Source: an uncultured Bacteroidales bacterium
Lineage (GTDB): Bacteria; Bacteroidota; Bacteroidia; Bacteroidales; CAIXZF01
Assembly: GCA_964608665.1 (NCBI GenBank)
Contig: CAZSQJ010000008.1
Span: forward strand, 12,935 to 76,934
Direction of reading: 5' to 3'
Length of the DNA stretch: 64,000 nucleotides
Part shown: one piece after another, positions 1-64,000 of the stretch
Position numbering within the stretch: position 1 is the first letter of the stretch
How the letters are laid out: the number at the start of each line of letters is the position of its first letter
Notes under the pieces: generated by a model
What the model saw: the letters and a program-made list of their open reading frames with translations, nothing else
Database searches by the model: none
What the model was told of the DNA's origin: nothing
Program-made: the position numbers and the translations under genes

Positions 1-696
1 TATACTTATTTTCAAAGCGGAAGCGAAGGGTCCAAGATCATGGGCTGTTATTTCACTTATCCCCTGTATCTGTATGTCGGGAATATCAGCATTGAGCGGA
101 ATTACTTCAGTACCGGCCAGTACATGGTGTATGCCTATTATGCCGATGTCAACAATGTCAGGATTATCAACAACTATTTCGACAATGTTTATTATTACCA
201 CTCCATTTACTTCCCGAACGCATCCAGCAACATTCTGATATCGAACAATTATATCAACGGTTATATCACTACCGGAGCTGGCTTCAGCGGTTTCATCACC
301 AACAATATTCTTGGCTACAGCGGCACCTTCTACAATTCGACCCTGACTAACAACATCATGATCGACGGAACCGTGACGGCAAGCAACTGCAATATCACCT
401 ATAATATTGGCAACAGCACGCAGTTTGGAAATCAGAACGGGAATCAGCAGAACGTGAACATGACCACCGTGTTTGTGGGAGCCACGGGCAACAGCACCGA
501 CGGACAGTGGCAGCTGAAAACCGGTTCTCCTGCCATCGGAGCGGGTGAAGGCGGTGTGGACTGCGGCATTTACGGGGGAGCCTATCCTTACCGCCTCTCC
601 GGACTTCCTCCCATTCCGGCAGTGTATTATTTCAACGCACCTTCTCTTCCGACCAATAATATCCAGGTGAGTCTGAAAGCAAAATCTCATAACTGA
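1..696 (+). CDS. Parallel beta-helix repeat protein, C-terminal part (5' end lies outside the window)
   Basis: Frame 1 is open from nt 1 (no stop before the Met listed at 40), with the stop at 694-696. Periodic NNYF / NNYI / TNNIL / TNNIM segments are typical of right-handed beta-helix folds. Confidence 0.6.
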   Translation, partial: YTYFQSGSEGSKIMGCYFTYPLYLYVGNISIERNYFSTGQYMVYAYYADVNNVRIINNYFDNVYYYHSIYFPNASSNILISNNYINGYITTGAGFSGFITNNILGYSGTFYNSTLTNNIMIDGTVTASNCNITYNIGNSTQFGNQNGNQQNVNMTTVFVGATGNSTDGQWQLKTGSPAIGAGEGGVDCGIYGGAYPYRLSGLPPIPAVYYFNAPSLPTNNIQVSLKAKSHN

Positions 697-750
697 TCTC
701 TTCCTTCCGCCCGGGGCGGAACCATTGTTTAACCAGGAAAAGACAGCTTT

Positions 751-3700
751 ATGAAAACAATTGTAATTCAGACCATCAGGAGTCAGCCGGGCAAAGCGGC
801 ATGGGTTATATTTACCCTGCTGTGGCTCTTTAGCTCCGGCCTGCGTGCCCAGAACATCGTCCAGGTGGAGTATTTCTTTAATACCGATCCCGGCTTTGGT
901 GCAGGAATCCAGGTACCGGTAAGCAATCCGGCACCCCTTCTCGACAACATCAACTTTGGGATCAGCACCGCCGGACTGACGGAAGGCTTCCACAGGCTTT
1001 TCATCAGAGCCCGCGACGACAGCGGCAGGTGGAGCCGGACCTATGACCGTGCCTTTCTCATCAATTCACTTCCCCTGCTATCACAGGATATTACAGAAGC
1101 AGAATACTTCTTCGACCAGGACCCGGGCCCGGGTCAGGGAAATCCCATTCCACTCACTCCGGGTCAGCACATTCAGAACCTGACGTATACCATTGATATT
1201 ACCAACCTCGCCCAGGGTATCCACCGGATCTTTGTCAGGGTAAAAGATGCAGCCGGTAACTGGAGTCTCACCCATCACCGGGCTTTTCTCAGGCAGATCA
1301 TCGTGCTGAACAATCCGGAGGTAGTTGCTGCAGAATATTTCTTCGACCAGGATCCCGGACCGGGACAGGGGAATCCCATCCCGCTCACTCCTGGTCTGAA
1401 CATTCAGAACCTGGCATATACCATTGACATTGCAGACCTCGATCAGGGTATCCACCGGATCTTTGTCAGGGTTAAAGACGCCAGCGGTAACTGGAGTCTC
1501 ACCCATCACCAGGCTTTTCTCAGGCAGGTTGTGGTTGCCGGCAATCCTGAGGTGGCTGCCGCGGAATACTACATTGACCAGGATCCGGGGTTCGGCAACG
1601 GTACTCCGATCCCTTTCGCCGTATCCGCTAATGTGACACTTGACTTTACCGTGGACATTGATTCCCTGCCGTCAGGGTTTCACCAGCTATGCGTTAGAGT
1701 GAAGGACAATGACGGCCGCTGGAGCATCACCCATTTCAAATCCTTCCTGAAAGAAGTGATTGTCATTGATAATCCCCTGATCACCGGGATCGAGTATTTC
1801 ATCGACAATGATCCCGGCTTTGGAAACGGGCAGTCCATTCCCGTCACTCCTTCGGTCAATCTGCCTTCTGTAGGTCATATCATCAACATTGCAGCCCTGA
1901 ACAACGGTTTCCACACCCTGTTCATCCGGGCCAGGGATGAAAACGGCCGGTGGAGCATCACCCAGTTCCGGAACTTCCTGAAACAAGTGGTGGTATTGAC
2001 AGAGAAGAAGATCAACAGGGCGGAATACTTCATTGACAATGATCCCGGTTTCGGACTGGGTACCGCCATTCCCGTTGAACCGGACTCCACCGACACCGAA
2101 TTGAGCTTCACTGCCGATCTCACTAACCTGGCAACGGGCTTTCACAAGTTGTTCGTCAGGACCAGGGATGAGGCAGGCCGCTGGAGTCACAGCAAATTCC
2201 AGGCATTCTTCAAAAAAGAAATCCAGCCCGACACGCTTCCCATGATCGTTGCTGTGGAATACTTTATCGACACCGACCCCGGTGCGGGCAACGGACATGC
2301 TGTCAGCGTCAATCCGGCCGTTAATACAGGTTTCCTTGCCTTTCAGCTTGATCTGAGCAATGTGGCTTTCGGCCAGCATTTTCTTTTTGTAAGGGCAAAG
2401 GATGAAAACGGAAGATGGAGCCTCATTACCCGCGACACCATCTTCTACTACCTGGATTCGCTGCCCACAGCCATGCTGACCGGTCCTGAGGGATTCTGCA
2501 TCAACAGCAGCGGGGAATTTGAGGTGACCCTCACCGGAACACCCCCATGGACCATCACCTGGTATAACGGGGAAGATACCCTGACCCAGGGCGGCATCAT
2601 GAACAGTCCCTTTGTTTTTAACGTAACTCCCTCATGGTCAGGACTCCATACGGCCAAAGTATTACAGGTTCAGGATGTGTATTATACCGGTCTGTACACC
2701 GGGATCCCCATTGAATACCAGGTTTATCCGCTGCCTGCAGCCGCCGGACCGGTAAACGGCCCGGAACATCTCTGCCAGGGGGCCGGTCATCACTGGTACT
2801 GGATCAATCCCGTGCAGCATGCCACCACCTACCAGTGGAACTACCCTGCAGGCGCGGTGGCTGTCGCCGGCCAGCACAACAGCAGCATATTGCTGGATTT
2901 CACCAATGTAAGCGGTGCGGGTACCGTGACAGTAACACCAGTGAATGCCTGCGGACCGGGTACTCCGTCCCAGCTCACAGTGACCGTGCATGCGCTGCCC
3001 GTGGTGGATGCCGGGCCCGACCAGAACATTCCGTTTGAGGACTCTGCGCTGATGGCGCCGGTGGTGACCGGAGGTTCAGAACCCTATTCCTGGTACTGGT
3101 ATCCTTACTGGCTTGTTGACAATCCTTATATACCCAATCCTACGGCTTATCCGCAGGGAAACACCACCTTTACCCTCTATGTGACCGATGCCAACGGCTG
3201 CCAGGCCTCCGACCAGGTAAGCATTTACGTGGGTTTACCGCCGGGGACACAGGTAAGCGGGGTACTGAGTTACGACAACAGTCTTTCGACACCGCTCAAC
3301 GAGGCCACCGTTTTTGTCAGGCAGGGCAGCGATGTGGTGGCTTCGGCCACGACAGGCAGCGCCGGTGATTTTACCATCCCCGGTCTGCCGGCCGGTTATT
3401 ACACCCTGTCGGCCAACTCCACCAAGCCCTGGGGCGGTGTCAACGCAACCGACGCCCTGCTGGTGCTGCAACACTTCACGGTGAACATCGAACTTGCCGG
3501 GCTGCGCCTTCAGGCTGCCGACGTGAATGCAACCGGAAGCGTGAACGCCATCGACGCCCTTCTGATTGCCAGAAGGTATACCGAGTTGATCAGCACTTTC
3601 CCTTCAGGCGACTGGCTTTCCGACATCCGCTCTGTATATGCTCCGGGAACCGGTATGATCACCGAAAACCTCGAAGCACTGGTATTTGGCGATGTTAATG

Positions 3701-4413
3701 GATCCTACGTTCCGGCTGCAAAGCTGGCAAAGGAAATTGACATCCGGCAGTCGGGGCTGTTGCAGATTCCGCCAGGACAGGCTGTGGATATTCCGTTAAC
3801 CGCCGGAACGGATCTGGAAGCAGGGGCTGTTTCCCTTACGCTCAACATTCCGGATGGTATCGAAGTCCTTGGTGTCAGTCTGCCACAAGGTCAGGCAGCC
3901 GGTAACCAAAGCGGACAACTCGTATTCAACACTGCCGGACAACTGCTGAAAATCGCCTGGTACAGTCTATCTCCGATGGACCTGAAGCAGGGAGAACCCA
4001 TGCTGATGATCAGGGTATTGTGTTATGATGAAAGCCTGAATGCCTGGGAAGCACTGGAAGGTTCTTCCATTGCCAACGGTATGGGGCAGACCATTGCCCC
4101 CCTGCTGCTCGAAATGCCTTTGATTTCTGTTGACAGGGAACAGTTCACCCTGACGGAGAACTACCCGAATCCTTTTTCAGGTGAAACCATGATCAGCTTC
4201 AGTCTCCCGGAGACAGGCATGGTTCATCTGAGTCTGGTCAATGCACTGGGACAGAACGTGAAGCACATTGTCAGCGAACCCATGCAGGCCGGCAGCCATC
4301 ACCTGGTAATTGACGGAAGCGACCTTGCAGCCGGATCGTATTACTGCAGGCTCTTGCTGGAATGCAAAGCGGGCCCGCGGCTGTTGACACGTAAAATGAT
4401 CATTCAACGTTAG
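751..4413 (+). CDS. Large T9SS-sorted surface protein (1220 aa). Order of parts: signal peptide, 7 EYFxDxDPGxGxG repeats, Ig/PKD-like Cys-containing region, beta-sandwich plus dockerin-like module, cohesin-like domain, type-A C-terminal sorting domain.
   Basis: Signal peptide AAWVIFTLLWLFSSGLRAQ. Seven repeats of about 78 aa. Dockerin-like loops AADVNATGSVNAIDALLIARRY and GDVNGSY. The C-terminus (ENYPNPFSGETMISFSL...GSYYCRL...) matches the T9SS type-A CTD pattern. Confidence 0.85.
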   Translation: MKTIVIQTIRSQPGKAAWVIFTLLWLFSSGLRAQNIVQVEYFFNTDPGFGAGIQVPVSNPAPLLDNINFGISTAGLTEGFHRLFIRARDDSGRWSRTYDRAFLINSLPLLSQDITEAEYFFDQDPGPGQGNPIPLTPGQHIQNLTYTIDITNLAQGIHRIFVRVKDAAGNWSLTHHRAFLRQIIVLNNPEVVAAEYFFDQDPGPGQGNPIPLTPGLNIQNLAYTIDIADLDQGIHRIFVRVKDASGNWSLTHHQAFLRQVVVAGNPEVAAAEYYIDQDPGFGNGTPIPFAVSANVTLDFTVDIDSLPSGFHQLCVRVKDNDGRWSITHFKSFLKEVIVIDNPLITGIEYFIDNDPGFGNGQSIPVTPSVNLPSVGHIINIAALNNGFHTLFIRARDENGRWSITQFRNFLKQVVVLTEKKINRAEYFIDNDPGFGLGTAIPVEPDSTDTELSFTADLTNLATGFHKLFVRTRDEAGRWSHSKFQAFFKKEIQPDTLPMIVAVEYFIDTDPGAGNGHAVSVNPAVNTGFLAFQLDLSNVAFGQHFLFVRAKDENGRWSLITRDTIFYYLDSLPTAMLTGPEGFCINSSGEFEVTLTGTPPWTITWYNGEDTLTQGGIMNSPFVFNVTPSWSGLHTAKVLQVQDVYYTGLYTGIPIEYQVYPLPAAAGPVNGPEHLCQGAGHHWYWINPVQHATTYQWNYPAGAVAVAGQHNSSILLDFTNVSGAGTVTVTPVNACGPGTPSQLTVTVHALPVVDAGPDQNIPFEDSALMAPVVTGGSEPYSWYWYPYWLVDNPYIPNPTAYPQGNTTFTLYVTDANGCQASDQVSIYVGLPPGTQVSGVLSYDNSLSTPLNEATVFVRQGSDVVASATTGSAGDFTIPGLPAGYYTLSANSTKPWGGVNATDALLVLQHFTVNIELAGLRLQAADVNATGSVNAIDALLIARRYTELISTFPSGDWLSDIRSVYAPGTGMITENLEALVFGDVNGSYVPAAKLAKEIDIRQSGLLQIPPGQAVDIPLTAGTDLEAGAVSLTLNIPDGIEVLGVSLPQGQAAGNQSGQLVFNTAGQLLKIAWYSLSPMDLKQGEPMLMIRVLCYDESLNAWEALEGSSIANGMGQTIAPLLLEMPLISVDREQFTLTENYPNPFSGETMISFSLPETGMVHLSLVNALGQNVKHIVSEPMQAGSHHLVIDGSDLAAGSYYCRLLLECKAGPRLLTRKMIIQR
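862..2449 (+). repeat. Seven in-frame tandem coding repeats of about 234 bp (77-81 aa). Each starts with EY[FY][FI][DN]xDPGxGxG and ends with F[IV]R[AVT][KR]D..G.WS.
   Basis: The repeat starts recur at aa 40, 118, 195, 273, 347, 426 and 507 of the 751..4413 protein. Repeats 2 and 3 (about 1096-1329 and 1330-1563) are about 83% identical in protein sequence and share long identical nucleotide runs, for example GGTATCCACCGGATCTTTGTCAGGGT. Confidence 0.85.
3241..3708 (+). other. Carboxypeptidase-regulatory-like beta-sandwich plus dockerin-like module (copy 1 of 4 in the window)
   Basis: The segment VSGVLSYDNSLSTPL...GDFTIPGLPAGYYTL...KPWGGVNATDALLVLQHF...AADVNATGSVNAIDALLIARRY...PSGDW...FGDVNGSY aligns by eye with modules at 18081-18550, 24951-25420 and 51611-52075. 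Confidence 0.6.
3730..4135 (+). other. Cohesin-like beta-sandwich domain (tentative)
   Basis: The pattern IPPGQAVDIPLTAGTDLEAGAVSLTLNIPDGIEVLGVSL...GQLLKIAWYSLSPMDLKQGEPMLMIRVLC resembles the cohesin consensus (PGdtV.iPv....i.g..f.l.yd...le...v, then g.i.ia......i..g.l..i.f.v). This is judged by eye only. Confidence 0.35.
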
Positions 4414-4436
4414 TTTCCTGCTTGTTTATTGAAGAA

Positions 4437-4467
4437 GGGTGCCCCGGAAACAGGGCACCTTTTTTTT
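4437..4467 (+). terminator. Rho-independent terminator after the 751..4413 gene
   Basis: Stem GGGTGCCC / GGGCACC, loop CGGAAACA, followed by TTTTTTTT, about 25 nt downstream of the stop. Confidence 0.75.
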
Positions 4468-4549
4468 CAATCCGGGCAGCCCGTGTCTTTCGTTCAGCTT
4501 TCCCATGATTCGTTTGGATTTCACGATCATTTGCAGCTGACATATTGCA

Positions 4550-4557
4550 TACCTTTG
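4550..4557 (+). promoter_or_regulatory. Bacteroidota-type -7 promoter box (TAnnTTTG) upstream of the kdpD-like gene
   Basis: TACCTTTG lies 17 nt upstream of the ATG at 4574. Confidence 0.4.
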
Positions 4558-4573
4558 TTATAAGAAAAAAACG

Positions 4574-5653
4574 ATGCGGCTATTACGAACAAGAAAACTA
4601 CCAATGGCGGCACAGTATATTGTGAGCCTGTCCGCAGTTCTGGCTGTTTCCTCCGTTTGTTACACAGCCTCCGGGATCATCGGTTACAGAGTGGTGGCCC
4701 TGGTGCTGATGATGACGGTATCCGTCATTGCCATGCTGTTCGACATTTTCCCTGTCCTGCTGGCTGCACTGGTGAGCGCTGTCATCTGGAATTTCTTCTT
4801 TATCCCGCCCTTATACACTTTCCATATCGATAAAGCGGAAGACATCCTCATGTTTCTGCTTTATTTCCTCATTGCATTCGTCAATGCCGCACTGACAGTG
4901 AAGATCAGGGAAGCAGAAAAGAAGAGTCGCGACAGGGAAGAGAAAGAGAATATCATCAAACTTTACAACACCCTGTTAAATTCGCTTTCCCATGAATTAA
5001 GGACGCCCATTTCCACCATCGTGGGTGCTGTAGATACCCTGAAAGAAAGCGGAGACAAACTCAGTGGCGAGAACAAGGATGTATTGTTATCTGAAATCGA
5101 CACTGCCAGCCTGCGTCTGAACCGTCAGGTGGGGAACCTTCTGAATATGAGCAGGCTTGAAAGCGGCATGCTTAAACCAAAACCTGACTGGTGCGATGTA
5201 AATGAGCTCATACACAATGTTATACAGAAAGCTAATCCCGGGAATACCCATCATATCATTTCCCTGCTGGATGAAAAACTGCCACTTTTCAGGCTTGATG
5301 GCGGATTGCTGGAACAAGTGCTTCACAACCTGGTCCATAACGCCATACAGCATACCCCCGCCGGCACCAGGGTAACATTGGAGGCAAAACATACAGGTCA
5401 TACCTGTCTGATTTCGGTATCAGACGACGGACCGGGATTTCCTGAAGATGAGATTTCGAGGGTTTTTGACAAGTTTTACAGGCTTCCGGGTGCCGGATCG
5501 GGTGGCAGCGGCCTGGGACTGTCCATCGTCAAAGGATTCACCGAAGCACAGGGTGGCCGTGTAGCCCTCGGCAACAATGACAGCGGCGGAGCTGTTTTTT
5601 ATGTTGAAATACCCGCAGATTCATCTTATATCACCAATCTGAAAAATGAATAA
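4574..5653 (+). CDS. kdpD: Sensor histidine kinase equivalent to the membrane plus kinase C-terminal half of KdpD. It lacks the N-terminal KdpD/Usp sensing domains.
   Basis: The TM region contains the NFFFIPPLYTF motif (compare KdpD NFFF.P). H-box LSHELRTPIST, N-box HNLVHNAIQHT, G-boxes DDGPGF and GSGLGLSIV. Confidence 0.7.
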   Translation: MRLLRTRKLPMAAQYIVSLSAVLAVSSVCYTASGIIGYRVVALVLMMTVSVIAMLFDIFPVLLAALVSAVIWNFFFIPPLYTFHIDKAEDILMFLLYFLIAFVNAALTVKIREAEKKSRDREEKENIIKLYNTLLNSLSHELRTPISTIVGAVDTLKESGDKLSGENKDVLLSEIDTASLRLNRQVGNLLNMSRLESGMLKPKPDWCDVNELIHNVIQKANPGNTHHIISLLDEKLPLFRLDGGLLEQVLHNLVHNAIQHTPAGTRVTLEAKHTGHTCLISVSDDGPGFPEDEISRVFDKFYRLPGAGSGGSGLGLSIVKGFTEAQGGRVALGNNDSGGAVFYVEIPADSSYITNLKNE

Positions 5654-6323
5654 GGCAGACATTCTGGTCATAGACGATGAACCCCAGATCAGGAAATTAC
5701 TGGAGATTACCCTTGAAAGCAATGATTACAGGGTATGGCAGGCCGGGACAGGGAAAGAAGGAATGATCATGGCGGCACACCACCCGCCTGAGCTGATCAT
5801 TCTCGATCTTGGCCTGCCGGATACAAATGGCCATGAGATTCTGAAATCACTTCGGTTGTGGTATAACAAGGCCATTATCATTCTTTCCGTGCAGAACAGC
5901 GAGGAGGATATTGTCAGTGCCCTGGACAACGGAGCGACCGACTACCTCACCAAGCCTTTCCGGACCGCGGAGCTCCTTGCCCGTATCCGGTCTGCCATTC
6001 GCAGGAACCAATCCGGGACAGAGCACAGCGTGATTGATTGCGGGGATCTCCAGTTGGATCTGGTATCCAGAACGGTGAAGAAAAACGGTGAGATCATCAG
6101 ACTCACCTCCACTGAATATAACCTGCTTTCGCTTTTCACAAGGAACGAAGGCAGGGTACTTACCCATCAGTACATTCTCAAAGAGATCTGGGGTGTGGGG
6201 TACCAGACGGAAACCCAATACCTGAGAGTCTTTGTGGCCTCCCTTCGCAGGAAGATCGAGGATAATCCGGATCACCCGGTACACATCATCACAGAGACCG
6301 GCGTAGGTTACCGTTTCAGTTGA
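5646..6323 (+). CDS. kdpE: KdpE-type OmpR-family response regulator
   Basis: Receiver domain (LIILDLGLPD, LTKPF) plus winged helix. The C-terminal YLRVFVASLRRKIEDNPDHPVHIITETGVGYRF closely parallels E. coli KdpE YLRIYMGHLRQKLEQDPARPRHFITETGIGYRF. The start overlaps the kinase stop (ATGAATAA). Confidence 0.85.
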   Translation: MNKADILVIDDEPQIRKLLEITLESNDYRVWQAGTGKEGMIMAAHHPPELIILDLGLPDTNGHEILKSLRLWYNKAIIILSVQNSEEDIVSALDNGATDYLTKPFRTAELLARIRSAIRRNQSGTEHSVIDCGDLQLDLVSRTVKKNGEIIRLTSTEYNLLSLFTRNEGRVLTHQYILKEIWGVGYQTETQYLRVFVASLRRKIEDNPDHPVHIITETGVGYRFS

Positions 6324-6426
6324 CCCCGGTCCGTTGTCTTTATACCTTCTTTATATCAAACCGGCATTTTTTACTTTTTCCCGATGAAGACTCCCACACC
6401 TTTGCAGGCGGAATATCATCAGGAAC

Positions 6427-8442
6427 TTGCAAACACTTCATCAGAAAAACGGGAAAGTCACGGCGGCCACCCTGCTGGTTGCTCTGGGCATTGTTTACGG
6501 TGACATCGGCACCAGTCCGCTTTATGTAATGAAGGCAATCGCCGGTGAGAGGCCGGTTTCAGCGTTGCTGATATACGGAGGAGTATCCTGCATCTTCTGG
6601 ACCCTGACTTTCCAGACAACATTCAAATACATCTTTCTGACGCTGAAAGCAGACAACCGGGGAGAGGGAGGAATTTTCTCCCTGTATGCACTTGTAAAGA
6701 AACACAGTAAATACTTATACATACCAACCATCATTGGTGCCTCCACACTGATCGCGGATGGAATCATCACTCCGCCCATCTCGGTATCTTCTGCCATCGA
6801 AGGGCTCACAAACGTAAGGGGCTTCGAAAACATACCCACGGTTGGTATTGTTATCCTGATTCTTTCCATACTGTTTTTTGTTCAGAGATTCGGCACCCAG
6901 ATCATTGGGACATCATTTGGTCCCGTAATGCTGGTCTGGTTCAGTATGATTGCTGTCCTTGGAGCGATTCAGATTATCCAGTATCCCCTCATCCTGAAGG
7001 CATTAAGCCCTGTTTATGCGATACACCTGTTGCTGGCATATCCCGGCGGTCTTCTTCTCCTCGGGGCTGTCTTTCTGGCTACTACGGGTGCTGAAGCCCT
7101 GTACTCCGATCTGGGTCATTGCGGCAGGAAAAACATCCGGATTACCTGGATGATGGTGAAATCCGGCCTGATGATCAATTACCTCGGCCAGGCAGCATGG
7201 GTCATGCAACTTGGTGAAGGCGCCATTCTTGAGGGGCGCAACCCATTCTTCGAAATCATGCCCTACTGGTTCCTGATCTTTGGCATTGCCATCGCCACAT
7301 CAGCAGCAATTATAGCATCACAGGCGCTCATCAGCGGAAGTTACACCCTGATCAATGAAGCAATGAACCTGAACTTCTGGCCACGGGTGGCCGTCAGACA
7401 ACCCTCAGAGGTTAAGGGACAAATATATATACCCAGTATCAATATCCTGCTTTGGGCCGGTTGCCTGATGATCGTTTTGTATCTTGGTAACTCCTCAAAC
7501 ATGGAAGCTGCATACGGCCTTGCCATTACACTGACCATGATGGCAACCACATTCCTCCTGGCTTACTTCCTGATAAAAAGGCTGAAATGGAAGAAAATCA
7601 TTGTAACAGCAATCCTTTTACTGTTCGCAACTATTGAGATCACTTTTCTCGGAGCCAATATACAGAAATTTCCTGACGGGGGGTACATCACACTATTGAT
7701 ATCATCTGTATGTGCATTCATCATGTATTCAGTGTATTCAGGCAGAAAAATCAGCAACCGTTTCACCCGTTTTACCGATCTTGGGAAGCATGCCATCAAA
7801 CTCAAAGAACTCAGCGATGATGCATCCATTCCAAAATTCTCCACGCATCTGATCTATCTCACCAAGGCCGATTACCGGCATGAGATCGAAGAAAAGATCA
7901 TCAAATCTGTCTTCGGACGAAATCCGAAAAGAGCCGACATTTACTGGTTTCTTCACATCAACCGCACAGCTGAACCATATACGCTAAGCTTTGATGTTTC
8001 GGAACTGGTTCAGGATACTGTCATCAAGATCAACATCAACATCGGTTTCAGGATACAACCGCGGGTGGAACTTTACTTCAAGAAAATCGTTCTTGAACTG
8101 ATCAATAACCGGGAGCTGAACCTTCATAACAGACCCGACGGATCAACCCGCTATAACAGTGATCCTGACTTCAAATTTGTGGTGATCGAGAAATTTCTCT
8201 CTGTAGAAAATGAATTTTCCCTTCGCGACGGCCTCCTGTTGAACACCTATTTTCTGCTGAAAAAATGGGGTCTGAGCGATCAAAAAGCCTTCGGTCTTGA
8301 TAAGTGTGATGTGGTTACCGAATTTGTACCCCTGGTTTACCAGCCCGTCAATAATATCGAACTCAGAAGGGAGAACCATCACCAGACACATGCCACGAAC
8401 ATCCGATACGAAAAATCAAAGCAAGGAAATCCAATCACTTAA
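6427..8442 (+). CDS. kup: KUP/HAK/KT-family potassium uptake transporter
   Basis: Hallmark GDIGTSPLYV near the N-terminus, about 12 TM helices, and a cytoplasmic C-terminal domain. The track start is TTG, so the exact start is uncertain. Confidence 0.9.
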   Translation: MQTLHQKNGKVTAATLLVALGIVYGDIGTSPLYVMKAIAGERPVSALLIYGGVSCIFWTLTFQTTFKYIFLTLKADNRGEGGIFSLYALVKKHSKYLYIPTIIGASTLIADGIITPPISVSSAIEGLTNVRGFENIPTVGIVILILSILFFVQRFGTQIIGTSFGPVMLVWFSMIAVLGAIQIIQYPLILKALSPVYAIHLLLAYPGGLLLLGAVFLATTGAEALYSDLGHCGRKNIRITWMMVKSGLMINYLGQAAWVMQLGEGAILEGRNPFFEIMPYWFLIFGIAIATSAAIIASQALISGSYTLINEAMNLNFWPRVAVRQPSEVKGQIYIPSINILLWAGCLMIVLYLGNSSNMEAAYGLAITLTMMATTFLLAYFLIKRLKWKKIIVTAILLLFATIEITFLGANIQKFPDGGYITLLISSVCAFIMYSVYSGRKISNRFTRFTDLGKHAIKLKELSDDASIPKFSTHLIYLTKADYRHEIEEKIIKSVFGRNPKRADIYWFLHINRTAEPYTLSFDVSELVQDTVIKININIGFRIQPRVELYFKKIVLELINNRELNLHNRPDGSTRYNSDPDFKFVVIEKFLSVENEFSLRDGLLLNTYFLLKKWGLSDQKAFGLDKCDVVTEFVPLVYQPVNNIELRRENHHQTHATNIRYEKSKQGNPIT

Positions 8443-8447
8443 CCCGG

Positions 8448-8747
8448 ATGAAGACGAACCATTCACAGGAATTGCTCGAGAAGATCGTTTCACTGACTGA
8501 TAAAAAAATAGACATGGTATTAAGAAGCGGTGAAGTGATCAGCGGTATGATCACAGGATTCATCGGTAATGAAACCGGAGGTGGGGAGGGACGCATCCTG
8601 AAGTGGCGGATTGCCGGTGAAGATGAAGGGGCCTTGCTGGGCACTGATCCCTTCGGATTCACCATTGGCCGGACGATCGATCATAAAGCAATTGCAGAGG
8701 TAAGGTTCAGGCAGGACCAGACAGTTATGAAATTCAGCCGGGATTGA
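8448..8747 (+). CDS. Hypothetical 99-aa protein, 5 nt downstream of kup
   Basis: ATG-initiated ORF that is tightly linked and co-directional with kup. I recognise no family. Confidence 0.5.
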   Translation: MKTNHSQELLEKIVSLTDKKIDMVLRSGEVISGMITGFIGNETGGGEGRILKWRIAGEDEGALLGTDPFGFTIGRTIDHKAIAEVRFRQDQTVMKFSRD

Positions 8748-8805
8748 AATTTCATGGACATTTCGGGCATCAGAACTCTGCCGGCAGGCACAGATTCAAG
8801 CTTTT

Positions 8806-10233
8806 TCAACCGAAAAATTCTTCTTTAAAACCCAAAAGGTACAAATTTCCGGATGAGCGGGTCACGGCAGTGTACAACCACCTGAGGTATTCGATATCCG
8901 GCGGTTCATCGGGCAGCCAGCCCTGATCCACCAGCACCTGCTTCCATTGTCCGCCCTGGGTTTTATGACAGGTAAGGGCGTATGCGAACTTGACCTGCAG
9001 GGCATTGTAAAAGCGGTTGTTCCTGATGTGCTCCATCCGTTTGCGTTTGGAGGTAATGTCAGAATAATCGTTCATGACGGCATTGAACAGCCTGTCATGA
9101 TCCGCCCTGGTGAGGGAAGCGCTCTCGGAAGTCAGTGTATCCAGCATCAGCAACACATCGAGTTCGTCTTCATCCGGATAATCAATCATCCTGACTGTTG
9201 CCTGGGCATAGCGGAAACCATAGATTTCCATGGTTTTCCTCAGGCGCATCACCTCGATGATATCCCCATTGGCAATAAAACCGGCTGTCGATTCCTGCGG
9301 CAGCCAGAAGTAGTTGTTGCGCACCACCATCAGGTAATCGCCCGCCGATATTTCTTCCTCCCTGAACAGAATGCGGCTGCGGATGCCACGGTTGAACTGC
9401 CCTGCACGCTTGTTGGAACGGGTGATGACCACGGCATCTTCCGGCTGCTTACCGGAGAAAAAAGACTGCAGCAGTTCCTGCACTTCAGCGGGCGGTATCT
9501 GTTGAATATCCTTGTAGTCTTTAAGATTGAAGTAAGGGGGGCAGGTCAGGGAGGCGGAAAGCTTTTCCCGGATCTGAGTGGCATTGGTCAGGATGCCGCT
9601 TTCCTTCGATTGCCTCATCACATCTGTGAGTTCGAAATTCCTGACAGACAAGCGGAACTGAGCATCCAGGTATGCCGGTTCAAGGGCAGGAGAACGCAAT
9701 GATCCGACAGGGGGTAGCTGGGCCGTGTCGCCCAGCAGCAACATAGTGTTGGTATCATCGGTGTATACAAAATTCACCAGATCTTCCAGCAGGCTCCGTC
9801 CCGAGAAAAACAGGCTGTCGCCGGCATCTCCCTGGTCGGGAACCATGGAAGCCTCATCCACGATAAATACCGTATGTTTGTGGGGATTGGGCATCAGGCT
9901 GAGCTGGATTCTTCCGTCGGAAGCCGTTTTTGGCCGGTATATTTTCTTATGGATAGTACTGGCCTTCATGCCCGAATAGGCTGTCAGCACCTTGGCAGCC
10001 CTGCCCGTCGGCGCCAGCAGCACCGCCTGCTTTCCCAGGGAAGGAACAACTTTGACAAGCGCAGACACCACCGTGGTTTTTCCTGTTCCGGCATAACCTT
10101 TCAGCACAAAGCACCGCCTGGCGCCTCTGCCGCTGATGAACTCCGACAACAACTGCAGCAACTCCTGTTGTCCCTGTGTGGGATCATAGGGAAACTGCCT
10201 GAGCAATGCCTGATATACCCTGTCTTTCAGCAA
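8806..10233 (-). CDS. RecD-like / PIF1-like superfamily-1 DNA helicase
   Basis: Walker A GYAGTGKTT, DEASMV (Walker B), and a C-terminal UvrD_C_2-like CHKTQGGQW...LYTAVTRS. The track start is TTG. Confidence 0.85.
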   Translation of the reverse strand: MLKDRVYQALLRQFPYDPTQGQQELLQLLSEFISGRGARRCFVLKGYAGTGKTTVVSALVKVVPSLGKQAVLLAPTGRAAKVLTAYSGMKASTIHKKIYRPKTASDGRIQLSLMPNPHKHTVFIVDEASMVPDQGDAGDSLFFSGRSLLEDLVNFVYTDDTNTMLLLGDTAQLPPVGSLRSPALEPAYLDAQFRLSVRNFELTDVMRQSKESGILTNATQIREKLSASLTCPPYFNLKDYKDIQQIPPAEVQELLQSFFSGKQPEDAVVITRSNKRAGQFNRGIRSRILFREEEISAGDYLMVVRNNYFWLPQESTAGFIANGDIIEVMRLRKTMEIYGFRYAQATVRMIDYPDEDELDVLLMLDTLTSESASLTRADHDRLFNAVMNDYSDITSKRKRMEHIRNNRFYNALQVKFAYALTCHKTQGGQWKQVLVDQGWLPDEPPDIEYLRWLYTAVTRSSGNLYLLGFKEEFFG

Positions 10234-10275
10234 AACTGAAATGATAAATAACCATTGTCCATCCCGCTCATTGTA

Positions 10276-12624
10276 TCAGAAGGGATAACCTATTCCGAAA
10301 TTCCACATGATGTCGCGCATCCTGATACGACCGGGCTCAATCCATGTTCTTTCCACACCCGACCCCGGATTGCGTATCTGCAGGGCACCATCGAGGCGGA
10401 AAACGAAGAAACTGAAATCGAACCTGAATCCCAGTCCGGCATCGATGGCGATCTGCCTGAAAAACACATCTCCCCTGAATGCTCCGCCCGGCATCTGATC
10501 CGAGGGCGTCAGCAACCAGATGTTCCCGGCATCCGCGAATAAGGCACCATGAAACCAGCCCAGCACCGGGAAACGCCATTCCAGGTTGGATTCAATCAGG
10601 ATATCCCCCATCTTTTCGTACTGAATACCCGATCCTTCATCAAACCAGGCTCCGGGCCCCAGCGACCGGATGGCCCAACCCCGCATGCCGTTGGCACCGC
10701 CTGCGTAAAAACCACGGTCGAAAGGCAATGCACTTGAATTGCCGTAAGCGTAACCGATACCCAGGGCCGCACGGTACACCACAGTCCCCGACCCAAGCAG
10801 GTTGTAATACCTGAAATCCCCGTCCAGCTTCAGATACTGAGCATACCGTATGCCAAAAACAGCGTACTGCCCGTTGTCGTCCTTCTTTGCATGCGCAATA
10901 TGGTTGAACCCTGAAAGCATATTCCCGGCCGACTCCAGATTGCTCCGGAAGAAGTAAAAGTCTGTTCTTTTATTTAGATCTTGATTATTAAATATATAAC
11001 TATACCTTAAAGCCATGATGAGGTGATCCGTATACTGATCAGTCAGACGTTGGTCGTTGAACGACAGCAGGTATGCTGTAAAGGTGGAATCCGGGAATAT
11101 TCTCACGGAATTGATTTCCAGCGGGTTCAGTATATGTTTCTTATATTGGCTTTCTTTCCATTCATAACCAAAAGAAACCTCGGTGCGATAACGCCGGAAC
11201 GAACTTCTCTCCTGATAATTCACTCCCGTATTGATCCTTGTTGAAGGACGGAAGGAACGGCTGAAACGATCCTGATTCAAGGGCACCAGGAATTTGGGAA
11301 ATACCAGGCTGGCCTGTATCCCTGTTTCAAAAGTATTAAAGAAGGCTTTATCGGCCTCGTATTGTTCACCAACCCGTTTTTGAATTTCGAGGGCGCCTTT
11401 CATCTGAATGTTCAGTAACTCCGCACCTCTGAACAGGTTGCGGTTTTCCATAACCAGGCTGGCGGCCACACCGAAATCACCGCCTGTGTTGGTACCTTCG
11501 GTTTCCACCGACACTGCCATCACCTTGTTTCTTGTCATCTGTATCCGGCCGTCGAGATAACGCACCTGTCCGTTGCGGTTGCTGTCGCTGACAGGAAAGA
11601 ATTCCAGATTGATGAAGCGGTACAGGGGCAGCTCATTCAGACGGGTATATGACTGGCCGACATCCGAGATGCGGAATAACTGACCCGGGCTGAGAGAGAG
11701 GTTCTGGGTGATGACGGAAGGTCTGAGGGGCATGCGATCCTTAAATACAAAACGAATCCGGCCGTGCATATCAAATTCTGATTCATCAGACAGGGTGTCA
11801 TTTTCCAGGCCATTCATGCGCAACGGATCATAATCAGGTTCGATGGTGATATTCCGCAGGGTGCAGGTCTGGTGTTCCCGCGGCGGATTCTGGAGGCTGT
11901 CCGTCAATACAACCGCCGGATCTGCGATCTGCATGCTGAGATCTATCTGCTGCCCTCCTGCGCTGCTGTCGGCCAGGAAAGTGATATAGTCCTTCATGAA
12001 ATAGTAATACCCATGGTCGCGCAGCAGCAAAGTAATTCTGTCGCGCTCATTATCAAGAACATACACATTATACGGTTTACCTGGCCCGATCAGGGAATTC
12101 CGCCTGCCGGCATGCAGCAGCCGGGCAATGGCCGTATCTCCGCTTTCATAGGAGATATTCCGCAGCAGATAAACCTTCCCCGGAAAAACATGATACCGGG
12201 AAGTGGCGAATTTCCGCCGGTAGCTGTGATCAACACTTACGCGGGACTGGAAATATCCTGTATTCCCAAGGTAGGCTTTCATGTTTGCTGCTGATTGCCG
12301 GCTGAGGTTGGTATCGAGGATGACAGGCCTTGCAGCCACTGCTCTTCCGATCCACCGCCTGAACCAGTGCTGCTTTCCCCTGGCGGCAAACTGATCAGCC
12401 CATATCTCAAGCGGAAAAACTCCCAGCATGCGTTTGTTCGGTTTCTGCCTGATATAGGCCTGAAGATCCGACAAGCCGGACTGATGGGGATGCACCTCCA
12501 GCCTGTTGCGGCGGAGCAGGTATTCTCCTTCCGCCAGACGGCCCGTCACCGAACAGGATGAAAGCCATACGGCCAGTAAGGTAATCATCAGGTTAAACAG
12601 ACTCCTGCGCATGCGGTTGTTCAT
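10276..12624 (-). CDS. Omp85-family (BamA/TamA-like) outer membrane protein
   Basis: Lipoprotein-like signal (LSSCSV), POTRA-like N-terminal region, and a C-terminal beta-barrel with alternating hydrophobics that ends in GIGYPF. Confidence 0.8.
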   Translation of the reverse strand: MNNRMRRSLFNLMITLLAVWLSSCSVTGRLAEGEYLLRRNRLEVHPHQSGLSDLQAYIRQKPNKRMLGVFPLEIWADQFAARGKQHWFRRWIGRAVAARPVILDTNLSRQSAANMKAYLGNTGYFQSRVSVDHSYRRKFATSRYHVFPGKVYLLRNISYESGDTAIARLLHAGRRNSLIGPGKPYNVYVLDNERDRITLLLRDHGYYYFMKDYITFLADSSAGGQQIDLSMQIADPAVVLTDSLQNPPREHQTCTLRNITIEPDYDPLRMNGLENDTLSDESEFDMHGRIRFVFKDRMPLRPSVITQNLSLSPGQLFRISDVGQSYTRLNELPLYRFINLEFFPVSDSNRNGQVRYLDGRIQMTRNKVMAVSVETEGTNTGGDFGVAASLVMENRNLFRGAELLNIQMKGALEIQKRVGEQYEADKAFFNTFETGIQASLVFPKFLVPLNQDRFSRSFRPSTRINTGVNYQERSSFRRYRTEVSFGYEWKESQYKKHILNPLEINSVRIFPDSTFTAYLLSFNDQRLTDQYTDHLIMALRYSYIFNNQDLNKRTDFYFFRSNLESAGNMLSGFNHIAHAKKDDNGQYAVFGIRYAQYLKLDGDFRYYNLLGSGTVVYRAALGIGYAYGNSSALPFDRGFYAGGANGMRGWAIRSLGPGAWFDEGSGIQYEKMGDILIESNLEWRFPVLGWFHGALFADAGNIWLLTPSDQMPGGAFRGDVFFRQIAIDAGLGFRFDFSFFVFRLDGALQIRNPGSGVERTWIEPGRIRMRDIMWNFGIGYPF

Positions 12625-12906
12625 TCCTTTGCAAACCTACATAAAAAGGCTGTCGGCAGGCAGCTTTTAGGCTGCCTTCATGCATGAATAATTTTAGTGC
12701 GACCTGTATGGATTTGCGAAAAAACACCTCAGACCGCTGATGATTATTTCCGATTCCGTCAGCGCAGCCTCAAAGTTCGTATCCGGTAAAATTGTCAATT
12801 CATAAGAATCTGCTTGCAAATTTCATCCGGAATCTGTATCTTAGTTGAATAAATCAGACCTTTGGAACCCCGGAAAGGAATTTATCACTGAAAATCAAGA
12901 AGCGAT

Positions 12907-13599
12907 ATGTCTGAACTCTTATGGAAATATATGGAAGAGCGCCTTCAGCAGAAAGGGTATCTTCCGGTTAATCTGCGGCATGGTCCGGTCATCACCCTGT
13001 CGCGTGAGGCGGGATGCGCTGCCAATCCCATTGCCCGGGCCCTTCTGAGACTGATACAGCAGGAGAGACCTGCAAAAGAGAAGCAGTGGAAAATTGTGAA
13101 CAAGGAGATTGTTCATGAGGCAGCCAGGGAGCTGGAGATCTCTCCGGACAAGATATCTTATGTATTCAAGGCTGAGGAAAGGAAATTGCTGGATGAGATG
13201 CTTGCCGCCCTGACATCCCGCTATTACAAGAGTGATCAGCGGATAAGGAAGACCATCACCGGGGTGATCCGCAGGATTATCGACGACGGCTACGTGATTA
13301 TGGTGGGACGCGGCGGGGTTGCCTTTACAAGAGGAAAGACCAATACGCTCAACGTCTTCCTGCAGGCGCCCCTGGAGTGGCGGATCCGAAATGTGTCAGA
13401 AAAATACCGCATCCCTTATGACAAAGCTGCCGTGATGGTGGCAGCCACCGACAAGGAAAGAAAACTCCTTACCGAACATTTCCAGGGGAAGAAGGTTGAT
13501 CCCGCCATATACGATGTCATCATCAATGTTTCCAGTTTCAGCATCGAACAGACTGCGGAACTGCTGTACCAGATGGCAAAGGACAAATCCCTTATCTGA
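12907..13599 (+). CDS. Cytidylate-kinase-like family protein (P-loop-like NTPase)
   Basis: The N-terminal ITLSREAGCAANPIARAL pattern is typical of the cytidylate kinase-like 2 family. 230 aa. Confidence 0.6.
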   Translation: MSELLWKYMEERLQQKGYLPVNLRHGPVITLSREAGCAANPIARALLRLIQQERPAKEKQWKIVNKEIVHEAARELEISPDKISYVFKAEERKLLDEMLAALTSRYYKSDQRIRKTITGVIRRIIDDGYVIMVGRGGVAFTRGKTNTLNVFLQAPLEWRIRNVSEKYRIPYDKAAVMVAATDKERKLLTEHFQGKKVDPAIYDVIINVSSFSIEQTAELLYQMAKDKSLI

Positions 13600-13603
13600 T
13601 CCC

Positions 13604-14710
13604 ATGAACCCGGGCCGGCCTGTCCTGCTCCTTGATGAAACCAGGGCAAGACAAAATCTTGAGCGGATGGTACAGAAAGTTCACGCCGCAGGAGTGTGCT
13701 TCAGACCGCATTTCAAAACACATCAGTCGCATGAAGTCGGACGCTGGTTCAGGGAAAAGCAGGTGACCGCCATCACCGTTTCATCTGTGCACATGGCCAC
13801 CTATTTCATTCAGGACGGCTGGACGGACATCACCATCGCTTTTCCACTCAATATTCACGAAATCAACCTATTAAACAGCATACCTGAGGCCATCAGCATT
13901 GGATTGCTGGTCAGTACACCGCAGACGGCGCAAAAACTCTGCGAAACGGCAGGCAGGCCTTATCACTGCTGGATAGAAGCCGATACGGGATTCGGGCGTT
14001 CCGGGATTGAGGCTTCAGATACGCATGCATTCAGGCAGGTCATTCAGATTTTGCAAAGCAATTCCCTGCTCAGGGTCAGCGGACTGCTCTCTCACTTCGG
14101 ACATACCTACCAGGCAAAGGACATACCGGAAGTGAGCAGGATATACAACAGCGGCATGGAAGCCCTGCAAGCCTTACGCAGCCAGTTGCTCCCCGTTTGC
14201 CCCGGCCTGAAGATCAGCGTCGGTGACACCCCGTCATGCAGCATGCTGGCCGATTTCGGGCAGGCCGATGAACTCAGGCCCGGCAACTTCATTTATTACG
14301 ATCTGATGCAGGCCGCCATCGGCGCGTGCAGCGTCGGAGACATTGCCATCGCCCTGTCCGTGCCCGTGGTGGAAGTGCATCCCGCCAGAAGGCAGGTCAT
14401 CGTCCATGGCGGATCGGTACATCTCTCGAAAGACAGCATGCCTGACGAACAAGGCCGTCCTGTCTATGGCAGGGTCTGCCGGCTGGAAGGTTCCGTCTGG
14501 GGTTCTCCCCTGGAAAACGCATTTGTGAAGAGCCTGAGTCAGGAACACGGGGTGCTGCAGTTCCGGTCAACCATCCCCGCAGATATCGAAGCGGGCAGCC
14601 TGCTGGCTGTTTTGCCGGTACACAGCTGCCTTACCGCCGATGCCATGGGAGCCTGCCTGGGTTCCGGCGGCCGGGTGATCTCCATGTTCGACAAAACCAG
14701 GATTTATTGA
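13604..14710 (+). CDS. PLP-dependent alanine-racemase-fold enzyme of the D-serine dehydratase / D-threonine aldolase (DSD1) type
   Basis: FRPHFKTHQS contains the PLP-lysine motif. I chose the ATG at 13604, because the track start at 13496 overlaps the preceding gene and gives an implausible N-terminus. Confidence 0.7.
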   Translation: MNPGRPVLLLDETRARQNLERMVQKVHAAGVCFRPHFKTHQSHEVGRWFREKQVTAITVSSVHMATYFIQDGWTDITIAFPLNIHEINLLNSIPEAISIGLLVSTPQTAQKLCETAGRPYHCWIEADTGFGRSGIEASDTHAFRQVIQILQSNSLLRVSGLLSHFGHTYQAKDIPEVSRIYNSGMEALQALRSQLLPVCPGLKISVGDTPSCSMLADFGQADELRPGNFIYYDLMQAAIGACSVGDIAIALSVPVVEVHPARRQVIVHGGSVHLSKDSMPDEQGRPVYGRVCRLEGSVWGSPLENAFVKSLSQEHGVLQFRSTIPADIEAGSLLAVLPVHSCLTADAMGACLGSGGRVISMFDKTRIY

Positions 14711-14711
14711 T

Positions 14712-14814
14712 TATACCGAATGAACACAGGAATGCGAAAAAAGTGTTTCAAGCGTCATCGGTATAACTGAATATAAACGAAAATTGCTGCGCATTTTCCA
14801 AAAGATTCAGCATA
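14712..14814 (+). repeat. Copy A of a roughly 103-nt multi-hairpin intergenic repeat
   Basis: 85% identical without gaps (15 mismatches in 103) to 29249-29351. Outer stem TATACCGA/TCGGTATA, inner stem AACAC/GTGTT, second hairpin CTGAAT/ATTCAG enclosing GAAAAT.GC/GCATTTTC. Confidence 0.8.
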
Positions 14815-14837
14815 CCTTTACATTAAAATACATCAAT

Positions 14838-15929
14838 ATGAAAATCTGTGCTGTTTTCATTCTGCTGGTTGCATTCTGGTACGATGCATTCACCCAAACC
14901 ATCTCCTCACCCGAAAGCGTCACCCTGGATCCCGCCACAGGGAATTATTACATTTCCTGTCCCGGCAATCATACCATCCTGAAAAGGGATCCTGCCGGAA
15001 ATCTCAGTGTCTTCCAGCCCTCTTCCCCCTGGTGTTCCGCTCCCAAAGGGCTCTGTATCGTCAACAATGTTCTCTATGCCACCGATATCACCTATGTCAG
15101 GGCTTACGACCTCGACAGCGGCACCGTGGTGATGAGCCTGCTGATCAATGATGCAGTCTTCCTGAATGATATCGTAGCTGACGGGAACGGGCAATACCTG
15201 TATATCACCGATACCCAGGGCTGGAAAATTTACAAACTTGATATCACCAGTCAAACGGCAACTCCCTGGCTGACCACCGGTATCGTGTCACCCAATGGCA
15301 TTTACTGCGACTATATGTCGAACCGCCTGCTGATCGTGGAGTTCAGTTCGAACGCCACCATCAAGAGCATCGACATGACCACCCAGGCCATCCTCACCCT
15401 GGTGGCCAATCCGCCTGCCATGCTTGACGGGATCACCCGTGATTCACAGGGGTACTGGTATATTTCGAGCTGGGCCACCAATAAAGTGTACCGGTATCAC
15501 CACAGCCTGCTCGGTACACCCCTCGAAGTGAGCGTGAGCGGCACCGTAAACGGGCCGGCCGATGTCTATGTGAACAGGCTGGCTAATCCCGAGATCCTTG
15601 CGATCCCAAGCATGAACAACAACCAGGTATATTTTGTCCCGCTCGTATGGACAGACCTGAATGAAAACTGTCCACCGGAAACACCACGGCTCTACCCCAA
15701 TCCAGGCAGGCAGCAAACTACCCTGGAATATTTTGGCGATTGTGGTAATGATGTAAAGATCAGGATAGTATCCATGCAGGGACAGGAAGTAGGCTGCCTG
15801 CGTAACCAGTTGACAGAAAGCGGATTGCAGCGACAGTCTCTGGAAACCGGACAGCTAATCCCTGGCTCCTATCTGGTTTGGCTGCAATGCGGCAACAAGG
15901 ACTACCGCCTGCCCTTAACCATAAATTAA
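14838..15929 (+). CDS. Secreted beta-propeller protein (SMP-30/gluconolactonase/NHL-like) with a T9SS type-A C-terminal domain
   Basis: Signal peptide MKICAVFILLVAFWYDAFTQ (ATG at 14838, internal to the track ORF). Repeated propeller-blade-like segments. CTD LYPNPGRQQTTLEY...GSYLVWL. Confidence 0.65.
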   Translation: MKICAVFILLVAFWYDAFTQTISSPESVTLDPATGNYYISCPGNHTILKRDPAGNLSVFQPSSPWCSAPKGLCIVNNVLYATDITYVRAYDLDSGTVVMSLLINDAVFLNDIVADGNGQYLYITDTQGWKIYKLDITSQTATPWLTTGIVSPNGIYCDYMSNRLLIVEFSSNATIKSIDMTTQAILTLVANPPAMLDGITRDSQGYWYISSWATNKVYRYHHSLLGTPLEVSVSGTVNGPADVYVNRLANPEILAIPSMNNNQVYFVPLVWTDLNENCPPETPRLYPNPGRQQTTLEYFGDCGNDVKIRIVSMQGQEVGCLRNQLTESGLQRQSLETGQLIPGSYLVWLQCGNKDYRLPLTIN

Positions 15930-15993
15930 TCTCCTGCCGGGGGGTCTTTTGAACAAATGCCCGGAGCGCTTGTTTAAGAACGAAAAACAAGGC

Positions 15994-16779
15994 ATGAGAA
16001 ACAACATTACCTATTTTATCTGGGCCGGCGCAATTGTGCTGCTCGGAGCCATTACCCTTTCCGCTTTTTCCCCCACGGGAGCTCCCGCAGGTTACACCGG
16101 TTCTCCCGGCGACGGTCAGAACTGTACTTCCTGCCATGGCGGAACGGCTACCACGGTGAATAACTGGATCAGTTCCAACATTCCCGCTGCAGGTTACATC
16201 CCCGGGCAGACCTACCAGATCACCGCCACCAACAACCACAGTGGTAGTGAGAAATACGGCTTCCAGGTTTCCCCCCAAAATCTTTCCGGCACGCTGATGG
16301 GCACACTCACTGCCGGCACCAACAACAAGCTGGTGGGCAACAACAAGTATGTGACACATATGCTGGCCAATAATACCGACAATGTGTGGACATTCAGCTG
16401 GACAGCCCCCCCGGCAGGCAGCGGCACCGTTACTTTTTACGGGGCATTTGCCCGCGGAAATCCCGGACCGGTAGCGCTTTCCACCCTGGCCGTCACCGAA
16501 AACACCACCGGGATTGAAAACCCGGCGGATCAGCATGAGAACTTCCGGATTTACCCGAACCCGGCCTCTGATCATGTGAGCCTGCAGCTTCCTACAGGTT
16601 CAGCAGGACAGGTCAGCATCCGTCTGAGTGACCTTCGCGGCGGCATGAAGGTTCTCGAGCAGACCATCCCTTCAGGTACCAGCCACCGTCTCGATTGCAG
16701 CGGTCTCCCGAAAGGGATCTATTTCGTCGATATCAGCACCGGAACAGACAAATACACTGAGAAGCTGATCCTGCAGTAG
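15994..16779 (+). CDS. Secreted protein with an N-terminal CxxCH motif and a T9SS type-A C-terminal domain
   Basis: Signal/TM segment ITYFIWAGAIVLLGAITLSAFS. GYTGSPGDGQNCTSCHGG, with the CTSCH codons at 16123-16137. CTD FRIYPNPASDHVSLQL...GIYFVDI. Confidence 0.7.
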   Translation: MRNNITYFIWAGAIVLLGAITLSAFSPTGAPAGYTGSPGDGQNCTSCHGGTATTVNNWISSNIPAAGYIPGQTYQITATNNHSGSEKYGFQVSPQNLSGTLMGTLTAGTNNKLVGNNKYVTHMLANNTDNVWTFSWTAPPAGSGTVTFYGAFARGNPGPVALSTLAVTENTTGIENPADQHENFRIYPNPASDHVSLQLPTGSAGQVSIRLSDLRGGMKVLEQTIPSGTSHRLDCSGLPKGIYFVDISTGTDKYTEKLILQ

Positions 16780-16806
16780 GCAGCGATCCGGCCTGACCGG
16801 TCTGCC

Positions 16807-18015
16807 TTAAGGGATTTCAAGCAGGAAGTCCCTGAGGTTCATGAGTTCAATTCCCCTGTGGTTACCCCTGGCAAACGCATCGAGGGTAACCACAAACTTT
16901 TTGAAATTGTCGCGAATCAACAGCAGGTTGCCAAACTCCCTTTCAAATGTTTTTTCTTCTGCGACACTCAGAGCCACCTGAACATAGATTGTTTGATCAT
17001 CCTTTGTGGCAATGAAATCGATTTCTTTATCAGCCAGTTTCCCGACATAAACCTGCCAGGAATCCTGCAGCAGATGCCGGTAAACCATACTTTCAATATA
17101 TTTATGGATGTTCTTGGGATCCCAGGCTTTGATAATGTGACTCAATCCAAGATCCTCGAAATAAAATTTATCATTCACCTCAAACAGGCGTTTCCCGGCT
17201 ATATCGTATCGTTTTACCCGGTGTATGAGGTAGGATGACTCAAGAAAATGCAAATATTCAAGTATCGTCCTGGCAGAAATCGCTATATGCTGTGATTTTA
17301 AAAATCCACTGATTCTGTTGGCAGATATCAGGCTGCCGGTATTATCGGCAATAAATGCCATCAGGTTGTTCAGAAAGCTGAAGTTCCGAACATTGAACCT
17401 TTGAACGATATCGCGGAATAAGATAGTATTCAGCACATTACGAAGATACTCCTGGCGAACCAGGGTATTGTCCTCCAAATGAATGAGAAAAGGTAGGCCT
17501 CCCTCCTGCATGTACTTCCACATCGCTTCAGGAGTATTATCCAGCTTGTGAAATAGAAGGTATTCACCGTATGAAAGGCAATGAATCTTAATTTCCACAT
17601 ATCGTCCCGACAACATTGTGGCCAGCTCACCGGAGAGCATTGTGGCATTGCTCCCCGTACAATAAACATCGAAACATCCCTGGGCAATCATTCCCCTCAC
17701 TGCTTTCTCAAAATTTGCAATCTCCTGTATCTCGTCAATAAACACAAAACACTGCCCTGCTGCCGGCTTCCTTTCCTTAACGTAATTCCACAGGCTGAGG
17801 TCGTCCCGGATACCGTCATAATCCGGATGTTCTTTATTGATATAGATGATCGTTGCATCAGGATGCTTCAGGCGGATATAATCGATCGTCTGCAGCATAA
17901 TATAGCTTTTTCCCGAACGCCTCTGACCTGTAAAAACCTTGATCAAAGGCTTTCCGATGAAAGGGAGTACCCGGTTCAGGTAACTACTGCGCGGAATAAA
18001 GTCTGGTGTTTCCAT
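16807..18015 (-). CDS. AAA-family ATPase with a DUF4143-like C-terminal domain
   Basis: Walker A GQRRSGKSY, Walker B FVFIDEIQ, and a C-terminal restriction-endonuclease-like region (EIDFI...YVQV). The local sequence is visibly AT-richer than its neighbours. Confidence 0.75.
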   Translation of the reverse strand: METPDFIPRSSYLNRVLPFIGKPLIKVFTGQRRSGKSYIMLQTIDYIRLKHPDATIIYINKEHPDYDGIRDDLSLWNYVKERKPAAGQCFVFIDEIQEIANFEKAVRGMIAQGCFDVYCTGSNATMLSGELATMLSGRYVEIKIHCLSYGEYLLFHKLDNTPEAMWKYMQEGGLPFLIHLEDNTLVRQEYLRNVLNTILFRDIVQRFNVRNFSFLNNLMAFIADNTGSLISANRISGFLKSQHIAISARTILEYLHFLESSYLIHRVKRYDIAGKRLFEVNDKFYFEDLGLSHIIKAWDPKNIHKYIESMVYRHLLQDSWQVYVGKLADKEIDFIATKDDQTIYVQVALSVAEEKTFEREFGNLLLIRDNFKKFVVTLDAFARGNHRGIELMNLRDFLLEIP

Positions 18016-18077
18016 TTGTGTATTATGATAAATAAAAAACCAAATATACGCATTTTATTTATCATGATAAAAATTTA

Positions 18078-20855
18078 TCAGAGCAGATAACTCCCGTTCA
18101 CATCTCCCATACAGATTGCTTTGACTGAAAGGGTGATTTGCCGGGATGCTGCGGCACTGAATGGGGCCGGTTCAAAATACCAGTCACCCGCCGGGAAGGC
18201 ACTCACGGCACCGATAAAGCGTTTCCCGATATGGAGGGCATCCAGGCTGTTGATCACCTGGTTATTGTCCACATCGGCTGCTTTGAGCGGAAGTCCCGTC
18301 AGTTGTAAAAGATGGACGAAATGCCGCAACACCAGCAGGGCGTCGGTGGCGTTGCTTCCACCCCATGGGAGTGAGGTATTGCATGCCAGTTCATACTGTC
18401 CGCGCAACAGCCTGCTGAACCCGAAGCAGCCATCATTGCCGGTCTCCGTTTGGGCAATGGTATCTCCTTCAGCCATCAGCCTTATCAGCGTCACCGGAAG
18501 CGGTGATGCGGCGGTGTTTGCATAAGACAGCGTACCAATGAGGGAATATTTCCCCAGGTCAAGCCGGTGGTTTCCCGGCGGCAGGAGGATCACGGAATCG
18601 ATGATCCCGTCCATACCTGTATGGCAGGCACCCTGCAGGCTGTCATCCAGGAAGCAGTAAACGCTGTCCATCACGGCCATATCGCCGGCCCAGAGCCTGA
18701 CCGTCCTGTTGCCCGGAAGGATTCCCGCCTGATGCTCCCTGATACCGGTATCGCCTTTGGCACTAAAGAGACACAGCACATCCCCAAGGTCGGCACCGGC
18801 GGTGCAGGAGTTCAATATTGCCACCCCTTCAGCCTGGGCCACAGCGCTGCTGTCGCCGATGCGTATGGCATGAAGAAATGTAAGGCTGTCGGTAATGCTG
18901 CCGGGCCGTACTTCCAGTCGCCAGCGTCCCGGACTTCCATGAATGGTATCGGGTGCGGCCAGGGGAGGGTAATTTGTGCCGTCGACCCAGTATTCATATC
19001 CGTTTCCGCCTGTCAGGCGAATGGAAGGATCAGGCGGCAGCAGGGTACGGATGGCCAGGTTGCCGCCACCGTTGGTAACTATGACGTCTGTTGCATCAAA
19101 ATCCATGATGTGTCCCGGTACCTCCTCCCCTGTCATCGTTCCGCTCACCTGGGGCTGATGCACCGTATGGAATACCAGGCAGGCATCGCGCTGTGCCGCA
19201 GCCATATGGTTGAGCAGCACATGATCCGCCACCAGAACGCGGCCGGGCTTGAGGAAGAGCAGCCGGCGCGTAAAGTTTCTGACCCTGGCAGTATCATAGG
19301 AAAGGCTTGCATCGGCGTGACTGAAAGACCAGCCGTTGCCTGTGGCATACCTTATCCACTTACCGCGTTGAAAGGCAGGAGCGAAAATATCGCTGTAATT
19401 CATCAGCGCCTGTGAATAAATCTGTCCGCCGTCATTGGCAACCACTTCATTGCCATACAGGAATACGCTGTTTGAATCGTACACGCACAGGCTGTTATGG
19501 GCGATGGTACGGGTGTAGTAATTTTTAAAGTGACTTCCGCCGTAGGTATCATAGCTGCCGGCATCGATGAGCAGGGGTTTATGGTGAAAAATGGCAAAGC
19601 TGTTGTTATCGCGGTGTTCATGCGAAGCCCTTTTGGACGGGGAATTAAAAAACCATACGAGTGTAGCATCGGTATCCCAGGAGGTGCGGCTCACGCTCAG
19701 TCCGACCTTGTCTGCCCACCAGTTCAGCGGCGGAGCAGGTTTGGCCACCGGCGGCATGCTGAAATCCATATACAGCAGCTTACGAAACACAGGCACAGTC
19801 CAGGTGAGGAAAGCTGCCTGGGAATAGTACTGTGCCATCCAGCGGCTGCGGTCATCCTGGAACAGCTGTGCATGGCGGTAGATCACATTGTCGGCAGTAA
19901 GGCCCGTCATCCCGTCACCAAGGTGTATGGTCCAGTGGTCGGGCCGGATGAAATACCAGTATTGGTTGATGGATTCCTGCACCCACGGAAGGTCGGCAAA
20001 GAAGTTCTTTCCGGTGGCAAACAGCATATCGTCGAAAAGCTGGAACTGGTCAGTAAGGCTCCACATCGCGTATGCGGCGCCCCAGTTCCAACCGCCGTCG
20101 TCGTCGCGGTAGTATGAATAGCAGGGCAGGAAGCCGTTTATCCACTTGTCGTAAACCACCTGGTACCAGCTCATCACGGTATCCTGCTGTCCGTTGTTCA
20201 GGCCGCCGGCCTGGTAAAGGGCCAGGTTGTTCCGCATGGCGAAGACGCAGTTCAGGGCATTATGACTGGAAACATAACTGTTGCCGGCAGAGGACAGGAT
20301 ATACAGGTTCATGAACGTCCGCTGCATGCGGTAGTGTGCCAGGGCAAGCTGTTGGCGGCCGGCCTCGGGCAGGGAATCGTAGCCCCAGTCGAGCAGCAGG
20401 GAAGCAGCATCGCTGAAGGTACGGATCAGCGTTTCCCGCTGGTACCATTCCATCTGGCCGAGGTTCACCGTATCTAGGTATTCCGTGCATTTCCTGACCA
20501 GAAAGCGGCATCGTTTCAGTTGGATTGGTTCATGGTTCACCTTCCAGAGGAAGACGGTGAACACTGCCTGCCACTGGGCCCAGGGAGAAGCCCATGTCCA
20601 TGTCCAGAGGCTCGTATCCGATCCGGTCATATACAGTTCCGGGTCGTTGATCCAGTTGTTGTTGTAGCGGTTCAGGAAATCATTGTAGGTAGCGCCGCAT
20701 TCGCCCTGGGTGCGGTTTTGTGCGATCCAGTCAAGCCGCCCGGCGGAAGCGAATACCCTTGGCCGAGAGGAGTGAATGGCGGGGTATTGCTGGGCCGGCA
20801 AAGGACAGAACGGTAAAAAGCAAAGCAGGAAGAACAGCCTGGATTTCATATTCAT
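18078..20855 (-). CDS. Heparinase II/III-like (polysaccharide lyase) protein with a C-terminal beta-sandwich plus dockerin-like module
   Basis: Signal peptide MNMKSRLFFLLCFLPFCPLPAQQ. HEHRDNNSFAIFHHKPLLIDAG resembles the Hepar_II_III core motif. The C-terminus is LPWGGSNATDALLVLRHF...AADVDNNQVINSLDALHIGKRF...PAGDW...MGDVNGSYLL. There is no T9SS CTD. Confidence 0.65.
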   Translation of the reverse strand: MNMKSRLFFLLCFLPFCPLPAQQYPAIHSSRPRVFASAGRLDWIAQNRTQGECGATYNDFLNRYNNNWINDPELYMTGSDTSLWTWTWASPWAQWQAVFTVFLWKVNHEPIQLKRCRFLVRKCTEYLDTVNLGQMEWYQRETLIRTFSDAASLLLDWGYDSLPEAGRQQLALAHYRMQRTFMNLYILSSAGNSYVSSHNALNCVFAMRNNLALYQAGGLNNGQQDTVMSWYQVVYDKWINGFLPCYSYYRDDDGGWNWGAAYAMWSLTDQFQLFDDMLFATGKNFFADLPWVQESINQYWYFIRPDHWTIHLGDGMTGLTADNVIYRHAQLFQDDRSRWMAQYYSQAAFLTWTVPVFRKLLYMDFSMPPVAKPAPPLNWWADKVGLSVSRTSWDTDATLVWFFNSPSKRASHEHRDNNSFAIFHHKPLLIDAGSYDTYGGSHFKNYYTRTIAHNSLCVYDSNSVFLYGNEVVANDGGQIYSQALMNYSDIFAPAFQRGKWIRYATGNGWSFSHADASLSYDTARVRNFTRRLLFLKPGRVLVADHVLLNHMAAAQRDACLVFHTVHQPQVSGTMTGEEVPGHIMDFDATDVIVTNGGGNLAIRTLLPPDPSIRLTGGNGYEYWVDGTNYPPLAAPDTIHGSPGRWRLEVRPGSITDSLTFLHAIRIGDSSAVAQAEGVAILNSCTAGADLGDVLCLFSAKGDTGIREHQAGILPGNRTVRLWAGDMAVMDSVYCFLDDSLQGACHTGMDGIIDSVILLPPGNHRLDLGKYSLIGTLSYANTAASPLPVTLIRLMAEGDTIAQTETGNDGCFGFSRLLRGQYELACNTSLPWGGSNATDALLVLRHFVHLLQLTGLPLKAADVDNNQVINSLDALHIGKRFIGAVSAFPAGDWYFEPAPFSAAASRQITLSVKAICMGDVNGSYLL
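18081..18550 (-). other. Beta-sandwich plus dockerin-like module (copy 2 of 4)
   Basis: Aligns by eye with 3241-3708. It forms the extreme C-terminus of the lyase-like protein. Confidence 0.6.
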
Positions 20856-21054
20856 GGTAATTTCTTTAACACTGATCGCCTGACAGTTTGATTAACATTG
20901 ACAAATCTCAGCCCGTTCATATCAACTGATTGCCGTTTCACCTTTAGTCCACACAAGAAATGGGTGTAAATATAGATTATATATTGGTATTTGAATGGAC
21001 CTTTTAACACCAAACCTAGTTGTCAACAATAAGCTGGACAATCAAATTTTGCAG

Positions 21055-21062
21055 TAACTTTG
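21055..21062 (+). promoter_or_regulatory. Bacteroidota-type -7 box (TAnnTTTG) upstream of the methyltransferase
   Basis: TAACTTTG lies 16 nt upstream of the ATG at 21078, in an AT-rich spacer. Confidence 0.4.
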
Positions 21063-21077
21063 TGTAAAGAAGACTGA

Positions 21078-21959
21078 ATGATGGAAATCAGGACTGATAT
21101 TTACCTGGGAGACAGCAAGGAAATCCTGAAAGGGTTGGACGACAATTCGGTTGATCTCATTGTAACTTCTCCTCCATATGCAGATCAGCGGAACGGAACC
21201 TACGGCGGGATCAGGCATGACAGATATGTTGAATGGTTTCTTCCGGTTTCGGAGCAACTCCTCAGGGTTTTAAAACCTGAAGGCACTTTCATCCTGAACA
21301 TTAAAGAAAAGGTCGTCGATGGAGAAAGAAGCACTTATGTGATGGAGTTGATACTTGAGATGCGAAAACAAGGTTGGTTATGGACTGAAGAGTTTATCTG
21401 GCACAAAAAAAACTGCTATCCGGGCAAGTGGCCAAACAGATTCAGGGATGCCTGGGAGCGGTTGTTGCAGTTCAATAAAACCAGAAAATTCAATATGTAT
21501 CAGGAGGCTGTGATGGTGCCCATGGGGGACTGGTCTAAAAGCCGGCTCAGGAAACTCAGTGAAACCGACAAAATCAGAGATAACTCAAAGGTGGGAAGTG
21601 GTTTCGGGAAGAATATATCGAACTGGTTGACACGTGACAAGGCCTATCCGACCAATGTACTGCATCTTGCAACGGAGTGCAGCAATAAAAATCACAGTGC
21701 AGCATTCCCTGAAGAACTTCCTGAATGGTTTATTAAGCTGTTTACCAGAGAAAATGACATCGTACTAGATCCTTTTATGGGATCTGGCACAACCCTTATC
21801 GTCGCAAACAGGATGATGAGGCACTCCATTGGTATAGATATCATGCGTGAATACTATGAAATGGTAAAAAAATCAATTAAGCCGGTTGAACTATACCTCC
21901 TTGAATCACAGGAACACTATGACGTCATTAAATCTGTCAGACGTATATCACTACGTTGA
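21078..21959 (+). CDS. Type II DNA methyltransferase, beta-class N4-cytosine/N6-adenine family (SPPY type)
   Basis: Motif IV DLIVTSPPY is near the N-terminus and motif I DPFMGSGTT is near the C-terminus, which is the beta-class permutation. SPPY is most often seen in N4-cytosine enzymes. Confidence 0.85.
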   Translation: MMEIRTDIYLGDSKEILKGLDDNSVDLIVTSPPYADQRNGTYGGIRHDRYVEWFLPVSEQLLRVLKPEGTFILNIKEKVVDGERSTYVMELILEMRKQGWLWTEEFIWHKKNCYPGKWPNRFRDAWERLLQFNKTRKFNMYQEAVMVPMGDWSKSRLRKLSETDKIRDNSKVGSGFGKNISNWLTRDKAYPTNVLHLATECSNKNHSAAFPEELPEWFIKLFTRENDIVLDPFMGSGTTLIVANRMMRHSIGIDIMREYYEMVKKSIKPVELYLLESQEHYDVIKSVRRISLR

Positions 21960-22662
21960 GGAAAACATTGCCACTTTTCACAGGAAGCGGATTCACAGCC
22001 TGGACGGTTTAAAACTAAGCCAGATTCTTAAACGAAAGAATCCATATTTATTCAAGGCAAAATACCTGCTGACATCAGAGGCCATCATCAAAAGCCTCCT
22101 TGATGCTCACATTTCATCAAACGAAGAAACTATTTTCGGGGACTGGCTGGAAGGACTTGCAATATTCATAAACAACAAAGTTTATGGCGGTAAAAAATCT
22201 GGTATCAAAGGAATTGACCTCGAGTTTGACATTGAAGACAAACGATATATCGTAAGCATCAAATCCGGACCAAATTGGGGCAACAGTTCCCAGATCACAA
22301 AAATGATTTCTGATTTTAAAACCGCTTCAAAGGTATTGAGAACAAGCAACTCTGGAATAATTGTGGTAGCTGTGAATGGTTGTTGCTATGGCAAAGACAA
22401 ATACCCGGATAAGGGTGAATATTTTAAGTACTGCGGTCAGCGTTTCTGGGAGTTCATTTCCGGCTCATCAAACCTGTATACGGATATTATTATTCCACTC
22501 GGATATCAGGCAAAAGAAAGAAATGAAGCATTCACCATATCATATACACAGATGATCAACAGATTTACAAAAACATTTTCAAATGATTTCTGTAATGATA
22601 ATGGCGAAATTGACTGGGTGAAGCTTGTCGAATTCAATTCAAAAACAGTATCTGAAGGTTGA
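21919..22662 (+). CDS. Putative cognate type II restriction endonuclease (PD-(D/E)XK-like)
   Basis: Lies immediately downstream of and overlapping the methyltransferase (41 nt with the ATG at 21919; the track TTG start is at 21886). Candidate catalytic segment GIDLEFDIEDKRYIVSIKSG. I recognise no other family. Confidence 0.55.
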   Translation: MTSLNLSDVYHYVEENIATFHRKRIHSLDGLKLSQILKRKNPYLFKAKYLLTSEAIIKSLLDAHISSNEETIFGDWLEGLAIFINNKVYGGKKSGIKGIDLEFDIEDKRYIVSIKSGPNWGNSSQITKMISDFKTASKVLRTSNSGIIVVAVNGCCYGKDKYPDKGEYFKYCGQRFWEFISGSSNLYTDIIIPLGYQAKERNEAFTISYTQMINRFTKTFSNDFCNDNGEIDWVKLVEFNSKTVSEG

Positions 22663-22831
22663 ATGATCATCCCTTCATCACGGAAAACATCCATATATAC
22701 CGGCACTTAGCATCAATGTGGTTCCATCACGCAATTGTCTGATCGTTGGCGGTTATGCCGTTGCTTTCCATAAGCATCCGCAGCCGAAAAGTTTTTACCT
22801 TCGCAGGCAACATCAGGAATTTCTAAACACC

Positions 22832-23716
22832 ATGGGTTTATACCGCCGCAGGATATTCGCCGGGATCAGGCAATGTGACCTTCCTCTTACCGGGAAGATC
22901 TCCAATCTGCTGGCAACATGCTTCCTTCCGCCGCCGCAGGCCGAAGTCACCATACAGACAGGCCACGGCTTCAGGATGACCATCAACCCGGTAATTGATG
23001 CCGGGGTTGAGAGAAGCCTTTACCGTTTCGGCACCTATGAGCCGGGAACCCTGCACTGGATGCGGCTATTGCTGGCTGAAGGGGATTGTTTTGCCGATGT
23101 GGGGGCCAATATCGGACTGATGTCGCTGTACGCGTCAAAACTGGTTGGAGATAAAGGCCGGGTGATCGCTTTTGAACCAAACCCGGTAACGCGGGAGCTG
23201 TTGTTCCGCAACATCGCCCTTAACGGCTACAGCAACATCAAGGTGGAGGAGTACGCGGTATCTGCAGAAGTCAAAGCAGGAAAGATCTACGACCGCTGGG
23301 ACGTAAACCGGGGCGGTGCCACACTGATAAAGCCATCCGGGGATGTCACAGGCTATAATATCCGGGAGACCAGCCTGACATCATATTTCACCGGTCAGGC
23401 CGGACCTGACCTGGTGAAAATCGACATCGAAGGGTACGAACTTGAAGCACTGCGGGGAGCCCTGGGCCTGTTGCAGGGGGAAAAACCTCCCGTTCTGATC
23501 GTGGAATGTTCGGCCGTAAGGGCTGTCAACTACCACATGAACGTAAAGGATATCTTCGATCTGGTCACTGCCTGCGGATACCGGGTTTTTAAATCAAAGA
23601 AGGAAAAGATCAAGGGTTTGCGGGAGGTTCTCACTGCCGGTACACTTCCGCTTCACGACAATATTTACTGTTTCCCTGATAAACTGCCGGATAGGATTCG
23701 CCGACTGCTTCCCTGA
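22832..23716 (+). CDS. FkbM-family SAM-dependent methyltransferase
   Basis: FADVGANIGLMSLYASKLVGDKGRVIAFEPNP and KIDIEGYELEAL motifs. I chose the ATG at 22832; the track GTG start at 22718 adds an unrelated-looking 38 aa. Confidence 0.75.
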   Translation: MGLYRRRIFAGIRQCDLPLTGKISNLLATCFLPPPQAEVTIQTGHGFRMTINPVIDAGVERSLYRFGTYEPGTLHWMRLLLAEGDCFADVGANIGLMSLYASKLVGDKGRVIAFEPNPVTRELLFRNIALNGYSNIKVEEYAVSAEVKAGKIYDRWDVNRGGATLIKPSGDVTGYNIRETSLTSYFTGQAGPDLVKIDIEGYELEALRGALGLLQGEKPPVLIVECSAVRAVNYHMNVKDIFDLVTACGYRVFKSKKEKIKGLREVLTAGTLPLHDNIYCFPDKLPDRIRRLLP

Positions 23717-23725
23717 GATGAGGGC

Positions 23726-23825
23726 CATACCGAAAGCACACAGGAATGCCGTGTGTGTTTCCAGAGTCATCGGTATGATTAATCTCAACGAAAATTGGAC
23801 CGCACTTTCATTTCGATTCAGTATA
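23726..23825 (+). repeat. Copy C of the multi-hairpin intergenic repeat (more divergent, small indels)
   Basis: The outer stem is CATACCGA/TCGGTATG, a compensatory T>C with A>G change relative to copies A and B. The inner stem is CACACA/TGTGTG. Its 3' end overlaps the last 6 codons of the minus-strand glycosyltransferase. Confidence 0.7.
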
Positions 23826-24881
23826 ATCTTCCAGGAGTTTAAGCAGGGATAGGCCACGCTTTTCCAGTGAATAATTTCGCATGATATGCTCCCGGGCCTT
23901 TTGCCCTGCGGCTTCCATTTTGCCTGTCTGCAGTGCTTTGCCGGTCAACTCCCTGAGCATTCCGGGGTCACGTTTTTGCAGGACAAAGCCGGATTCGCCG
24001 GCAATCCCCGGAAGGATATTGACCACGGACACGATCGGGATACATTCGCAGAGCATGGCTTCGCAAAGGGCGAGTCCAAATCCTTCGAAAACACTCAGTT
24101 GCATATGGAAGCGACATCGGCTGTAGAGGTGCCTTAATTCCTCCATTGACATCCGGCCGGTAAATACCACATTGGGGGGAAGCTTTCCGGAGGGAGGCGA
24201 ACAGCCGGCAATATGGAACCGGCAGCCGGGAAAATCCTCCGCCACCTTTAAAATAAGGTCACCGCCTTTCAGCATAAACTGGCCTTCCCCAATGACTGAG
24301 ACAAAGGCATTGTCTTCTTTCCGGACTGCCGGAAGTTTCTGCCAGAAAAGGGTATTCAGCCCGTTACTGATCACCGTGTAAGGCGTCTTCAGATTCGGGA
24401 AGAAGTGTTTGAACCCCTGCCTGTTTTCTGCAGGGTTTCCGCTGTCGTAATAGTCATTTTCCGTATAGGCCAGTGATTCACTTACCGGCAGCAGCCTTGT
24501 CGCCAGGCGCATCGCAGTCCTGCATGCGGCCCTGGACAGTCTTTTCCGCAGGCTGCCGTAGGGGATCGACGGTATGGATGCACATTCCGTACCATGAAGG
24601 ATGAGAAAGACCGGTTTGCCGGTCAGTCTGCCAAGCAGGCCCGGCAATACGGCCCAGTAGCCGGCGAAAGAAATAAAGATAGCGTCTGTTTCCCACAGTT
24701 CCCGGCAAAACATGAACACCTGCCTCAGGAGATTGACGGGAACTGAGCTGGCTTTCCTCCACGGAAAAAGCTGGGAAACCACCCGGCAGTGCTTTCCCAG
24801 CAATTCGAGATCGTTTTTCACGAAGCCCGAATCGACCGGTGATATGTAAATGATCTTGCTGATGGCTTTTTGATCAGGCAT
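23808..24881 (-). CDS. GT4-family (group 1) glycosyltransferase
   Basis: EGFGLALCEAM (E-x7-E region) and a typical GT-B C-terminal half. I chose the ATG at 24881; the track TTG start is at 24902. Confidence 0.8.
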   Translation of the reverse strand: MPDQKAISKIIYISPVDSGFVKNDLELLGKHCRVVSQLFPWRKASSVPVNLLRQVFMFCRELWETDAIFISFAGYWAVLPGLLGRLTGKPVFLILHGTECASIPSIPYGSLRKRLSRAACRTAMRLATRLLPVSESLAYTENDYYDSGNPAENRQGFKHFFPNLKTPYTVISNGLNTLFWQKLPAVRKEDNAFVSVIGEGQFMLKGGDLILKVAEDFPGCRFHIAGCSPPSGKLPPNVVFTGRMSMEELRHLYSRCRFHMQLSVFEGFGLALCEAMLCECIPIVSVVNILPGIAGESGFVLQKRDPGMLRELTGKALQTGKMEAAGQKAREHIMRNYSLEKRGLSLLKLLEDYTESK

Positions 24882-24947
24882 GCCGGGTTTGAATTTCGGC
24901 AAAGATACGCAGGCGGGGAAATGCCGGCGCCACTTCCCTTGATTTTC

Positions 24948-26225
24948 TCAGAAAACAGTCCTGGAACCGTTCACATCACCGTAACACAGTCCTTTGATCG
25001 TCACCTGTACATTGCTGCTGCCGTCGAACAGCACTTCAGGATTTTCGAAAAGCCAGTCTCCGACCGGGAATCCAAAAATCAAGCCCACAAACCGTTTGGC
25101 TGCCAGGAGGGCATCGGTGGCATTGATGATATGGTTACCGTCGAGGTTTCCGGCTTCTTCCCTCAATCCGGCAAGGCCGCCCAGTCCAACGAACTGCTTC
25201 AGGATCAGCAGGGCATCGTCGGAGTTGACCCCGCCCCAGGGGATGTCTGTCTCAGTGACCAGCCTGTAGATGCCGGGTGAGAGTGCAGGAAAGGAAAAAC
25301 TGCCGTTTGCATCAGTAATGGCAGAATCGGCAATGGTACAGCATCCCACTTTGAGGGACACCTTCACACCGGCCAGGGGTGTTGAATCCGCGTTGTCGTA
25401 GAAAACAATTCCGCCAAGGTCAGCCAGTCCCAGCAAGGTTTCGTATGCAATGGCGGCATCGAAGGTTTCGTTCACCAGTTGCGGTGCTACCAGCTGGGTT
25501 GCGGCGGCATTGGGATGGCTGTCCCATGCAGACACTGCATAGGCCGGGTTCAGGTAGCCCTGAGCATTGGCGACTTTATGGAAATAATCGAATACGTACA
25601 CATTGGGAGGGAATTGTCCGTAAAGCGGGTCAAGGCCGGCAGCCAGGGTATCTTTGGCCCATTTGCTGAAGCGGTGGGAACGCTGGGCTTCATTGTAATT
25701 GGTGGCATTCTGAACCAGTGGCGCATTGGTCCAGATCACGAAAAAATGATCCGGGTGGCTTTCCATTACAGCCACAAATTTCCTCCAGTGCCATTTGTAA
25801 TTGTACACCGTTTTCAAGGTGGGATTCAGGGTGTCTGACGCCTGTCCTTCGGCCACAATGTTAGAACAGGGATAACAGGACTTGATCATCAGGACGGGAT
25901 TCCCGGCGAAGAAACTGAACACATTTTCGGGGTAGGCATCCGTAAAGATGGTATGCCAGGTTGACCATTCATTATCGCTGAAGGAAGGGAACCAGGTTTC
26001 CGTCATACTGACGGCCTGGGCTCCAGAGTATCCGTGTGCCTGGTTGTAAATCTGGATTTGCTGGGGAACGCTTGTAGTACTGCCGTTTGGCCCCCAGATA
26101 TTCCCGCCGGTACTGTGATGCAGGAAGATTCCGTTACGGATGACCGGATTCTGGCCGTATGTCAGACCAGCGATCATGAGTACCAACACCAGGCTGATGG
26201 GACGGTTCAGATTGGAATGGACCAT
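24948..26225 (-). CDS. Secreted protein with an N-terminal SGNH/GDSL-like hydrolase candidate domain plus a C-terminal beta-sandwich and dockerin-like module
   Basis: Signal peptide ISLVLVLMIAGLTYGQ. FLHHSTGGNIW near the N-terminus and WDSHPN (D-x-x-H-like block V) give weak support for an SGNH-like fold. The C-terminus is IPWGGVNSDDALLILKQF...GNLDGNHIINATDALLAAKRF...PVGDW...YGDVNGS. Confidence 0.6.
   Translation of the reverse strand: MVHSNLNRPISLVLVLMIAGLTYGQNPVIRNGIFLHHSTGGNIWGPNGSTTSVPQQIQIYNQAHGYSGAQAVSMTETWFPSFSDNEWSTWHTIFTDAYPENVFSFFAGNPVLMIKSCYPCSNIVAEGQASDTLNPTLKTVYNYKWHWRKFVAVMESHPDHFFVIWTNAPLVQNATNYNEAQRSHRFSKWAKDTLAAGLDPLYGQFPPNVYVFDYFHKVANAQGYLNPAYAVSAWDSHPNAAATQLVAPQLVNETFDAAIAYETLLGLADLGGIVFYDNADSTPLAGVKVSLKVGCCTIADSAITDANGSFSFPALSPGIYRLVTETDIPWGGVNSDDALLILKQFVGLGGLAGLREEAGNLDGNHIINATDALLAAKRFVGLIFGFPVGDWLFENPEVLFDGSSNVQVTIKGLCYGDVNGSRTVF
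24951..25420 (-). other. Beta-sandwich plus dockerin-like module (copy 3 of 4)
   Basis: Aligns by eye with 3241-3708 and 18081-18550. Confidence 0.6.
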
Positions 26226-26228
26226 ATC

Positions 26229-26630
26229 TCAGAGTTTGCTGATTTCGAAAGTGCCCGCATCGACTGTTTGCCTGTTACGGGTGATCTCCACCCGTTTCAC
26301 GACCGCAGTTTGGCCGGCAAGGGTGGTATCTTCGGCAAAAACATAAAGGGTATAATGGCCTTTACGCAGGTATTTGAACTCAAAACGTCCGTCGGGACCG
26401 GTTCTGATCCGGTCACTGTAACTGACATCATCACCATAGACAATATATACCCATTCATCTGCCCCCATATACGTACCCTGGATCACCAGCATGTTCACAT
26501 TGTAATCCGTGACATGGACGGCACCGGTAATTGCGGAATTGCCGCCGGTTCCGGCTTCCTTTTCGCAGGATGCCGTCATCAGGGCAAAGAGGACAAGGAT
26601 CAGGAATCCTGGTTTACGGTTACGCATCAT
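26229..26630 (-). CDS. Small lipoprotein with a carboxypeptidase-regulatory/transthyretin-like beta-sandwich; paralog of 32140..32553
   Basis: Lipobox-like LMTASC. About 45% identity by eye to the 137-aa protein at 32140..32553 (shared CEKE.G.GG, GDD.SYS.R.RT..DG.FEF.YLRKGHY). Confidence 0.7.
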   Translation of the reverse strand: MMRNRKPGFLILVLFALMTASCEKEAGTGGNSAITGAVHVTDYNVNMLVIQGTYMGADEWVYIVYGDDVSYSDRIRTGPDGRFEFKYLRKGHYTLYVFAEDTTLAGQTAVVKRVEITRNRQTVDAGTFEISKL

Positions 26631-26654
26631 GGGTTTATTATTTAAGAGCTCAGG

Positions 26655-29192
26655 TTATGGAAGGTATATCATTTTCAAACTTTTCACCGTATTTCCGGTT
26701 CTGAAGTCCAGGATGTATAATCCGGGACTGAGGTTCAGGGATGCAGGGTTCAGTTTGATGAAATGTTTTCCGGATTCGAGCCTGTTAACCTGCGGCAGTA
26801 CTTCTGACACTAATTTCCCGTCCGGTGTGTACAGTTTCAGGCTGACGAAGGCTGCGGCAGGCAGGTCGACCACCACGGTAGTCAGGTCTCTGGAAGGAGA
26901 CGGAAAGAGATAGGCTTGCGGTGCGGAAGGTTTTTCCGGTACCGGATTCACCGGGGTGATCAGTGAAAAATGGGCCACCAGGGTATCGCTTTGATTCAGG
27001 TTGACCAGGGCCGTATCGGAAGCAGCATTCGGGATGAAGTTCTGGGTATTGGACGACCAGTGATCGAAACAATAGCCGGCATTGGCATAGGCTTCGAGCC
27101 TGGTGCCGATCCCGCCGAAGTAGGTTCCGGTCCATGGGTAAATGAACAGCGGCAGCGAATTGAGCACCACCGAACCGGCATCGGGCGGGTCCACTTTCAC
27201 GGTTACCTGGAAGGGACCATTGAGCCCGTAGCAGTTGGTGAAGCCGTTGCTGAGCCAGGCACATCGCTGGCTGATAAAATCGCGCAGTTCCTGCACATTG
27301 GATTTCCATTCGGTGTATGTACCGTTCCATCTTTGCGCCTGCCTGGTCATTTCAGGATCGATGATCGCTTCTGTACTGTCGAGCTGTGCAAGCATATTAT
27401 CGCAACTGAATACCGTATTCCAAAGGTCAATTTGCCGGGTGATATAATATCTGTTCACTTCAGGGTTTTGTCTGAGATGGTTGAGCAGGGCCATGTGTCC
27501 CTTGGGATCGGAAGAACCCGTCAGCCCGTCCACATTGCAGGGATTTGCCTGAGGGGTGGTATTGGGAATGTTCGTATAATTGATATAATGGCCGAAAGTG
27601 GCATCATTGTCCCACAGTATCCACCCCCATTTAAGGTGGGTTCCGGTACTGTCGAGCCCGCGCCACCATCCCAGGTTCCAGTTGAGCCAGTCGGAGCAGA
27701 CCGTCATTGAATTTACGATCACATAATCGACCAGACTTCTGTAATCGATATAGGTATTCATGTAATTATAATTGGCCGGGCTGGCCATGTTCATGGCCAT
27801 GACTGTGTTATAGAGTGCATTCCAGTCGTTGATGGCCTGCGTGCCGCCATATTCGGCCCAGGTGCTGCCCCAGTGCAGGATGAACTGCAGGTTGTACTTA
27901 TCCTGGCCGTAATAATAGCTGGTATAATCATGATCGTCGCATTTCTCCCGGATGTCATATACGCCCCAATACTGGCCATTAAGGTAGACGACAGCTTTCT
28001 CGGAACGCCGCAGGTTCAGGTGCATTCCCCCGATATCGGCAAGGCTGTGGATGTATGCATCGCGCAAATGGGCACTGCCTTCGTTGGCGGAATGATGGTC
28101 GGCCGGGTAATTGTCATCTCCGGCAGCCCTCAGGATGATGCGCTGGAAATTCTTGCGGTACGACCAATGGAAGAGATATTCCTCGATACTGTGGTTATAG
28201 GCCATTTCATCGCGGGAGATGAAATCGATGCTTCTGTGGCTGAGTGCCCATGAATCCTGTCCGTGCTTGTTAAACTCTCCGTAAGTGGTAGCAGTGCGTT
28301 CGCCGTTAATGTTGAAATACTCGAACGATCCGTGGGGTTCCAGGGATGAATTCCCGTTGGCAAGCGTGTTCAGCTGGGTTCCGGCAACGGAAACAACGAC
28401 GGTGGTATGGTTTTCATTGATAAAATAGGTATTGAACCTGACCAGGCTTGGGAGCACTTCGGGATCGGCGCTGATGGTGATGGCTTTAATCACTGTGGTG
28501 GCTGCTATGGTGATGGGATTCACATAGATGGGACTGGATATGCCTGGTTCCGTCCCATCCAGGGTATAATGAATATCGGCATTGGTTTCGAGGGTGGACA
28601 GGTAAATGGTGACGGGAGTATTGTAAAATCCTGCCGGAAGGTTATAATCGGGACGGTCGGCGTACCGGGCAAAGGGAGTGGCGGTGTTGTTGGAGGCGTT
28701 GATGGTGGGCGAAGTAAAAATACTCCAGGCGGAAGCCCCGTTAAGCGTTCTTCCCCGGGAATGGCCCAGGTGGGTCTTCTTGCGTAACTTCAGGGAATCC
28801 ACAATCGCACCGGAAGGGTCGGCAAGAACGATGAACTCACTGTTGTTTTTTGTTTGCGTGAGCCTGAAATTGGTATGATAATGGGTACCGGACACCATGT
28901 CCCTTCCGGATGTCCAGAACCGCCTGAACCCGTTGGCAGTGATGTTTACCCCCGCAGGTATCTGCCACTTGGTGACATTGGCAGAATCATCGCTCAGGTA
29001 ATAACCGGATAAGTCGACGGTGCTGCTGCCTGCATTGTAGAGCTCGAACCAGTCCTCGTACTTGCCGTAATTATCCTGGAACTGGGTCAGGTTGGAGCAG
29101 GAATACTCGTTGATCACAACCTGGGAATATCCCCTGAACATGCAGCATTGCAGTATCAGGGCAATAAAAGTCAATCGTAACAATTTCTTCAT
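26655..29192 (-). CDS. CotH-family protein (845 aa) with an N-terminal lamin-tail-like domain, a chitobiase/Fn3-associated-like segment and a T9SS type-A CTD
   Basis: Signal peptide. LTD-like VVINEYS...YEDWFELYNAGSSTVDLSGYYLSDD. DIHYTLDGTEP. CotH-like core RIILRAAGDDNYP...LRDAYIHSLA...VVYLNGQYWGVYDIREK. CTD YLFPSPSRDLTTVVV...GLYILDF. Confidence 0.8.
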   Translation of the reverse strand: MKKLLRLTFIALILQCCMFRGYSQVVINEYSCSNLTQFQDNYGKYEDWFELYNAGSSTVDLSGYYLSDDSANVTKWQIPAGVNITANGFRRFWTSGRDMVSGTHYHTNFRLTQTKNNSEFIVLADPSGAIVDSLKLRKKTHLGHSRGRTLNGASAWSIFTSPTINASNNTATPFARYADRPDYNLPAGFYNTPVTIYLSTLETNADIHYTLDGTEPGISSPIYVNPITIAATTVIKAITISADPEVLPSLVRFNTYFINENHTTVVVSVAGTQLNTLANGNSSLEPHGSFEYFNINGERTATTYGEFNKHGQDSWALSHRSIDFISRDEMAYNHSIEEYLFHWSYRKNFQRIILRAAGDDNYPADHHSANEGSAHLRDAYIHSLADIGGMHLNLRRSEKAVVYLNGQYWGVYDIREKCDDHDYTSYYYGQDKYNLQFILHWGSTWAEYGGTQAINDWNALYNTVMAMNMASPANYNYMNTYIDYRSLVDYVIVNSMTVCSDWLNWNLGWWRGLDSTGTHLKWGWILWDNDATFGHYINYTNIPNTTPQANPCNVDGLTGSSDPKGHMALLNHLRQNPEVNRYYITRQIDLWNTVFSCDNMLAQLDSTEAIIDPEMTRQAQRWNGTYTEWKSNVQELRDFISQRCAWLSNGFTNCYGLNGPFQVTVKVDPPDAGSVVLNSLPLFIYPWTGTYFGGIGTRLEAYANAGYCFDHWSSNTQNFIPNAASDTALVNLNQSDTLVAHFSLITPVNPVPEKPSAPQAYLFPSPSRDLTTVVVDLPAAAFVSLKLYTPDGKLVSEVLPQVNRLESGKHFIKLNPASLNLSPGLYILDFRTGNTVKSLKMIYLP

Positions 29193-29248
29193 AAATATGA
29201 TGGCTTGGTTATCAAAATTAAGTTAATTTCAGATACGCTTTATCACTT

Positions 29249-29351
29249 TATACCGAAAGAGTACAGGAATGCGAAAAATGTGTTTCCAGAGTCCTCGGTA
29301 TAACTGAATCTAAGCGAAAATTGCATTGCATTTTCACCAAGATTCAGCATA
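29249..29351 (+). repeat. Copy B of the roughly 103-nt multi-hairpin intergenic repeat
   Basis: Aligns to copy A without gaps (88 of 103 identical). It lies in the 173-nt spacer between the DUF2490-like gene and CotH-1. Confidence 0.8.
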
Positions 29352-29365
29352 GTTTCCAGCTGACC

Positions 29366-30055
29366 TTAAAACCTTAAATAGTAACCCGCTCCAACCACAT
29401 AATCAGCTTCAGGATACCTCACCCCGTACTCCCGCTGAAAAAGGTAAAACAGGTCGATCATATGCATGCGGTTGATACGGTATTCCACTCCGCCGATAAA
29501 CCTTACCTGATCAATCCCGGCAAACTGCGGTTTTGCAACGGGCAGGAAAACCTCGGCATTGACATAGGGTTCGAGCGGTGATTTGTTATCGTATGAGAGA
29601 TTCAGTCTGAACCGGGTATAATATTCGGGTACTTTACCATCAACACTGGAGTACATGTCGGTGAACTGGGTCTGGAACCTGGTTCTGAATGAAACTCTGA
29701 TCCTGTTGAGTTTTTCGCGGATCGTAAGCTGTGCATACCACCGGTGCCGCTTGCTGTATGAATCGTCGAGGCGCCGTTTGCAGGAGAATCGGTAATTTGC
29801 CGACACCCTTACATTCTGATGAAGCCGGTAATCAAGTCCCAGGTCGGTAAACACCGTTCCGGCCTCAGTAATGTTCTCGTTCATCCGTGATTCTGCCGAA
29901 AGTGAAACTGAAAACCTGGATGTGAGTTTCTTTTCTGCATTGAGGCTGATCCATAATCCGGCATCATTCACCTGGGCTGAAAGCGGTGAAATGGCAGCCA
30001 GCATGTACACCATGACTGCCATCAGGCCAGGCCGGAACAACAGGCGGATCTTCAT
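29366..30055 (-). CDS. DUF2490-like predicted outer-membrane protein
   Basis: Signal peptide ending SAQ. Alternating beta-strand pattern, GLWISLNAEKKL...SAESRMNEN start, and a C-terminal aromatic (YYLRF). Confidence 0.6.
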   Translation of the reverse strand: MKIRLLFRPGLMAVMVYMLAAISPLSAQVNDAGLWISLNAEKKLTSRFSVSLSAESRMNENITEAGTVFTDLGLDYRLHQNVRVSANYRFSCKRRLDDSYSKRHRWYAQLTIREKLNRIRVSFRTRFQTQFTDMYSSVDGKVPEYYTRFRLNLSYDNKSPLEPYVNAEVFLPVAKPQFAGIDQVRFIGGVEYRINRMHMIDLFYLFQREYGVRYPEADYVVGAGYYLRF

Positions 30056-30810
30056 TTATCCGTTTCGGTTTTCTTTGTTTCGTAATAGTACACCATGATC
30101 TCCGCGGCATCTCTCATATAATTCACCCTGGAGATCTTAACCCGGTGTACCGGTAATCCGGTTCGTTTCCGGATGTCTTCCAGCAGGATCTCCATTTTGT
30201 CGGGTGTGATGTTTTCTGTGTTGTCATAATAGATCAGCCTGGAATGTTCCCTGCGAAAGAAGATATTGCTGTCATAAATGAATGTCAGCAGAAAGACCAC
30301 ACCGTTGATGATGAGAAGTTCATGGTATTCCAGTTCGATGGCGCTGATCAGGCCGATACCGATAAAGATGAACAGATAGGTCAGTTCTTTCATGGAGATG
30401 CCCTCGGTACGGTATCTGAGCATGGAGAAGACCGCGAAAAGTCCGAAGGCAGCCCCGACCGAAATTTTAATCTTATTCAGCAGGAATGTCAGCATAAAGA
30501 TCATTACATTGAACATCATATAGGTGAAAATGCTCTCGTGATGTCCTCCGTTGCGCCTGAAAACCAGAAGAATGATTAAAAGGAAGCTGACCAGGTCGAT
30601 CAGCAGGTACACAAAGAAGCGCTGGTCAATTTCCACCACGTCCTTTTTCTTGTCGGGTTTCTTTTCTTTTTTTTCATCCTTGCTCGCGGCATCATCTTCC
30701 TGTACAAGGGACACCATTCCCGTTTCCGCCTCCTGCGCCCTGAGCGGCACAGCGGGCATGGCCGTGAGGGCAAAAAGGAGCGCGATCAAAGACAGTTTAA
30801 TTATGTTCAT
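30052..30810 (-). CDS. DUF4956-like polytopic membrane protein
   Basis: N-terminal hydrophobic segment, charged stretch DDAASKDEKKEKKPDKKKDVVE, then 4-5 TM helices including FSMLRYRTEGISMKELTYLFIFIGIGLISA (compare the DUF4956 motif ...LR[FY]RT...). It overlaps both neighbours (4 nt and 14 nt). Confidence 0.6.
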   Translation of the reverse strand: MNIIKLSLIALLFALTAMPAVPLRAQEAETGMVSLVQEDDAASKDEKKEKKPDKKKDVVEIDQRFFVYLLIDLVSFLLIILLVFRRNGGHHESIFTYMMFNVMIFMLTFLLNKIKISVGAAFGLFAVFSMLRYRTEGISMKELTYLFIFIGIGLISAIELEYHELLIINGVVFLLTFIYDSNIFFRREHSRLIYYDNTENITPDKMEILLEDIRKRTGLPVHRVKISRVNYMRDAAEIMVYYYETKKTETDK

Positions 30811-31561
30811 GACTGATTTTTTGGATGCGTCTGATTTTGGACCTGAAATTATTGGTTTTCACATCATCGTAGAGGCTGATGATCCCAAGGATGTATTTAC
30901 TGACCGATAACCTCCTGATATGCAGTTGCTTCATCAGGATAAGAAATGGGGAGGCCGCAGATTTCTGAATTTTCAGCTCTGCGATTACCAGGGAGGGATA
31001 AGCTGCAGTTTGAGTTCCGTTGGTATAGGAAAGATGTGTATCAATTGTGAGGCGTTCCCTTTTGGCCAGGTTGACCAGCGTAATCCGCTTGTAATTGATC
31101 CAGAGCCGGGGCAGAAGGGTAAGTTCCGACAAGGCCGGGCGGGCTCTCATGAAGGATTCGGCTTCACCGCTGATGGATTCTTCCACCATCATTCTGCTGA
31201 TCCTTTCCTTGATTGTCCGGGCATGGTTGTTCTTAAACTTGATCTCGAAGAAACTCTGACCGCTGTCGAGATAAGACCTGTATCTGACTTTGTAGCGGTT
31301 CATGTGGCGATTGTGGTGAAGCCGGTAAAAAAGCATGTCCTCTGTATCGAAATACAGGTTGCAATAGCGGTTCTCAATGGTATTCCTCACCTTCAGCACG
31401 TGATATTCCGGCATGAGTGCAAGCAATACGTCAGGAAGCTGGCTGACATGGAATACGAATTTGGTATCTATCCTGTCCATCAGGGCTACCTGATCCATCT
31501 CTTTGAGGGTGATGGCCGGGAAACGGGATAATATTTCATTCAGATCCTGCATGGAATTCAT
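30797..31561 (-). CDS. VTC-domain (polyphosphate polymerase-like, triphosphate-tunnel) protein
   Basis: LMDRIDTKFVF...RYCNLYFDT...YRLHHNRHMNRYKVRYRSY...FFEIKFKNN...LTIDTHL...VIAELK matches my memory of bacterial VTC-domain proteins. No signal peptide. I chose the ATG at 31561; the track TTG start is at 31570. Confidence 0.65.
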   Translation of the reverse strand: MNSMQDLNEILSRFPAITLKEMDQVALMDRIDTKFVFHVSQLPDVLLALMPEYHVLKVRNTIENRYCNLYFDTEDMLFYRLHHNRHMNRYKVRYRSYLDSGQSFFEIKFKNNHARTIKERISRMMVEESISGEAESFMRARPALSELTLLPRLWINYKRITLVNLAKRERLTIDTHLSYTNGTQTAAYPSLVIAELKIQKSAASPFLILMKQLHIRRLSVSKYILGIISLYDDVKTNNFRSKIRRIQKISHEHN

Positions 31562-31576
31562 TAAGGTCAAACGTCA

Positions 31577-32134
31577 TCAATGATAGTCGTATGAATATTT
31601 TTTCGAGGATTGTACCTTTCCGGAAGGATCCAATACCTGTTTCGTGACTTTTAATTTCTTGTTGTTATAGGTGAATACCAACTTCTTCATCAGTTCTCCC
31701 TGCTCATTAAAAACACTTTCACTGATTTTCTCACCGTCCGGCCCGTATGTAAACACGGTTTTTCCCTTCAGTTTTCCCGCAGCATCATATTCGAGCTCCT
31801 CTGTTTTATCACCCATCGCGTTGTATTTGAACTGAAGCCTGTAGTTGATCTTTTGCCCGGGATTGAAAAAACTTTCTGCTGTCTTGTTACCGTCACTGTC
31901 GTAAGTTACGAGGTGTTTGCTGATGATGGTGCCATCCGGCGCATATTCAATTGCAGTAATGAGCTTCCCGCTCTTGTTGTATTCCTCGTATGTTTCCTTC
32001 ACGGCCTGGTTTCCGGAGGTTTCTGACCAGGTGGTCACCGATTTGATCTTTTTGGACTTGACTTCCTTTTTACTCTGACCGCAGACAGAAGCAGACAGCA
32101 TCACGAAGGACAACATTAACAGAAAAATTCGCAT
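31577..32134 (-). CDS. Small secreted protein or lipoprotein made of short YD/MORN-like repeats
   Basis: Signal peptide MRIFLLMLSFVMLSASVCGQ (ATG at 32134; track TTG at 32143). Repeated x-Y-D/N-x-x-G-K/N-x segments (YAPDGTII, TYDSDGNKT, EYDAAGKLK, TYGPDGEKI). Confidence 0.6.
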   Translation of the reverse strand: MRIFLLMLSFVMLSASVCGQSKKEVKSKKIKSVTTWSETSGNQAVKETYEEYNKSGKLITAIEYAPDGTIISKHLVTYDSDGNKTAESFFNPGQKINYRLQFKYNAMGDKTEELEYDAAGKLKGKTVFTYGPDGEKISESVFNEQGELMKKLVFTYNNKKLKVTKQVLDPSGKVQSSKKYSYDYH

Positions 32135-32139
32135 GACTC

Positions 32140-32553
32140 TCAATCAAATATCACAATATCAGACACTTCGACCTTCTGTTTTCGTTTTATGATCTCCACC
32201 TCCCTGATCACTGCCACAGGGGCATTAGTCTGAAGGGTGGAGTCCCTGGAGTAAGCATAGACCCTGTAATGTCCCTTTCTCAGGTAACGGAACTCAAAAG
32301 TGCCGTCATAATTGGTTCTGAGCCTTTCGCTGTAGGACTTGTCATCCCCGCAAACCAGGTAAACTTCCACGTCTCCTGCGTAATACGCTTCTTCAAGGAC
32401 GGTAAAGGTAGCATTATAATCCTTCACATAGACTTTCCCCCAGATGGAAGCTTCTCCACCGAAGCCGGGTTCTTTCTCACAGGCCGTCAGCAGGATGGTA
32501 ATGCCGGACAGCAGGCAGGCCTTAACCAGCAGCATTTTTAGCAATCTGTCCAT
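32140..32553 (-). CDS. Small lipoprotein with a carboxypeptidase-regulatory/transthyretin-like beta-sandwich; paralog of 26229..26630
   Basis: Lipobox LLTAC. See the paralog alignment under 26229..26630. Confidence 0.7.
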   Translation of the reverse strand: MDRLLKMLLVKACLLSGITILLTACEKEPGFGGEASIWGKVYVKDYNATFTVLEEAYYAGDVEVYLVCGDDKSYSERLRTNYDGTFEFRYLRKGHYRVYAYSRDSTLQTNAPVAVIREVEIIKRKQKVEVSDIVIFD

Positions 32554-32565
32554 GCCAGGGTCGCA

Positions 32566-33762
32566 TTAATGTTGTATGGCAATTTTCCGGGCAGATGTTC
32601 CGCAGGATACCAGGTAGATTCCGCCGGCCCAGCCGGAAGTGGCCGTGGTAAATTCTCCTGAAACAATGCCGCTGCATATCGTTCTCCCCACATTATCCAT
32701 AATACGGAAGGGGTAATGTCCGGGTTTCTCCGTTCTTACCGAAAGTTGACCAGATGCGGGATCGTGACTTACAGTGAAATCCATACCGGAAAGAACATCA
32801 TTCAGTCCGAGATTTCCCGGAATCACGCAGGAAACACCTCCACCCGTTGCCACCCACAGATTATCCGCCTGATCGGTGGTCACCCTGACAACCATATCAT
32901 TAACCAGGCCATCGGCAGGGGTCAGGCTCACCCAGTTGTTGCCGTCGAAGCGGCTCAATCCGCCTTCCAGAATATAAATATCGAACATCCCTGCCCAGAT
33001 CTTACCCTGGCTGTCGGTGGTCAGATCGGCAACAAAATTGCTGTAAAGCCCGTCGTTAACGGTATGATTGCCGGTCACCTGGCCTGCAGGGTTCAAAACC
33101 GAGATCCCATAATAACTTCCTGCCCAGATATTTCCGTTTGCATCTTCGGTGATGGTCAGAATATTATCATCGAGCAGGCCATTGGCCATGGTTATGTATG
33201 TGAAACCACTTCCGTTGTTTCTGGCAAGACCGCCCATGATGGTACCAACCCACATGGTTCCGGCATCATCAAAATATATGAATACAGGCAATCCCTGGCT
33301 AAGGTTATAACTCAGGAAATTAATGCCATCGTAGCGCGACAGCCCGGAAGGCGTGGCAAACCACACATGCCCCTGTGCATCGACGGCTATATGGGTTACT
33401 GTATTGTCGATCAGGCCGTTGCCGGTGGTGTAAGACGTCCAGTTCTGGCCGTCGAAGCGGCTCACTCCGTAATCTGTGCCCACCCAAACCCTGTTGTTTG
33501 CATCCACCGCGATACAATTAATAAAATTGTCGATGACGCCATGGGGCGTGGTATACACCACCCAGTTGGTGTCGTTGTAACTCGCCACGCCCGACTGGGT
33601 TCCGAACCATTTGATGTTGTGCTGGTCAACAACCACACCGGTGACGTTGTCATCGGGCAGACCAGTGGTGGCTGCGGTGAAATTCTTGATAAGCGTCTGG
33701 CCTGAGAGGCTGACCGAAAAAATCATCAGCACTGCCATAAAAGGGGAAAAATACCTTTTCAT
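32566..33762 (-). CDS. Beta-propeller protein with two-component-regulator-propeller (Reg_prop)-type repeats and a T9SS-type CTD
   Basis: Signal peptide. Repeats of about 45 aa such as WFGTQSGVASYNDTNWVVYTT, VWVGTDYGVSRFDGQNWTSYTT and VWFATPSGLSRYDG. The C-terminal roughly 80 aa resemble a sorting domain (FTVSHDPASGQLSV...GIYLVS). Confidence 0.7.
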   Translation of the reverse strand: MKRYFSPFMAVLMIFSVSLSGQTLIKNFTAATTGLPDDNVTGVVVDQHNIKWFGTQSGVASYNDTNWVVYTTPHGVIDNFINCIAVDANNRVWVGTDYGVSRFDGQNWTSYTTGNGLIDNTVTHIAVDAQGHVWFATPSGLSRYDGINFLSYNLSQGLPVFIYFDDAGTMWVGTIMGGLARNNGSGFTYITMANGLLDDNILTITEDANGNIWAGSYYGISVLNPAGQVTGNHTVNDGLYSNFVADLTTDSQGKIWAGMFDIYILEGGLSRFDGNNWVSLTPADGLVNDMVVRVTTDQADNLWVATGGGVSCVIPGNLGLNDVLSGMDFTVSHDPASGQLSVRTEKPGHYPFRIMDNVGRTICSGIVSGEFTTATSGWAGGIYLVSCGTSARKIAIQH

Positions 33763-33793
33763 GATATTAATATTTAAGTTAGTATATTAATGT

Positions 33794-35728
33794 TCAATCT
33801 ATTACATGAATCTTTGAGCATGCGCCGGCTCCGGTCGACGATCTCAGTCTGAGGAAATAAACACCGGTCTTCAGGCCGTCGAGGTTGATGGCCTTCACAT
33901 TCCTGCCCCGGAATACCAGGCATCCGGGTCCGTCGAAGAGGTCAACTTCAAAATTCTGTTCCCGGGTAAGCCGGCCCTGAAGGTAAAGCACATCCCTGAC
34001 AGGATTGGGCAAAACGATGAGTGCCGGTTCCTGCAGGGCATCATCCATGCCGACACCGGTGAAATTAAAGGGATCGGACAAGGCTGACATACATCCGCCG
34101 CTATTAGCGGTCTGCACCTGATAGAGTCCATTCTGCAGGGGTGTATAAAGCTGCGACGTGGCACCGTTGATGGGCTGACCGGCCAGAAACCACTGGTAGG
34201 TGGTAGCCTGGCTGGAGATCAAATCTCCTCCGGATTGCGTGATGACGGGTGTTGCGGGAATGGGATGCACCGTTACCGTGACTGAAGCGGTGGCGCTGTC
34301 ATTGCCACTGACGGCTTTCACGGTATAAACGGTAGTGGTTGCGGGATAAACCCAGGGAGACTGCAGGGTGGATGTGAAACCTGCAGGATCGGAAGTCCAG
34401 GTGTATACGACACTGGTGCCGCCGGTAACAGTTGCACTGAGCTGGGATGAATCGCCTTCGCAGATGACTGCGGGACTGGCATTTGCCGTTACGGAATAAC
34501 CGGCAACATAAGCGGCTGTATAACGGAATGCCTGGGCCGGCGTGCCGGAAACCGATTTACTCCAGACCACCGTATTGTTCGAATCAATCTCATAAATATA
34601 TCCTGAGCCGGCAATGCAGATCAGCACATTCCCGTTGGGCAGCTGCTGTGAATTGCCCATGTCCTGTGTGGCATTACCCGTATAGATATGCCGCCATTCA
34701 TAGGTGGAAGGCGCATAGGCCTGTCCGGTGGTATGCAGGTAGTTGTAACCGTCGTAGGGAGGATAGATCCTGTCGATGCAACTCTTGTTGCCGGTACCTC
34801 CCTTGTTATTGAATGCCACAAGACTTCCGGCATGCGGCAAACCGGTCTGTATCCAGTGTGCGTCGTGCATTACATTAAAAATGGTAGTTCCGGAAGCACC
34901 GTATGCGGCAGGGTTTCCCCAGCGGTATAGGAAATCTCCCCCCTTGCCTGAATTGCCACCGGTATGGCCGGCAGCTTCGGCCGTGGTGGTGCTGTGGTCG
35001 ATCACCCAGTATTCGTTGAGGTAATGAGAACTGACCACGATCTGGTCCAGTTCCGGGTTATAGTCGATCCCGTTCATGTGAACCCAGTCCTTCTTCAGAT
35101 TGTAGTTGATATTCATCAGTTCCGGATGGGCCAGCACGGATGTGACATAATTATCTTTGGACTGGTCATGGGTCTGGCACAGGTGATCCCATAATTTCCA
35201 CTCCCAGACGACCGTTCCGGTGGTCGCACCCGTCGGCTGAACCTCCATGATCTTTTCTGACCAAACGGTGATACTCTGGGAAGAACCCGCCTGTACAGCC
35301 TGCGCAGCAGTTTTCACCTCATAAGAGATCATGAGCACATTGCCGTTGGGCATGGGGTGTATGTCGTGGTGAAGGCAATAGGTGGAAGAGGAATGGGTGA
35401 AATCCCACAGCACCGTGCCGTTCCAGTCAACCTTCTGTACCCGGCCTGTCATTCCGCCTCCAAAGAGCACATTGCCCTGATTGCTAACGGTCCTGACCAG
35501 GGTTCCCCCGGGCAGAAGATAGCTGGAGTAGCCGGTCCTGGCCGATGACGGAAAGGTCCAGCTGTGGTAAGTGGCCCCGCTCATATTTACCAGATATGCC
35601 TTGGTACTGTTCATGGTGCTGTAAAGGGTATAATCGCCCCAGGGTGCGCCCTGGGAAAACACCAGTGATCCTGAAAAACACAGCAGGATGATCATTACGG
35701 GCACATGCAGTTTCAGTTTATGTCTCAT
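33794..35728 (-). CDS. Arylsulfotransferase (ASST)-like beta-propeller protein with an Ig-like domain and a T9SS type-A CTD
   Basis: HHDIHPMPNGNVLMI, HMNGIDYNPELDQIVVSSHYLNEYWVIDHS and GGDFLYRWGNP resemble the ASST family. CTD VLPNPVRDVLYLQG...GVYFLRL. Confidence 0.65.
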   Translation of the reverse strand: MRHKLKLHVPVMIILLCFSGSLVFSQGAPWGDYTLYSTMNSTKAYLVNMSGATYHSWTFPSSARTGYSSYLLPGGTLVRTVSNQGNVLFGGGMTGRVQKVDWNGTVLWDFTHSSSTYCLHHDIHPMPNGNVLMISYEVKTAAQAVQAGSSQSITVWSEKIMEVQPTGATTGTVVWEWKLWDHLCQTHDQSKDNYVTSVLAHPELMNINYNLKKDWVHMNGIDYNPELDQIVVSSHYLNEYWVIDHSTTTAEAAGHTGGNSGKGGDFLYRWGNPAAYGASGTTIFNVMHDAHWIQTGLPHAGSLVAFNNKGGTGNKSCIDRIYPPYDGYNYLHTTGQAYAPSTYEWRHIYTGNATQDMGNSQQLPNGNVLICIAGSGYIYEIDSNNTVVWSKSVSGTPAQAFRYTAAYVAGYSVTANASPAVICEGDSSQLSATVTGGTSVVYTWTSDPAGFTSTLQSPWVYPATTTVYTVKAVSGNDSATASVTVTVHPIPATPVITQSGGDLISSQATTYQWFLAGQPINGATSQLYTPLQNGLYQVQTANSGGCMSALSDPFNFTGVGMDDALQEPALIVLPNPVRDVLYLQGRLTREQNFEVDLFDGPGCLVFRGRNVKAINLDGLKTGVYFLRLRSSTGAGACSKIHVID

Positions 35729-35746
35729 ACATTTTACGTATTACAT

Positions 35747-38047
35747 TTATAAAAGGATGAATTTACTTTTTATTGAATGTGATTTTGCGCTCAGGCTGAT
35801 GACATACACCCCTTGCGGGAGACCGCTTAAATCAATCAAGCAGGTTTGTCTGCCCGGCAATCCGGATCCCGCTAACGAATAGGAACGGACCAGCAGGCCT
35901 TGTGCGTCGGAAACATGAACCTCAGCAAGGCCGGGCTGGCTGTCGTATTCGATATAGACCCGGCTTTGCGCGGGATTGGGATAAATCCTGAGCCCTGCAG
36001 CAGGACAGACCGGGTAAAAATTCCGCAAGCCTTTGGAGGGTTGCATATTCACAAAAGGGCCATATCCGTTTGGGTAGCGGCCCGTGGACAAGCCGGGTGA
36101 CTGCAGGCCGTATGTCACCGAATCGATGAGGATCCCCTCATCGGTAATGAGTCTAAGCTGTCCGCCTTCGGCAGGAAGGGAAATCGCCGCTGCTATTTCA
36201 GGTCCGGCCTGAAATTCAATGGGTTGCACCACGAGGTAAGTGTTTGCCGGCATTACCGTATCCGGGAAAGTCCACTGGAAAGGATTTTCCGGGGAGCCGG
36301 ACAAGCACAGCCCCTTCAGGCTGACCGGTTCATGTGTATTGTTAAAGAGTTCAAGCCAGGCATGCGGCCGGACGGCTCCTTCGGTAACATCGCAGCGGGG
36401 AGGTTTAACCTCATTGATCACTACATCCCCGGAAATCAGCCGGGTCTGAAGGGTATAAAACGCATGTGCCGCTCTTTCGGGACTGAAGGCGGCTGCGCTG
36501 TCATTTTCAGCATAGCAATAATATTGCATGTTCACGCCGCTGACAGGAACCGAAACAGCAAAAACCCCGTCGCCGGCCATTCCGTCCTGGTGCATTCCGT
36601 CGTCAAACATAGCCATTGGGGTAAAGACATCCCGGCTGTGCTGCCTCAGGTAAATCATTACGCTTGTGGCACCGGGTACCTGCACGCTGAAACGGCATTG
36701 CTGCCCCCGGAGCGGCACCGGCGGATCATGTGTCACATCGGAAATGACCGGCGCACCTGAATATCCGGGATAAGAGGCTAAATAGCTGATCCTCGCCTCC
36801 ATCAGGGATTTCAGGCCGGGATAAGCCAGCATGCCGCCACTGCCCCCAACCGTGGTATCGCGGTTCAGCAGGAAATCCGCATAAGAATAGAACTTATTGG
36901 TATCGGCCAGAACGTGGACATTCACAACAGCCTGCCACTGTCCGGCAAGCCGGTAATACTCCCCGCTTACCAGGTTTTCCTCCGCAATGGTCCGGATATG
37001 CGCCAGATACATTTTCCGCAGGGTATCGTTTTCAAAAAGCCTGGTCATCAACGGTCTCGGAGAAACAGAGAAGGTGAGGTGCTGCAGTGGATCAAGCACA
37101 GTGAGTTCATCGATGCTCAGCCCGAGGTAATGATGTGATCCGTCAGAATTCCTGAATGAGCCGAATGACATATTCAAATCCCAGGGTACCGGGTTAAAAA
37201 GCCCGTTATCGTCCTGGTACATATAATAATTCTGTGCATAGCCGATATAGGAATCCAGGTTCAGGGTCACGTAATTGAAGGCATGCATCCAGAGGGTCTG
37301 ATCCACATTCAGAACTGTCCCGACTTTTTCAGGGTCATTGTTCAGGATATCAGTTAGATGCACGATGGATTTCCATCCCGTATCAGATTCCAGTTCGTAG
37401 TACGGCAGGTAAGCCGATGTGTCACTTCCCCGGTAGCTCAGGTTGGCATTCTGCCCGAAAGGATATTGCAATTGGTCCGGACTGCCTTTGAAAAAGCAGT
37501 TATCGTTGGACGGGAAGTGCCTGCCGATGAATCCTTTATCCACAGATTCCACATTGGTGTAAAGCCCTGCAAGGGTATCGTTTACATAAACATTGGCAAA
37601 TCCTGCCCGGGACGCAGGCATGTATTTGCGTGCAATATGGTAAGCCAGTACTTCCCGGACAAAAGAAGGATCGTGGATCACATTGCTGAGTTTCAGTTTG
37701 GTAAACCCATCATGATTCCGGTTATTGATCTTATAATCCAGTTCAATGTTGAAGGGATTCTTGGCTGAACCAGGATTCCAGGAACTGTATCCTTTGTAAC
37801 GGATACCCGCATCTTTGTACAGGTACCCGTCTATCATCACATCTCCCGTGATCCTGCCCTGCCCGGCTTCGATCAGGCTGTCGAGAAGGGAAGCCCAGTT
37901 GCCGGCATGGAAATAAATTCTGACCTCATGTACCCTGTCGGGTGAATAAAAATCCTCCTGTGCCATAACCTGACTATGGTATCCAAGGATACACAATGCC
38001 AGCATAGCAATGATTATCAAACTCTTAAACTCTGAAGCAGCCTTCAC
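35747..38047 (-). CDS. CotH-family protein (766 aa) with a C-terminal lamin-tail-like domain and a T9SS type-A CTD
   Basis: CotH-like core FNIELDYK...FTKLKLSNVIHDPSFVREVLAYHIARKY...FANVYVNDTLAGLYTNVESVDK. LTD-like VVINEVK...HAWLELFNNTHEPVSLKGLCLS. CTD RIYPNPAQSRVYIEY...GVYVISL. GTG start. Confidence 0.8.
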   Translation of the reverse strand: MKAASEFKSLIIIAMLALCILGYHSQVMAQEDFYSPDRVHEVRIYFHAGNWASLLDSLIEAGQGRITGDVMIDGYLYKDAGIRYKGYSSWNPGSAKNPFNIELDYKINNRNHDGFTKLKLSNVIHDPSFVREVLAYHIARKYMPASRAGFANVYVNDTLAGLYTNVESVDKGFIGRHFPSNDNCFFKGSPDQLQYPFGQNANLSYRGSDTSAYLPYYELESDTGWKSIVHLTDILNNDPEKVGTVLNVDQTLWMHAFNYVTLNLDSYIGYAQNYYMYQDDNGLFNPVPWDLNMSFGSFRNSDGSHHYLGLSIDELTVLDPLQHLTFSVSPRPLMTRLFENDTLRKMYLAHIRTIAEENLVSGEYYRLAGQWQAVVNVHVLADTNKFYSYADFLLNRDTTVGGSGGMLAYPGLKSLMEARISYLASYPGYSGAPVISDVTHDPPVPLRGQQCRFSVQVPGATSVMIYLRQHSRDVFTPMAMFDDGMHQDGMAGDGVFAVSVPVSGVNMQYYCYAENDSAAAFSPERAAHAFYTLQTRLISGDVVINEVKPPRCDVTEGAVRPHAWLELFNNTHEPVSLKGLCLSGSPENPFQWTFPDTVMPANTYLVVQPIEFQAGPEIAAAISLPAEGGQLRLITDEGILIDSVTYGLQSPGLSTGRYPNGYGPFVNMQPSKGLRNFYPVCPAAGLRIYPNPAQSRVYIEYDSQPGLAEVHVSDAQGLLVRSYSLAGSGLPGRQTCLIDLSGLPQGVYVISLSAKSHSIKSKFILL

Positions 38048-38207
38048 CTACTTAACCGGGCCGGTAAAATTTAACAAAAACTTCACCCGCTTTTAACATT
38101 GAAAAACCGGGTGTTTTATAATTATCGTAATATTAGACTGTAAAACGTTAAATAGTTTACTGTGGTTACCATAAATTTCCACCGGTAAAAGGTTCTCGAT
38201 AAGCGAT

Positions 38208-38296
38208 TATACCGGCGCAGAATGGGTTTGAGAGGAACAGACACCGGATGGGCTGCGGCATGACTCAAAGTATACCGACACGGAATGGGTTTGCGA
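38208..38296 (+). repeat. Internal direct repeat (two 26-nt units, 63 nt apart) in the 438-nt spacer. It is related to the 5' part of the 103-nt repeat family.
   Basis: TATACCGGCGCAGAATGGGTTTGAGA (38208-38233) and TATACCGACACGGAATGGGTTTGCGA (38271-38296). These are followed by hairpins CCGAC-TGC-GTCGG (about 38316-38328) and GACTTTCAAATTTCAT/ATGAAATTTGAGTC (38337-38378). Confidence 0.6.
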
Positions 38297-38485
38297 AAAT
38301 CACGGGTAAAACCCTCCGACTGCGTCGGGATTGTTCGACTTTCAAATTTCATTGCACGATGTTTATGAAATTTGAGTCTCACAAAAATACTTCAGAACAG
38401 TGTACGGCATTACTCATTCTACCCAGCTTTTCTTCGCAAACCTGGCAAGAATGAGTATAAATAAAGCATCAGGGCTTTCAGCAGG

Positions 38486-39739
38486 CTAATAAACCACTAC
38501 CCTGATGCAGGTTTTAATATTACCCCCTTTGAAATGCAGCACATAAATGCCGGGAAGTAACATCGCCGTCTCCATTCCCAGGGAGGTCATTCCTCCGGTA
38601 GCCATGCGGATCAGGACATTTCCAATCATATCTGTCATTTCCACAACACCTCCGGTTTCTGACGGAATATTCTCAACATACACCATATCCCGGGCAGGGT
38701 TTGGAAAGACAATAAGCCTGGATTGTCCTTTGTTGCTGATTCCTGTGAGATCAAAATTGAAAGGCAGGCTCCAGGCGCTGCATCCGTTGGTATCGGTTAC
38801 AAAAACCCTGTAAATGCCATACTGGGTCGGGGTGAAGGTTTGCTGGGTTGCCCCGGGGATAAGGTTCGCACCCATATACCACTGGTTACCGGAGGCATAT
38901 GAACTGACAAGGCTGGGTGCCATATACGTAATCACAGGCACAGGCAGGGAGGTGTTATTGAAGGGCACCTGCGACGACCAGCTGGTATTAAGGGCAGTGC
39001 CTGCATTGAGTCCGTTCCCGAGATCTGCCAGTACGTTTCCCGCGTTTTCGTTCATCCGCCAGTATCCTGCAAGGCCGGTCTGGAGGGCAGGATCGATATG
39101 GTCGTTCATGCCTGCCAGGATTTCAGCCTGGCTGAGAGCCCTGTTCCACACCCTGACTTCATCGATCAGACCGTTGAAATACCGTGACATGCTCCACACA
39201 GTATCCGCCAGGGCCCCGATACGGGCCTTATATCCTGTGGACGGATGGATGGTACCGCTGAATGCAAAGCTGCCCATGGGATTTCCGTCGATGTAAATGG
39301 CCATGGTGCTGCCGTCGAAAGTCCCTGCCACATGCTGCCATGTATCGAGCACCAGGGAACCCGGTGGACTGAGCACTTCCTGCCATCCGACGGGAGATCC
39401 GCCGACGGCTCCCGCAAGGTTGAAGGACAATATGCCGTTCCCTCCGCAACGTAATACATACCCGAACATGGAACTGCCCCATGCATGTTTGCAGAAGATG
39501 GAATTCCCGGTGGAACCGGCGGCAAACACCTTGGGATGGATCCATGCCTCGATGGTCAGTTCATTGGTGATCTCAAGCTGATTCAGGCTTCCGATCCGGA
39601 CAAACGACGTGCTGCCGTTAAAGTCGAGGCAGGAGGTGTTGGGAATGCAGGGCTGCGCAATGAGTAGTGAGGAGTGAATGGTGAGTAGTGAATAGAGCAG
39701 TGACACAGCGAAGAACGAAAAGAGAGCAGGTTTTTTCAT
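38486..39739 (-). CDS. LamG/concanavalin-A-like lectin domain protein with an Ig-like region and a T9SS type-A CTD
   Basis: Signal peptide. LDFNGSTSFVRI...ELTIEAWIHP...WQHVAGTFDGSTMAIYIDGNPMG...IDEVRVWNRALSQAEI (Laminin_G_3 pattern). CTD VFPNPARDMVYVEN...GIYVLHF. Confidence 0.8.
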   Translation of the reverse strand: MKKPALFSFFAVSLLYSLLTIHSSLLIAQPCIPNTSCLDFNGSTSFVRIGSLNQLEITNELTIEAWIHPKVFAAGSTGNSIFCKHAWGSSMFGYVLRCGGNGILSFNLAGAVGGSPVGWQEVLSPPGSLVLDTWQHVAGTFDGSTMAIYIDGNPMGSFAFSGTIHPSTGYKARIGALADTVWSMSRYFNGLIDEVRVWNRALSQAEILAGMNDHIDPALQTGLAGYWRMNENAGNVLADLGNGLNAGTALNTSWSSQVPFNNTSLPVPVITYMAPSLVSSYASGNQWYMGANLIPGATQQTFTPTQYGIYRVFVTDTNGCSAWSLPFNFDLTGISNKGQSRLIVFPNPARDMVYVENIPSETGGVVEMTDMIGNVLIRMATGGMTSLGMETAMLLPGIYVLHFKGGNIKTCIRVVVY

Positions 39740-39835
39740 AATGGTTATTTTTATTCCATAAAATTAGTGTTTTTAAATTCGTGGAATTTTTCATACTCAT
39801 TTTTTTGCGACCTTTGGGAGCCAATTGCGAATCCC

Positions 39836-40282
39836 ATGAAAAAGATCGTTTGCCTGATCTGCCTGCTTTTCCTGCTTGCTCCCGAATATAAGGCCGTTGC
39901 CCAGGAAAAACCCATGGTTTTAAGTTTCGAGGAATTTGAAACCTGGATGAAAACACTGAGTCCCTTCGGGTATCCCTTTACCGAAACCGGGAAGAACGGG
40001 GAAGAATACCTGGCTACCTTCCTGAACCGGGAAACCATGAAGATGATCGGGATCACCATGGCACCCATGTCGGCTTTCGATAATCACAAACAGTTCAAGG
40101 GTGCGGAGGTCTATGACCTGAAAGGGCACCAGGCCGTGTTCTACGGACTTCAGAACTTCTGGAACCTGACAGTTGCGCTGCCAGCGCTGAATGCCTGCCT
40201 TCAGATCACCACCGTTTATCTCGACGCAAACAAACAGGAACTTGAGCAGGAACTCGAAAAAACAGGCGCATTGAAAAAATGA
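39836..40282 (+). CDS. Hypothetical secreted protein (148 aa)
   Basis: Signal peptide MKKIVCLICLLFLLAPEYKAVAQ at the ATG at 39836, internal to the track ORF. I recognise no family. Confidence 0.55.
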   Translation: MKKIVCLICLLFLLAPEYKAVAQEKPMVLSFEEFETWMKTLSPFGYPFTETGKNGEEYLATFLNRETMKMIGITMAPMSAFDNHKQFKGAEVYDLKGHQAVFYGLQNFWNLTVALPALNACLQITTVYLDANKQELEQELEKTGALKK

Positions 40283-40441
40283 GATGCTACAGGTCCGGCT
40301 GCGTGTTTCAGCCTAAACCGGGCTTGCGTGTTTCCCTGTCGCGATGATCGTATTCCTGTTTTTTTGAGGCAGGCTGAAAACTATTGCGCCTGATGCTTGT
40401 TATGTTGAGGTTTTATTGGCATATTATTCAACATAAAATGT

Positions 40442-41107
40442 ATGCAACATCCATCTGAACTTCGTTTCAAAACATACCATATTAGTAAAGTTAAGGTCAT
40501 TAACAGCAACTCCTACCTGTTATCCTTTCAAAGGGACTTTGATTTTCTTGCCGGTCAGATCCTTGCCCTTAAGATTGCAGATTCCGACACACCCCGTTAT
40601 TACAGCATCGCAAGCGGCATCAATGATCCGGAGATCGATATCCTGTTCAATGTCAAACCTGGCGGGACCTACAGTCCAAGACTCGCCAGACTTGTTTCCG
40701 GTGACAGTCTTCAGGTTTCCAATCCGGCAGGAATGTTCCTCGGATCTGCAGCACCGGACATCTGGGTAGCCGCCGGCACCGGGATAGCCCCGTTCAGGAG
40801 TATGCTGCGGTCAGGACTTTCGGAAGGGAAAACCCTGCTGCAGGGAGCCTCTGCCCCTGAATCCCTTTATTTTTCGGAAGAATTCAGGGCGGCTTTGGGG
40901 GAATCCTGGATCCCATGCCTGAGCAAAAGCCGGCAAACCGGAATCTTCAGCGGAAGAGTAACAGATTATCTGCGCCAGCTTCCTTTTATCGCCACTGAGA
41001 AAACCTGGTATCTTTGCGGGAGTGCGGAAATGGTTGTCGATACGAGGGATATACTGGTGGAACGGGGAGTGCCGTTTGGGAAAGTGCTGGCGGAGGTGTA
41101 TTTTTGA
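40442..41107 (+). CDS. Ferredoxin-NADP reductase-like FAD/NAD(P)-binding oxidoreductase
   Basis: RYYSIAS (the FAD R-x-Y-S motif) and GTGIAPFRSM (NAD(P)-binding), with a C-terminal aromatic end (EVYF). Confidence 0.75.
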   Translation: MQHPSELRFKTYHISKVKVINSNSYLLSFQRDFDFLAGQILALKIADSDTPRYYSIASGINDPEIDILFNVKPGGTYSPRLARLVSGDSLQVSNPAGMFLGSAAPDIWVAAGTGIAPFRSMLRSGLSEGKTLLQGASAPESLYFSEEFRAALGESWIPCLSKSRQTGIFSGRVTDYLRQLPFIATEKTWYLCGSAEMVVDTRDILVERGVPFGKVLAEVYF

Positions 41108-41108
41108 G

Positions 41109-41164
41109 GTTACGAAGTTATAGCGTTATGGAGTTAGGGGGTTATGAGGTGATACGATGTTAAT
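41109..41164 (+). repeat. 8-bp periodic microrepeat (GTTAnnnn units) in the spacer upstream of rlmN
   Basis: GTTACGAA GTTATAGC GTTATGGA GTTAGGGG GTTATGAG GTGATACG ATGTTAAT are consecutive octamers starting 2 nt after the upstream stop. Confidence 0.5.
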
Positions 41165-41208
41165 TTTTGGGGAGATGGGGGTATATTGAATGGAATGCGG
41201 ATTCGATT

Positions 41209-42225
41209 ATGATACTGCTTGGTAAAAATTTACCTGAACTGGAGGAGGTTGTGAGGGCTGAAGGGATGCCTTCCTTTACCGGAAAGCAGCTTGCAGGCTG
41301 GCTTTACGGGTCGGAGGCCCGTTCGTTCGGAGAGATGAGCAATCTTTCGAAACAAAGCAGGGCTGCATTGGAAGAAAGGTATGAGACGGGCTTATGTGAG
41401 CATGTAAAAGCAAGTGTTTCAGCCGACGGTACCAAAAAATACCTCTACCCCACCGGAGGCGGCAGGTTTATCGAAACCACCTTCATGCCCGAGGCCCGGC
41501 GCAACACGCTGTGTCTCTCGACCCAGGTGGGATGCAAAATGGGGTGTCTGTTCTGCATGACTGCCCGTCAGGGATTCCAGGCCAACCTCAGCGCGGGGGA
41601 AATCGTCAACCAGCTTCGCAGTTTACCGGAAAGGAAGCTGGTTACCAATATCGTTTACATGGGCATGGGCGAACCATTCGACAATACCGAAGAAGTCCTG
41701 AAAAGCCTGGAGATACTGACAGCCCCGTGGGGTTTCGGCATCAGTCCCAGGAAAATCACGGTCTCCACCATCGGCCTCATTCCCGGTATGAACCAATTCC
41801 TGGAAAAAACGCGCTGCAACCTTGCCATCAGTCTTCATTCCCCCTTTGATGAGGAAAGGAGGATGCTGATGCCCGTGCAGCATGTCTATCCCATCCGGGA
41901 TGTCATCAGGGAACTGAACCGTGCCGAAACAAAAAGACAGCGGAAGATCTCCTTTGAATACATCCTTTTTAAGGGAGTGAACGACAGTGACCGGCATGTC
42001 AAAGAGCTGGCCCGCCTGCTGAACAAGCTTCCCTGCCGGGTGAACCTGATGCGGTTTCACCCGGTCCCGAACGCACCGCTGGAAGGCGCCGGTGAAGCAA
42101 GCCTGGTCCGGTTCCGCGATGCATTGAATGCCAAAGGAATCATTGCCACCATCAGGCAATCAAGGGGCATTGACATTGAAGCTGCCTGCGGATTGCTGTC
42201 GACCAAAGCCATGCTCAGCAAATAA
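41209..42225 (+). CDS. rlmN: 23S rRNA / tRNA (adenine-C2)-methyltransferase, radical SAM
   Basis: CKMGCLFCMT (CxxxCxxC), GMGEP, and a C-terminal GIDIEAACG...L. I chose the ATG at 41209; the track TTG start is at 41167. Confidence 0.9.
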   Translation: MILLGKNLPELEEVVRAEGMPSFTGKQLAGWLYGSEARSFGEMSNLSKQSRAALEERYETGLCEHVKASVSADGTKKYLYPTGGGRFIETTFMPEARRNTLCLSTQVGCKMGCLFCMTARQGFQANLSAGEIVNQLRSLPERKLVTNIVYMGMGEPFDNTEEVLKSLEILTAPWGFGISPRKITVSTIGLIPGMNQFLEKTRCNLAISLHSPFDEERRMLMPVQHVYPIRDVIRELNRAETKRQRKISFEYILFKGVNDSDRHVKELARLLNKLPCRVNLMRFHPVPNAPLEGAGEASLVRFRDALNAKGIIATIRQSRGIDIEAACGLLSTKAMLSK

Positions 42226-42429
42226 GGCCATGAAATCTGCAAGCCTGAGCCTTGGCCTTTCCGTTGCATTCCTCAGGGTGGAATTTCGCTTGTAAGATAC
42301 CCCGGGTGACAAGCACCCGCGACCCGGCAAGTTAACACCTCATTAACAAAGTAATACCTGATATTCATGTACCTTTAAAACCTGGACCGCTAAATAAAAA
42401 AGTTTTTTAAGACCAAGTTGATTAATAAA

Positions 42430-42437
42430 TATCTTTG
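42430..42437 (+). promoter_or_regulatory. Bacteroidota-type -7 box (TAnnTTTG)
   Basis: TATCTTTG lies 42 nt upstream of the ATG at 42479, in an AT-rich spacer. Confidence 0.4.
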
Positions 42438-42478
42438 TACTGTCAAATAACGCATTATTAATTCATTAAGCATCATTT

Positions 42479-44518
42479 ATGAAAAGAATTACCCTCATTT
42501 TCACCCTCTTACTGGCTGCCGGCATGGTTTTCGGGCAGTATTACTACATCCCTCATGTTCCTGCAGGGCAAAATCCCGGCGGACTGAACACCGATGATGA
42601 ATACCCCGTGGGAGGCGGACTGACCACAGGCTGGACCGTAGTGCTCGGCCCCAGCCAGGCAACGCCTGCCTGGTCGAATGTGGTGACCATCCCCTTCAAT
42701 TTCACCTTCAACGGTAATGCCGTAACCAACTTTAAAGTATCTTCTTCCGGTGTGCTTACCTTCACCACCAGCGTCACCGGTACGGCACCTTCCTATACCA
42801 ACCAGGCACTGCCGCATGCCAGCATTCCCGATAATTCGGTATGTGTCTGGGGCGTGGCAGGTACAGGAACCAACGACAATATCGTGACCAAAACCTTCGG
42901 CACCGCACCCAACCGCCAGTTCTGGGTATTCTACACATCGTACACAGGGGAGTCTCCCTGGCAGTACTGGAGCTTCGTGCTTGAAGAAACCAGCAATAAA
43001 ATTTATGTGGTCGACCAGCGTTTCACCACACCTGCCGCCACCCTCACCGTCGGCATCCAGATCAACGCCACCACTGCAGTGCAGGTGAATGGTTCGCCCA
43101 ACCTGAACAACCTTTCGGGTGCCGATCCCAGTCCGGCCGACAATTGCTACTACGAATTCATCCCCGGCACATTGCCCGATTATGATATCTGGATGCAGGA
43201 AATCGACCTCTACCCCATCCAGGTACTCAGCAACGCCCCTTACACCATCGAAGGCACACTCGCCAATTCAGGCGCCGTCACCCTGAACAGCTTCGACCTG
43301 AGTTACTCCGTGAACAATGGTGCACCGGTAACCGCCAACATTACCGGACTCAATGTCGCCACTTACGGAACCTACAACTACCAGCATCCGCAAACCTGGA
43401 CCCCGGCCGCAACCGGCACCTATAACCTGAAGGTCTGGTCTTCAAATGTAAACGGCAACCTTGACCAGAACCCCGCCAATGACACCCTGTATCTGACTGT
43501 CAATGTGGTCAATGCCATTGTCCAGCGCCTGCCTTTACACGAAGCTTTCACCAGTTCAACCTGTGCTCCCTGTGTGGCAGGTAATCAGAACCTGAGCACC
43601 ATCTTCAACGCCAATCCCAACCACTGGACCTGCATCAAATACCAGATGAGCTGGCCCGGTAACGGTGATCCATATTATACGGCTGAAGGCGGAGACAGGA
43701 GAACCTATTACGGTGTGAACAGTGTTCCGCAGCTTTGGGTCGACGGCGGACTGGGAATCAACACCTCGGGCTATACTGCCGCCCAGCTGAATGCGGCTTA
43801 TACCAATCCTTCCTTTGTGAACCTGAGCGCAACCAGTCAGATCCTCTGGCCCAAATCGGTTAACATGAACATCACCATCAATCCCGTGGCTGACATCAGC
43901 AGCAGTAACCTGGTGATGCAGGTAGCCATTTTCGAATATATCACCCACAATAATGTAGGCTCAAACGGAGAAACCACCTTTAATTATGTCATGAAGAAGA
44001 TGGTTCCCGATGCCCAGGGTACCGCGCTCTCTCCCCTGGTTGCCGGCCAGACTGTGACCCAGAACCTGAGCTATACTTTTAACGGCAATTATCGCCTGCC
44101 GGCCAATGCATTATCCCCCATCAACCATGCCATCGAGCATTCGGTGGAAGAGTTCTCAGACCTCGGTGTCATCGTCTGGTTGCAGGATGCTGCCACCAAA
44201 GAGGTGTTCCAGAGCTGTTATGCCACCATTACGGTCGGCGACCAGGAAATCAGCAGTCCCGACGGCATCGTCGGCATCTTCCCGAACCCTGCCGGTCAGA
44301 CCACAAATATCCACTACTACATGGGAGGAAGCAATCAGGTGGTGCTGGAACTTTACAACATGACCGGACAGAAGGTTTATAAATACAATCCCGGCACTGT
44401 GGCCTCCGGCTCCAACATCCTGACCATTGACACACAGGATCTGCCCTCCGGATTGTATGTTGCCAGACTCCAGCTGGGGGATAACACCCAGGTGCACAAA
44501 CTGCAGATCGCACATTGA
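42479..44518 (+). CDS. Secreted T9SS cargo with an Omp28-like/thioredoxin-fold-like domain (CAPC motif)
   Basis: Signal peptide. LHEAFTSSTCAPCV (CAPC codons at 43562-43573). CTD IFPNPAGQTTNIHY...GLYVARL. Confidence 0.7.
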   Translation: MKRITLIFTLLLAAGMVFGQYYYIPHVPAGQNPGGLNTDDEYPVGGGLTTGWTVVLGPSQATPAWSNVVTIPFNFTFNGNAVTNFKVSSSGVLTFTTSVTGTAPSYTNQALPHASIPDNSVCVWGVAGTGTNDNIVTKTFGTAPNRQFWVFYTSYTGESPWQYWSFVLEETSNKIYVVDQRFTTPAATLTVGIQINATTAVQVNGSPNLNNLSGADPSPADNCYYEFIPGTLPDYDIWMQEIDLYPIQVLSNAPYTIEGTLANSGAVTLNSFDLSYSVNNGAPVTANITGLNVATYGTYNYQHPQTWTPAATGTYNLKVWSSNVNGNLDQNPANDTLYLTVNVVNAIVQRLPLHEAFTSSTCAPCVAGNQNLSTIFNANPNHWTCIKYQMSWPGNGDPYYTAEGGDRRTYYGVNSVPQLWVDGGLGINTSGYTAAQLNAAYTNPSFVNLSATSQILWPKSVNMNITINPVADISSSNLVMQVAIFEYITHNNVGSNGETTFNYVMKKMVPDAQGTALSPLVAGQTVTQNLSYTFNGNYRLPANALSPINHAIEHSVEEFSDLGVIVWLQDAATKEVFQSCYATITVGDQEISSPDGIVGIFPNPAGQTTNIHYYMGGSNQVVLELYNMTGQKVYKYNPGTVASGSNILTIDTQDLPSGLYVARLQLGDNTQVHKLQIAH

Positions 44519-44532
44519 TGATCAGGTTGAAA

Positions 44533-46401
44533 ATGAAAAACATTCTTTTTACTGCTTTGCTGACCCTTGGAGTCGGCTTGCTTCAGGCCCAGGAAAGGCT
44601 GGTGCTCTTTGAAGAGTTCACCAATGCCTCCTGCGGGCCCTGTGCCGCCACCAATCCCGCTTTGAACGAGTTTCTCGACGACAATGTGGCCAAGGTGGTA
44701 TCCGTCAAATACCAAACAAATTGGCCGGGAACAGATCCCATGAACGCACACAATCCGGCACAGGCAGCAACCAGGGTTACCTATTACGGCATTACAGGTG
44801 TTCCTGACGGCGTACAGGACGGGCTCTGGAACGATCACCCCGCGAATTACACCCAGACGATCCTCAACAACCGTCAGGCGATTCCTTCTCCCTTCTCGGT
44901 CAAAGTGCAGCATCAGTTGTCGTCAGGCAACGACACGCTTCACTGTCAGGCCACGATCAAAAGCGTGTCACCCCTGTCGGTGACCGGCACCCTGGTTGCC
45001 CATACCGTCATTGTGGAACGGAACATTTACTTCGCTTCTGCACCTGGCTCGAACGGAGAAAAGCATTTTGAAAGCGTAATGAAGAAAATGCTTCCGACCG
45101 ACCAGGGAACCACACTCCCCACAAGCTGGAGTACCGGTGATTCCATTGTGCTGAGTTTCTCCTGGCCTCTGGCCAATGTTTACAATCCGCTGCAATTGTC
45201 GGTGGTGGTATTCATCCAGGGCAACAGTACCAAGGAAGTTTACCAGGCCGGTTTCAGCTACCCGCTTCTGTCGGCCGATGCAGGCATGGTGGCGATTACA
45301 GGCAACACCATGAGTTGTACTTCCACGGTGTCCCCCACCGTAATGATGCGGAACTTCTCCGCTGACTCCCTGAACACAGCCACCATAGGCTATGTGATCA
45401 CGGGTGGAACACTGCAGACATACACATGGAACGGCAGCCTCGGCTATTATCACAAAGCAGCCGTGACCCTTCCCGCAATCAGCCTTCCGAACCCCGGCTC
45501 ATACATACTGAAAGTGTTTGCCAGCCTTCCAAACGGAAATCCTGACCAGGTTCCCCAGAACGATACGGTGTATGCAACGCTAACCTATCTGAATGCACCA
45601 GCAGCAGCTCCAATAAGCCAGGATTTCGCAATTCCCGACTTTCCGCCTGCGAACTGGTCTCTGGAGAATCCAGGCAATGACTCCTATAAGTGGAGAAGGG
45701 CAAGTGCCAGTCACAGCGGCGGATCCGGCAGTGCGGTAATCGACTTCTACAACATCACCGCCGGGAAAGAGGACTACCTGAATACCCCGCGCATTGACCT
45801 GAGCGCCGTAACAGGAAATGCGATCATTGAATTCTACCTGGCCCACAAACGTTACAGTGCATCTTACTCAGACCGCCTACAGGTTCAGGTTTCCACCGAT
45901 TGCGGTGCGACCTGGGGCACGGTTTGGGATAAACAGGGGGCCACCCTTGCAACGGCCACGGGTTATGTTACCTCAGCCTATGTCCCTGCTGCTTCCGACT
46001 GGCGTCAGGAACAGGCCGACCTTACCGCTTATGTGGGTAATTCCGACATCCTTGTCAGGTTTAAGGCCATCAGCGGCTATGGCAACAACCTCTATGTGGA
46101 TGATGTGAATATCATGGCCGGTACCGTAGGTATCATTCAGGTCATGCAACAGGCACAACTGAAACTGTATCCGAACCCATCAAACGGAATGTTTAATCTT
46201 TTACTGCCAACCGCAACGCAGGAAGACCTGAACATCACCGCCTGCGACCTGCTCGGCAACATCGTATTCAGTAGTCAGGCCCAATACAGGACGAATGAGG
46301 CCATCAGCCTCGACCTGAACCATCTGCCTTCCGGAACCTATACCCTGTTTTTACAGGCTTCATCCGTTTCGGTGCAGGAAAAAGTGGTACTGATCCGCTA
46401 G
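44533..46401 (+). CDS. Secreted T9SS cargo with an Omp28-like/thioredoxin-fold-like domain (CGPC motif) plus a choice-of-anchor-J/MAM-like domain
   Basis: Signal peptide MKNILFTALLTLGVGLLQAQ (ATG at 44533; track start at 44515). VLFEEFTNASCGPCA (CGPC codons at 44632-44643). FPPANWSLEN...YLNTPRIDLS...LYVDDVNI. CTD LYPNPSNGMFNLLL...GTYTLFL. Confidence 0.7.
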   Translation: MKNILFTALLTLGVGLLQAQERLVLFEEFTNASCGPCAATNPALNEFLDDNVAKVVSVKYQTNWPGTDPMNAHNPAQAATRVTYYGITGVPDGVQDGLWNDHPANYTQTILNNRQAIPSPFSVKVQHQLSSGNDTLHCQATIKSVSPLSVTGTLVAHTVIVERNIYFASAPGSNGEKHFESVMKKMLPTDQGTTLPTSWSTGDSIVLSFSWPLANVYNPLQLSVVVFIQGNSTKEVYQAGFSYPLLSADAGMVAITGNTMSCTSTVSPTVMMRNFSADSLNTATIGYVITGGTLQTYTWNGSLGYYHKAAVTLPAISLPNPGSYILKVFASLPNGNPDQVPQNDTVYATLTYLNAPAAAPISQDFAIPDFPPANWSLENPGNDSYKWRRASASHSGGSGSAVIDFYNITAGKEDYLNTPRIDLSAVTGNAIIEFYLAHKRYSASYSDRLQVQVSTDCGATWGTVWDKQGATLATATGYVTSAYVPAASDWRQEQADLTAYVGNSDILVRFKAISGYGNNLYVDDVNIMAGTVGIIQVMQQAQLKLYPNPSNGMFNLLLPTATQEDLNITACDLLGNIVFSSQAQYRTNEAISLDLNHLPSGTYTLFLQASSVSVQEKVVLIR

Positions 46402-46422
46402 ACGAGTTTTCTCACTTTTCAA

Positions 46423-46458
46423 AAGAGGGCGTTCCTTAACCGGTTCGCCCTCTTTTTT
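46423..46458 (+). terminator. Rho-independent terminator
   Basis: Stem AAGAGGGCG / CGCCCTCTT with a 14-nt loop, followed by TTTTAT, 22 nt after the stop at 46401. Confidence 0.7.
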
Positions 46459-46510
46459 ATGGATTTTCATGCAGGCGTGCATCTTCATGGTGTAACCAAA
46501 GCCAGAAGCC

Positions 46511-47290
46511 ATGAAAACAACAGCATTCATCCGTGAGAATCTCGACGAAATCGTTTTCACGGGCAGAAACACCGCTTACGGAGCTTACGAAATCCGTAAA
46601 AAGTACGCAAAGACCCTGAATGAAGGTACCATGATCGCAGTGCTGATTCTGCTTGTCGGCACATCCATTCCACTGATCGCCAACTACTACCGCAATCAGT
46701 CGCATTACACCCCATCCACCGAAATCAGCGTGGAGATCACCGCCATGAAACCTCCGCCCGCGACTCCCCTTCCTCCTGTTCCTCCCGATTTGGTCAAAAC
46801 CGAAAGGATGACACGTTTCCTGAAACCCATCATCACCATCGACACCTCAGAGACGACAGAACTGATGGCTCAAACGGAACTGAATACGATGAATTTCAAC
46901 CAGCCAATCGACACCACTCCTCCGGATTTCACCACGACCGAACCGGATAGGGTGATCCAGGAAACGACGCGAACGGAACCTTTCACCGTGGTGCAGGAGA
47001 TGCCTGAATTCCCGGGGGGAAATGAGGCCATGCACCTTTTTCTGAAGAAGCACCTGGTTTATCCGCCACTGGCACGCACCAACGACATTTACGGAACGGT
47101 ATATGTGGCTTTTACCGTCAGTGAAACCGGCCTGGTGAGCGACCTTGAAGTTAAGAAAGGTGTGGGATACGGCTGCGACGAGGAAGCCATGAGGGTGATC
47201 AGCATGATGAAATGGAAGCCGGGAAGGCAGGCCGGGAAAGCAGTGCCTGTAAGGTTTACCATCCCAATCCGCTTCGTGTTGCAGGGTTAA
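46511..47290 (+). CDS. TonB-family energy transducer
   Basis: N-terminal TM anchor, Pro-rich spacer PPPATPLPPVPPD, and a C-terminal TonB domain (PEFPGGNEAMHLFLKKHLVYPPLA...GTVYVAFTV...KPGRQAGKAVPVRFTIPIRF). Confidence 0.85.
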   Translation: MKTTAFIRENLDEIVFTGRNTAYGAYEIRKKYAKTLNEGTMIAVLILLVGTSIPLIANYYRNQSHYTPSTEISVEITAMKPPPATPLPPVPPDLVKTERMTRFLKPIITIDTSETTELMAQTELNTMNFNQPIDTTPPDFTTTEPDRVIQETTRTEPFTVVQEMPEFPGGNEAMHLFLKKHLVYPPLARTNDIYGTVYVAFTVSETGLVSDLEVKKGVGYGCDEEAMRVISMMKWKPGRQAGKAVPVRFTIPIRFVLQG

Positions 47291-47331
47291 ACCATCCGGC
47301 AAACCGGATGACGAAAGAATGAAATGCAGGC

Positions 47332-48360
47332 CTATCTGGATTCGAAACGGTACGCGGCAGCGGATATCCGGGCAATCAGAGCGGCCTGCATTTCCAGATC
47401 ATGACCCCGGGTCATGACGACCAACAGATAGGGATTTCCATCCTGGTATACGATTCCGGCTTCCGAAAGCAAACGGATATCCCCCTCGGCCTGCTCCCCG
47501 AATTTGTGTGCGACGGTAACACCGGCAGGCAGGTCTCTGGTAATCCCTTTATTAAATGAACATTGTGTCAGGAGGTCGAGCGCCGCATCGGAGGAAGCAT
47601 CGTTCAAATACCTGGCATCGTAAAGAACCCTGAAAAACCTTGAATAATCTTCTGCTGTCAGGGCATAATTCATGTCCTCAAGCTGTGGCCGCGACAGTCC
47701 CATATCCGCAAACACCTGCCTGAACAGTCCGGCATCCATGTTCTGCCCCAGCAGGTATGCGGCATAATTATCCGAATCCCTGATCATAAAAAGTAACAGT
47801 TCGCTGACTTTGTAGGATTTGCCGCTCCTGACAGCACTCCCCTCATATGTTTGTCCGGGTATACTGCCGGAAGGACTGCCGAAATAAATCTCCCGCGACA
47901 GCATTCCCGGTGACTCTTCTGCCATTTTCAGCCAGGTTATCATGATAGGTACTTTCAGCAGGCTTCCGGCCCGGTATGCTCCTTTGTCGCCTGCTTGTGT
48001 CCACTGACCATTCCCAAACTGCAGGTAAAACACCGCGGCGCTTAACAAACCGCCGCTCTGCACAGCCTGGTCGATCATCAGCTGAAAATCTGCTTTCAAA
48101 GGATTCAACAGCATGGAATGATGTCCCATATAGGCAAAACGCAGGGGAACCACCAGACCGGAGCCCTTACCGCTGAATTCGACATAGGATTCAGCGGAAT
48201 CTTCCGCTTCTCTGTCAAGGTTTTTCAGGGGTCCGGAGGCACGAAACACACTACGGTACTGCCAGAAAAGTACAAGTATCAGTATAAGGTTAAAGCCCAG
48301 AAAATAGACCAGAGGAATTGATTTCCTGGTTTTTGGAGAAGAATTTCTGACTGCGCTCAT
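47332..48360 (-). CDS. Membrane-anchored serine hydrolase of the class-A beta-lactamase / PBP-like family
   Basis: N-terminal TM helix. S-x-x-K (SLLK), SDN (RDSDNYAA), and a K-[TF]-G-like HKFGE. Confidence 0.65.
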   Translation of the reverse strand: MSAVRNSSPKTRKSIPLVYFLGFNLILILVLFWQYRSVFRASGPLKNLDREAEDSAESYVEFSGKGSGLVVPLRFAYMGHHSMLLNPLKADFQLMIDQAVQSGGLLSAAVFYLQFGNGQWTQAGDKGAYRAGSLLKVPIMITWLKMAEESPGMLSREIYFGSPSGSIPGQTYEGSAVRSGKSYKVSELLLFMIRDSDNYAAYLLGQNMDAGLFRQVFADMGLSRPQLEDMNYALTAEDYSRFFRVLYDARYLNDASSDAALDLLTQCSFNKGITRDLPAGVTVAHKFGEQAEGDIRLLSEAGIVYQDGNPYLLVVMTRGHDLEMQAALIARISAAAYRFESR

Positions 48361-48514
48361 CGGGTAAGCAAACGGGTAAGCGATGTGTGACCATGCAAAA
48401 TTTTCAGCCCTGCATGATTAGTACAATAATCGCTGAATAGTTGCCCGGCCTGCGCAATATTTTTCCCCGGAAAATCGTATTTTGCAGCACCGAATTCCAA
48501 CAAAATCCATCACC

Positions 48515-51304
48515 ATGAAAACCGGCTTCCTGAGAAACAAAGCCATCAAGATCGCGGGGATCATCCTCGGCCTGCTGATCATCCTGATGATAGCCCTGCC
48601 GTTTGTATTTAAGAACAAACTGGTGGGGATGCTGAAACAAAGCATCAACGAAAACCTTACGGCGGTGGTCGATTTCAGGGATGTTCACCTGAGCCTTTTC
48701 CGGTCCTTCCCGGATTTTTCCCTTGAACTGGAAAAGATGAGTGTGACAGGAACGGGCGAATTTGACAAAGACACCCTGTTCCATACCGAAAGCATTGACC
48801 TCACCCTGGATCTTTTCAGCGTGCTTTTCGGCTCCCAGGTTAAAATCAGTAAGATCGGACTAGTGAATCCAGGGGTGAAACTCATTGTGCTGGAAGGAGG
48901 CAAGGCCAACTGGGACATCGTGAAAACAACAGCAGACACAGCTACAGCAGTGGCAGAAGAACCGGGTGGTTTCAAACTTTCAATCGACAGGTTCAGGATC
49001 AGACAGGGTGTGTTGGAATATGACGACAGGTCGACTGCGATGAAAATCAGACTGCAAGGCATGGATATGACACTGAAGGCTGACCTTGACGGTGATCTCA
49101 CCCATATGTGGATCACCGCTGCCATTAACGAAACCGGGTTCAGCTATGCAGGTATCCCCTATCTGAGCAGGGTTCAAACCAGGATCAAATCGGAGATGGA
49201 AGCCAACCTGGAAACATTCCGCTTCGATTTTAAGGACAATGAAATAGCCCTCAATGAGCTGGTTTTCGGGCTTGACGGCTGGTTTGCAATGCCCGGGGAC
49301 GATATGGAAATGGACCTGGCTTTTTCCGCAAGGAAGGCAGCCTTCAGGGAATTCCTCTCCCTGGTACCTGCCATATACAGCAAGGACTTTGCCTCAGTTG
49401 AAACGAGCGGTACCCTTGCTTTTGAAGGTACAGTCAAAGGTACATACAACGACCTGAGCATTCCGGCGTTCAACATCCGGCTTCAGGCCGGGGATGCCAT
49501 GTTCCGTTACCCCGGCCTGCCTGCAGCCGTGACTGAAATCGGCATGGATGTCAGTCTTTCAAATCCCGATGGTGATCCTGACCACACCGTGATCGACATC
49601 AGGAAGTTTCACGCTGCCATGGCGGGCAACCCGGTGGATGTGTCAATGCTGATAAGCAGACCGGTATCAGATCCGACAATCAGGGGAAGCATCAAAGCCC
49701 GGGTAAACCTTGCCGATGTTGGCAAGGTCTATCCCTTGTCTGCAGAAGATCAGCTTAACGGGATCATCAACGCCGACATCCGCCTGAACGGCAGCCTTTC
49801 GGCAATCGAACAAAAACGGTACGAATCCTTTCAGGCAGATGGTAAGCTGACGGTCAGCGGTATGCAGTACAAAGGACCGGATTTCCCGCAGGGAATGCAG
49901 TTGAAGACCCTTCGCCTGCTCTTTTCACCACAATATGTGGATATGCCGGAAGCCGATCTGACATTCGGCCGGTCTGATCTGAAGGCCAGCGGAAGGCTGG
50001 ACAATATCCTGGCCTATGTACTGAAAGGTGAGCAACTGCAGGGAAGCTTCGAGAGCCGTTCGGGCCTGATCGATCTCAATGAATTCACCGAAGGGGGGAC
50101 TAGGCAGGAAGCAGCGGACACTGCTGCCATGACGGTAATCAGAGTCCCGGACAACATTCGCTTCAATGGCCGGGTTTCGGTTGACCGCCTGCTGTATGAC
50201 AACATGGAAATGCGATCGGTTGCGGGCAGTCTCAGTATCGCCGATGCAAAGCTGAGCCTCGACCGTATGAGCATGCAATTGCTTGGCGGAACGATGGCCA
50301 TGTCGGGGAATTACGATTCAAAACCAGTGCAACCGGAAATGAATTTCAGCCTCGATGCCTCCGGGATTGACATCCCCAGAGCATACAAGACATTTGGCAC
50401 TGTTCAGAAACTGGCTCCCGTGGCAGAAAGGTGTTCCGGAAAAGTCAGCATGAAAATGGATCTTCGCGGAAGTCTGGACAATCAGATGGCTCCCGTGTAC
50501 GAAAAGCTTTTTGCAAAGGGCAGCCTTTTTACCGAAAGTCTGGCGATCAGCAACCTGCCCATAAGCGATAAAATAGCGGAAACACTGAAAATCAATGCCC
50601 TCAGACGGATGTCAGTCCCGAATACCAGGATGGAACTCACCATCAAAGAGGGCAAACTCGAAGTACAGCCGTTCACGTACACGGTACATGGCATTAAAAC
50701 CACCGCAGGAGGCTGGAATGCACTCGATCAGCGCATCGCCTACGACATCGTAATGGAGATTCCCCGTTCCATGTTCGGCGGACAGGCCAACACAGCATTG
50801 GACGGTCTGGTGAAAAAGGCCGGCAATCAAGGATTGAAGATCGATCCGGGAAGTACTGTTGTGGTGGCTGCAAAGATCGGCGGCACTTTCCTGAAGCCTG
50901 AGATCAGTGCCGACCTGAAAAAAAGCATGCAGTCCGCCATGGAAGATATCAAAGACCAGATCAGCACGCAGGTTCAGGAAAAAGTGAAGGAAGAGATACA
51001 GGAAGTGAAAGAAGACCTGAGTGCAAAAGCAGCGAAAATAATTGCAGATGCTGAGTCTCAGGCTCAAAAGATCCGCGACGAAGCCATGAAAGCCGGAGAA
51101 GCGCTGATCAGTGAAGCCGAAAAGCAGGGCCAGTTGCTGGTAAACAAGGCCGGTAATCCCATAGCCAAAGCCGCAGCCAAAGAAACCTCCAGACAAATGG
51201 TGAAAACCGCAAGGGAAAAAGCGGCGAAACTCAATCAGGAAGCCGGTGCCAAAGCTGTCAGGATAGTGGAAGATGCGCGGAAAGAGGCAGAAAAAATAAA
51301 ATAG
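48515..51304 (+). CDS. AsmA-family outer-membrane biogenesis protein with a Lys/Ala/Glu-rich C-terminal tail
   Basis: N-terminal anchor IAGIILGLLIILMIALPFVF, then a long beta-rich body typical of AsmA/TamB-like proteins. I chose the ATG at 48515, internal to the track ORF. Confidence 0.7.
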   Translation: MKTGFLRNKAIKIAGIILGLLIILMIALPFVFKNKLVGMLKQSINENLTAVVDFRDVHLSLFRSFPDFSLELEKMSVTGTGEFDKDTLFHTESIDLTLDLFSVLFGSQVKISKIGLVNPGVKLIVLEGGKANWDIVKTTADTATAVAEEPGGFKLSIDRFRIRQGVLEYDDRSTAMKIRLQGMDMTLKADLDGDLTHMWITAAINETGFSYAGIPYLSRVQTRIKSEMEANLETFRFDFKDNEIALNELVFGLDGWFAMPGDDMEMDLAFSARKAAFREFLSLVPAIYSKDFASVETSGTLAFEGTVKGTYNDLSIPAFNIRLQAGDAMFRYPGLPAAVTEIGMDVSLSNPDGDPDHTVIDIRKFHAAMAGNPVDVSMLISRPVSDPTIRGSIKARVNLADVGKVYPLSAEDQLNGIINADIRLNGSLSAIEQKRYESFQADGKLTVSGMQYKGPDFPQGMQLKTLRLLFSPQYVDMPEADLTFGRSDLKASGRLDNILAYVLKGEQLQGSFESRSGLIDLNEFTEGGTRQEAADTAAMTVIRVPDNIRFNGRVSVDRLLYDNMEMRSVAGSLSIADAKLSLDRMSMQLLGGTMAMSGNYDSKPVQPEMNFSLDASGIDIPRAYKTFGTVQKLAPVAERCSGKVSMKMDLRGSLDNQMAPVYEKLFAKGSLFTESLAISNLPISDKIAETLKINALRRMSVPNTRMELTIKEGKLEVQPFTYTVHGIKTTAGGWNALDQRIAYDIVMEIPRSMFGGQANTALDGLVKKAGNQGLKIDPGSTVVVAAKIGGTFLKPEISADLKKSMQSAMEDIKDQISTQVQEKVKEEIQEVKEDLSAKAAKIIADAESQAQKIRDEAMKAGEALISEAEKQGQLLVNKAGNPIAKAAAKETSRQMVKTAREKAAKLNQEAGAKAVRIVEDARKEAEKIK

Positions 51305-51529
51305 ACAACTGCTTCAGCAATCCTGCAACCTTATATTTGGCTGCTTTTCAGACACAAAGCTGCCAACGAGTTATTCCGCAAACGGCCGGGTAGATTTTTT
51401 TCACAAACCCGTTGGGTGCCGTTATAATTAAGAATCATTACAAATAATCAGTCCCGGACAACGTTCCCTGATTCCGGCAGTCATATTGGATTGTTTAACA
51501 ACTATTCACTTTTGACAAAAACGGATCAC

Positions 51530-52729
51530 ATGAGAACAATGGTCAGACTGGTCTTGATTTCATTCATCATTATCAGTTATTCCCAGGCAGGGAAATCCCA
51601 GTCCGGTGATAACCTCATCCGGGGCTACGTAAAATATGACAATACTGAAGCAAGTATCCTGCAGCAGGTGAAGGTATACCTGACCGACCTGGGCGGGAAC
51701 AAGCTGGATTCGACGACGACTAACCTGGGAGGGTACTTCGTTTTTTACGGAGTATCGCTTGGCAGTTTCAGGCTGATAACCGAAGCTGAAAAACCCTGGG
51801 GTGGGGTGAGTACGAACGATGCTTTACTGGCATTCAGGCATTTTGTAGAGATGGACACCCTGGAAGGCATGTCTTTTCTGGCGGCGGATGCAGATGGCAA
51901 CCATTACGTGAATGCCACGGATGCCATGGCCATTCTGGCCAGAGTGACAGGTGTAAGGAATTCCCTGCCGGCAGGTGACTGGTGTTTTGAGCAACCCATT
52001 GTGAATACGGGGGTTGCACCGGCCATGGTGTTTATCCGCGGCCGTTGCAGGGGCGACATCGACGGCAGTCACAGCCCGGTGATCATACCGGGATTCAATT
52101 GCGGAACAACGCTTGTCGACAGCCGCAACAGCGAAATATATCCCACGGTACAGATCGGAAGCCAGTGCTGGACGGCGAAAAGCATGAATATCGGAACCCA
52201 GATCCAGGGGAATCAGGCAGCCTCGAACAACCAGGTCATTGAAAAATACTGTTACAACAACATCCCGGAAAATTGCAGGAATTACGGGGGTCTTTACGAC
52301 TGGAATGAGATGATGCAGTATGCTCCGAATGAGGGAGCACAGGGAATTTGTCCGGCCGGCTGGCACGTACCGACAGACAATGAATGGTGTACCATGCTGA
52401 ATGCTCTGGAACCAGGGATTTCATGCACCCAGACCGGGCTGCTGGGTATGAAAGTGGGGGGGAAGCTGAAGGAAGCCGGTTATGAACACTGGAATTCTCC
52501 CAATACCGATGCCACGAATGAGGTTGGTTTTGCGGTTCTCGGTGCCGGAATGGGATACAACAACAATTTCTTCACAGCGATCCTCAATACGGGGGCTGTC
52601 TGGACTTCCACCCAGCACACTTACCAGAGCAATGCATGGTACCGTTCGTTCAGCGCCAACCACGGGCAGGTGATGCGCAACGGCTCATCGAAATCGAACA
52701 GGATCTCCGTCAGGTGTATCCTGGATTAG
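51530..52729 (+). CDS. Secreted protein with an N-terminal beta-sandwich plus dockerin-like module and a C-terminal Fibrobacter succinogenes major paralogous (FISUMP) domain
   Basis: Signal peptide. KPWGGVSTNDALLAFRHF...AADADGNHYVNATDAMAILARV...PAGDW...GDIDGS. FISUMP pattern YPTVQIGSQCWTAKSMNI...YGGLYDWNEMM...CPAGWHVPTDNEW...GGKLK...VWTST...ISVRCILD. Confidence 0.8.
   Translation: MRTMVRLVLISFIIISYSQAGKSQSGDNLIRGYVKYDNTEASILQQVKVYLTDLGGNKLDSTTTNLGGYFVFYGVSLGSFRLITEAEKPWGGVSTNDALLAFRHFVEMDTLEGMSFLAADADGNHYVNATDAMAILARVTGVRNSLPAGDWCFEQPIVNTGVAPAMVFIRGRCRGDIDGSHSPVIIPGFNCGTTLVDSRNSEIYPTVQIGSQCWTAKSMNIGTQIQGNQAASNNQVIEKYCYNNIPENCRNYGGLYDWNEMMQYAPNEGAQGICPAGWHVPTDNEWCTMLNALEPGISCTQTGLLGMKVGGKLKEAGYEHWNSPNTDATNEVGFAVLGAGMGYNNNFFTAILNTGAVWTSTQHTYQSNAWYRSFSANHGQVMRNGSSKSNRISVRCILD
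51611..52075 (+). other. Beta-sandwich plus dockerin-like module (copy 4 of 4; here N-terminal)
   Basis: Aligns by eye with the three other modules. Confidence 0.6.
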
Positions 52730-52745
52730 ACCAACGGGGGTAAAT

Positions 52746-55700
52746 TCAGAGCATCCCGGAGATCAATGCATAGAGTTCACTCTTTTTAAAAGGTTTCGAG
52801 AGGTATGCATCGAAACCCATCGACAGGAACTGACCTTCATCCCCCTTCATGGCGTATGCGGTAAGCGCAGCTACAGGCAGACCGGAAAGGCCGGGCTGTT
52901 TACGGATGAGCCTTAAAACCTCAATGCCGTCCAAGCCTGTTTCCAGGTGAATATCAAGCAATACAATGTCATAATGGGTTTCACCCAGCTTTTGCAGGGC
53001 TTCCTGCCCGCTGGAAGCAACATCCATGGTTACTGTATCTCTCAGATAAGACACCATGAGCGATTGGTTGATGACATCATCCTCTACCAGTAAGACCCTG
53101 ATAGTCCGACCCTTTATGGAGGAAACCCGCAAGATATCCGGCAATACCCCGGCCTGCGCTTCTTGCTGTTGCATCTCTGCGCCGGTACCTGTCACGGGAA
53201 ATCGTACGATGAATTCCGTACCCTGTCCCAGGCTGCTTTTCACGCTGATGCTTCCGTTCATTTTTTCCACAAAACGTTTGGTAATGGAAAGACCCAGACC
53301 GCTTCCCTCGAAATGTCTGGAATAGCCCTCGCTTACCTGACGGAATTCATCAAAGATCGTTTCATGAAACTCTTCGGGGATGCCGATCCCGGTGTCCCGG
53401 ACGCAGCAAACCACGCAATTCCCGTAAGGCCCTTCCTCCAGATCGACCGATACTGTGATCCCGCCGGACACGGTATATTTCAATGCATTGTTTACAAGGT
53501 TGTGAAACACACTGCTGAGCATACGTTCATTCGATTGCATATATATATGCTCATGCGGAGTGTCAAAAGAAAGATACAGCTGCTTTTTTGCGGCACCCGG
53601 CATATAAGATTTGACCACGGACTCCGCCAGTGCAACCAGGTCAACACTGTTGACGGAGATTTCAACTTGTTCTGCTTCGAGTTTCGAGAGGTCGAGGATC
53701 AGGTTCAGGGTGTCCATCAGCCTGTTGCCGCTTTCCAGAATGTAGGAAGCCATTTTCGCATGTTCCTGGTCGAGCAGGCTTTCGTTCAGCAATTCCGCAT
53801 ACCCGAGGATCCCCGTCATTGGTGTCCTCAACTCATGACTCATATTGGCCAGAAAAGAAGTCTTGAGCCTTTCGCTTTCCTCGGCCTTTTCTTTGGCATC
53901 AAGCAACTGTCTCATGATAAGCTTCTTCTCCGAGATATCTTCCTTAAGCCCCAGGAAATGGGTGATCCTGCCCTGCTGGTTGAGGATAGGAGAAATAATA
54001 GCGTTTTCCCAGTATAATTCTCCGTCTTTTTTTCTGTTCTTCATTTCTCCCCTCCAGTCACCCCCGCCGGTAACAGTAGCCCAAAGGTTTTTGTAGAAGG
54101 CCGCATCATGAGCTCCTGATTTCAGAATTCGCGGATTCTGACCAATCACATCCTCAATGGAATATCCGGTGATTTCACAAAATTTCGGATTTACGTACTC
54201 TATGGTACCCATCGGATCAGTGATCACAATGCTAACGGGGCTTTGCTCAATTGCCTTGGACAGCATCAGCGCCTCTTCCTGACTTCTTTTCCTTTCAATG
54301 TAATTACTCAACTGATTAGCAACAATCTCAAGAATATCAACACTTTGCCTGTCGAAAGCCGCCGGATTGTCGTAACTCTGAACCACTACGGCACCGGTCA
54401 CCTTACCGCCGAAATTCAGGGGCACACCCAGCCAAACCTCTGCCCTGGCACCGATATATTCAATTTCACCGAGATCGGCAAGCATCTTGATTTCATCCTT
54501 CCTGATGAGCAGCGGGGCTTTTGTCTTGATTACCTTACCGGTAAGCGACTTCTCGGCAGTCCAGTAACCCGGAACGGCATCCTTTTCATCCTTTTCAAAC
54601 GGTGCGAATAACAAATTCCGTTTTTCATCATAAAAGGCCACAAAGAAATTGGTGGCATCGATCATCTTATTCAATTCGTGCTGTACGATACCAAAAAGTT
54701 CATTCACCAGGTCAACCGAAACCACCGCATTGGCAATATTATACTGAATCTGCTGGATCAATTCCGTTCTTTTCCGCTGTGTGGTATCCCTGCATACAGC
54801 GAATATCAGCAGGTTATCGCCAACGCGGGCCCCACTGGCCGAGACTTCCACATCAAACACAGTTCCGTCTTTCCTGCGATGCTTAGTTTCAAAGGTCTGG
54901 TGGACTGACACAATATCTGAAAACACCTCCCTGACTTCAGCTTCTCCCTGAACGGCATCGATCTCCCAGACAGACTTATGCCTGAGTTCACCGATTGGAT
55001 AGCCCAGCATGTCTGCAAATCTGAGATTGGCATCCACCAGCTGATACTCCTGATTGAAAATTGCAATCCCGTCATAAGAGGTGTCCATCAGAATTTTCCT
55101 TCGCATGGCCTCACTTTTCAATGCCCTTTCTGCATCCTTCCTTTCCCTGGCATTGCTGAGAATTTGTGCGAGTACATTTAAAAGATTCAATTCACTGTCA
55201 TCCCAGATACGGATGTCATGTACGGCATCAAAACCGACAAATCCCACACAATGGCCTTTCACAAACAATGGAAGTGTAATCAGGGTCTGGATATCCTGGG
55301 ACTCAAGGATGCTCCTGAGTTCGTTCCCCTTTGGAAGATCAGCCACCCTCGGAATATGAATGAGTTTCCCCGCCAGGTGTGTTTCCACCCATTCCGGGAT
55401 GGCATCATTGGGAACAGCCTGCAAATTGTCAATCTCCGGTCTGGTGCCGGGAGAACACCACTCATGGGTATTGGTCATGATCCCGTTATTGAAATCATAG
55501 GTGAACAGATAGGCCCTGTCGACCCTGATAAACTCACCCACCATTGCCAGGGTTCTGGTGATTTGCTCATCCAGCTGGTCGACTGGCATATTGACAAATT
55601 CCGTAGCCAGAACCAACAATAACTTTTGCAATTCCAGGCTACGTTCCAGCTTTTGTTCCACCTCTTTTCTCCTGCTGATGTCGGTATGCTGAATGATGAC

Positions 55701-57362
55701 ATGGCTGAGGCTGTTGTTTTCATCGAAAATCGGATATGCCCAGTTATCATACCACACTTTCTTCTTTTCCTTCACATCCACATGCTGGGAGGGAGATTCA
55801 GAAGCATTCCCGATATCGAACAACACCTGCCATTCAGCAGATTTCCCTTCCCGGAATACCTTTTTAAGGACCTTGTCAATCCCTTTGTCGATAATCTCCT
55901 GGTCCTTGAATATATTATAGACCTTACCCTCAATATCCGCTGAATCGACTCCGAAAATGTGGCTGAGTTTGCTGTTGATCCTTTCGCACCAGCCGTCCTT
56001 ATCCAGAATCTGAGTACTGACAGAGGACTGCAGAAACATCTGTTCAAAGAAATTCTTCTGTTCCCTCAGTTCCTCTTCAAATTGTTGCTGCAGTGTGATA
56101 TCCCGCACTGTTGTCAGTAACATCGGAGTACTTTCATATTGTACCAGGTCAACATTGATCAGTGCATTGAATACTACACCGTCTTTACGATGAAGTCTGA
56201 CATGCCAGTCGCGCACGTACCCTGTCTGCTTCAATTGCTGAATGAGGTATTTCCTGTCACCTGCATCCTGGTACATCGCACTAACATTCAAACCTTTTAA
56301 TTCTTCAAGGGAATAGCCCATCAGCTTCAGCATGGCAGGATTCGCTTCGTACATGTTTCCTGCCGGGTCGGCCAGTCCGACACCAACCGGAATCGTTTCG
56401 TACAACAGTCTGTATTTCTCCTCAGAAGTTTTCAGAGTATCTGCTGCCTTCTTTCTTTCGGTGATGTTCCTGACTGTGGTCTGTATGGCCGGCTTCCCGT
56501 CAAAGACAATAGGAATCCCGATCACATCGACATCGATGACACGACCCTGCATATCGAGAAACTTTTCCTCGGTAAATGGGGCAGGTTCAAGGGTTTCAAA
56601 AATTCTTGCAATCCTGTCCACAGCAAGCTTCCTGAAATCAGGGTGTACAAAATCCATCAGGGGTCTTTGTTGCATTTGTTCGAAAGAGTCAGCACCAACC
56701 ATCCGCACTGCGGCCTGATTGGCGAACAACAGCCTTCCTCCGGCATGCACGATGATGGCATCGGGAGAAAGATTCACCATCTGCCGGTATTTTTCTTCAC
56801 TCTCTGCCAGCCTGCTTTCACTTTCCTTTCTAGCATCATTTTCATTTTTCAGATCCTCCAGCAGGTTCAGCATGGCGAGGCGGTTATCCTCCAGTTCCCT
56901 GGTCCTGTTCTCCACTGATCCCGCAAATTCCTCGTTATCCAGGCGCGGTGCCCTGCGCCCAGCAGCATTGATCTTCAGCATCGACCTGAGGAGTGCCTGA
57001 AGCTCAGTTTCATCAAACGGAAAGGAGAGAAATGCATCAGCACCAGCCTCCAGGGCTTTCACCCTGCTGTGTTTGCCAGTATCATGCGAGGTAAGTACAA
57101 CCACAGGAATATGCCTTAGCGTCTGATCCGTCCTGATGACCTCAAGTATCCCGGAACAATCCGTGCCGTCCTTCGTACAGTCCATCATGATCAGATCCGG
57201 CACTTCTCCGCCCGTCGGGAAGATGACTGACGATTCGTCCGGGACAGCCATGATCACAGTTTCGGGAGAAGAAACACTGATGTGTGCTATCACTGTTTGC
57301 AAGTTGTCAGAGTCGTGTCCGATAACCAGTATTTTACCAGGGTCAACTTCCATGTTATTCAT
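52746..57362 (-). CDS. Giant cytoplasmic hybrid sensor histidine kinase. Domain order: N-terminal receiver, multiple PAS/PAC and GAF domains, HisKA, HATPase_c, C-terminal receiver.
   Basis: N-terminal REC-like region (KILVIGHD...LIMMDC...VVVLTSHD...AGADAFLSFPF). H-box MSHELRTPMTGILGYAELL. N/G boxes (NNALKYT, DTGIGIP, GSGLGLSI). C-terminal REC (VLLVEDDVINQ...DIVLLDIHL...LSKPF). The maximal ORF reaches 57557, but its first 65 aa are Cys-rich and unprotein-like, so I prefer the ATG at 57362. Confidence 0.85.
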   Translation of the reverse strand: MNNMEVDPGKILVIGHDSDNLQTVIAHISVSSPETVIMAVPDESSVIFPTGGEVPDLIMMDCTKDGTDCSGILEVIRTDQTLRHIPVVVLTSHDTGKHSRVKALEAGADAFLSFPFDETELQALLRSMLKINAAGRRAPRLDNEEFAGSVENRTRELEDNRLAMLNLLEDLKNENDARKESESRLAESEEKYRQMVNLSPDAIIVHAGGRLLFANQAAVRMVGADSFEQMQQRPLMDFVHPDFRKLAVDRIARIFETLEPAPFTEEKFLDMQGRVIDVDVIGIPIVFDGKPAIQTTVRNITERKKAADTLKTSEEKYRLLYETIPVGVGLADPAGNMYEANPAMLKLMGYSLEELKGLNVSAMYQDAGDRKYLIQQLKQTGYVRDWHVRLHRKDGVVFNALINVDLVQYESTPMLLTTVRDITLQQQFEEELREQKNFFEQMFLQSSVSTQILDKDGWCERINSKLSHIFGVDSADIEGKVYNIFKDQEIIDKGIDKVLKKVFREGKSAEWQVLFDIGNASESPSQHVDVKEKKKVWYDNWAYPIFDENNSLSHVIIQHTDISRRKEVEQKLERSLELQKLLLVLATEFVNMPVDQLDEQITRTLAMVGEFIRVDRAYLFTYDFNNGIMTNTHEWCSPGTRPEIDNLQAVPNDAIPEWVETHLAGKLIHIPRVADLPKGNELRSILESQDIQTLITLPLFVKGHCVGFVGFDAVHDIRIWDDSELNLLNVLAQILSNARERKDAERALKSEAMRRKILMDTSYDGIAIFNQEYQLVDANLRFADMLGYPIGELRHKSVWEIDAVQGEAEVREVFSDIVSVHQTFETKHRRKDGTVFDVEVSASGARVGDNLLIFAVCRDTTQRKRTELIQQIQYNIANAVVSVDLVNELFGIVQHELNKMIDATNFFVAFYDEKRNLLFAPFEKDEKDAVPGYWTAEKSLTGKVIKTKAPLLIRKDEIKMLADLGEIEYIGARAEVWLGVPLNFGGKVTGAVVVQSYDNPAAFDRQSVDILEIVANQLSNYIERKRSQEEALMLSKAIEQSPVSIVITDPMGTIEYVNPKFCEITGYSIEDVIGQNPRILKSGAHDAAFYKNLWATVTGGGDWRGEMKNRKKDGELYWENAIISPILNQQGRITHFLGLKEDISEKKLIMRQLLDAKEKAEESERLKTSFLANMSHELRTPMTGILGYAELLNESLLDQEHAKMASYILESGNRLMDTLNLILDLSKLEAEQVEISVNSVDLVALAESVVKSYMPGAAKKQLYLSFDTPHEHIYMQSNERMLSSVFHNLVNNALKYTVSGGITVSVDLEEGPYGNCVVCCVRDTGIGIPEEFHETIFDEFRQVSEGYSRHFEGSGLGLSITKRFVEKMNGSISVKSSLGQGTEFIVRFPVTGTGAEMQQQEAQAGVLPDILRVSSIKGRTIRVLLVEDDVINQSLMVSYLRDTVTMDVASSGQEALQKLGETHYDIVLLDIHLETGLDGIEVLRLIRKQPGLSGLPVAALTAYAMKGDEGQFLSMGFDAYLSKPFKKSELYALISGML

Positions 57363-57546
57363 AGTATCAAAGAAAGCATTCTGATTTGCGTAATTCCTTT
57401 TTTCCAGACAGCAAGCACTGCCAATGCCTTGATAATATTTGCCATACGGCATCCGTTGTATGAGTCCACAGCAGCAATCCTTCCTGTGCAAGGCCCGGAC
57501 TCTCTGTTCTCTGATGACCCTGTCACGGGCGCCACCGATACCGGAC

Positions 57547-58647
57547 TCATTCTGCAACAGGATATTTGGCGGGTTTGCCCGATTCCTTGCACAACATGTT
57601 CACTTCTTTCTTCAGTTCAATGATCCGGATCTCCCTTCCAACCGTCAACCGTTGAAAACGTTCCAGTTCTTCTATTTTCTGCATCAGAACCTCCGCATTC
57701 CTTTTTCGTTCGGTCACATCACGGAGATTCAGGATGATGCCATTGATGCCGGGCTGATTCACAAAATTCTGTCCGACAACCTCCATACTCCGGTAACTTC
57801 CGTCAGTATGCCGGAATAATATCTCAGACACTGAAACCGATTCAGGATGATTCAGCAGATCAGCAAGTCTTTCCATGACCCCCGGAAGATCATCCGGATG
57901 AACCAATTCCAGGGAACTGGTACCGAGCAGCTTTCCGGCATCGTAACCCATCAGGGAAGTGACTGCCGGACTGAGGTAGGTAATAATGCCATCCTTACTG
58001 GTCACGGCGATGATATCCGCGGAGTTCTGCACCAGCATCCGAAACCTGTTTTCCTGCTGAATCAACATCTGCACCGACTTTTTCCTTTCCCGCTGATCTG
58101 CAAGGACTTTGCCGATAAGCACGGTGATCATCGGATAGAACAGCAAAACAGTGACGGCCACCAGCTTCAGGGTTTCCCTGATATATGCGGTTGGCAACGA
58201 AAACATCAGGATGATCATCACCAGGTGTACGAACAGCCCCATCTTGTACAGGGTCTTCCAGGATATCCCCCGCTGCCTTTCCTTCCTGTCAACGAAAAAG
58301 TAGTACCCGATCAGAAAAGCCGTAAGGATGGTTGTAACACCCATGATGATGCCCGGCCCTCCCAGCCAGATCCTGTATGCGAGTACGATGACAACGGAAA
58401 TGATCCCGGCAACAGGTCCGAAAAACAGGGTACAAAGGCTGATGACAATGGTGCGCCCGTCGAAAATCAGTCCCTTCTGAAGTTCAAAAGGATAGAGCAT
58501 TCCAATAAAGGCGATCAACCCGAACAGCAAGCCCTGTAGCACTTTTCCGCGAAGCGAATCCCTGTCGAAGATATTGTCGATGAATCCCGACAACACACTC
58601 AGCGCCACAAGAGCGAAAAGGTTGTACATTAATTCGATGACTACCAT
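57547..58647 (-). CDS. Membrane sensor with a 5TM LytS/YhcK-type receptor domain plus one PAS domain and a coiled-coil tail, and no kinase or output domain
   Basis: 5TMR-LYT-like helices (FDGRTIVISLCTLFFGPVAGI). A PAS domain (FRMLVQNSADIIAVTSKDGIITYLSP...). The protein ends ...RIIELKKEVNMLCKESGKPAKYPVAE. I chose the ATG at 58647; the track TTG start is at 58662. Confidence 0.75.
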   Translation of the reverse strand: MVVIELMYNLFALVALSVLSGFIDNIFDRDSLRGKVLQGLLFGLIAFIGMLYPFELQKGLIFDGRTIVISLCTLFFGPVAGIISVVIVLAYRIWLGGPGIIMGVTTILTAFLIGYYFFVDRKERQRGISWKTLYKMGLFVHLVMIILMFSLPTAYIRETLKLVAVTVLLFYPMITVLIGKVLADQRERKKSVQMLIQQENRFRMLVQNSADIIAVTSKDGIITYLSPAVTSLMGYDAGKLLGTSSLELVHPDDLPGVMERLADLLNHPESVSVSEILFRHTDGSYRSMEVVGQNFVNQPGINGIILNLRDVTERKRNAEVLMQKIEELERFQRLTVGREIRIIELKKEVNMLCKESGKPAKYPVAE

Positions 58648-58970
58648 GGCAATTAATAACAAACAACAAACATAAAAAAAATTTTCAAACGAACCACTGG
58701 AAACATGTCATTAACCCCTTATTTGTTAAATGATTAAAGATGCGGTAAAAAACATGCCTCAGACAGCTCCGGCTAAATATCGGTAAAGTTAATATGTATT
58801 TGATTGTCTTCTGTCAGTTTCTTCCGGCGACGGACTCCCATATGCTTTATGGCAGACTGTGTTATTTTTTTGTTAAAGTACTCATTTTAAGACTCTTTAG
58901 ATAGACGTTGCGTGTTTCTATGGAAATATCATTTCAAAATGCCTGATGGCAATTAAAAGAGGGAGACAAT

Positions 58971-61900
58971 ATGTCAAAATTTTCCATTTCCTTTGTTATC
59001 TTTCTGATTACAGGCCTTTTACCGGCTTTCGGTCAGATTTCGGGAGACAGCACCGTATGCAGCGGTGAAACGGAACAGTATTCAGGTCCGGTGATTCCCG
59101 GTGCATCTTATTCATGGAATGTTGCGGGAGGGAACATCACAGGACCTTCGAACACAGGCATTGTCACAATCCAATGGCCAAATGCCGGAAGTGGCTCCAT
59201 CATGCTTACGGTTTACCTGCCCGATAACACGCAACAATTCTTTATTTTTCCTGTTGTGGTTCACCCTCTGCCCCAGCCCGTGATCACCCATCAGCCCTAC
59301 CCCGGCTGTCCGCCGGGCCACGGCAGGGATAACGGTGCCGGAAGCCCTGACCAGGGTGGCGGAAATGACTGTGATAAGGTGTGTAAGGGTGCCACCATCA
59401 CCTATTCGACCACGCTGAACCCGGGCAACACTTACCTGTGGACGGCGGGAGGCGCTTCTTCCCTCAGCGGGGCCAGTACGAATACAGTGACGGTAAGCTG
59501 GGACAACAGTCCGTTCGGATTTCTCACCGTGTACGAAACCAACCAGTGGGGTTGCGTGGATTCAGCCACCATCTGTATCGAAAAGGTCGATCTTCCGGTG
59601 GCTGCATTCACCCACCAACTGAACGTCTGTAAATTCTCCAGCGTGAACTTCACCAACCTGAGCACGGGAGCCACCTCCTTCCAATGGTATTTCGGTGACG
59701 GCGGCAACTCCACCCAGCAACATCCCACGCATGCTTACAGCAACAGCGGCTCCTACACCATCACCCTGATCGTGATGAACGACTGCTTTTGCGCCGACAC
59801 TTTCCAAAGTGTGATCCAGGTGGATTCTTTTCCGGGGCCGGAGATCAGTTGCCCTTCCACCGTCTGTGCCTTTGATACGGCAACCTATACAAGCGCAGCA
59901 GGCAATTGCACCCATAACTGGTTTGTGACCGGCGGCAGCATTACCGGACCATCCAACCAACCATCGGTGACGGTGGTCTGGGGTGCAGGTCAGACTGGTA
60001 TGCTTGGCCTGACCGTTACAGGCTGTGGCGGAACCTGCAGCGACACCACCTGGCTGATCATCCCCATCATACCTGCAAACGGAACCATCAGCGGGCCACC
60101 GAAGGTGTGCCCGGGAGAATGTGCCACATACTCCCTCCCGAAATTCAGCGGAGCCACATACAGCTGGAGTCTGAACAACGGCAGTTGCGGCACTATTCAG
60201 GACTCCAGTTGCTGCGAAGAGATCACCATCTGCTGGCCTGCAACCAGTTACTTCTGCACGGATACGCTGACTGTTACCTTCTGGGACCAGTTTCTCGGCT
60301 GTGGCGGAACGGCACAGATGATCATCCGCCTCAGGCCGGAACTCAGCATCTTCGGGCAAACAGAAGGATGCTCAAACGGTACCTCCAGCTTCTTTGCCTT
60401 TGGCAGCATCAACTGTATGTGGAATGTCAGTCCGGCCGGACCGGCCTATTCCCCGGGCCCGTCTCCATCTCTGAACGTAAACTGGCTGGGCCTGACCGGT
60501 AATTTCCAGGTCACTGCTTTTCCCGTCAACCCCAACCAGGTATGCAATGACTCAGCCACCGTACTGGTAAAGGTCATCGATCCTCCTGCAGCACCCGTCA
60601 TTACCGGCGACAGTGTTGTTTGTCCCGGCTCGGTGCACCAGTACTGTGCCACCGGGAACGGCATCATCCAATGGTTCGTTACCGGAGGCAACCCCTCAAA
60701 CGGAAGCGGCAACTGTATTACTGTCACCTGGGGAAACACCCCGCCTTTTTCGGTACAGGCAGTGGTCCAGATGCCTCAGTCGCCCTACTGTACATCAGAC
60801 CCAGCTATCCTTAACATCAACGTACCCCTGAATCCCCCGCCTCCCGCCTTCACCGGATCTGCCGTCGCATGCGCCAATGCTGTCAGTACGTATTCCACAC
60901 CCACGGCCTATCCGGCAGGGGCAAACTTCACCTGGTCGCTCAGTCCCTCCAATGCCGGTACCATCATTTCAGGCCAGGGCAGTGCTTCTATCCAGATTGA
61001 ATGGGGTAACAACGCGCCACAAACGGTCACGCTGAGTCTTACAGTGGATATCTGCGGCCAGACTGTCAGCAATACTTTATCCATACTGTTGACCCCCGCG
61101 CCCAATCCTTCTATCATACAACCTGGCAGTCTCTGCCCTGGTAATCCTGCCCAACTGAATGCGACCGGAGGAGTTTTCACGGCTTACCAGTGGAGCGGTC
61201 CCGGCGGTTTCACCTCCTCTTCCAACCCCGTCACCATTACCCAGGACGGACTTTACCAGGTCACAGTAACGGATGCAGGTGGTTGTACTGCACTGACCCA
61301 GCTCCTGGTTTCCTATACGGGTACACCTGTAGCGAGTATCAGTGCCCAGAACCCATTATCTTATTGTACGGGAGCAAGTTACAATGTGACACTTTGTGCC
61401 CTTGGCAATCCGAACTATACCTATGCCTGGTCAAATGCAGCCACTTCCCAGTGCATCACAGTGAGTAACCAGGGTAACTTCCAGGTAACGGTCACCGATG
61501 CTTCCAACGGATGCTTTGCCATATCCAATATGATTGCCGTTACTGAATCACCCTGTCAGCCGGATACAGGCACCTGTGTTCCTACTGGCAGCGTAAGCTT
61601 CACGTATTCAGGATGCAATCCCGTTTCATTCCTGAATACATCTGTCAATGCAGGCTCATTCTCATGGAATTTCGGAGATCTCTCCTCTTCAACCCAGACC
61701 AACCCGACCCATACCTATAATGCGGCAGGGTTCTTCCTTGTTTCGCTCTATGGCTATGTACCCGATGCTTCCGGCACCGATTCCTGCCTGCTGGTCGATA
61801 CCGCCCTGATCGAAATCCCACTGCTTCCCCGTTTCACTGCTGCGCCAGGCTGTTCGACAGACCCGGTATGTTTTACCGATAACAGCGTCTTCACGGCCGG

Positions 61901-64000
61901 CAACAACATCACCTCCTGGTTATGGAACTTCGGCGACGCCAATACATCGACAGCCCAAAACCCCTGTCATCTCTACAGCACAAGCGGCACCTTCATCGTC
62001 ACACTTATGATATCCAACGGTCCCTGCACCACCTCCTGGTCCGACACCATCGTGGTACTCCCACAACCCAATGCAGCCTTCAGCTTCAGCAATGCAAACT
62101 GTGTAAACAGCCCGGTATTCTTCAACGACCTGTCGGCAAGCAGTATCAACTACTGGAACTGGAACTTCGGCAACGCCGGAACCTCACTCAACCAGAACCC
62201 TGCGCAGGCATACACCCTTCCGGGCACTTACCCCGTCACACTCATCGTACATGACATCAACGGATGTTACGACACGGCCACCATCCCTGTCACTGTCAGT
62301 CCGAACAATCTCGGAGGCAACATCACAGCCTTCCCCGACAGCATCGTTTGTGCAGGCACTCCCGTGATCCTGGCAGCCCCCGTATGTGCCGGCTGTACCT
62401 ACCTGTGGAGTAACGGCAGCACCAACGACAGCATCACCGTTACCACCAGCGGATTTTACCAGGTGCAGGTGAGCGATCTGAACGGTTGCACCTATTCAAC
62501 TTACATCAGGGTGATTGTTAACCAGTTGCCCTTTGCTCAAATAATCGGGCCCACCGATGCCTGCATCAATGATTTTGTTTCTCTGTCTGTTCCGTACAAT
62601 CCCAACTGGCTGTACACCTGGATCAGCAACGACACCAGCGCGAACGGCCAGACGGGACCCGGGGTCTGGTTGACGGCTGCTTCGCCCGGACTGCTTAATT
62701 TCAGTGTGGTACTGACCGACACGGTGACCGGCTGCACTGATACCACTGCCGTGCACCTGCTTACCGTTCATCCGGCACCCGCACCCCCGGTCGTCACGGC
62801 CCTTACAGCTACGGTGGTATGCGAGGGCGACAGTATCCTGCTGCTGATGACCCATCCCGATACTACGGTCAGCCTGAGCTGGAGCACCGGTGAGGTGAAC
62901 GACACCCTGGTGGTTACCAAAGACGGCTGTTACGATGCCATTGCCACCAATATCTGGGGCTGCAGCAGCACTACCACCTTCTGCGTCACCGTGAACGAAC
63001 TGCCTGAACTGTGCTCCTTTTACGAAGGTTGTTTCGACACCTGCGCACCCTATACCATCGCCGGACCGGCCGGAGGAAGCTCCTACCAGTGGCTGCTGAA
63101 CGGCATCCCCATCACCGGTGCCGACAGCCAGTATTATACCGCAACAATCAGTGGTGCATACTCGCTTATCGTCACCAACAGCTTCGGATGTACAGATACC
63201 ACAGGAGTGCTCAACCTGAACCTTTACCCATGTCCGGGTGATGCCTGTGTGGAATTCCTCATCGACACTGTAACCTGCGATCCCGCCACAGGTCAGTGGG
63301 CGATGCAATTCCATATCATCAACCTGACCAATATTGTTCTGACGGAAATACATCTGCAACTCCTGCCCCCCAACATGGGTGCGGGTTACTTCCCGGGCGC
63401 ATTTATCCAGACCGTCCAGCCGGGAGATACATCCACCCCGATGACAACCGTTATTTCGAATGCGGCTGCCGGAGATACCCTTTGTTTCCGGACCAATGTC
63501 TTTACATACAATGAAAACAACATTGAAGTCCTTGTCTGCTCATCCGATACCCTATGTTTCGTGCTTCCGCCCTGCGGAAATGATACCTCCTGCTGTTACC
63601 TCGGGTTTGTGAGTGATTCAATCTGGTGTGTCACCGATCCCACAGGTGCACCCGCTTATCACTTCAATATAGTGGTGGAAGGTTGCGGCATATTGGACGT
63701 ACAATTGGCGGGTCCCGGAAATATCAGTCTGAACGGACCCTATATCCTGAACGGCGGACAACTTACGCTGAGCGGATTCTATTCTGCTGCCGGCGGCAAC
63801 ACCCTTTGCCTGCTCTTTATGATGCATGATTCCGTAAACTACTGCGCCGATACCATTGTATGTTACAGCCTGCCGCCCTGTCCGCCACCCTCACTCCCCT
63901 GCGAGTGGGGCTTTGATCATTTCATTTGTGCCGGACAATCATCCGTATTCCAGCATTTTTACTTTGTTCCGGGCGTCAGTTACAACTGGCAGTTTCCCGG
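58971..64000 (+). CDS. Giant Cys-rich secreted adhesin-like protein (more than 1,676 aa, 3' end outside the window) with PKD and Ig-like repeat modules. It is not in the supplied ORF track.
   Basis: My manual translation of the frame starting at the ATG at 58971 found no stop up to nt 64000. Signal peptide MSKFSISFVIFLITGLLPAFGQ. PKD signatures WYFGDGGNSTQQHPTHAY..GSYTITL, WNFGDLSSSTQTNPTHTY, WNFGDANTSTAQNPCHLY..GTFIVTL and WNFGNAGTSLNQNPAQAY..GTYPVTL. Five G.Y.V.V.D..GC modules. Confidence 0.85.
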   Translation, partial: MSKFSISFVIFLITGLLPAFGQISGDSTVCSGETEQYSGPVIPGASYSWNVAGGNITGPSNTGIVTIQWPNAGSGSIMLTVYLPDNTQQFFIFPVVVHPLPQPVITHQPYPGCPPGHGRDNGAGSPDQGGGNDCDKVCKGATITYSTTLNPGNTYLWTAGGASSLSGASTNTVTVSWDNSPFGFLTVYETNQWGCVDSATICIEKVDLPVAAFTHQLNVCKFSSVNFTNLSTGATSFQWYFGDGGNSTQQHPTHAYSNSGSYTITLIVMNDCFCADTFQSVIQVDSFPGPEISCPSTVCAFDTATYTSAAGNCTHNWFVTGGSITGPSNQPSVTVVWGAGQTGMLGLTVTGCGGTCSDTTWLIIPIIPANGTISGPPKVCPGECATYSLPKFSGATYSWSLNNGSCGTIQDSSCCEEITICWPATSYFCTDTLTVTFWDQFLGCGGTAQMIIRLRPELSIFGQTEGCSNGTSSFFAFGSINCMWNVSPAGPAYSPGPSPSLNVNWLGLTGNFQVTAFPVNPNQVCNDSATVLVKVIDPPAAPVITGDSVVCPGSVHQYCATGNGIIQWFVTGGNPSNGSGNCITVTWGNTPPFSVQAVVQMPQSPYCTSDPAILNINVPLNPPPPAFTGSAVACANAVSTYSTPTAYPAGANFTWSLSPSNAGTIISGQGSASIQIEWGNNAPQTVTLSLTVDICGQTVSNTLSILLTPAPNPSIIQPGSLCPGNPAQLNATGGVFTAYQWSGPGGFTSSSNPVTITQDGLYQVTVTDAGGCTALTQLLVSYTGTPVASISAQNPLSYCTGASYNVTLCALGNPNYTYAWSNAATSQCITVSNQGNFQVTVTDASNGCFAISNMIAVTESPCQPDTGTCVPTGSVSFTYSGCNPVSFLNTSVNAGSFSWNFGDLSSSTQTNPTHTYNAAGFFLVSLYGYVPDASGTDSCLLVDTALIEIPLLPRFTAAPGCSTDPVCFTDNSVFTAGNNITSWLWNFGDANTSTAQNPCHLYSTSGTFIVTLMISNGPCTTSWSDTIVVLPQPNAAFSFSNANCVNSPVFFNDLSASSINYWNWNFGNAGTSLNQNPAQAYTLPGTYPVTLIVHDINGCYDTATIPVTVSPNNLGGNITAFPDSIVCAGTPVILAAPVCAGCTYLWSNGSTNDSITVTTSGFYQVQVSDLNGCTYSTYIRVIVNQLPFAQIIGPTDACINDFVSLSVPYNPNWLYTWISNDTSANGQTGPGVWLTAASPGLLNFSVVLTDTVTGCTDTTAVHLLTVHPAPAPPVVTALTATVVCEGDSILLLMTHPDTTVSLSWSTGEVNDTLVVTKDGCYDAIATNIWGCSSTTTFCVTVNELPELCSFYEGCFDTCAPYTIAGPAGGSSYQWLLNGIPITGADSQYYTATISGAYSLIVTNSFGCTDTTGVLNLNLYPCPGDACVEFLIDTVTCDPATGQWAMQFHIINLTNIVLTEIHLQLLPPNMGAGYFPGAFIQTVQPGDTSTPMTTVISNAAAGDTLCFRTNVFTYNENNIEVLVCSSDTLCFVLPPCGNDTSCCYLGFVSDSIWCVTDPTGAPAYHFNIVVEGCGILDVQLAGPGNISLNGPYILNGGQLTLSGFYSAAGGNTLCLLFMMHDSVNYCADTIVCYSLPPCPPPSLPCEWGFDHFICAGQSSVFQHFYFVPGVSYNWQFP

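Follow-up and report, generated by a model that had tools for sequence, protein, structure and literature searches.

Three repeats of about 100 nt, lying in a 64,000-nt stretch of DNA from an uncultured Bacteroidales bacterium (the window), are mobile DNA and not conserved RNA. This conclusion is drawn because syntenic copies are absent from a sister species, the empty sites consist of an uninterrupted T and A, the element ends are inverted, and hairpin pairing shows no covariation within the family. We consider it probable (roughly 0.78) that the repeats, here named family F1, are a TA-flanked MITE that is moved in trans.

The repeats in the window and across the genome

The initial annotation described three copies on the same (+) strand, and a reading of the sequence places them exactly where it had put them (Table 1). 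Copies A and B are identical at 88 of 103 positions (85%) without gaps, copy C aligns with small indels, and the stems described – TATACCGA/TCGGTATA, CTGAAT/ATTCAG and GAAAAT.GC/GCATTTTC – are all found, as are the adjoining stop codons at 14710, 23716, 23808 and 29366. The common orientation of the three is due to chance; genome-wide, adjacent copies are in the same orientation in 14 instances and in opposite orientations in 16. Folded as single strands, the copies form two hairpins; the fold z-scores (+ strand) are -4.7 and -5.1 for copies A and B and -2.0 for copy C, and this two-hairpin fold is stable for both strands.

Table 1. Coordinates of F1 copies, copy A ends and related segments within the window
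Feature	Position	Strand	Evidence or remark
Copy A, full-length F1 (103 nt)	14712..14814	+	nhmmer 91 bits, model positions 1-100
Copy A left terminal inverted repeat: TATACCGAA, spacer 9 nt, GAATGCGAA	14712..14738	+	
Copy A right terminal inverted repeat; reverse complement is TATGCTGAA, spacer 9 nt, AAATGCGCA	14788..14814	+	
Copy C, full-length F1, diverged subfamily	23726..23825	+	nhmmer 80 bits
Copy B, full-length F1	29249..29351	+	nhmmer 101 bits
Sister-family copy, 5'-truncated	38397..38459	+	F2-model nhmmer 57 bits
Possible degenerate superfamily remnant (weak, uncertain)	51333..51424	-	F2-model nhmmer 32.8 bits; ends unrecognisable

Copy A begins 1 nt beyond the TGA that ends the ORF at 13496..14710, and consists of TA (14712-13), TACCGA...TTCAGCA, and TA (14813-14), with hairpin 1 at approximately 14712-14765 and hairpin 2 at approximately 14762-14814; the 15 positions out of 27 at which its left end agrees with its reverse-complemented right end fall in two blocks. 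In copy C the target T on the left has mutated to C, and the final 18 nt of the copy supply the last five codons and stop of the minus-strand ORF at 23808..24902. Copy B belongs to a subfamily of four copies (clade support in the tree 100/97) that is specific to this genome (G000). The truncated copy of a sister family, a match to the model of the sister family F2, contains the tail of hairpin 1 and then an intact hairpin 2 (stem CTCATTC/GAATGAG), and ends with GAGTATA followed by A.

The genome-wide search that had been proposed for these repeats shows that further copies abound, with 43 BLAST and 151 nhmmer matches in the 4.06-Mb genome, approximately 55 of the latter full length; the family is far beyond chance expectation. 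The full copies and approximately 35 partial ones are dispersed, and family similarity ends sharply at TATACCGA...CAGTATA. Elements are 93-106 nt long, which fits the definition of MITEs as non-coding elements of 50-800 bp (bioRxiv 10.1101/2024.01.18.576219). All F1 copies are intergenic and occur in any orientation relative to genes, with the four gene-orientation contexts occupied by 25, 24, 19 and 9 copies; ORFs that seem to span a repeat are artefacts of crude, over-extended ORF calls. Orientation has no bias with respect to gene strand, neighbouring copies or GC skew, the sign of the last being a weak proxy on short contigs. Several copies lie directly 3' of stop codons. The distribution of F1 is patchy, with occurrences in only two genomes among 41 relatives (G000 and the sister species G003) and, among the GTDB representatives, in a single further species, and viral contigs gave no match to the family.

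Insertion and amplification in two sister species

F1 elements insert, and their presence differs between G000 and G003, which share approximately 80% DNA identity. Copies A and C are missing at the syntenic G003 sites, which read TTGAT-TA-ATTTT and CCCG-TA-TTTCC respectively, and copy B is missing from the syntenic intergenic region. Reciprocally, 18 of the 21 G003 copies with syntenic flanks are absent from G000; eight of these absences leave gap-free empty sites, seven of which fit insertion between an existing T and A. There is also a nested insertion, in which an F2-like element has entered an F1 copy, using the TA within AATC-TA-AGCG. After the two species diverged, amplification continued independently in each: the F1 tree contains species-specific clades, including one of 17 near-identical G003 copies, and the species label changes 16 times on the tree versus 28 times when labels are shuffled (0/500).

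A comparison of empty TA sites with occupied T[A...T]A sites, made to look for target-site duplications, gives a duplicated TA, and from sequence an insertion without duplication looks identical. Of 86 copies, 76 are preceded by T and 74 are followed by A, and the bases further out are variable.

Ends, hairpins and mode of movement

Both F1 ends carry a 27-nt inverted repeat composed of two blocks, TATAC and then AGGWWTGCGAA. The left end reads TATACCGAA, a 9-nt spacer and GAATGCGAA, and the right end is an imperfect inverted copy whose reverse complement reads TATACTGAA, a 9-nt spacer and AAATGCGAA. Terminal inverted repeats, a defining feature of MITEs, are present in all eight sequences compared, with the left and reverse-complemented right ends agreeing in two blocks at 14-20 of 27 positions (shuffle p from 0.036 to <0.0001); the two blocks recur in each family compared, although in the most abundant metagenomic variant the inner block at the right end is mostly lost. 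Between families the first 8 nt of the left end do not change, and right-end positions 7-10 vary freely, covarying with an internal arm and not with the left end. This behaviour of the two ends is not predicted by a plain end-binding model.

The initial annotation pointed to a compensatory change, an argument that does not hold within F1. Pair counting across 86 copies, with shuffle and slide controls, reveals no covariation: 87.8% of cells are paired versus 87.7% after shuffling, and double changes number 9 versus 8.8. The 'compensatory' C-G pair of copy C occurs in one of the 86 copies (59 have U-A and 22 are unpaired), and the base on its 5' side belongs to the flanking target and not to the element; the inner-stem variation also described is mainly disruptive and uncompensated. 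Identity to consensus is 0.92 in paired columns versus 0.84 in unpaired ones. Inserted copies decay without regard to their hairpins.

Strong covariation does exist between sister families. F2, with 95 full copies, has ends and a two-hairpin layout in common with F1, as do at least eight further metagenomic variants; F2 copies in G000 are 96-98% identical to the F2 consensus, and recent activity is therefore implied. Between families the hairpin-2 stem is paired at 92.2% versus 70.2% after shuffling, with changes on both sides and hardly any G-U pairs, the left hairpin draws on segments that differ from one family to another, and loops switch to their complementary sequence. Strong hairpin-2 covariation with so few G-U pairs suggests a requirement for palindromes at the DNA level in spreading elements. 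Because compensating changes keep the hairpins between F1, F2 and the eight or more variants, we infer a role in spread for the hairpins or their underlying palindromes.

Duplication of TA together with two-block inverted ends is the signature of IS630/Tc1-mariner-type DDE transposases, and on these grounds we somewhat favour an enzyme of that type as the mover; the lack of strand bias fits an enzyme that cuts and pastes double-stranded DNA. A transposase supplied in trans would bind the two-block ends, cut the element out, and insert it at a TA dinucleotide, leaving TA on both sides of the element. With an interior complementary to each end, a single strand folds as two side-by-side hairpins. 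Whatever effects there are on neighbouring genes are side effects of insertion, including a longer gap within operon-like gene pairs, and the gain by ORF 23808..24902 of a new C-terminal tail and stop.

No cognate transposase or autonomous partner with the same ends was found in the draft bins G000-G004, G015 and G030 or at 80 metagenome loci. Profile searches of G000 and G003 gave no match to DDE_3, Transposase_1, DDE_Tnp_1_2, DDE_Tnp_4 or TnpB; the DDE_Tnp_1 and rve profiles have no match in G000 and one each in G003, and DDE_3 has none in G004. Several candidates were set aside. The single IS4-type element of G003 has unrelated ends, as do the IS630-type (DDE_3) genes of G015 (TATATAATGTCTA...) and G030, and no TATACCGA-type termini at the G030 locus bracket the gene. 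Matches confined to the terminal 27-30 nt in G004, G015 and G030 are more MITE variants without a transposase, and widely spaced end pairs at metagenome loci L146 and L206 are two separate elements with ordinary genes between them. Self-BLAST of the genome revealed no assembled multi-copy insertion sequences, inspection by eye of the largest frames in the 14 smallest bin contigs showed no transposase-like ORF, and a genome search for pairs of end motifs 0.4-5 kb apart (9-mer, one mismatch) was far too noisy.

Two other explanations of the repeats can be weighed against a trans-mobilised MITE. One is a multi-copy family of structured small RNAs, terminators or cis-regulatory elements that the host maintains to its own advantage. 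In its favour are the two-hairpin fold stable on both strands, the somewhat higher identity of paired columns, and the position of several copies just 3' of stop codons; but copies are not conserved at orthologous sites in the sister species, their orientation relative to flanking genes is not fixed, and the 86 copies show zero covariation, with stem mutations mainly disruptive. The avoidance of G-U pairs between families and the flipping of loops to their complement are the behaviour of DNA and not of RNA, and in the window sequence the hairpins lack a following U-tract. The Rfam scan that had been suggested, run on the whole window, found no family at its gathering threshold, the match with the best E-value scoring 19 bits against a threshold of 49. 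As the origin of the family, an RNA or regulatory element is thus largely refuted, and we regard it as very improbable.

Alternatively, the repeats could be single-strand transposons with hairpin ends, or REPIN/BIME-like elements, moved by a Y1 transposase (HUH, IS200/IS605- or RAYT-type) that recognises hairpins as ends and cuts at T^A without duplication. Each element end does have its own hairpin, the hairpin-2 stem is preserved between families by two-sided changes with almost no G-U, the segments used for the left hairpin differ from family to family, and the empty sites fit insertion without duplication equally well. Furthermore, the sole transposase gene detected in G000 (C70:332-787) is of the Y1 type and begins 31 nt away from an F1 copy, the Y1 gene in G003 lies approximately 190 nt from one, and both proteins pass the NCBIfam IS200/IS605 cut-off. 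However, the G000 gene is flanked by different, GC-rich palindromes of its own (five units in 330 nt), Y1 matches occur in relatives without F1 or F2 (five in G001 and three in G002) such that the presence of the repeat family does not track that of Y1 genes, and the Y1 loci of G004 and G030 have no such element. Against NCBIfam REP_Tyr_transpos, the G000 protein scores 23.8 bits versus a cut-off of 80, and the G003 protein has no match at E <= 0.01. IS200/IS605 targets are 4-5 nt and lie in the left flank only, whereas the constraint here is one base on each flank, T before and A after. F1 departs from IS200/IS605-derived elements (PATE) in this conservation of one base per flank and in an orientation that does not follow the sign of GC skew (on short contigs a weak proxy); neither is orientation linked to neighbouring copies. 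The hairpins also extend to the very termini, and the ends have a common two-block inverted repeat. We therefore think a Y1 origin unlikely.

We give a similarly low chance to a broader proposal, that F1, F2 and their metagenomic relatives are the non-autonomous form of an undescribed type of transposon from an uncultured Bacteroidota order, one that would need its two terminal DNA hairpins in cis as well as the end sequences, insert at T^A, and be moved either by a transposase family outside the profiles tried or by a Y1/HUH enzyme whose target is uncommonly short. Of the possibilities raised by the initial annotation, the small MITE is supported by sharp inverted ends, presence/absence with empty T-A sites, nested insertions and dozens of copies; a small-RNA family is unsupported, and a REP/BIME relationship is a weaker possibility: a Y1 gene adjoins a copy in both genomes, but that gene has other palindromes and Y1 is also found in relatives without the repeats.

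Significance and comparison with known systems

F1 and F2 together give approximately 300 matches, or approximately 0.7% of the genome, which should be masked as mobile repeats and not pursued as regulatory motifs or genes for RNAs; many contig breaks in the G000 bin are likewise explained by these repeats. F1 copies are dated insertion markers separating two sister species, in which separate recent bursts are seen, of F1 in G003 and of F2 in G000. The contrast between free decay after insertion and hairpin conservation between families separates what the element needs for its spread from what the host needs, and long-read sequencing could be aimed specifically at the missing transposase.

Among TA-duplicating MITEs, RUP (Streptococcus pneumoniae) and ERIC/MITEEc1 (enterobacteria) are linked to IS630/Tc1-mariner transposases, and the Correia element (Neisseria) likewise leaves a TA duplication. 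As these elements are generally described, F1 resembles them in being approximately 100 nt long, non-coding, intergenic and present in tens to hundreds of copies, and in having inverted ends, TA on both sides, stable single-strand hairpins and decay after insertion. It differs from the same descriptions in that its ends pair with the interior and not with each other, forming two adjacent hairpins with a common central TATA, in having ends of two conserved blocks with a free 9-nt spacer, and in that no partner transposase was found. MITEEc1 is filed under IS630 (bioRxiv 10.1101/2024.01.18.576219).

Within the Bacteroidota, Porphyromonas gingivalis carries MITEs (BrickBuilt, MITE239 and others) that are non-coding and intergenic, with ends resembling those of resident insertion sequences, and BrickBuilt has an internal 23-nt minisatellite and ends like those of ISPg1/ISPg9 (PMC4596501). 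F1 and F2 are similarly non-coding and intergenic, with inverted ends and a Bacteroidota host, but compared to BrickBuilt they have no internal tandem repeat, other ends, and no parent insertion sequence that we found.

A REP is a short GC-rich palindrome with a conserved 5' tetranucleotide, and a REPIN consists of a pair of inverted REPs that together make one hairpin. REPINs and BIMEs are reportedly mobilised by RAYT (Y1) transposases, a finding credited to Nunvar 2010, Bertels and Rainey 2011, and Ton-Hoang 2012. Like REPINs, F1 and F2 are hairpin-forming intergenic repeats of approximately 100 nt with hundreds of copies, a hairpin kept by compensating changes, and a Y1 gene beside a copy; unlike REPINs, they are AT-rich, their two hairpins are unrelated, they carry TA flanks along with inverted ends of two blocks, and the local Y1 gene has GC-rich palindromes of its own. 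F1 is an ordinary kind of genome parasite whose double-hairpin build is unusual, a MITE family that is new but of a known type.

Genomic distribution and insertion sites of the F1 repeats

The three window copies were found at exactly the positions reported in the initial annotation, all on the plus strand (Table), with the neighbouring stop codons as described there, and belong to a dispersed family of approximately 103-nt two-hairpin repeats, F1. Copies A and B are 85% identical across 103 nt without gaps, and copy C can be aligned to them with small indels. Folding gives two side-by-side hairpins per strand in each copy, with plus-strand stability far above that of shuffled sequence for A and B (z = -4.7 and -5.1) and a weaker excess for C (z = -2.0). 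The final five codons and stop of a 364-aa minus-strand ORF (23808..24902) lie within copy C (window 23808-23825), such that the insertion replaced the original C-terminal end of the gene.

In the draft genome containing the window as C8:12935-76934 (G000; 4.06 Mb in 141 contigs, 97.9% complete), F1 gives 43 matches by BLAST and 151 after two rounds of nhmmer, the latter including approximately 55 full-length copies, 30 with hairpin 1 only, 10 with hairpin 2 only, and 35 weak full-length matches that actually represent a sister family, F2. In many of the copies with hairpin 1 only, the outer arms of hairpin 2 are still present and its interior is deleted. When copies are aligned with their flanks, similarity begins and ends abruptly at TATACCGA...TTCAGTATA. 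All copies in G000 are intergenic – a few apparent cases within ORFs are artefacts of crude ORF calling – and because they occur in all four gene contexts (divergent, 25; tandem opposite strand, 24; tandem same strand, 19; convergent, 9) they are no consistent leader or terminator, in agreement with the initial annotation as regards 5′ leaders. Copies are oriented independently of local GC skew, of the strand of nearby genes and of neighbouring copies (14 same versus 16 opposite), and the common orientation of the three window copies is therefore chance. Two contig pairs in this assembly are 99.9% identical, over 17.5 kb (C32:20778-38252 and C71:25-17491) and 7.6 kb (C106:158-7709 and C108:48-7599), and probably reflect assembly or binning redundancy.

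Among 41 relatives, F1 is carried only by G000 and one species of the same genus, G003, and was not found in two further species of the genus; when each GTDB species was represented by one genome, an exact-pattern search gave G003 (‘MAG: Bacteroidetes bacterium RA.bin97’) as the sole match. G003 is syntenic with G000, with coding DNA approximately 80% identical, and the sites corresponding to copies A, B and C are all without the element (3/3). The copy A site is TTGAT-TA-ATTTTACATT when empty in G003 and TTGAT-TA[TACCGA...CAGCA]TA-CCTTTACATT when occupied in G000; the empty copy C site is CCCG-TA-TTTCC. In the reverse comparison, 21 of 39 full-length G003 copies have syntenic flanks in G000, where the element is missing from 18 of the 21; at three sites both species have the element, in rearranged form. 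Eight empty sites in G000 are gap-free, and seven of them place the element between a T and an A that were already there. Such a pattern equals a TA target-site duplication around TACCGA...TTCAGTA, the type of evidence that the initial annotation had named as indicating MITE mobility. Among 86 copies, T precedes ATACC in 76 and A follows GTAT in 74, with only mild T- and A-richness further out.

When the first 27 nt of the element are compared with its last 27 nt in reverse complement, two blocks match – terminal TATAC and inner (C)AGG-W-W-TGCGAA – with a free spacer between. F1 ends (TATACCGAAAGAACACAGGAATGCGAA and TATACTGAATCTTAGTGAAAATGCGAA) match at 16 of 27 positions, F2 ends at 20, and those of six other families or copies at 14-18. 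The ‘loop’ of hairpin 1 (GGAATGCGAA) corresponds to the inner block of the left end, which explains its place among the stretches conserved best. New copies have landed repeatedly at the TA in AATC-TA-AGCG, where hairpin 2 starts, and this yields nested or tandem elements: one G003 F1 copy has an F2-like element at this TA inside hairpin 2, and a new copy begins directly 3′ of AATC at three G000 loci.

Coordinates of repeats and associated features (window positions where no contig is given)
Feature	Contig or locus	Position	Strand	Remark
F1 copy A		14712-14814	+	sequence read
F1 copy C		23726-23825	+	sequence read
F1 copy B		29249-29351	+	sequence read
Truncated F2 relative		38397-38459		sole one in window
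F2 copies	G000 C47, C18, C7	2943-3046, 538-641, 41002-41105		examples
Landing at AATC-TA-AGCG	L259 (G003 C4)	2128-2335		nested/tandem
Landing at AATC-TA-AGCG	G000 C13	53030-53089		nested/tandem
Landing at AATC-TA-AGCG	G000 C6	74742-74803		nested/tandem
Landing at AATC-TA-AGCG	G000 C26	37168-37228		nested/tandem
Y1/HUH gene	G000 C70	332-787		151 aa
GC-rich palindromes	G000 C70 (L258)	1-330		five units, directly after Y1 gene
GC-rich palindromes	G000 C16	55562-56898
GC-rich palindromes	G000 C21	50691
GC-rich palindromes	G000 C24	16843-16951
GC-rich palindromes	G000 C80	14276
GC-rich palindromes	G000 C103	41-143
Tandem units before Y1 gene	L259 (G003 C4)	1200-1480		three units, ~60 nt

Base pairing within and between families

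Rfam gave no match in the whole window at gathering thresholds, consistent with the initial annotation recognising no named motif, and nothing meaningful around copy A at E <= 10. The compensatory outer-stem change previously described in copy C does not hold up: its C...G is the sole C-G at that pair among 86 copies, and the 5′ position is occupied by the mutated target T, outside the element. Nor is there covariation within the family, since the four helices of the 86-copy alignment are paired in 87.8% of cells versus 87.7% in column shuffles, with 9 two-sided changes versus 8.8 expected, and an alternative inner helix shows the same lack of excess. Stem mutations are mostly disruptive, leaving 4-22 copies unpaired per pair versus 0-2 compensated. 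Landed copies decay irrespective of pairing, and F1 is not a selected or new RNA on this evidence; the small-RNA option is very unlikely.

A maximum likelihood tree of the 86 copies from both species contains species-specific clades – one of 17 G003 copies, most with near-zero branch lengths, plus one G000 copy, and G000-only clades of 13, 7 and 4 copies, the last including copy B – as well as older mixed clades, with 16 species-label changes versus 28 in shuffles (0/500 as low). F1 is therefore older than the divergence of G000 and G003, and its amplification went on separately in each.

F2 (consensus TATACCGACACGGAACAGGTTTGCGAAAAAGTGTGTCATAGCGGTGTACGGCATAACTCAGTCTAAACAGCTTTGCATTCGCAAACCTGTCAAGACTGAGTATA) shares the ends, length, T...A flanks and two-hairpin layout of F1. 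It has 95 strong full-length copies among 229 matches in G000, and the 21 copies scored, those matching best, are 96-98% identical to the consensus, indicating a recent burst; in this genome F2 exceeds F1 in abundance and is the more recent of the two. It is also present in G003 and another relative, G004, and G015 and G030 contain traces of it. In metagenomes, the left-end pattern matched at least 120 contigs, one labelled activated sludge, and 80 fetched loci yielded 52 distinct elements of approximately 100-110 nt. These have a common left end, and their hairpin-2 outer stems fall into at least eight sequence classes (CTGAATC/GATTCAG, CTCAGTC/GACTGAG, CTCATTC/GAATGAG, CTGAAAC/GTTTCAG, CTCATAC/GTATGAG, CTCGTTC/GAACGAG, CTGGTTC/GAACCAG and CTGAATT/AATTCAG), and in every class an exact complement lies internally, at a constant position. 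Across 46 sequences, 92.2% of hairpin-2 cells are paired versus 70.2% in shuffles (0/500) and 112 are changed on both sides versus 33 expected, counts that are inflated by related rows but leave eight independent stem classes. Double changes occur at 10 of 12 pairs, and G-U pairs are nearly absent. Which segment of the constant left end closes hairpin 1 differs between families.

Hairpin-2 apical loops occur in complementary forms (TTT/AAA and TTCG/CGAA), and metagenome loci L138-L214 include both in otherwise near-identical copies, such as CCCGCC-TTT-GGCGGG in L140 versus -AAA- in L142, and ATGC-TTCG-CAT in L176 versus ATGC-GAAG-CAT in L198. Such flips are typically left by template switching in DNA palindromes. 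We infer that palindromic structure matters for elements that go on spreading, presumably through an effect at the DNA level that would be irrelevant after landing.

Candidate transposases and relationship to known MITEs

TA duplication together with two-block inverted ends is the mark of an IS630/Tc1-mariner-type DDE transposase, and points to such an enzyme as the mover of F1 and F2. Profile searches found no DDE_3, mariner Transposase_1, DDE_Tnp_1_2, DDE_Tnp_4 or TnpB in G000 and G003, nor DDE_Tnp_1 or rve in G000, and self-BLAST of the genome revealed no assembled multi-copy insertion sequence; because insertion sequences present in several copies are routinely missing from draft bins, this does not amount to true absence. 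Several candidate parents were rejected: the single IS4-type element of G003 and the IS630-type gene of G015 have unrelated ends, the IS630-type gene of G030 is not bracketed by superfamily ends in its locus, and where two ends lie far apart in metagenome contigs, the genes between them are ordinary ones.

The main alternative is that a hairpin-recognising single-strand Y1/HUH transposase moves both families, which would account for the between-family hairpin covariation. The sole transposase detected in G000 is of this type (NCBIfam IS200/IS605 model, 64.9 bits, cut-off 55), an F1 copy is found 31 nt from its start codon, and the only strong Y1 match in G003, visibly different in sequence, is approximately 190 nt from an F1 copy there. 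However, F1 is constrained on both flanks by one base each only and shows no strand bias, the ends of both families are inverted repeats, and a different palindrome, CTATAAACAT..GACCCC-N4-GGGGTC, follows the G000 gene in five units. Moreover, Y1 genes are present in two relatives without F1 and F2 (G001 and G002), and the Y1 loci of G004 and G030 are without any such element. We thus regard movement by a Y1 enzyme as unlikely.

The GC-rich unit (CTATAAACAT-RY-GACCCC-N4-GGGGTC, ~52 nt spacing) forms small clusters at about nine G000 loci and looks like the cognate repeat of the Y1 gene itself, in what appears to be a REP/RAYT-style pairing unconnected with the MITEs. The units preceding the G003 Y1 gene each contain a small CCCTGCAAGGG palindrome.

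Judged by sequence, F1 and F2 have every MITE attribute (bioRxiv 10.1101/2024.01.18.576219; PMC4596501) except an identified autonomous partner, which favours the small-MITE option of the initial annotation. They constitute a new MITE family, or rather superfamily, within a kind of element already known. RUP, ERIC/MITEEc1 and Correia are TA-duplicating bacterial MITEs, and F1 and F2 probably work in the same manner; they differ in having no known parent element, in their double-hairpin build, and in that the left end is constant and the right end variable.

Follow-up and report, generated by a model that had tools for sequence, protein, structure and literature searches.

A Widely Conserved Bacteroidota Gene Cluster of VTC-Domain, DUF4956, DUF2490, and Secreted CotH Proteins

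Gene Organization of the Cluster

The cluster lies in a 64,000-nucleotide stretch of DNA from an uncultured Bacteroidales bacterium, referred to here as the window. Between positions 26229 and 38047, 10 genes are found, all on the minus strand (Table 1), and every family named in the original prediction was present with strong Pfam E-values. Eleven consecutive minus-strand genes had been claimed for this range. The co-directional run was correct, but the count was not, the eleventh being a 425-aa gene just outside the range. The entire co-directional run covers 13 genes, from 39739 to 23808. Independent gene calls on a sister contig gave the identical 13-gene order, with the CotH_A homolog called as 750 aa.

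Table 1. Genes and promoter-like motifs of the cluster, in window positions
Feature	Position	Strand	Basis
CotH_A	35747-38047	-	ORF and Pfam; alternative start is an ATG 42 nt downstream
ASST-like	33794-35728	-	ORF and Pfam
Reg_prop	32566-33762	-	ORF and Pfam
lipB	32140-32553	-	Small lipoprotein ORF
YD-like	31577-32143	-	ORF; start TTG 32143 or ATG 32134
VTC	30797-31561/31570 (two candidate starts)	-	ORF and Pfam
DUF4956	30052-30810	-	ORF and Pfam
DUF2490	29366-30055	-	ORF and Pfam
CotH_B	26655-29192	-	ORF and Pfam
lipA	26229-26630	-	Second copy of the small lipoprotein
Bacteroidota-type -7 promoter-like motif TAnnTTTG	38382..38389	-	In the 438-nt gap upstream of CotH_A; consensus match only
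TAnnTTTG motif	29213..29220	-	28 nt upstream of the CotH_B start; consensus match only

The ORF coordinates reproduced the predicted overlaps of 14 nt between VTC and DUF4956 and of 4 nt between DUF4956 and DUF2490. Gaps of 3-5 nt had also been described. The 3-nt gap between lipA and the next gene (24948-26225) was confirmed, but the 5-nt gap between lipB and the YD-like gene holds only with the ATG start and becomes a 4-nt overlap with the TTG start. A 173-nt gap between DUF2490 and CotH_B, on which the original prediction was silent, is the sole internal gap exceeding 100 nt; the remaining intergenic gaps are 12-31 nt. The motif in this gap makes a second transcription start upstream of CotH_B possible, the 64-kb window having a background of ~0.19 TAnnTTTG matches per kb on each strand. 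Because the gap and its promoter-like motif split the cluster, the case for a single transcript is weakened. The genes make up two conserved modules, probably co-transcribed, which between them reach across the whole cell envelope.

VTC-Domain Protein and Its Membrane Partner

The VTC assignment was borne out by Pfam (90.4 bits against a gathering cut-off of 23, E 1.7e-25), and the protein matches a 254-aa NCBI entry at 100% identity. According to Pfam, this 254-aa protein is a VTC domain alone, and both an SPX domain and a VTC1-type (DUF202) transmembrane channel are absent. Alone among the ten gene products, it has no export signal, and it is cytoplasmic. Its partners carry such signals, and the compartments are those that the original prediction had proposed, with all three represented. 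An AF2 model (pLDDT 90.9) was searched with Foldseek and matched yeast Vtc4 best (3g3r, 3g3q, and 8i6v; E ~1e-11, TM 0.63). The top 13 matches were the tunnel domains of Vtc4, Vtc3, and Vtc2 (E 1e-11 to 2e-9, TM 0.57-0.63), followed by tripolyphosphatases, thiamine triphosphatase, and adenylate cyclases (E 2e-9 to 1e-4). As modeled, the protein is an eight-stranded beta-barrel with the anticipated triphosphate-tunnel fold, closest to yeast Vtc4. PDB sequence searches returned a marginal Vtc2 match alone (E 0.022) and yielded no residue-level alignment to Vtc4. The invariant residues are R30/K34, R89/K91/R93/R95, E106/K108/K110, K118/R120, R159, E169/R170, E195/K197, and S221/K222, and the Arg, Lys, and Glu among them alternate with i, i+2 spacing on the modeled barrel strands. 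No biochemistry of any bacterial VTC-domain protein was found in the literature searched.

DUF4956 was likewise assigned as predicted (Pfam E 8.7e-44). The protein consists of a cleavable signal peptide, a Lys/Asp/Glu-rich linker, five transmembrane helices, and a C-terminal ACT/ferredoxin-like domain (AF2 model, pLDDT 73.5). This overall plan of five helices and an ACT-like C-terminus is similar to that of the MgtC family. The C-terminal domain weakly resembles ACT regulatory domains, as also noted elsewhere (PMC12345266). No fold or sequence relative was found in the PDB, VTC cryo-EM entries included. Since DUF4956 resembles neither the VTC1-type channel nor any solved transporter, a channel role is an assumption. 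Membership in the MgtC family has been proposed (PMC12345266); when the DUF4956 profile was aligned to E. coli YhiD with hhalign, the probability was 0.09, in what is a weak test with a single-sequence template.

Outer-Membrane Candidates, Lipoproteins, and YD-Repeat Protein

The DUF2490 protein, whose assignment also held (Pfam E 2.2e-31), has a signal peptide, ~10-11 alternating amphipathic strands, and a C-terminal Phe (ending YYLRF), and it is predicted to be a small outer-membrane beta-barrel. Seven arginines are conserved (R57/R89/R105/R124/R148/R150/R185). A PDB sequence search with this protein gave no match. The two small lipoproteins are paralogs, as had been proposed (46% identical, E 2e-37), with lipoboxes MTASC in lipA and LLTAC in lipB; the latter has a transthyretin/CarboxypepD_reg-like beta-sandwich and weak fn3_3 and CarboxypepD_reg matches. 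The YD-like product, a small protein of the anticipated type, carries a signal peptide for export and YD/RHS repeats in which the hairpin motif Yx(D/N)xxG occurs six times. Its own profile matches are weak (RHS_repeat, MORN_2, YD), and two of its homologs carry PF05593.

CotH Proteins and the Secreted Trio

CotH_A comprises a signal peptide, a CotH kinase domain, a choice-of-anchor-X-like segment, a lamin-tail domain (LTD), and a type-A T9SS C-terminal domain (Pfam CotH 6.8e-41, LTD 1.1e-8, Por_Secre_tail 6.2e-10; NF041940 match; PDB 5JD9 match, E 2.2e-8). In CotH_B, the signal peptide is followed by the lamin-tail domain, CHB_HEX_C/Fn3_assoc, the CotH kinase domain, an InlB-B-repeat-like segment, and a T9SS C-terminal domain (CotH 5.6e-29, LTD 1.8e-13, CHB_HEX_C_1 7.8e-16). 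The LTD thus lies at opposite ends, as originally described (CotH_A residues 539-647, C-terminal; CotH_B residues 22-135, N-terminal). The pair had been called paralogs. Both are CotH proteins, but BLASTP aligns them only within the LTD; they represent different CotH subfamilies and are not recent paralogs. In all aligned CotH sequences (40/40), both proteins here among them, the catalytic Asp, the Asn, and the metal-binding Asp never vary, and these active-site residues are thus intact. These residues align to D224/N229/D247 of B. cereus CotH (5JD9); from spacing and motif context, we take D224 and D247 to correspond to D228 and D251 of B. subtilis.

Two propeller proteins accompany CotH_A. 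The ASST-like protein is built from a beta-propeller of the arylsulfotransferase family, Ig-like repeats, and a C-terminal T9SS domain (Arylsulfotrans 6.7e-17, Arylsulfotran_2 3.3e-13, Por_Secre_tail 5.4e-8) and matches the PDB by sequence through its Ig-like repeats only. Reg_prop is a beta-propeller with a signal peptide (Pfam Reg_prop 4.7e-26) and a partial PorZ-like match. Sorting domains were scored with PF18962 and TIGR04183 (cut-off 23). Both CotH proteins end in one, as predicted: CotH_A by both models (39.7 and 30.8 bits) and CotH_B by TIGR04183 only (24.9 bits), PF18962 falling below its cut-off. Both propellers had been called T9SS cargo. This stands for the ASST-like protein, which passes PF18962 (33.4 bits) but not TIGR04183 (19.6 bits), whereas Reg_prop has the propeller and a C-terminal segment that resembles a T9SS domain at a sub-threshold score (TIGR04183, 16.4 bits).

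Conservation and Linkage

Linkage was assessed in 80 species-level VTC loci with enough flanking sequence, with denominators varying by gene. A five-gene conserved core was found, comprising the small lipoprotein, YD-repeat protein, VTC, DUF4956, and DUF2490, each occurring with VTC in 84-97%. DUF4956 adjoins VTC in 72/74 Bacteroidota loci. The YD-repeat protein occurs in 70/75 VTC loci, always immediately upstream of VTC, a lipoprotein homolog in 62/70, and DUF2490 in 58/69; 15 adjacent lipoprotein-DUF2490 pairs were seen. The original core of VTC, DUF4956, and DUF2490 was therefore right in its families but too small, as the small lipoprotein and YD-repeat protein accompany VTC in 89-93% of loci, compared with ~50% for CotH. 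In the gut model B. thetaiotaomicron, the DUF4956 and DUF2490 genes lie side by side (BT3498-99, PMC10434189).

The ASST-like, CotH, and Reg_prop genes form a separate trio with 94-100% mutual adjacency: the ASST-like gene adjoins A-type CotH in 58/62 metagenome loci and Reg_prop does so in 50/50. The two CotH genes do flank the core as predicted, but they are not a simple bracket, since the A-type CotH belongs to its own trio, often without VTC. CotH lies ≤10 kb from VTC in 25/49 Bacteroidota loci, VTC follows A-type CotH in 15/31, and the trio and the VTC module adjoin in about half of loci, whichever of the two is taken as the starting point. B-type CotH was seen near VTC in 10 loci, and the CotH genes found with the VTC module, in differing gene orders, come from at least two subfamilies. 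In some loci, CotH is joined to lipoprotein-DUF2490 without a VTC gene. Pairs of a LytS-like kinase and a LytTR regulator recur near the VTC module. The co-occurrence counts across the comparison loci put the arrangement far beyond chance. The cluster is real and widely conserved in Bacteroidota.

Outside Bacteroidota, all annotated plasmid loci (5/5) have VTC next to DUF4956, with this adjacency seen in replicons of Aminobacter, Shinella, and Nitratireductor (Alphaproteobacteria) and of Deinococcus, where the pair is present with CotH. Most of these Alphaproteobacteria and Deinococcus loci have neither CotH nor DUF2490. Neighbors outside Bacteroidota include a Pi transporter, phytase-like esterases, a HAD phosphatase, and phnDCE. 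The bacterial VTC family is sizeable (8087 cluster representatives), and its members nearly always have one membrane protein as partner, in at least five phyla with literature cases included.

The triad itself is already known beside Gram-positive pel operons, where CotH, polyphosphate-polymerase-domain, and DUF4956 genes were described by Whitfield et al. (2020, PMC7112168) and in S. intermedius (SIR_1592-1594, PMC12345266). It is also present in C. perfringens NELoc-2 (PMC2879425), and CotH lies next to VTC-DUF4956 in Streptococcus, Clostridium, and Bifidobacterium (PMC7112168, PMC2879425). These cases and our counts confirm the co-occurrence that the original prediction had mentioned. As a correction to that prediction, the triad is not new to the literature: it has been described and partly mutated, and deleting its DUF4956 or CotH gene in S. 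intermedius lowers Pel-dependent aggregation (PMC12345266). The same 2025 study did not find the triad outside pel loci, but it does occur there, in this window and in the 25/49 Bacteroidota loci. New here are the five-gene Bacteroidota core, the separate secreted trio module, and the VTC-DUF4956 pair in Deinococcus and Alphaproteobacteria.

Possible Function of the Two Modules

We tentatively favor the reading that the lipoprotein, YD-repeat protein, VTC, DUF4956, and DUF2490 (module 1) form a polyphosphate synthesis and translocation apparatus working like eukaryotic VTC, on whose polymer a surface CotH module would depend. The cytoplasmic VTC tunnel enzyme would polymerize the gamma-phosphate of ATP and pass the chain to DUF4956, the inner-membrane partner with which it is translationally coupled. 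In Bacteroidota, the product could move onward via the periplasmic YD-repeat protein and then the arginine-lined DUF2490 barrel with its lipoprotein partner. Module 2, a CotH kinase with the ASST-like and Reg_prop propellers and a second CotH of another subfamily, would leave the cell by type IX secretion. It may act on a protein or glycan at the cell surface, requiring the module 1 polymer as donor or co-substrate. The reading as a whole, in which polymerase activity, the direction of transport, and the tie between polyphosphate and CotH are inferred, is supported by the Vtc4 matches of the high-confidence VTC model, the invariant basic and acidic strand residues, the adjacency of VTC and DUF4956, and the phosphate-related neighbors in other phyla. 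It also agrees with the start/stop overlaps linking VTC, DUF4956, and DUF2490, with VTC alone lacking an export signal, and with the barrel features and seven conserved arginines of DUF2490. Further support comes from the proximity of CotH to VTC, the position of VTC after A-type CotH, the recruitment of at least two CotH subfamilies, the invariant CotH active-site residues, and the S. intermedius deletion phenotypes (PMC12345266).

Several observations weaken it. In roughly half of loci each module is found unaccompanied by the other, and CotH-lipoprotein-DUF2490 loci can lack VTC. In addition, the tunnel-enzyme superfamily also takes in hydrolases and cyclases, and we know of no protein-kinase-fold enzyme with polyphosphate as donor. 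The VTC-like protein might accordingly be such a hydrolase or cyclase acting on a triphosphate, forming with DUF4956 a signaling or regulatory unit that governs how a surface polymer is produced or modified. The effect of the triad on Pel levels in Streptococcus would fit this, as would the recurring LytS-like/LytTR pairs and the presence of superfamily hydrolases and cyclases among the structural matches. However, the Vtc4 matches are better by several orders of magnitude, the Pfam model matched is VTC and not CYTH, and the neighbors in other phyla are phosphate-related, not polysaccharide-related; we regard this alternative as quite improbable. Phosphate storage or homeostasis is an unlikely but more serious contender. 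Polyphosphate would then remain at the inner membrane, on its cytoplasmic face, with DUF4956 as an anchor or regulator whose ACT-like domain (PMC12345266) senses a metabolite. DUF2490 and the lipoprotein would take up phosphate-containing nutrients, and the secreted CotH, ASST-like, and Reg_prop proteins would be scavenging or binding proteins co-regulated by phosphate status. The phosphate-related surroundings of the Alphaproteobacteria and Deinococcus pairs, mostly without CotH or DUF2490, agree with this, and the DUF2490 arginines suit anion uptake as well as an export channel. Yet storage does not require that the polymerase have its own polytopic membrane partner, the gene overlaps and the analogy with a product-translocating eukaryotic complex better fit a coupled conduit, and the conserved CotH active site argues for catalysis, not binding alone.

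The two modules could also be functionally independent, their vicinity in some Bacteroidota lineages reflecting inherited synteny. This is consistent with the occurrence of each by itself in roughly half of the loci that have enough flank, with 34/79 CotH-centered loci having the trio only, and with the relatedness of many sampled genomes. Against it, CotH lies beside VTC-DUF4956 in the unrelated phyla of Deinococcus, Streptococcus, Clostridium, and Bifidobacterium (PMC7112168, PMC2879425), and the CotH subfamilies and gene orders differ. Moreover, at 8087 cluster representatives among 1.84 billion proteins, VTC would be expected by rough estimate in well <1% of random 20-kb windows. We consider independence very unlikely.

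The polyphosphate literature consulted names PPK1 and PPK2, with archaeal PPK3, as the prokaryotic synthases and treats VTC4 as eukaryotic. A bolder version of the polyphosphate apparatus reading, which we judge improbable in full, would be a third, VTC-type bacterial route, with export via DUF4956 and, in Bacteroidota, DUF2490, and with secreted CotH proteins using polyphosphate instead of ATP on surface proteins or glycans. If VTC-DUF4956 makes and translocates polyphosphate, it would constitute a new bacterial pathway and a route to extracytoplasmic polyphosphate, and a candidate answer to the phosphate source of secreted CotH kinases. If CotH uses the exported polymer as donor, this would explain how these kinases work outside the cell. 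Since the triad affects Pel-dependent aggregation in the pathogen S. intermedius and B. thetaiotaomicron has BT3498-99 (PMC10434189), genetic tests are feasible.

Comparison with Known Systems

Synthase-dependent exopolymer export (alginate, Pel, cellulose, PNAG) follows a like logic of cytoplasmic polymerase, inner-membrane partner, periplasmic protein, and outer-membrane barrel with lipoprotein. The likeness is one of analogy only: no homologous components were detected, and the proposed polymer, inorganic polyphosphate, is not a polysaccharide. The Gram-positive Pel accessory module, cotH-PPP-DUF4956-DUF4832 next to pelDEADAFG, shares the three families in adjacent genes and a secreted CotH. 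In contrast, the triad here is enlarged by DUF2490, the lipoprotein, YD-repeat, ASST-like, and Reg_prop proteins, and T9SS sorting domains. Neither Pel-specific families nor DUF4832 turned up in the 38 window ORFs that were scanned, and the sole glycosyltransferase, a generic GT4, recurs only in the close sister contig, with no homolog in 159 comparison loci.

The eukaryotic VTC complex (Vtc4/Vtc3/Vtc1) has the same cytoplasmic tunnel domain of the VTC Pfam family, with Vtc4 as the best structural match, and in both the enzyme has an obligatory polytopic membrane partner, as would be expected if synthesis and translocation are coupled. The bacterial system differs in having no SPX and no fused or VTC1-type transmembrane domain, in its DUF4956 membrane partner, and in its marginal sequence similarity to yeast. 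Its YD-repeat, lipoprotein, and outer-membrane barrel partners are specific to diderm Bacteroidota. The Bacillus spore-coat kinase CotH (5JD9) belongs to the same Pfam family as CotH_A and CotH_B and has the Asp/Asn/Asp residues conserved here. Unlike it, the Bacteroidota proteins are not spore proteins but large multidomain T9SS cargo with lamin-tail domains.

Gene Organization and Domain Assignments

By ORF listing and spacing, thirteen genes run in one direction on the minus strand between 39739 and 23808. The original prediction of eleven consecutive minus-strand genes in 26229-38047 was correct in direction but not in count, as that range holds ten. The overlaps of 14 nt between the VTC and DUF4956 genes and of 4 nt between the DUF4956 and DUF2490 genes were exact, and only 3 nt separate lipA from the gene after it. 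For lipB and the YD-repeat gene, the choice of start codon gives either a 4-nt overlap or a 5-nt gap. A 173-nt gap between DUF2490 and CotH_B, absent from the earlier description, contains one Bacteroidota-type TAnnTTTG motif, and another lies in the 438-nt gap upstream of CotH_A; both are consensus matches only. Scanning the window for sigma-70 promoters and terminators was uninformative for a Bacteroidota genome, and a repeat scan found no tandem repeats. On a sister-species contig (VTC protein 85% identical), where genes were called and given Pfam labels independently, all 13 genes recur.

Pfam searches recovered the expected families: CotH in two proteins (6.8e-41 and 5.6e-29), the three core families, and the Reg_prop and ASST-like calls; the YD/RHS signals of the 188-aa product were weak. 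The LTD domain was found at opposite ends of CotH_A and CotH_B. T9SS sorting domains had been assigned to both CotH proteins; the assignment held for CotH_A and, by the TIGR model only, for CotH_B. The ASST-like sorting domain exceeded the threshold by the Pfam model only, and the Reg_prop score fell under it. The lipoproteins lipA and lipB are true paralogs (46% identity). CotH_A and CotH_B share a family but are not recent paralogs; their alignment is confined to the LTD, and their subfamilies differ. Nine of the ten products begin with an export signal ending in a small residue then Gln, or in a lipobox Cys; Gln at +1 is typical for Bacteroidota signal peptidase I substrates. The exception is VTC, which is therefore the sole cytoplasmic protein among the ten. 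By sequence, the ASST-like protein matched PDB entries through Ig-like repeats only, and a word-index search found only 4 relatives of the YD-repeat protein. A defense-system reading was rejected because PADLOC matched 0 of the ten proteins.

Coordinates of cluster genes and of features at the window and comparison loci (L001-L080, VTC-centered; L166, sister contig)
Feature	Sequence	Position (nt)	Details
CotH_A	Window, minus strand	35747-38047	
ASST-like	Window, minus strand	33794-35728	
Reg_prop	Window, minus strand	32566-33762	
lipB	Window, minus strand	32140-32553	
YD-repeat protein	Window, minus strand	31577-32143	
VTC	Window, minus strand	30797-31561	Pfam 1.7e-25
DUF4956	Window, minus strand	30052-30810	Pfam 8.7e-44
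DUF4956 charged segment	Window, minus strand	30640-30735	Residues about 26-57
DUF2490	Window, minus strand	29366-30055	Pfam 2.2e-31
CotH_B	Window, minus strand	26655-29192	
lipA	Window, minus strand	26229-26630	
Exported protein, 425 aa	Window	24948-26225	GDVNGS/DGNHIINATD dockerin-like motifs
Exported protein, 1220 aa	Window	751-4413	Dockerin_1 2.6e-7
Type II restriction-modification pair	Window	21078-22662	N6/N4 DNA methylase, EcoO109I-like endonuclease
Site of the restriction-modification pair	L166 (sister contig)	17667-20756	Nothing at the site
Omp28-like genes	Window	42479-46401	Two tandem paralogs, T9SS C-terminal domains
LytS-like/LytTR pair	L068	2107-3856	
LytS-like/LytTR pair	L093	15271-17141	
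X25-like T9SS cargo, 339 aa	L008	2089-3105	
PorV/C25 peptidase	L018	12964-14280	
PorV/C25 peptidase	L028	14195-18094	

Two Linked Modules

Conservation was assessed at 80 Bacteroidota VTC loci (43-53% identical; one genome per GTDB species), whose six-frame ORFs were queried with the window proteins and counted where flanks sufficed. The recurring order was [ASST-like, (Reg_prop), CotH], lipoprotein, YD, VTC, DUF4956, DUF2490. VTC was accompanied by DUF4956 at 72/74 loci, the YD-repeat protein at 70/75, the lipoprotein at 62/70 and DUF2490 at 58/69. CotH was present at 25/49 (15/33 with full flanks) and the ASST-like protein at 13/33. Fifteen extra adjacent lipoprotein-DUF2490 pairs at these loci suggest that the two proteins act together. 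From the other side, 79 metagenome loci centered on A-type CotH were scanned: Reg_prop adjoined CotH in 50/50, ASST-like in 58/62, and VTC followed in 15 of the 31 with at least 7 kb downstream. These adjacency counts therefore resolve into two tight modules, one of five genes around VTC and the other a secreted trio (ASST-like, CotH and Reg_prop); about half the time the two are joined. Two linked modules describe the system better than a core bracketed by CotH kinases, as originally proposed, although the domain calls behind that picture stand.

Among annotated plasmid and megaplasmid records outside Bacteroidota, Deinococcus taeanensis carries CotH, VTC and DUF4956 together; with the CotH counts at VTC loci, this bears out the co-occurrence of the three in other genomes. 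In a second Deinococcus, an HAD phosphatase and phnDCE adjoin VTC-DUF4956. Aminobacter and Shinella have DUF4956, VTC and a phytase-like esterase, and Nitratireductor has these plus a Pi transporter. VTC and DUF4956 together therefore form the universal unit. One such pair, with 53% identity to that of the window (L002, NZ_FZMP01000233.1; protein P0020), lies on a contig labeled Candidatus Methanoperedens; the contig probably comes from Bacteroidota and was mis-binned into an archaeal MAG.

Features of the Individual Proteins

Structure prediction for VTC (pLDDT 90.9) upheld the proposed triphosphate-tunnel fold, with yeast Vtc4 tunnel domains as top PDB structural matches (E about 1e-11, TM 0.63). 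Sequence searches of the PDB, with either the protein or its profile, yielded no more than a marginal match to Vtc2. Across thirty homologs, Arg, Lys and Glu are invariant at alternating positions on the modeled strands, the pattern expected for a charged tunnel. A literature search found no published characterization of a VTC-domain protein from bacteria, and VTC4 is still listed as eukaryotic in a 2026 paper.

The DUF4956 model (pLDDT 73.5) begins with a signal-like helix at the N-terminus and a disordered linker rich in Lys, Asp and Glu. Five membrane helices, within which the stretch GAAFGLFAVFSMLRYR is invariant, and a C-terminal beta-alpha-beta-beta domain follow. The linker (consensus K-KKKDKKK-KD) follows the signal peptide, is conserved in Bacteroidota and would face the periplasm under the inferred topology; the homologs from Deinococcus and Alphaproteobacteria are shorter (194-212 aa) and probably do not have this N-terminal extension. 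The MgtC-like label used in the literature was not confirmed, because DUF4956 had no sequence match and no significant fold match in the PDB and its profile showed no similarity by hhalign to YhiD, an MgtC-family protein of E. coli. DUF2490 combines a signal peptide and a C-terminal Phe with ten or eleven amphipathic strands and seven conserved arginines, sequence features that fit a small barrel in the outer membrane whose lumen is basic. Its profile gave only non-significant PDB matches.

The CotH active site appears intact, as had been proposed for checking: Asp, Asn and Asp aligned to B. cereus CotH D224, N229 and D247 are kept in 40/40 proteins (both window proteins and 38 others). Spacing and motif context equate D224/D247 with B. 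subtilis D228/D251, and mutating the latter inactivates the B. subtilis kinase (PMC7821199). No paper linking CotH with type IX secretion was found in a literature search.

Variant Arrangements and Neighboring Genes

At L094, L099 and L118, the trio is joined directly to lipoprotein-(YD)-DUF2490, without VTC or DUF4956 in between, so the barrel and lipoprotein may have a role of their own in serving the trio. At L045, L052 and L077, lipoprotein-YD-DUF4956-DUF2490 lies on one strand without VTC, whose gene converges from the opposite strand. Several MAGs have two VTC loci apiece. A LytS-like histidine kinase and LytTR response regulator, a candidate regulator of the system, sit beside the VTC/CotH cluster at 11-18 loci of the first set and 5-6 of the second (examples among L001-L080 and L093); no such pair adjoins the cluster in the window. 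A 339-aa T9SS cargo with a pullulanase X25-like domain lies between ASST-like and CotH at 16 VTC loci and is absent from the window. At about ten loci, T9SS genes for PorV and a C25 peptidase, which we take to be PorU-like, follow the VTC module at a distance of a few kb; this nearness may be lineage synteny or a real T9SS link.

In the window, a restriction-modification pair sits between genes for an FkbM methyltransferase and a heparinase-II/III-like protein. The sister contig, otherwise syntenic, lacks it, which suggests that it was inserted or lost recently. In two exported proteins, a CarboxypepD_reg-like domain occurs together with a dockerin-type segment, an unusual pairing to find alongside T9SS cargo. 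Three proteins on the cluster flanks (the 425-aa protein, the GT4 and the LamG protein) were rejected as system members, with homologs at 0/159 comparison loci and only in the close sister contig. MazG, ApbE, an Nqr subunit, RecG and cytidine deaminase, which recur near the trio, were set aside as they look like one lineage's housekeeping synteny.

Proposed Mechanism and Alternatives

Starting from the observed parts, linkage, VTC fold, conserved residues and compartments, we infer polymerase activity, transport direction and the link to CotH by analogy with the eukaryotic VTC complex. The cytoplasmic tunnel enzyme would make a phosphate polymer from ATP and feed the chain to DUF4956, whose gene overlaps that of VTC and which carries an invariant Arg-Tyr-Arg motif; the inferred topology would place this motif where a membrane helix ends on the cytoplasmic side. 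In Bacteroidota, the chain would pass onward via the YD-repeat protein in the periplasm and via DUF2490, as an arginine-rich barrel, together with its lipoprotein. At the surface, T9SS-delivered CotH kinases and the ASST-like and Reg_prop propellers would act on protein or glycan, a step needing the polymer.

Other readings, each judged less likely, were weighed against this export scheme. The neighbors of VTC-DUF4956 outside Bacteroidota point to phosphate metabolism, and the system could be one of phosphate storage or uptake, with DUF4956 as an anchor or regulator. The VTC-like protein could also be a non-polymerase tunnel enzyme in signaling; among its structural matches, YgiF, CYTH cyclases and thiamine triphosphatase scored below Vtc4. 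A further reading is two independent modules side by side, through synteny alone. The VTC family has only 8087 cluster representatives among 1.84 billion proteins, and by rough estimate well under 1% of random 20-kb segments would contain a VTC gene, even at one copy per genome.

Under the export scheme, the system may represent a bacterial polyphosphate pathway of the VTC type and may supply phosphate to extracellular kinases. Both ideas are directly testable in organisms that are already genetically tractable.

Comparison with Known Systems

The finding is real and the domain calls are accurate. In the window, a known gene triad takes on a new and expanded diderm form. Parts of it have been recorded elsewhere, with CotH next to VTC-domain genes in C. 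perfringens NELoc-2 (PMC2879425) and neighboring DUF4956 and DUF2490 genes at B. thetaiotaomicron BT3498-99 (PMC10434189). Beside Gram-positive pel operons, CotH, a polyphosphate-polymerase-domain protein and DUF4956 are accessory genes (PMC7112168). DUF4956 and CotH mutants of S. intermedius showed less aggregation and less Pel, and the same study reported the triad as not found beyond pel loci (PMC12345266). In contrast to the Gram-positive arrangement, the window triad stands without pel genes among the 38 ORFs scanned. Together with the Bacteroidota loci, it shows that the CotH/VTC/DUF4956 triad does occur outside pel loci.

Follow-up and report, generated by a model that had tools for sequence, protein, structure and literature searches.

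A 2,279-residue PKD-module protein with a type A T9SS sorting domain and a dockerin/cohesin-like cassette in an uncultured Bacteroidales bacterium

The gene at the window edge

The stretch of DNA analysed here, referred to as the window, spans 64,000 nucleotides and derives from an uncultured Bacteroidales MAG. Its 3' end is occupied by one long plus-strand gene that runs off the window. The features of the region are as follows (aa numbers refer to the encoded protein).

58944..58970, +: in-frame TGA (58944-58946) followed by eight non-start codons, from direct reading
58971..64000, +: window part of the gene, codons 1-1676 of 2,279 (translation, contig extension, homologues)
58971..59033, +: Sec signal peptide, aa 1-21, MSKFSISFVIFLITGLLPAFG followed by Gln at +1, read by eye from the sequence
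59034..59606, +: PKD_6-like modules 1 and 2, aa 22-104 and 131-212, with a Pro/Gly-rich linker between them (PF19408, 21.2 and 24.2 bits; own-repeat HMM)
59607..59837, +: canonical PKD domain 1, aa 213-289 (best PKD_4 stretch 209-277; own-repeat HMM, 95.6 bits)
59838..61109, +: five PKD_6-like modules, aa 290-713 (PF19408; boundaries from own-repeat HMM)
61110..61559, +: two Ig-like modules of the G.Y.V.V.D..GC type, aa 714-863 (pattern, windowed phmmer, own-repeat HMM)
61587..62309, +: three tandem canonical PKD domains, aa 873-1113 (PKD_4; own-repeat PKD HMM, 86-100 bits)
62322..63245, +: four SprB/Ig_7-like Ig-like modules, aa 1118-1425 (pattern and own-repeat HMM; PF19081 Ig_7 at E 0.024 only)
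63240..63920, +: pair of ~113-aa Cys-rich beta-sandwiches, aa 1424-1539 and 1540-1650 (AF2 model; no Pfam or PDB sequence match)
63903..64000, +: start of canonical PKD domain 5, aa 1645-1727, truncated at the window end (own-repeat HMM)
59562..60359, -: antisense shadow ORF of 265 aa, not a gene (no Pfam match; mirrored codon-position GC)
62496..63359, -: antisense shadow ORF of 287 aa, not a gene (no Pfam match; mirrored codon-position GC)

Programmatic translation of 58971-64000 yields a single plus-strand frame of 1,676 codons with zero stops, in agreement with a first-pass annotation of this DNA, and an ORF listing in which open ends are allowed returns 58971..63998 (+), 1676 aa, with an ATG start and an open 3' end. 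The default listing omits the gene because a stop codon is absent inside the window, which is the reason originally put forward for a gene of more than 5 kb being unlisted; the closed listing contains, as had been described, short plus-strand ORFs (at most 131 aa) together with two long minus-strand ones. Extension into the parent contig reaches the C-terminus: the gene ends at window-equivalent position 65810, 1,810 nt beyond the window (G000:C8:71905-78744), and its translation gives a full protein of 2,279 aa. As the TGA lies eight codons upstream with no start codon between, translation can begin no earlier than ATG 58971; with the codons that precede the ATG, the open frame amounts to 2,287 aa. 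A purine-rich, SD-like AGAGGGAG is located 5 nt before ATG 58971.

A chance reading frame is excluded because approximately 70 homologues match the protein with scores from ~1,380 to ~5,170 bits, and the frame at 58971 is a genuine gene. The gene is single-copy: a search of the same genome disclosed no paralogue of its core closer than 25% identity. The first-pass label 'giant' is relative, as the genome contains at least 10 longer T9SS-tailed open frames, with lengths up to ~5,390 aa. Taken alone, the gene encodes one more large T9SS surface protein, and its chief use is to close a gap in the annotation where the window ends.

The two long minus-strand ORFs, which share the same antisense phase, were considered as genes and ruled out on the grounds that they have no family matches and that their codon-position GC is mirrored: the values are 0.69/0.55/0.45 for 59562..60359 (-) versus 0.49/0.53/0.62 for the sense frame. 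They are antisense shadows, as had been proposed. The flanks of the gene accommodate 5TMR-LYT/PAS and hybrid kinase genes, a cytochrome c protein, two Pfam-less ORFs and an isochorismatase. A conserved operon with the downstream ORFs of 246 and 184 aa was also rejected, as ORFs of similar length at locus L005 are unrelated to them (E 0.41 and 5.4); synteny is observed only in a relative whose protein is 85% identical, and was judged there from ORF lengths alone.

Domain architecture and conservation

From the N-terminus the protein consists of the signal peptide, PKD-superfamily modules accompanied by the Cys-rich pair, a prealbumin-like/dockerin-like/cohesin-like cassette and a type A tail. 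The signal peptide reported in the first-pass annotation is borne out by inspection: its n-region contains K, the hydrophobic core is 16 residues long and A-F-G stands immediately before the Q. The junction, in which A or G precedes Q[IV][ST]G[DA]..VC.G, is conserved in 18 of the 22 homologues listed. A Gln at +1 of the predicted signal peptide is consistent with the Bacteroidetes Q-rule (PMC5837995).

The body is made up of 22 consecutive beta-sandwich domains, arranged like beads on a string, 20 belonging to the PKD superfamily (six of them canonical PKD) and two being Cys-rich. In the full protein PKD_4 (PF18911) scores 206 bits and PKD (PF00801) 118 bits, each over six stretches and above the gathering cut-off (GA); in the window part, Pfam returns four PKD_4 stretches (160.8 bits), and a pattern search places PKD signatures at aa 239, 899, 985 and 1064, the four that had been noticed at first. 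The modules initially described by the motif CxG....Y...GG.I.G turn out to be PKD_6-like: the stretch aa 620-712 matches PF19408 with 37.4 bits (GA 25) and three other modules stay below the cut-off at about 21-24 bits. Within the set at aa 290-713, the last module (625-713) passes the Pfam cut-off and the others give 22.6 bits or no match. The five G.Y.V.V.D..GC modules could likewise be recovered, four by a strict pattern and the fifth, at ~aa 836, by reading the translation; for those at aa 714-863 Pfam matches are weak (K319L-like_PKD, E 0.0023). Self-BLAST found no internal repeats, and windowed phmmer and own-repeat HMMs were required instead; all the ~80-aa modules converge onto one own-repeat HMM. 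No catalytic domain is detectable in the 2,279-aa protein.

The homologues, mostly from Chitinophagales/Bacteroidota MAGs, are colinear over aa 1-1792 and are annotated merely as 'PKD domain-containing protein'. They include a family of ~1,880-aa proteins named 'PKD domain-containing protein' or 'PKD repeat protein' (P0011-P0072), which are 42-61% identical over that colinear region and share with our protein the Cys-rich pair, the signal-peptide junction and almost all of the 82 core cysteines. In most members of this family another type A tail (PNPNDGSF...) follows the core with nothing in between, whereas our protein and P0003-P0007, P0009 and P0020 carry an extra PKD domain and the dockerin/cohesin/CTD cassette. 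The closest relative, P0003 from the MAG RA.bin97, is 85% identical and displays an internal duplication of ~370 aa that includes the Cys-rich pair. Wide taxonomic conservation was considered and rejected: a sample of 150 genomes from the order yielded the family signature only in a same-genus genome, and one of 400 genomes from the phylum gave two weak matches only.

Nearly all 82 cysteines are invariant among orthologues, and the fixed order of 22 domains is retained with almost all of these residues at ~53% identity. This constancy is unlike the behaviour of fast-shuffling repeat adhesins and, judged from the sequences, points to a defined rigid structure. The Cys-rich pair is predicted to be all-beta, folded as two beta-sandwiches (AF2, pLDDT 88.3). 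It has no Pfam match, nor a significant PDB sequence match by single sequence or by profile. As a candidate known domain it was rejected, the fold search returning generic tandem Ig-like matches only (TM 0.25-0.30).

The C-terminal cassette and its paralogues

The cassette that follows the PKD modules (aa 1885-2279) opens with a prealbumin-like beta-sandwich, to which a three-helix module of dockerin-like type is joined; then come a beta-sandwich resembling cohesins and, at the C-terminus, the type A T9SS sorting domain. The protein's own dockerin-like unit spans aa 1885-2045, and the prealbumin/dockerin unit measures ~155 aa. The tail itself scores just below the GA of 27 for PF18962 (Por_Secre_tail; E 1.8e-5 to 1.6e-4, 22.3-25.4 bits) and below the cut-off of 23 for TIGR04183 (E 0.0039, 17.1 bits). 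A tblastn search with aa 2190-2279, however, retrieves ~30 paralogous tails in the genome, matched with E values from 1e-13 to 1e-17; some of them pass the Pfam cut-off, for example C15:32870-33097 (48.5 bits, E 1.7e-13). Por_Secre_tail is matched in 20 of 22 aligned cassettes, where PNP, G and G.Y do not vary, and the AF2 model of the cassette ends in a C-terminal beta-sandwich. Although its own scores are sub-threshold, the combined evidence decides that the tail is a T9SS type A sorting domain.

Parts of the T9SS machinery are encoded in the genome: profile searches identify the sortase PorU (NF033707, 1,357 bits) and the translocon SprA (TIGR04189, 2,668 bits), as well as at least 170 T9SS cargo tails, of which at least 150 are type A and 21 type B, and the protein is an ordinary member of this very large class. 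Type A CTD cargo is exemplified by RgpB and HBP35 of P. gingivalis and by many surface proteins of Flavobacterium and Cytophaga. With cargo of this kind (TIGR04183/PF18962) the protein has in common a Sec signal peptide with Gln at +1, PorU and SprA in the genome, a C-terminal beta-sandwich of ~80 aa with PNP, G and G.Y motifs, and tandem Ig-like/PKD modules upstream of the tail. It differs in HMM scores lying just under the curated cut-offs, in the lack of an enzyme domain and in a tail embedded in the prealbumin/dockerin/cohesin cassette; its secretion and anchoring are predicted.

The first-pass annotation had instead described the G.Y.V.V.D..GC modules as of a type that precedes gliding-motility/T9SS type B C-terminal domains, thereby implying such a tail here. 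A tail of the type B/CHU_C kind is rejected, since neither TIGR04131 nor PF13585 matches the protein at E<=1 although the genome gives 21 matches above cut-off. The same result weighs against the protein being an SprB-like gliding adhesin, namely a type B cargo that is held by a PorP/SprF-like partner and moves along the surface. The protein does resemble SprB/CHU_C-type adhesins (TIGR04131/PF13585) in its long arrays of Cys-containing Ig-like modules, with a weak, sub-threshold similarity of the G.Y.V.V.D..GC modules to the 'CHU_C-associated' Ig_7 (PF19081, E 0.024-0.027); moreover, distant homologues (25-28% identity) carry PF13585/CHU_C tails and type B tails exist in the genome. Nevertheless, the tail is type A-like, the SprB repeat (PF13573) is not found in the protein and a PorP/SprF-type gene is missing from the flanks, where genes for a sensor kinase and for a cytochrome c protein lie, so that an SprB-like role is scarcely credible.

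The dockerin-like module, three-helical in the AF2 model, scores 21.8-22.2 bits against Dockerin_1 (PF00404; GA 22.9), with paralogues reaching 30.9. Reading of the sequence shows that its first Ca-binding loop is degenerate (KPWGGVNATD versus D.N.DG...D) and that the second, NVDLNPVVNSID, retains the oxygen ligands. For the cohesin-like domain (~aa 2045-2190) the protein alone has no Pfam match to Cohesin (PF00963), which is matched in three of 22 cassette paralogues (best E 3.1e-4). A profile of the cassette finds dockerins (E 7.5e-10) and the cohesin 2xdh (E 2e-5) among solved structures, and Foldseek aligns the cassette model with the cohesin-FN3 structure 2w1n (E 9e-10) and, with a moderate TMt of 0.56-0.57, with Coh-OlpC 4dh2.

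The dockerin-like and cohesin-like parts could conceivably be mere structural elements, namely beta-sandwich/helical spacers that have lost binding, and the whole protein a long PKD-repeat stalk that either binds some ligand at its tip or has no binding role and serves as a surface coat or spacer. The degenerate loop, the sub-threshold Dockerin_1 score and the missing Cohesin match fit such a role, as does the wide occurrence, outside cellulosomes, of cohesin/dockerin-like modules to which no role is assigned (Peer et al. 2009, cited in PMC8542988). Yet the dockerin-like unit recurs in 102 paralogous copies with invariant positions in this 4-Mb genome, several paralogues exceed the Dockerin_1 and Cohesin cut-offs, and the pTM of 0.74 obtained for the cassette model suggests an ordered packing, which together render a spacer function very unlikely.

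The entire cassette, prealbumin-like, dockerin-like and cohesin-like domains plus type A tail, is common to ~43 proteins of the genome, and ~38 further signal-peptide-bearing proteins terminate in a dockerin-like unit alone, including lyase-like, phosphatase-like and heparinase-like enzymes. Examples of dockerin-terminated proteins are a beta-helix protein at C119:3606 and a phosphatase-like protein at C48:13488. Enzymes and one cohesin+dockerin adaptor-like protein are also among the dockerin-like paralogues tested. The tail exemplifies a T9SS-linked dockerin/cohesin cassette that is hugely expanded in this genome.

The cassette has analogies with cellulosome anchoring modules (C. thermocellum OlpC cohesin-Doc435, PDB 4dh2): dockerin-like and cohesin-like modules are recognized by profile and fold, the cohesin adjoins a cell-surface anchoring signal, and many dockerin-tagged secreted proteins, enzymes included, are encoded in one genome. 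There are also differences. Here dockerin and cohesin reside on the same polypeptide, which also includes a prealbumin-like domain fused to them, and one Ca loop, the first, is degenerate. The host is a Gram-negative bacterium in which anchoring would go through the T9SS, and most of the tagged proteins are non-cellulases, binding being predicted from sequence and fold. A further close system is the CTD-bearing cellulosome-like one that Williams et al. (2021, PMC8542988) inferred in Ca. Stygibacter.

A predicted surface fibril and network

On the strength of its sequence features the protein probably forms a surface fibril or adhesin anchored through the T9SS, 'adhesin', the word used in the first-pass annotation, being a reasonable inference. 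Sec would export the protein, the N-terminal Gln would be cyclised and the domains would acquire their disulfide bonds in the periplasm. With its type A tail the protein would then pass through SprA, after which PorU would cut the tail off and attach the freshly exposed C-terminus to a glycolipid of the outer membrane. The expected product is a stiff fibril, estimated at several tens of nanometres, with the N-terminal modules outermost as a binding end, while the membrane-proximal dockerin and cohesin may plug the fibril into other surface proteins. These two modules could also capture some of the ~100 dockerin-tagged proteins of the genome and give rise to a cellulosome-style surface network. 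Taken as a whole, this account, in which a single-copy gene specifies a 2,279-aa T9SS type A cargo that becomes an anchored fibril joining a dockerin/cohesin network, appears likely. Should binding be demonstrated, the cassette would represent a Gram-negative counterpart to cellulosome anchoring.

The anchored state is what separates this account from one in which the protein ends up, after release, in the medium or biofilm matrix, soluble or matrix-forming, with dockerin and cohesin cross-linking it off the cell. The secretion signals would be identical in both cases, T9SS effectors may be either released or anchored (PMC10202324), some type A cargo is released, and a cassette holding both plug and socket could form cell-free chains. 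However, type A cargo is described as covalently anchored to anionic LPS (PMC9143113), and a cohesin immediately preceding the anchor signal is reminiscent of anchoring scaffoldins, so that release is an unlikely fate.

A bolder and rather doubtful extension is conceivable: the ~43 cassette proteins and ~38 dockerin-only proteins might constitute a self-assembling, T9SS-anchored plug-and-socket lattice, with the 22-domain, 41-disulfide fibril as one long conserved display arm and the Cys-rich pair as a specific recognition element, not a spacer. The pair occurs in 226 of 1.84 billion representative proteins, and this rare and unnamed Cys-rich Ig-like domain could be defined as a new family.

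Reading frame and extent of the PKD gene

The frame that opens at the ATG at window position 58971 runs without a stop to the end of the window, and translation of 58971–64000 on the plus strand yields 1,676 residues, in agreement with the uninterrupted frame described in the first-pass annotation. An in-frame TGA lies at 58944–58946 and none of the eight codons separating it from the ATG is a start codon, so that the start is unambiguous. The annotation had also remarked that the ORF track lacked this gene and displayed two long minus-strand ORFs instead. The same picture emerges from the ORF finder when open ends are disallowed: only plus-strand ORFs of at most 131 aa and the two minus-strand ORFs are listed in the region. 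When open ends are allowed, the frame appears as '58971..63998 + 1676aa ATG,3open'; the gene was therefore omitted, as had been proposed, only because no stop codon falls within the window. The window corresponds to positions 12935–76934 of the parent contig C8 (94,317 nt), and extension along that contig reaches the C-terminus: 2,279 codons precede the stop (C8:71905–78744), with no N inside the frame in the whole-genome sequence. The G+C content of the ORF is 54.7% versus 49.7% for the genome.

The two minus-strand ORFs lie in one antisense phase, and their GC content by codon position mirrors that of the sense frame (0.49/0.53/0.62). A Pfam search of both matched no family, and only 27 codons in the sense frame have a stop as their complement. 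These ORFs are shadows of the PKD gene, as suspected earlier.

Minus-strand ORFs within the PKD gene (window positions)
59562–60359, minus: shadow ORF, 265 aa, codon-position GC 0.69/0.55/0.45
62496–63359, minus: shadow ORF, 287 aa, codon-position GC 0.66/0.49/0.51

Domain architecture and conservation of the core

The full protein matches the Pfam families PKD_4 (206 bits) and PKD (118 bits) over six stretches each. A piecewise Pfam scan of the protein assigns the N-terminal 'CxG...Y...GG.I.G' modules to PKD_6 (PF19408), with aa 620–712 above cut-off at 37.4 bits and three further modules at 21–24 bits. For the 'G.Y.V.V.D..GC' modules Pfam offers nothing beyond weak matches of the Ig_7 or K319L-like kind. 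Whichever module type seeds the HMM, the search arrives at one and the same set of 20 units of ~80 aa, which indicates that all belong to one PKD superfamily.

Core domains of the PKD protein (aa from its Met, plus strand)
213–284, 875–951, 954–1029, 1037–1109, 1646–1722, 1802–1887: six canonical PKD domains (PKD-only HMM)
1424–1539, 1540–1650: two Cys-rich units of ~113 aa each, between modules 17 and 18

The Cys-rich pair has no match in Pfam, and neither a single-sequence nor a profile search connects it with any PDB sequence. AlphaFold2, given 26 homologous segments, models the pair confidently (mean pLDDT 88.3) as all-beta, and Foldseek relates the model only to generic tandem Ig-like or PapD-like pairs (TM 0.25–0.30). 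A search of 1.84 billion representatives with the profile of the pair yields 226 proteins at E ≤ 1e-3, of which 58 reach E ≤ 1e-10; five of ten scanned carriers have Por_Secre_tail matches, two of these above cut-off. Taken together, these observations define the unit as a rare Ig-like domain, so far without a name, that occurs in surface proteins of the T9SS type. The pair in the PKD gene is the sole copy in the genome.

A whole-length search recovers ~70 homologues at 42–61% identity, and P0003, from a same-genus genome, at 85% (2,650 aa). Their source MAGs carry the label Chitinophagales, Bacteroidales or Bacteroidota. The proteins go by no name other than 'PKD domain-containing protein' or 'PKD repeat protein' and are colinear with residues 1 to ~1792. 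In an alignment of 71 sequences, nearly every one of the core's 82 cysteines is invariant. Among the homologues the junction of the signal peptide recurs as '...A/G|Q[IV][ST]G', which matches the Bacteroidetes Q-rule (PMC5837995). The family is patchy: of 150 genomes sampled from the order, the same-genus genome alone has the Cys-rich signature, and 400 sampled from the phylum give two matches, both weak. The source genome has no core paralogue closer than 25% identity. P0003 (G114:C28:111611–113446; L004:6001–13947) contains an internal ~370-aa tandem duplication spanning the Cys-rich pair, and the pair profile matches it in full twice.

Most homologues are ~1,880 aa long and consist of the core and a type A tail of another subtype (PNPNDGSF...). 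An extra PKD domain and a dockerin/cohesin/CTD cassette are found, among the homologues, only in P0003–P0007, P0009 and P0020; in the subgroup of the PKD protein the ancestral tail has therefore been replaced by the cassette with its own tail.

The C-terminal cassette and its expansion

The first-pass annotation had likened five 'G.Y.V.V.D..GC' modules to those upstream of gliding-motility type B C-terminal domains; no such domain was found, as neither TIGR04131 nor PF13585 matches at E ≤ 1. Instead, the last ~395 residues form a four-part cassette: prealbumin-like, dockerin-like, cohesin-like and T9SS type A tail.

Sequence matches in the cassette (aa, plus strand)
1894–1947: CarboxypepD_reg/SdrD-B-like
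1953–2001: Dockerin_1, 21.8–22.2 bits (cut-off 22.9)
2198–2263: Por_Secre_tail, 22.3–25.4 bits (cut-off 27); TIGR04183 17.1 (cut-off 23)

A profile of 22 paralogous cassettes, searched against solved structures, matches dockerins (8x3a, E 7.5e-10), the SdrD B domain (E 1.5e-9), cohesin 2xdh over the post-dockerin segment (E 2e-5) and, weakly, the Por CTD 8glj_D (0.052). The AlphaFold2 model of aa 1885–2279 is very confident (pLDDT 90.9, pTM 0.74) and places in order a beta-sandwich, three helices, a larger beta-sandwich and a small final one; its best Foldseek match is the cohesin-FN3 pair 2w1n (E 9e-10), and the OlpC cohesin of 4dh2 aligns at TMt 0.56–0.57. The dockerin-like module has a degenerate first Ca loop. 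The tail is homologous to ~30 others in the genome, including that at C15:32870–33097 (E 1.7e-13), which scores 48.5 bits on PF18962, and carries PNP, G and G.Y at columns where the cassette alignment shows no variation. On this combined evidence of homology, motifs, profile, model and fold, the protein is filed as probable T9SS type A cargo, its own single-sequence scores lying just under the curated cut-offs.

A tblastn search with aa 1885–2010 detects 102 copies in the 4.06-Mb genome. The repeated unit, ~155 aa, comprises a prealbumin/SdrD-B-like beta-sandwich, dockerin-like helices and 'GDW.F...LCYGDVNGSY.P'.

Examples of the ~155-aa unit in the window
3223–3600 (C8:16157–16534)
18195–18542 (C8:31129–31476), minus
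25062–25418 (C8:37996–38352), minus
51692–51967 (C8:64626–64901)

Forty-three complete ORFs share a 375–402-aa ending of unit, cohesin-like module and type A tail. A further 38 stop 25–45 aa past the dockerin-like helices without a T9SS tail (for example C119:3606, C48:13488, C8:31476, window ~18542, and C16:1350), and nearly all of these start with a signal-peptide-like hydrophobic N-terminus. Domain scans of ten of the 38, several of which exceed the Dockerin_1 cut-off, revealed beta-helix/Pel9A-like, purple-acid-phosphatase-like metallophosphoesterase and heparinase II/III-like proteins, a GBD_T9SS_assoc protein and an adaptor-like protein with cohesin (28.8 bits) and dockerin. In a few proteins of the genome the unit directly follows the signal peptide. 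Williams et al. 2021 (PMC8542988) inferred a cellulosome-like system with CTDs for Cloacimonadota.

Proposed surface export and gene neighbourhood

The genome encodes PorU (1,357 bits) and SprA (2,668 bits). Among 266 candidates, at least 150 Por_Secre_tail matches pass the Pfam cut-off, and type B tails number 21. This is a very heavy T9SS cargo load for a 4-Mb genome, with several open frames of 4,300–5,400 aa. The PKD gene is therefore not unique, nor is it the largest: at least ten open frames with a T9SS tail exceed it in length, the longest of ~5,390 aa.

Anionic LPS serves as the covalent anchor for type A cargo, type B is held by PorP-like proteins (PMC9143113), and CTDs are 3+4 beta-sandwiches (PMC11285876). 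Alongside the domain content, tail homology, T9SS machinery and conservation observed here, this established biology points to a path in which the protein would be exported by Sec, with Gln22 cyclised, would form ~41 disulfides in the periplasm and pass through SprA, after which PorU would remove the tail and the protein would be attached to the outer membrane. With 22 beta-sandwiches of ~3.5–4 nm, it may stand as a fibril estimated at several tens of nm. As no catalytic domain is detectable in the protein, its most likely role is in binding or structure. Its dockerin-like and cohesin-like modules, which would lie near the membrane, could join it to other surface proteins nearby or capture proteins that bear a dockerin tag.

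The initial observation of a giant PKD-repeat protein thus stands, its interpretation in part, the expected type B C-terminus giving way to a cassette with a type A tail. The product is probably a surface protein with PKD repeats and a T9SS type A tail, an already known kind of protein, of modest interest on two counts: the strictly conserved, disulfide-rich order of 22 domains, which includes a rare unnamed one, and the massive expansion of the dockerin/cohesin cassette in this genome.

No T9SS or PorP/SprF component is present among the neighbours of the gene. Upstream and divergent lies a split or two-part sensor (window 52746–58662, minus): a 371-aa 5TMR-LYT/PAS membrane protein whose gene shares 11 nt with the start of that for a 1,603-aa PAS/GAF/HisKA/HATPase/receiver hybrid kinase. 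The downstream neighbours are a cytochrome c protein, two ORFs that match nothing in Pfam and an isochorismatase. Conserved linkage to the downstream 246-aa and 184-aa ORFs was considered and failed in a 54%-identity relative. The cytochrome c-domain ORF (326 aa; L002:7959–8939, G000:C8:78863–79843) sits between the PKD gene and these two ORFs. At the P0003 locus, L004, ORFs of 246 and 184 aa directly follow the PKD gene, the likeness being one of ORF length alone; the matching lengths suggest a local insertion or deletion at the cytochrome c-domain ORF.
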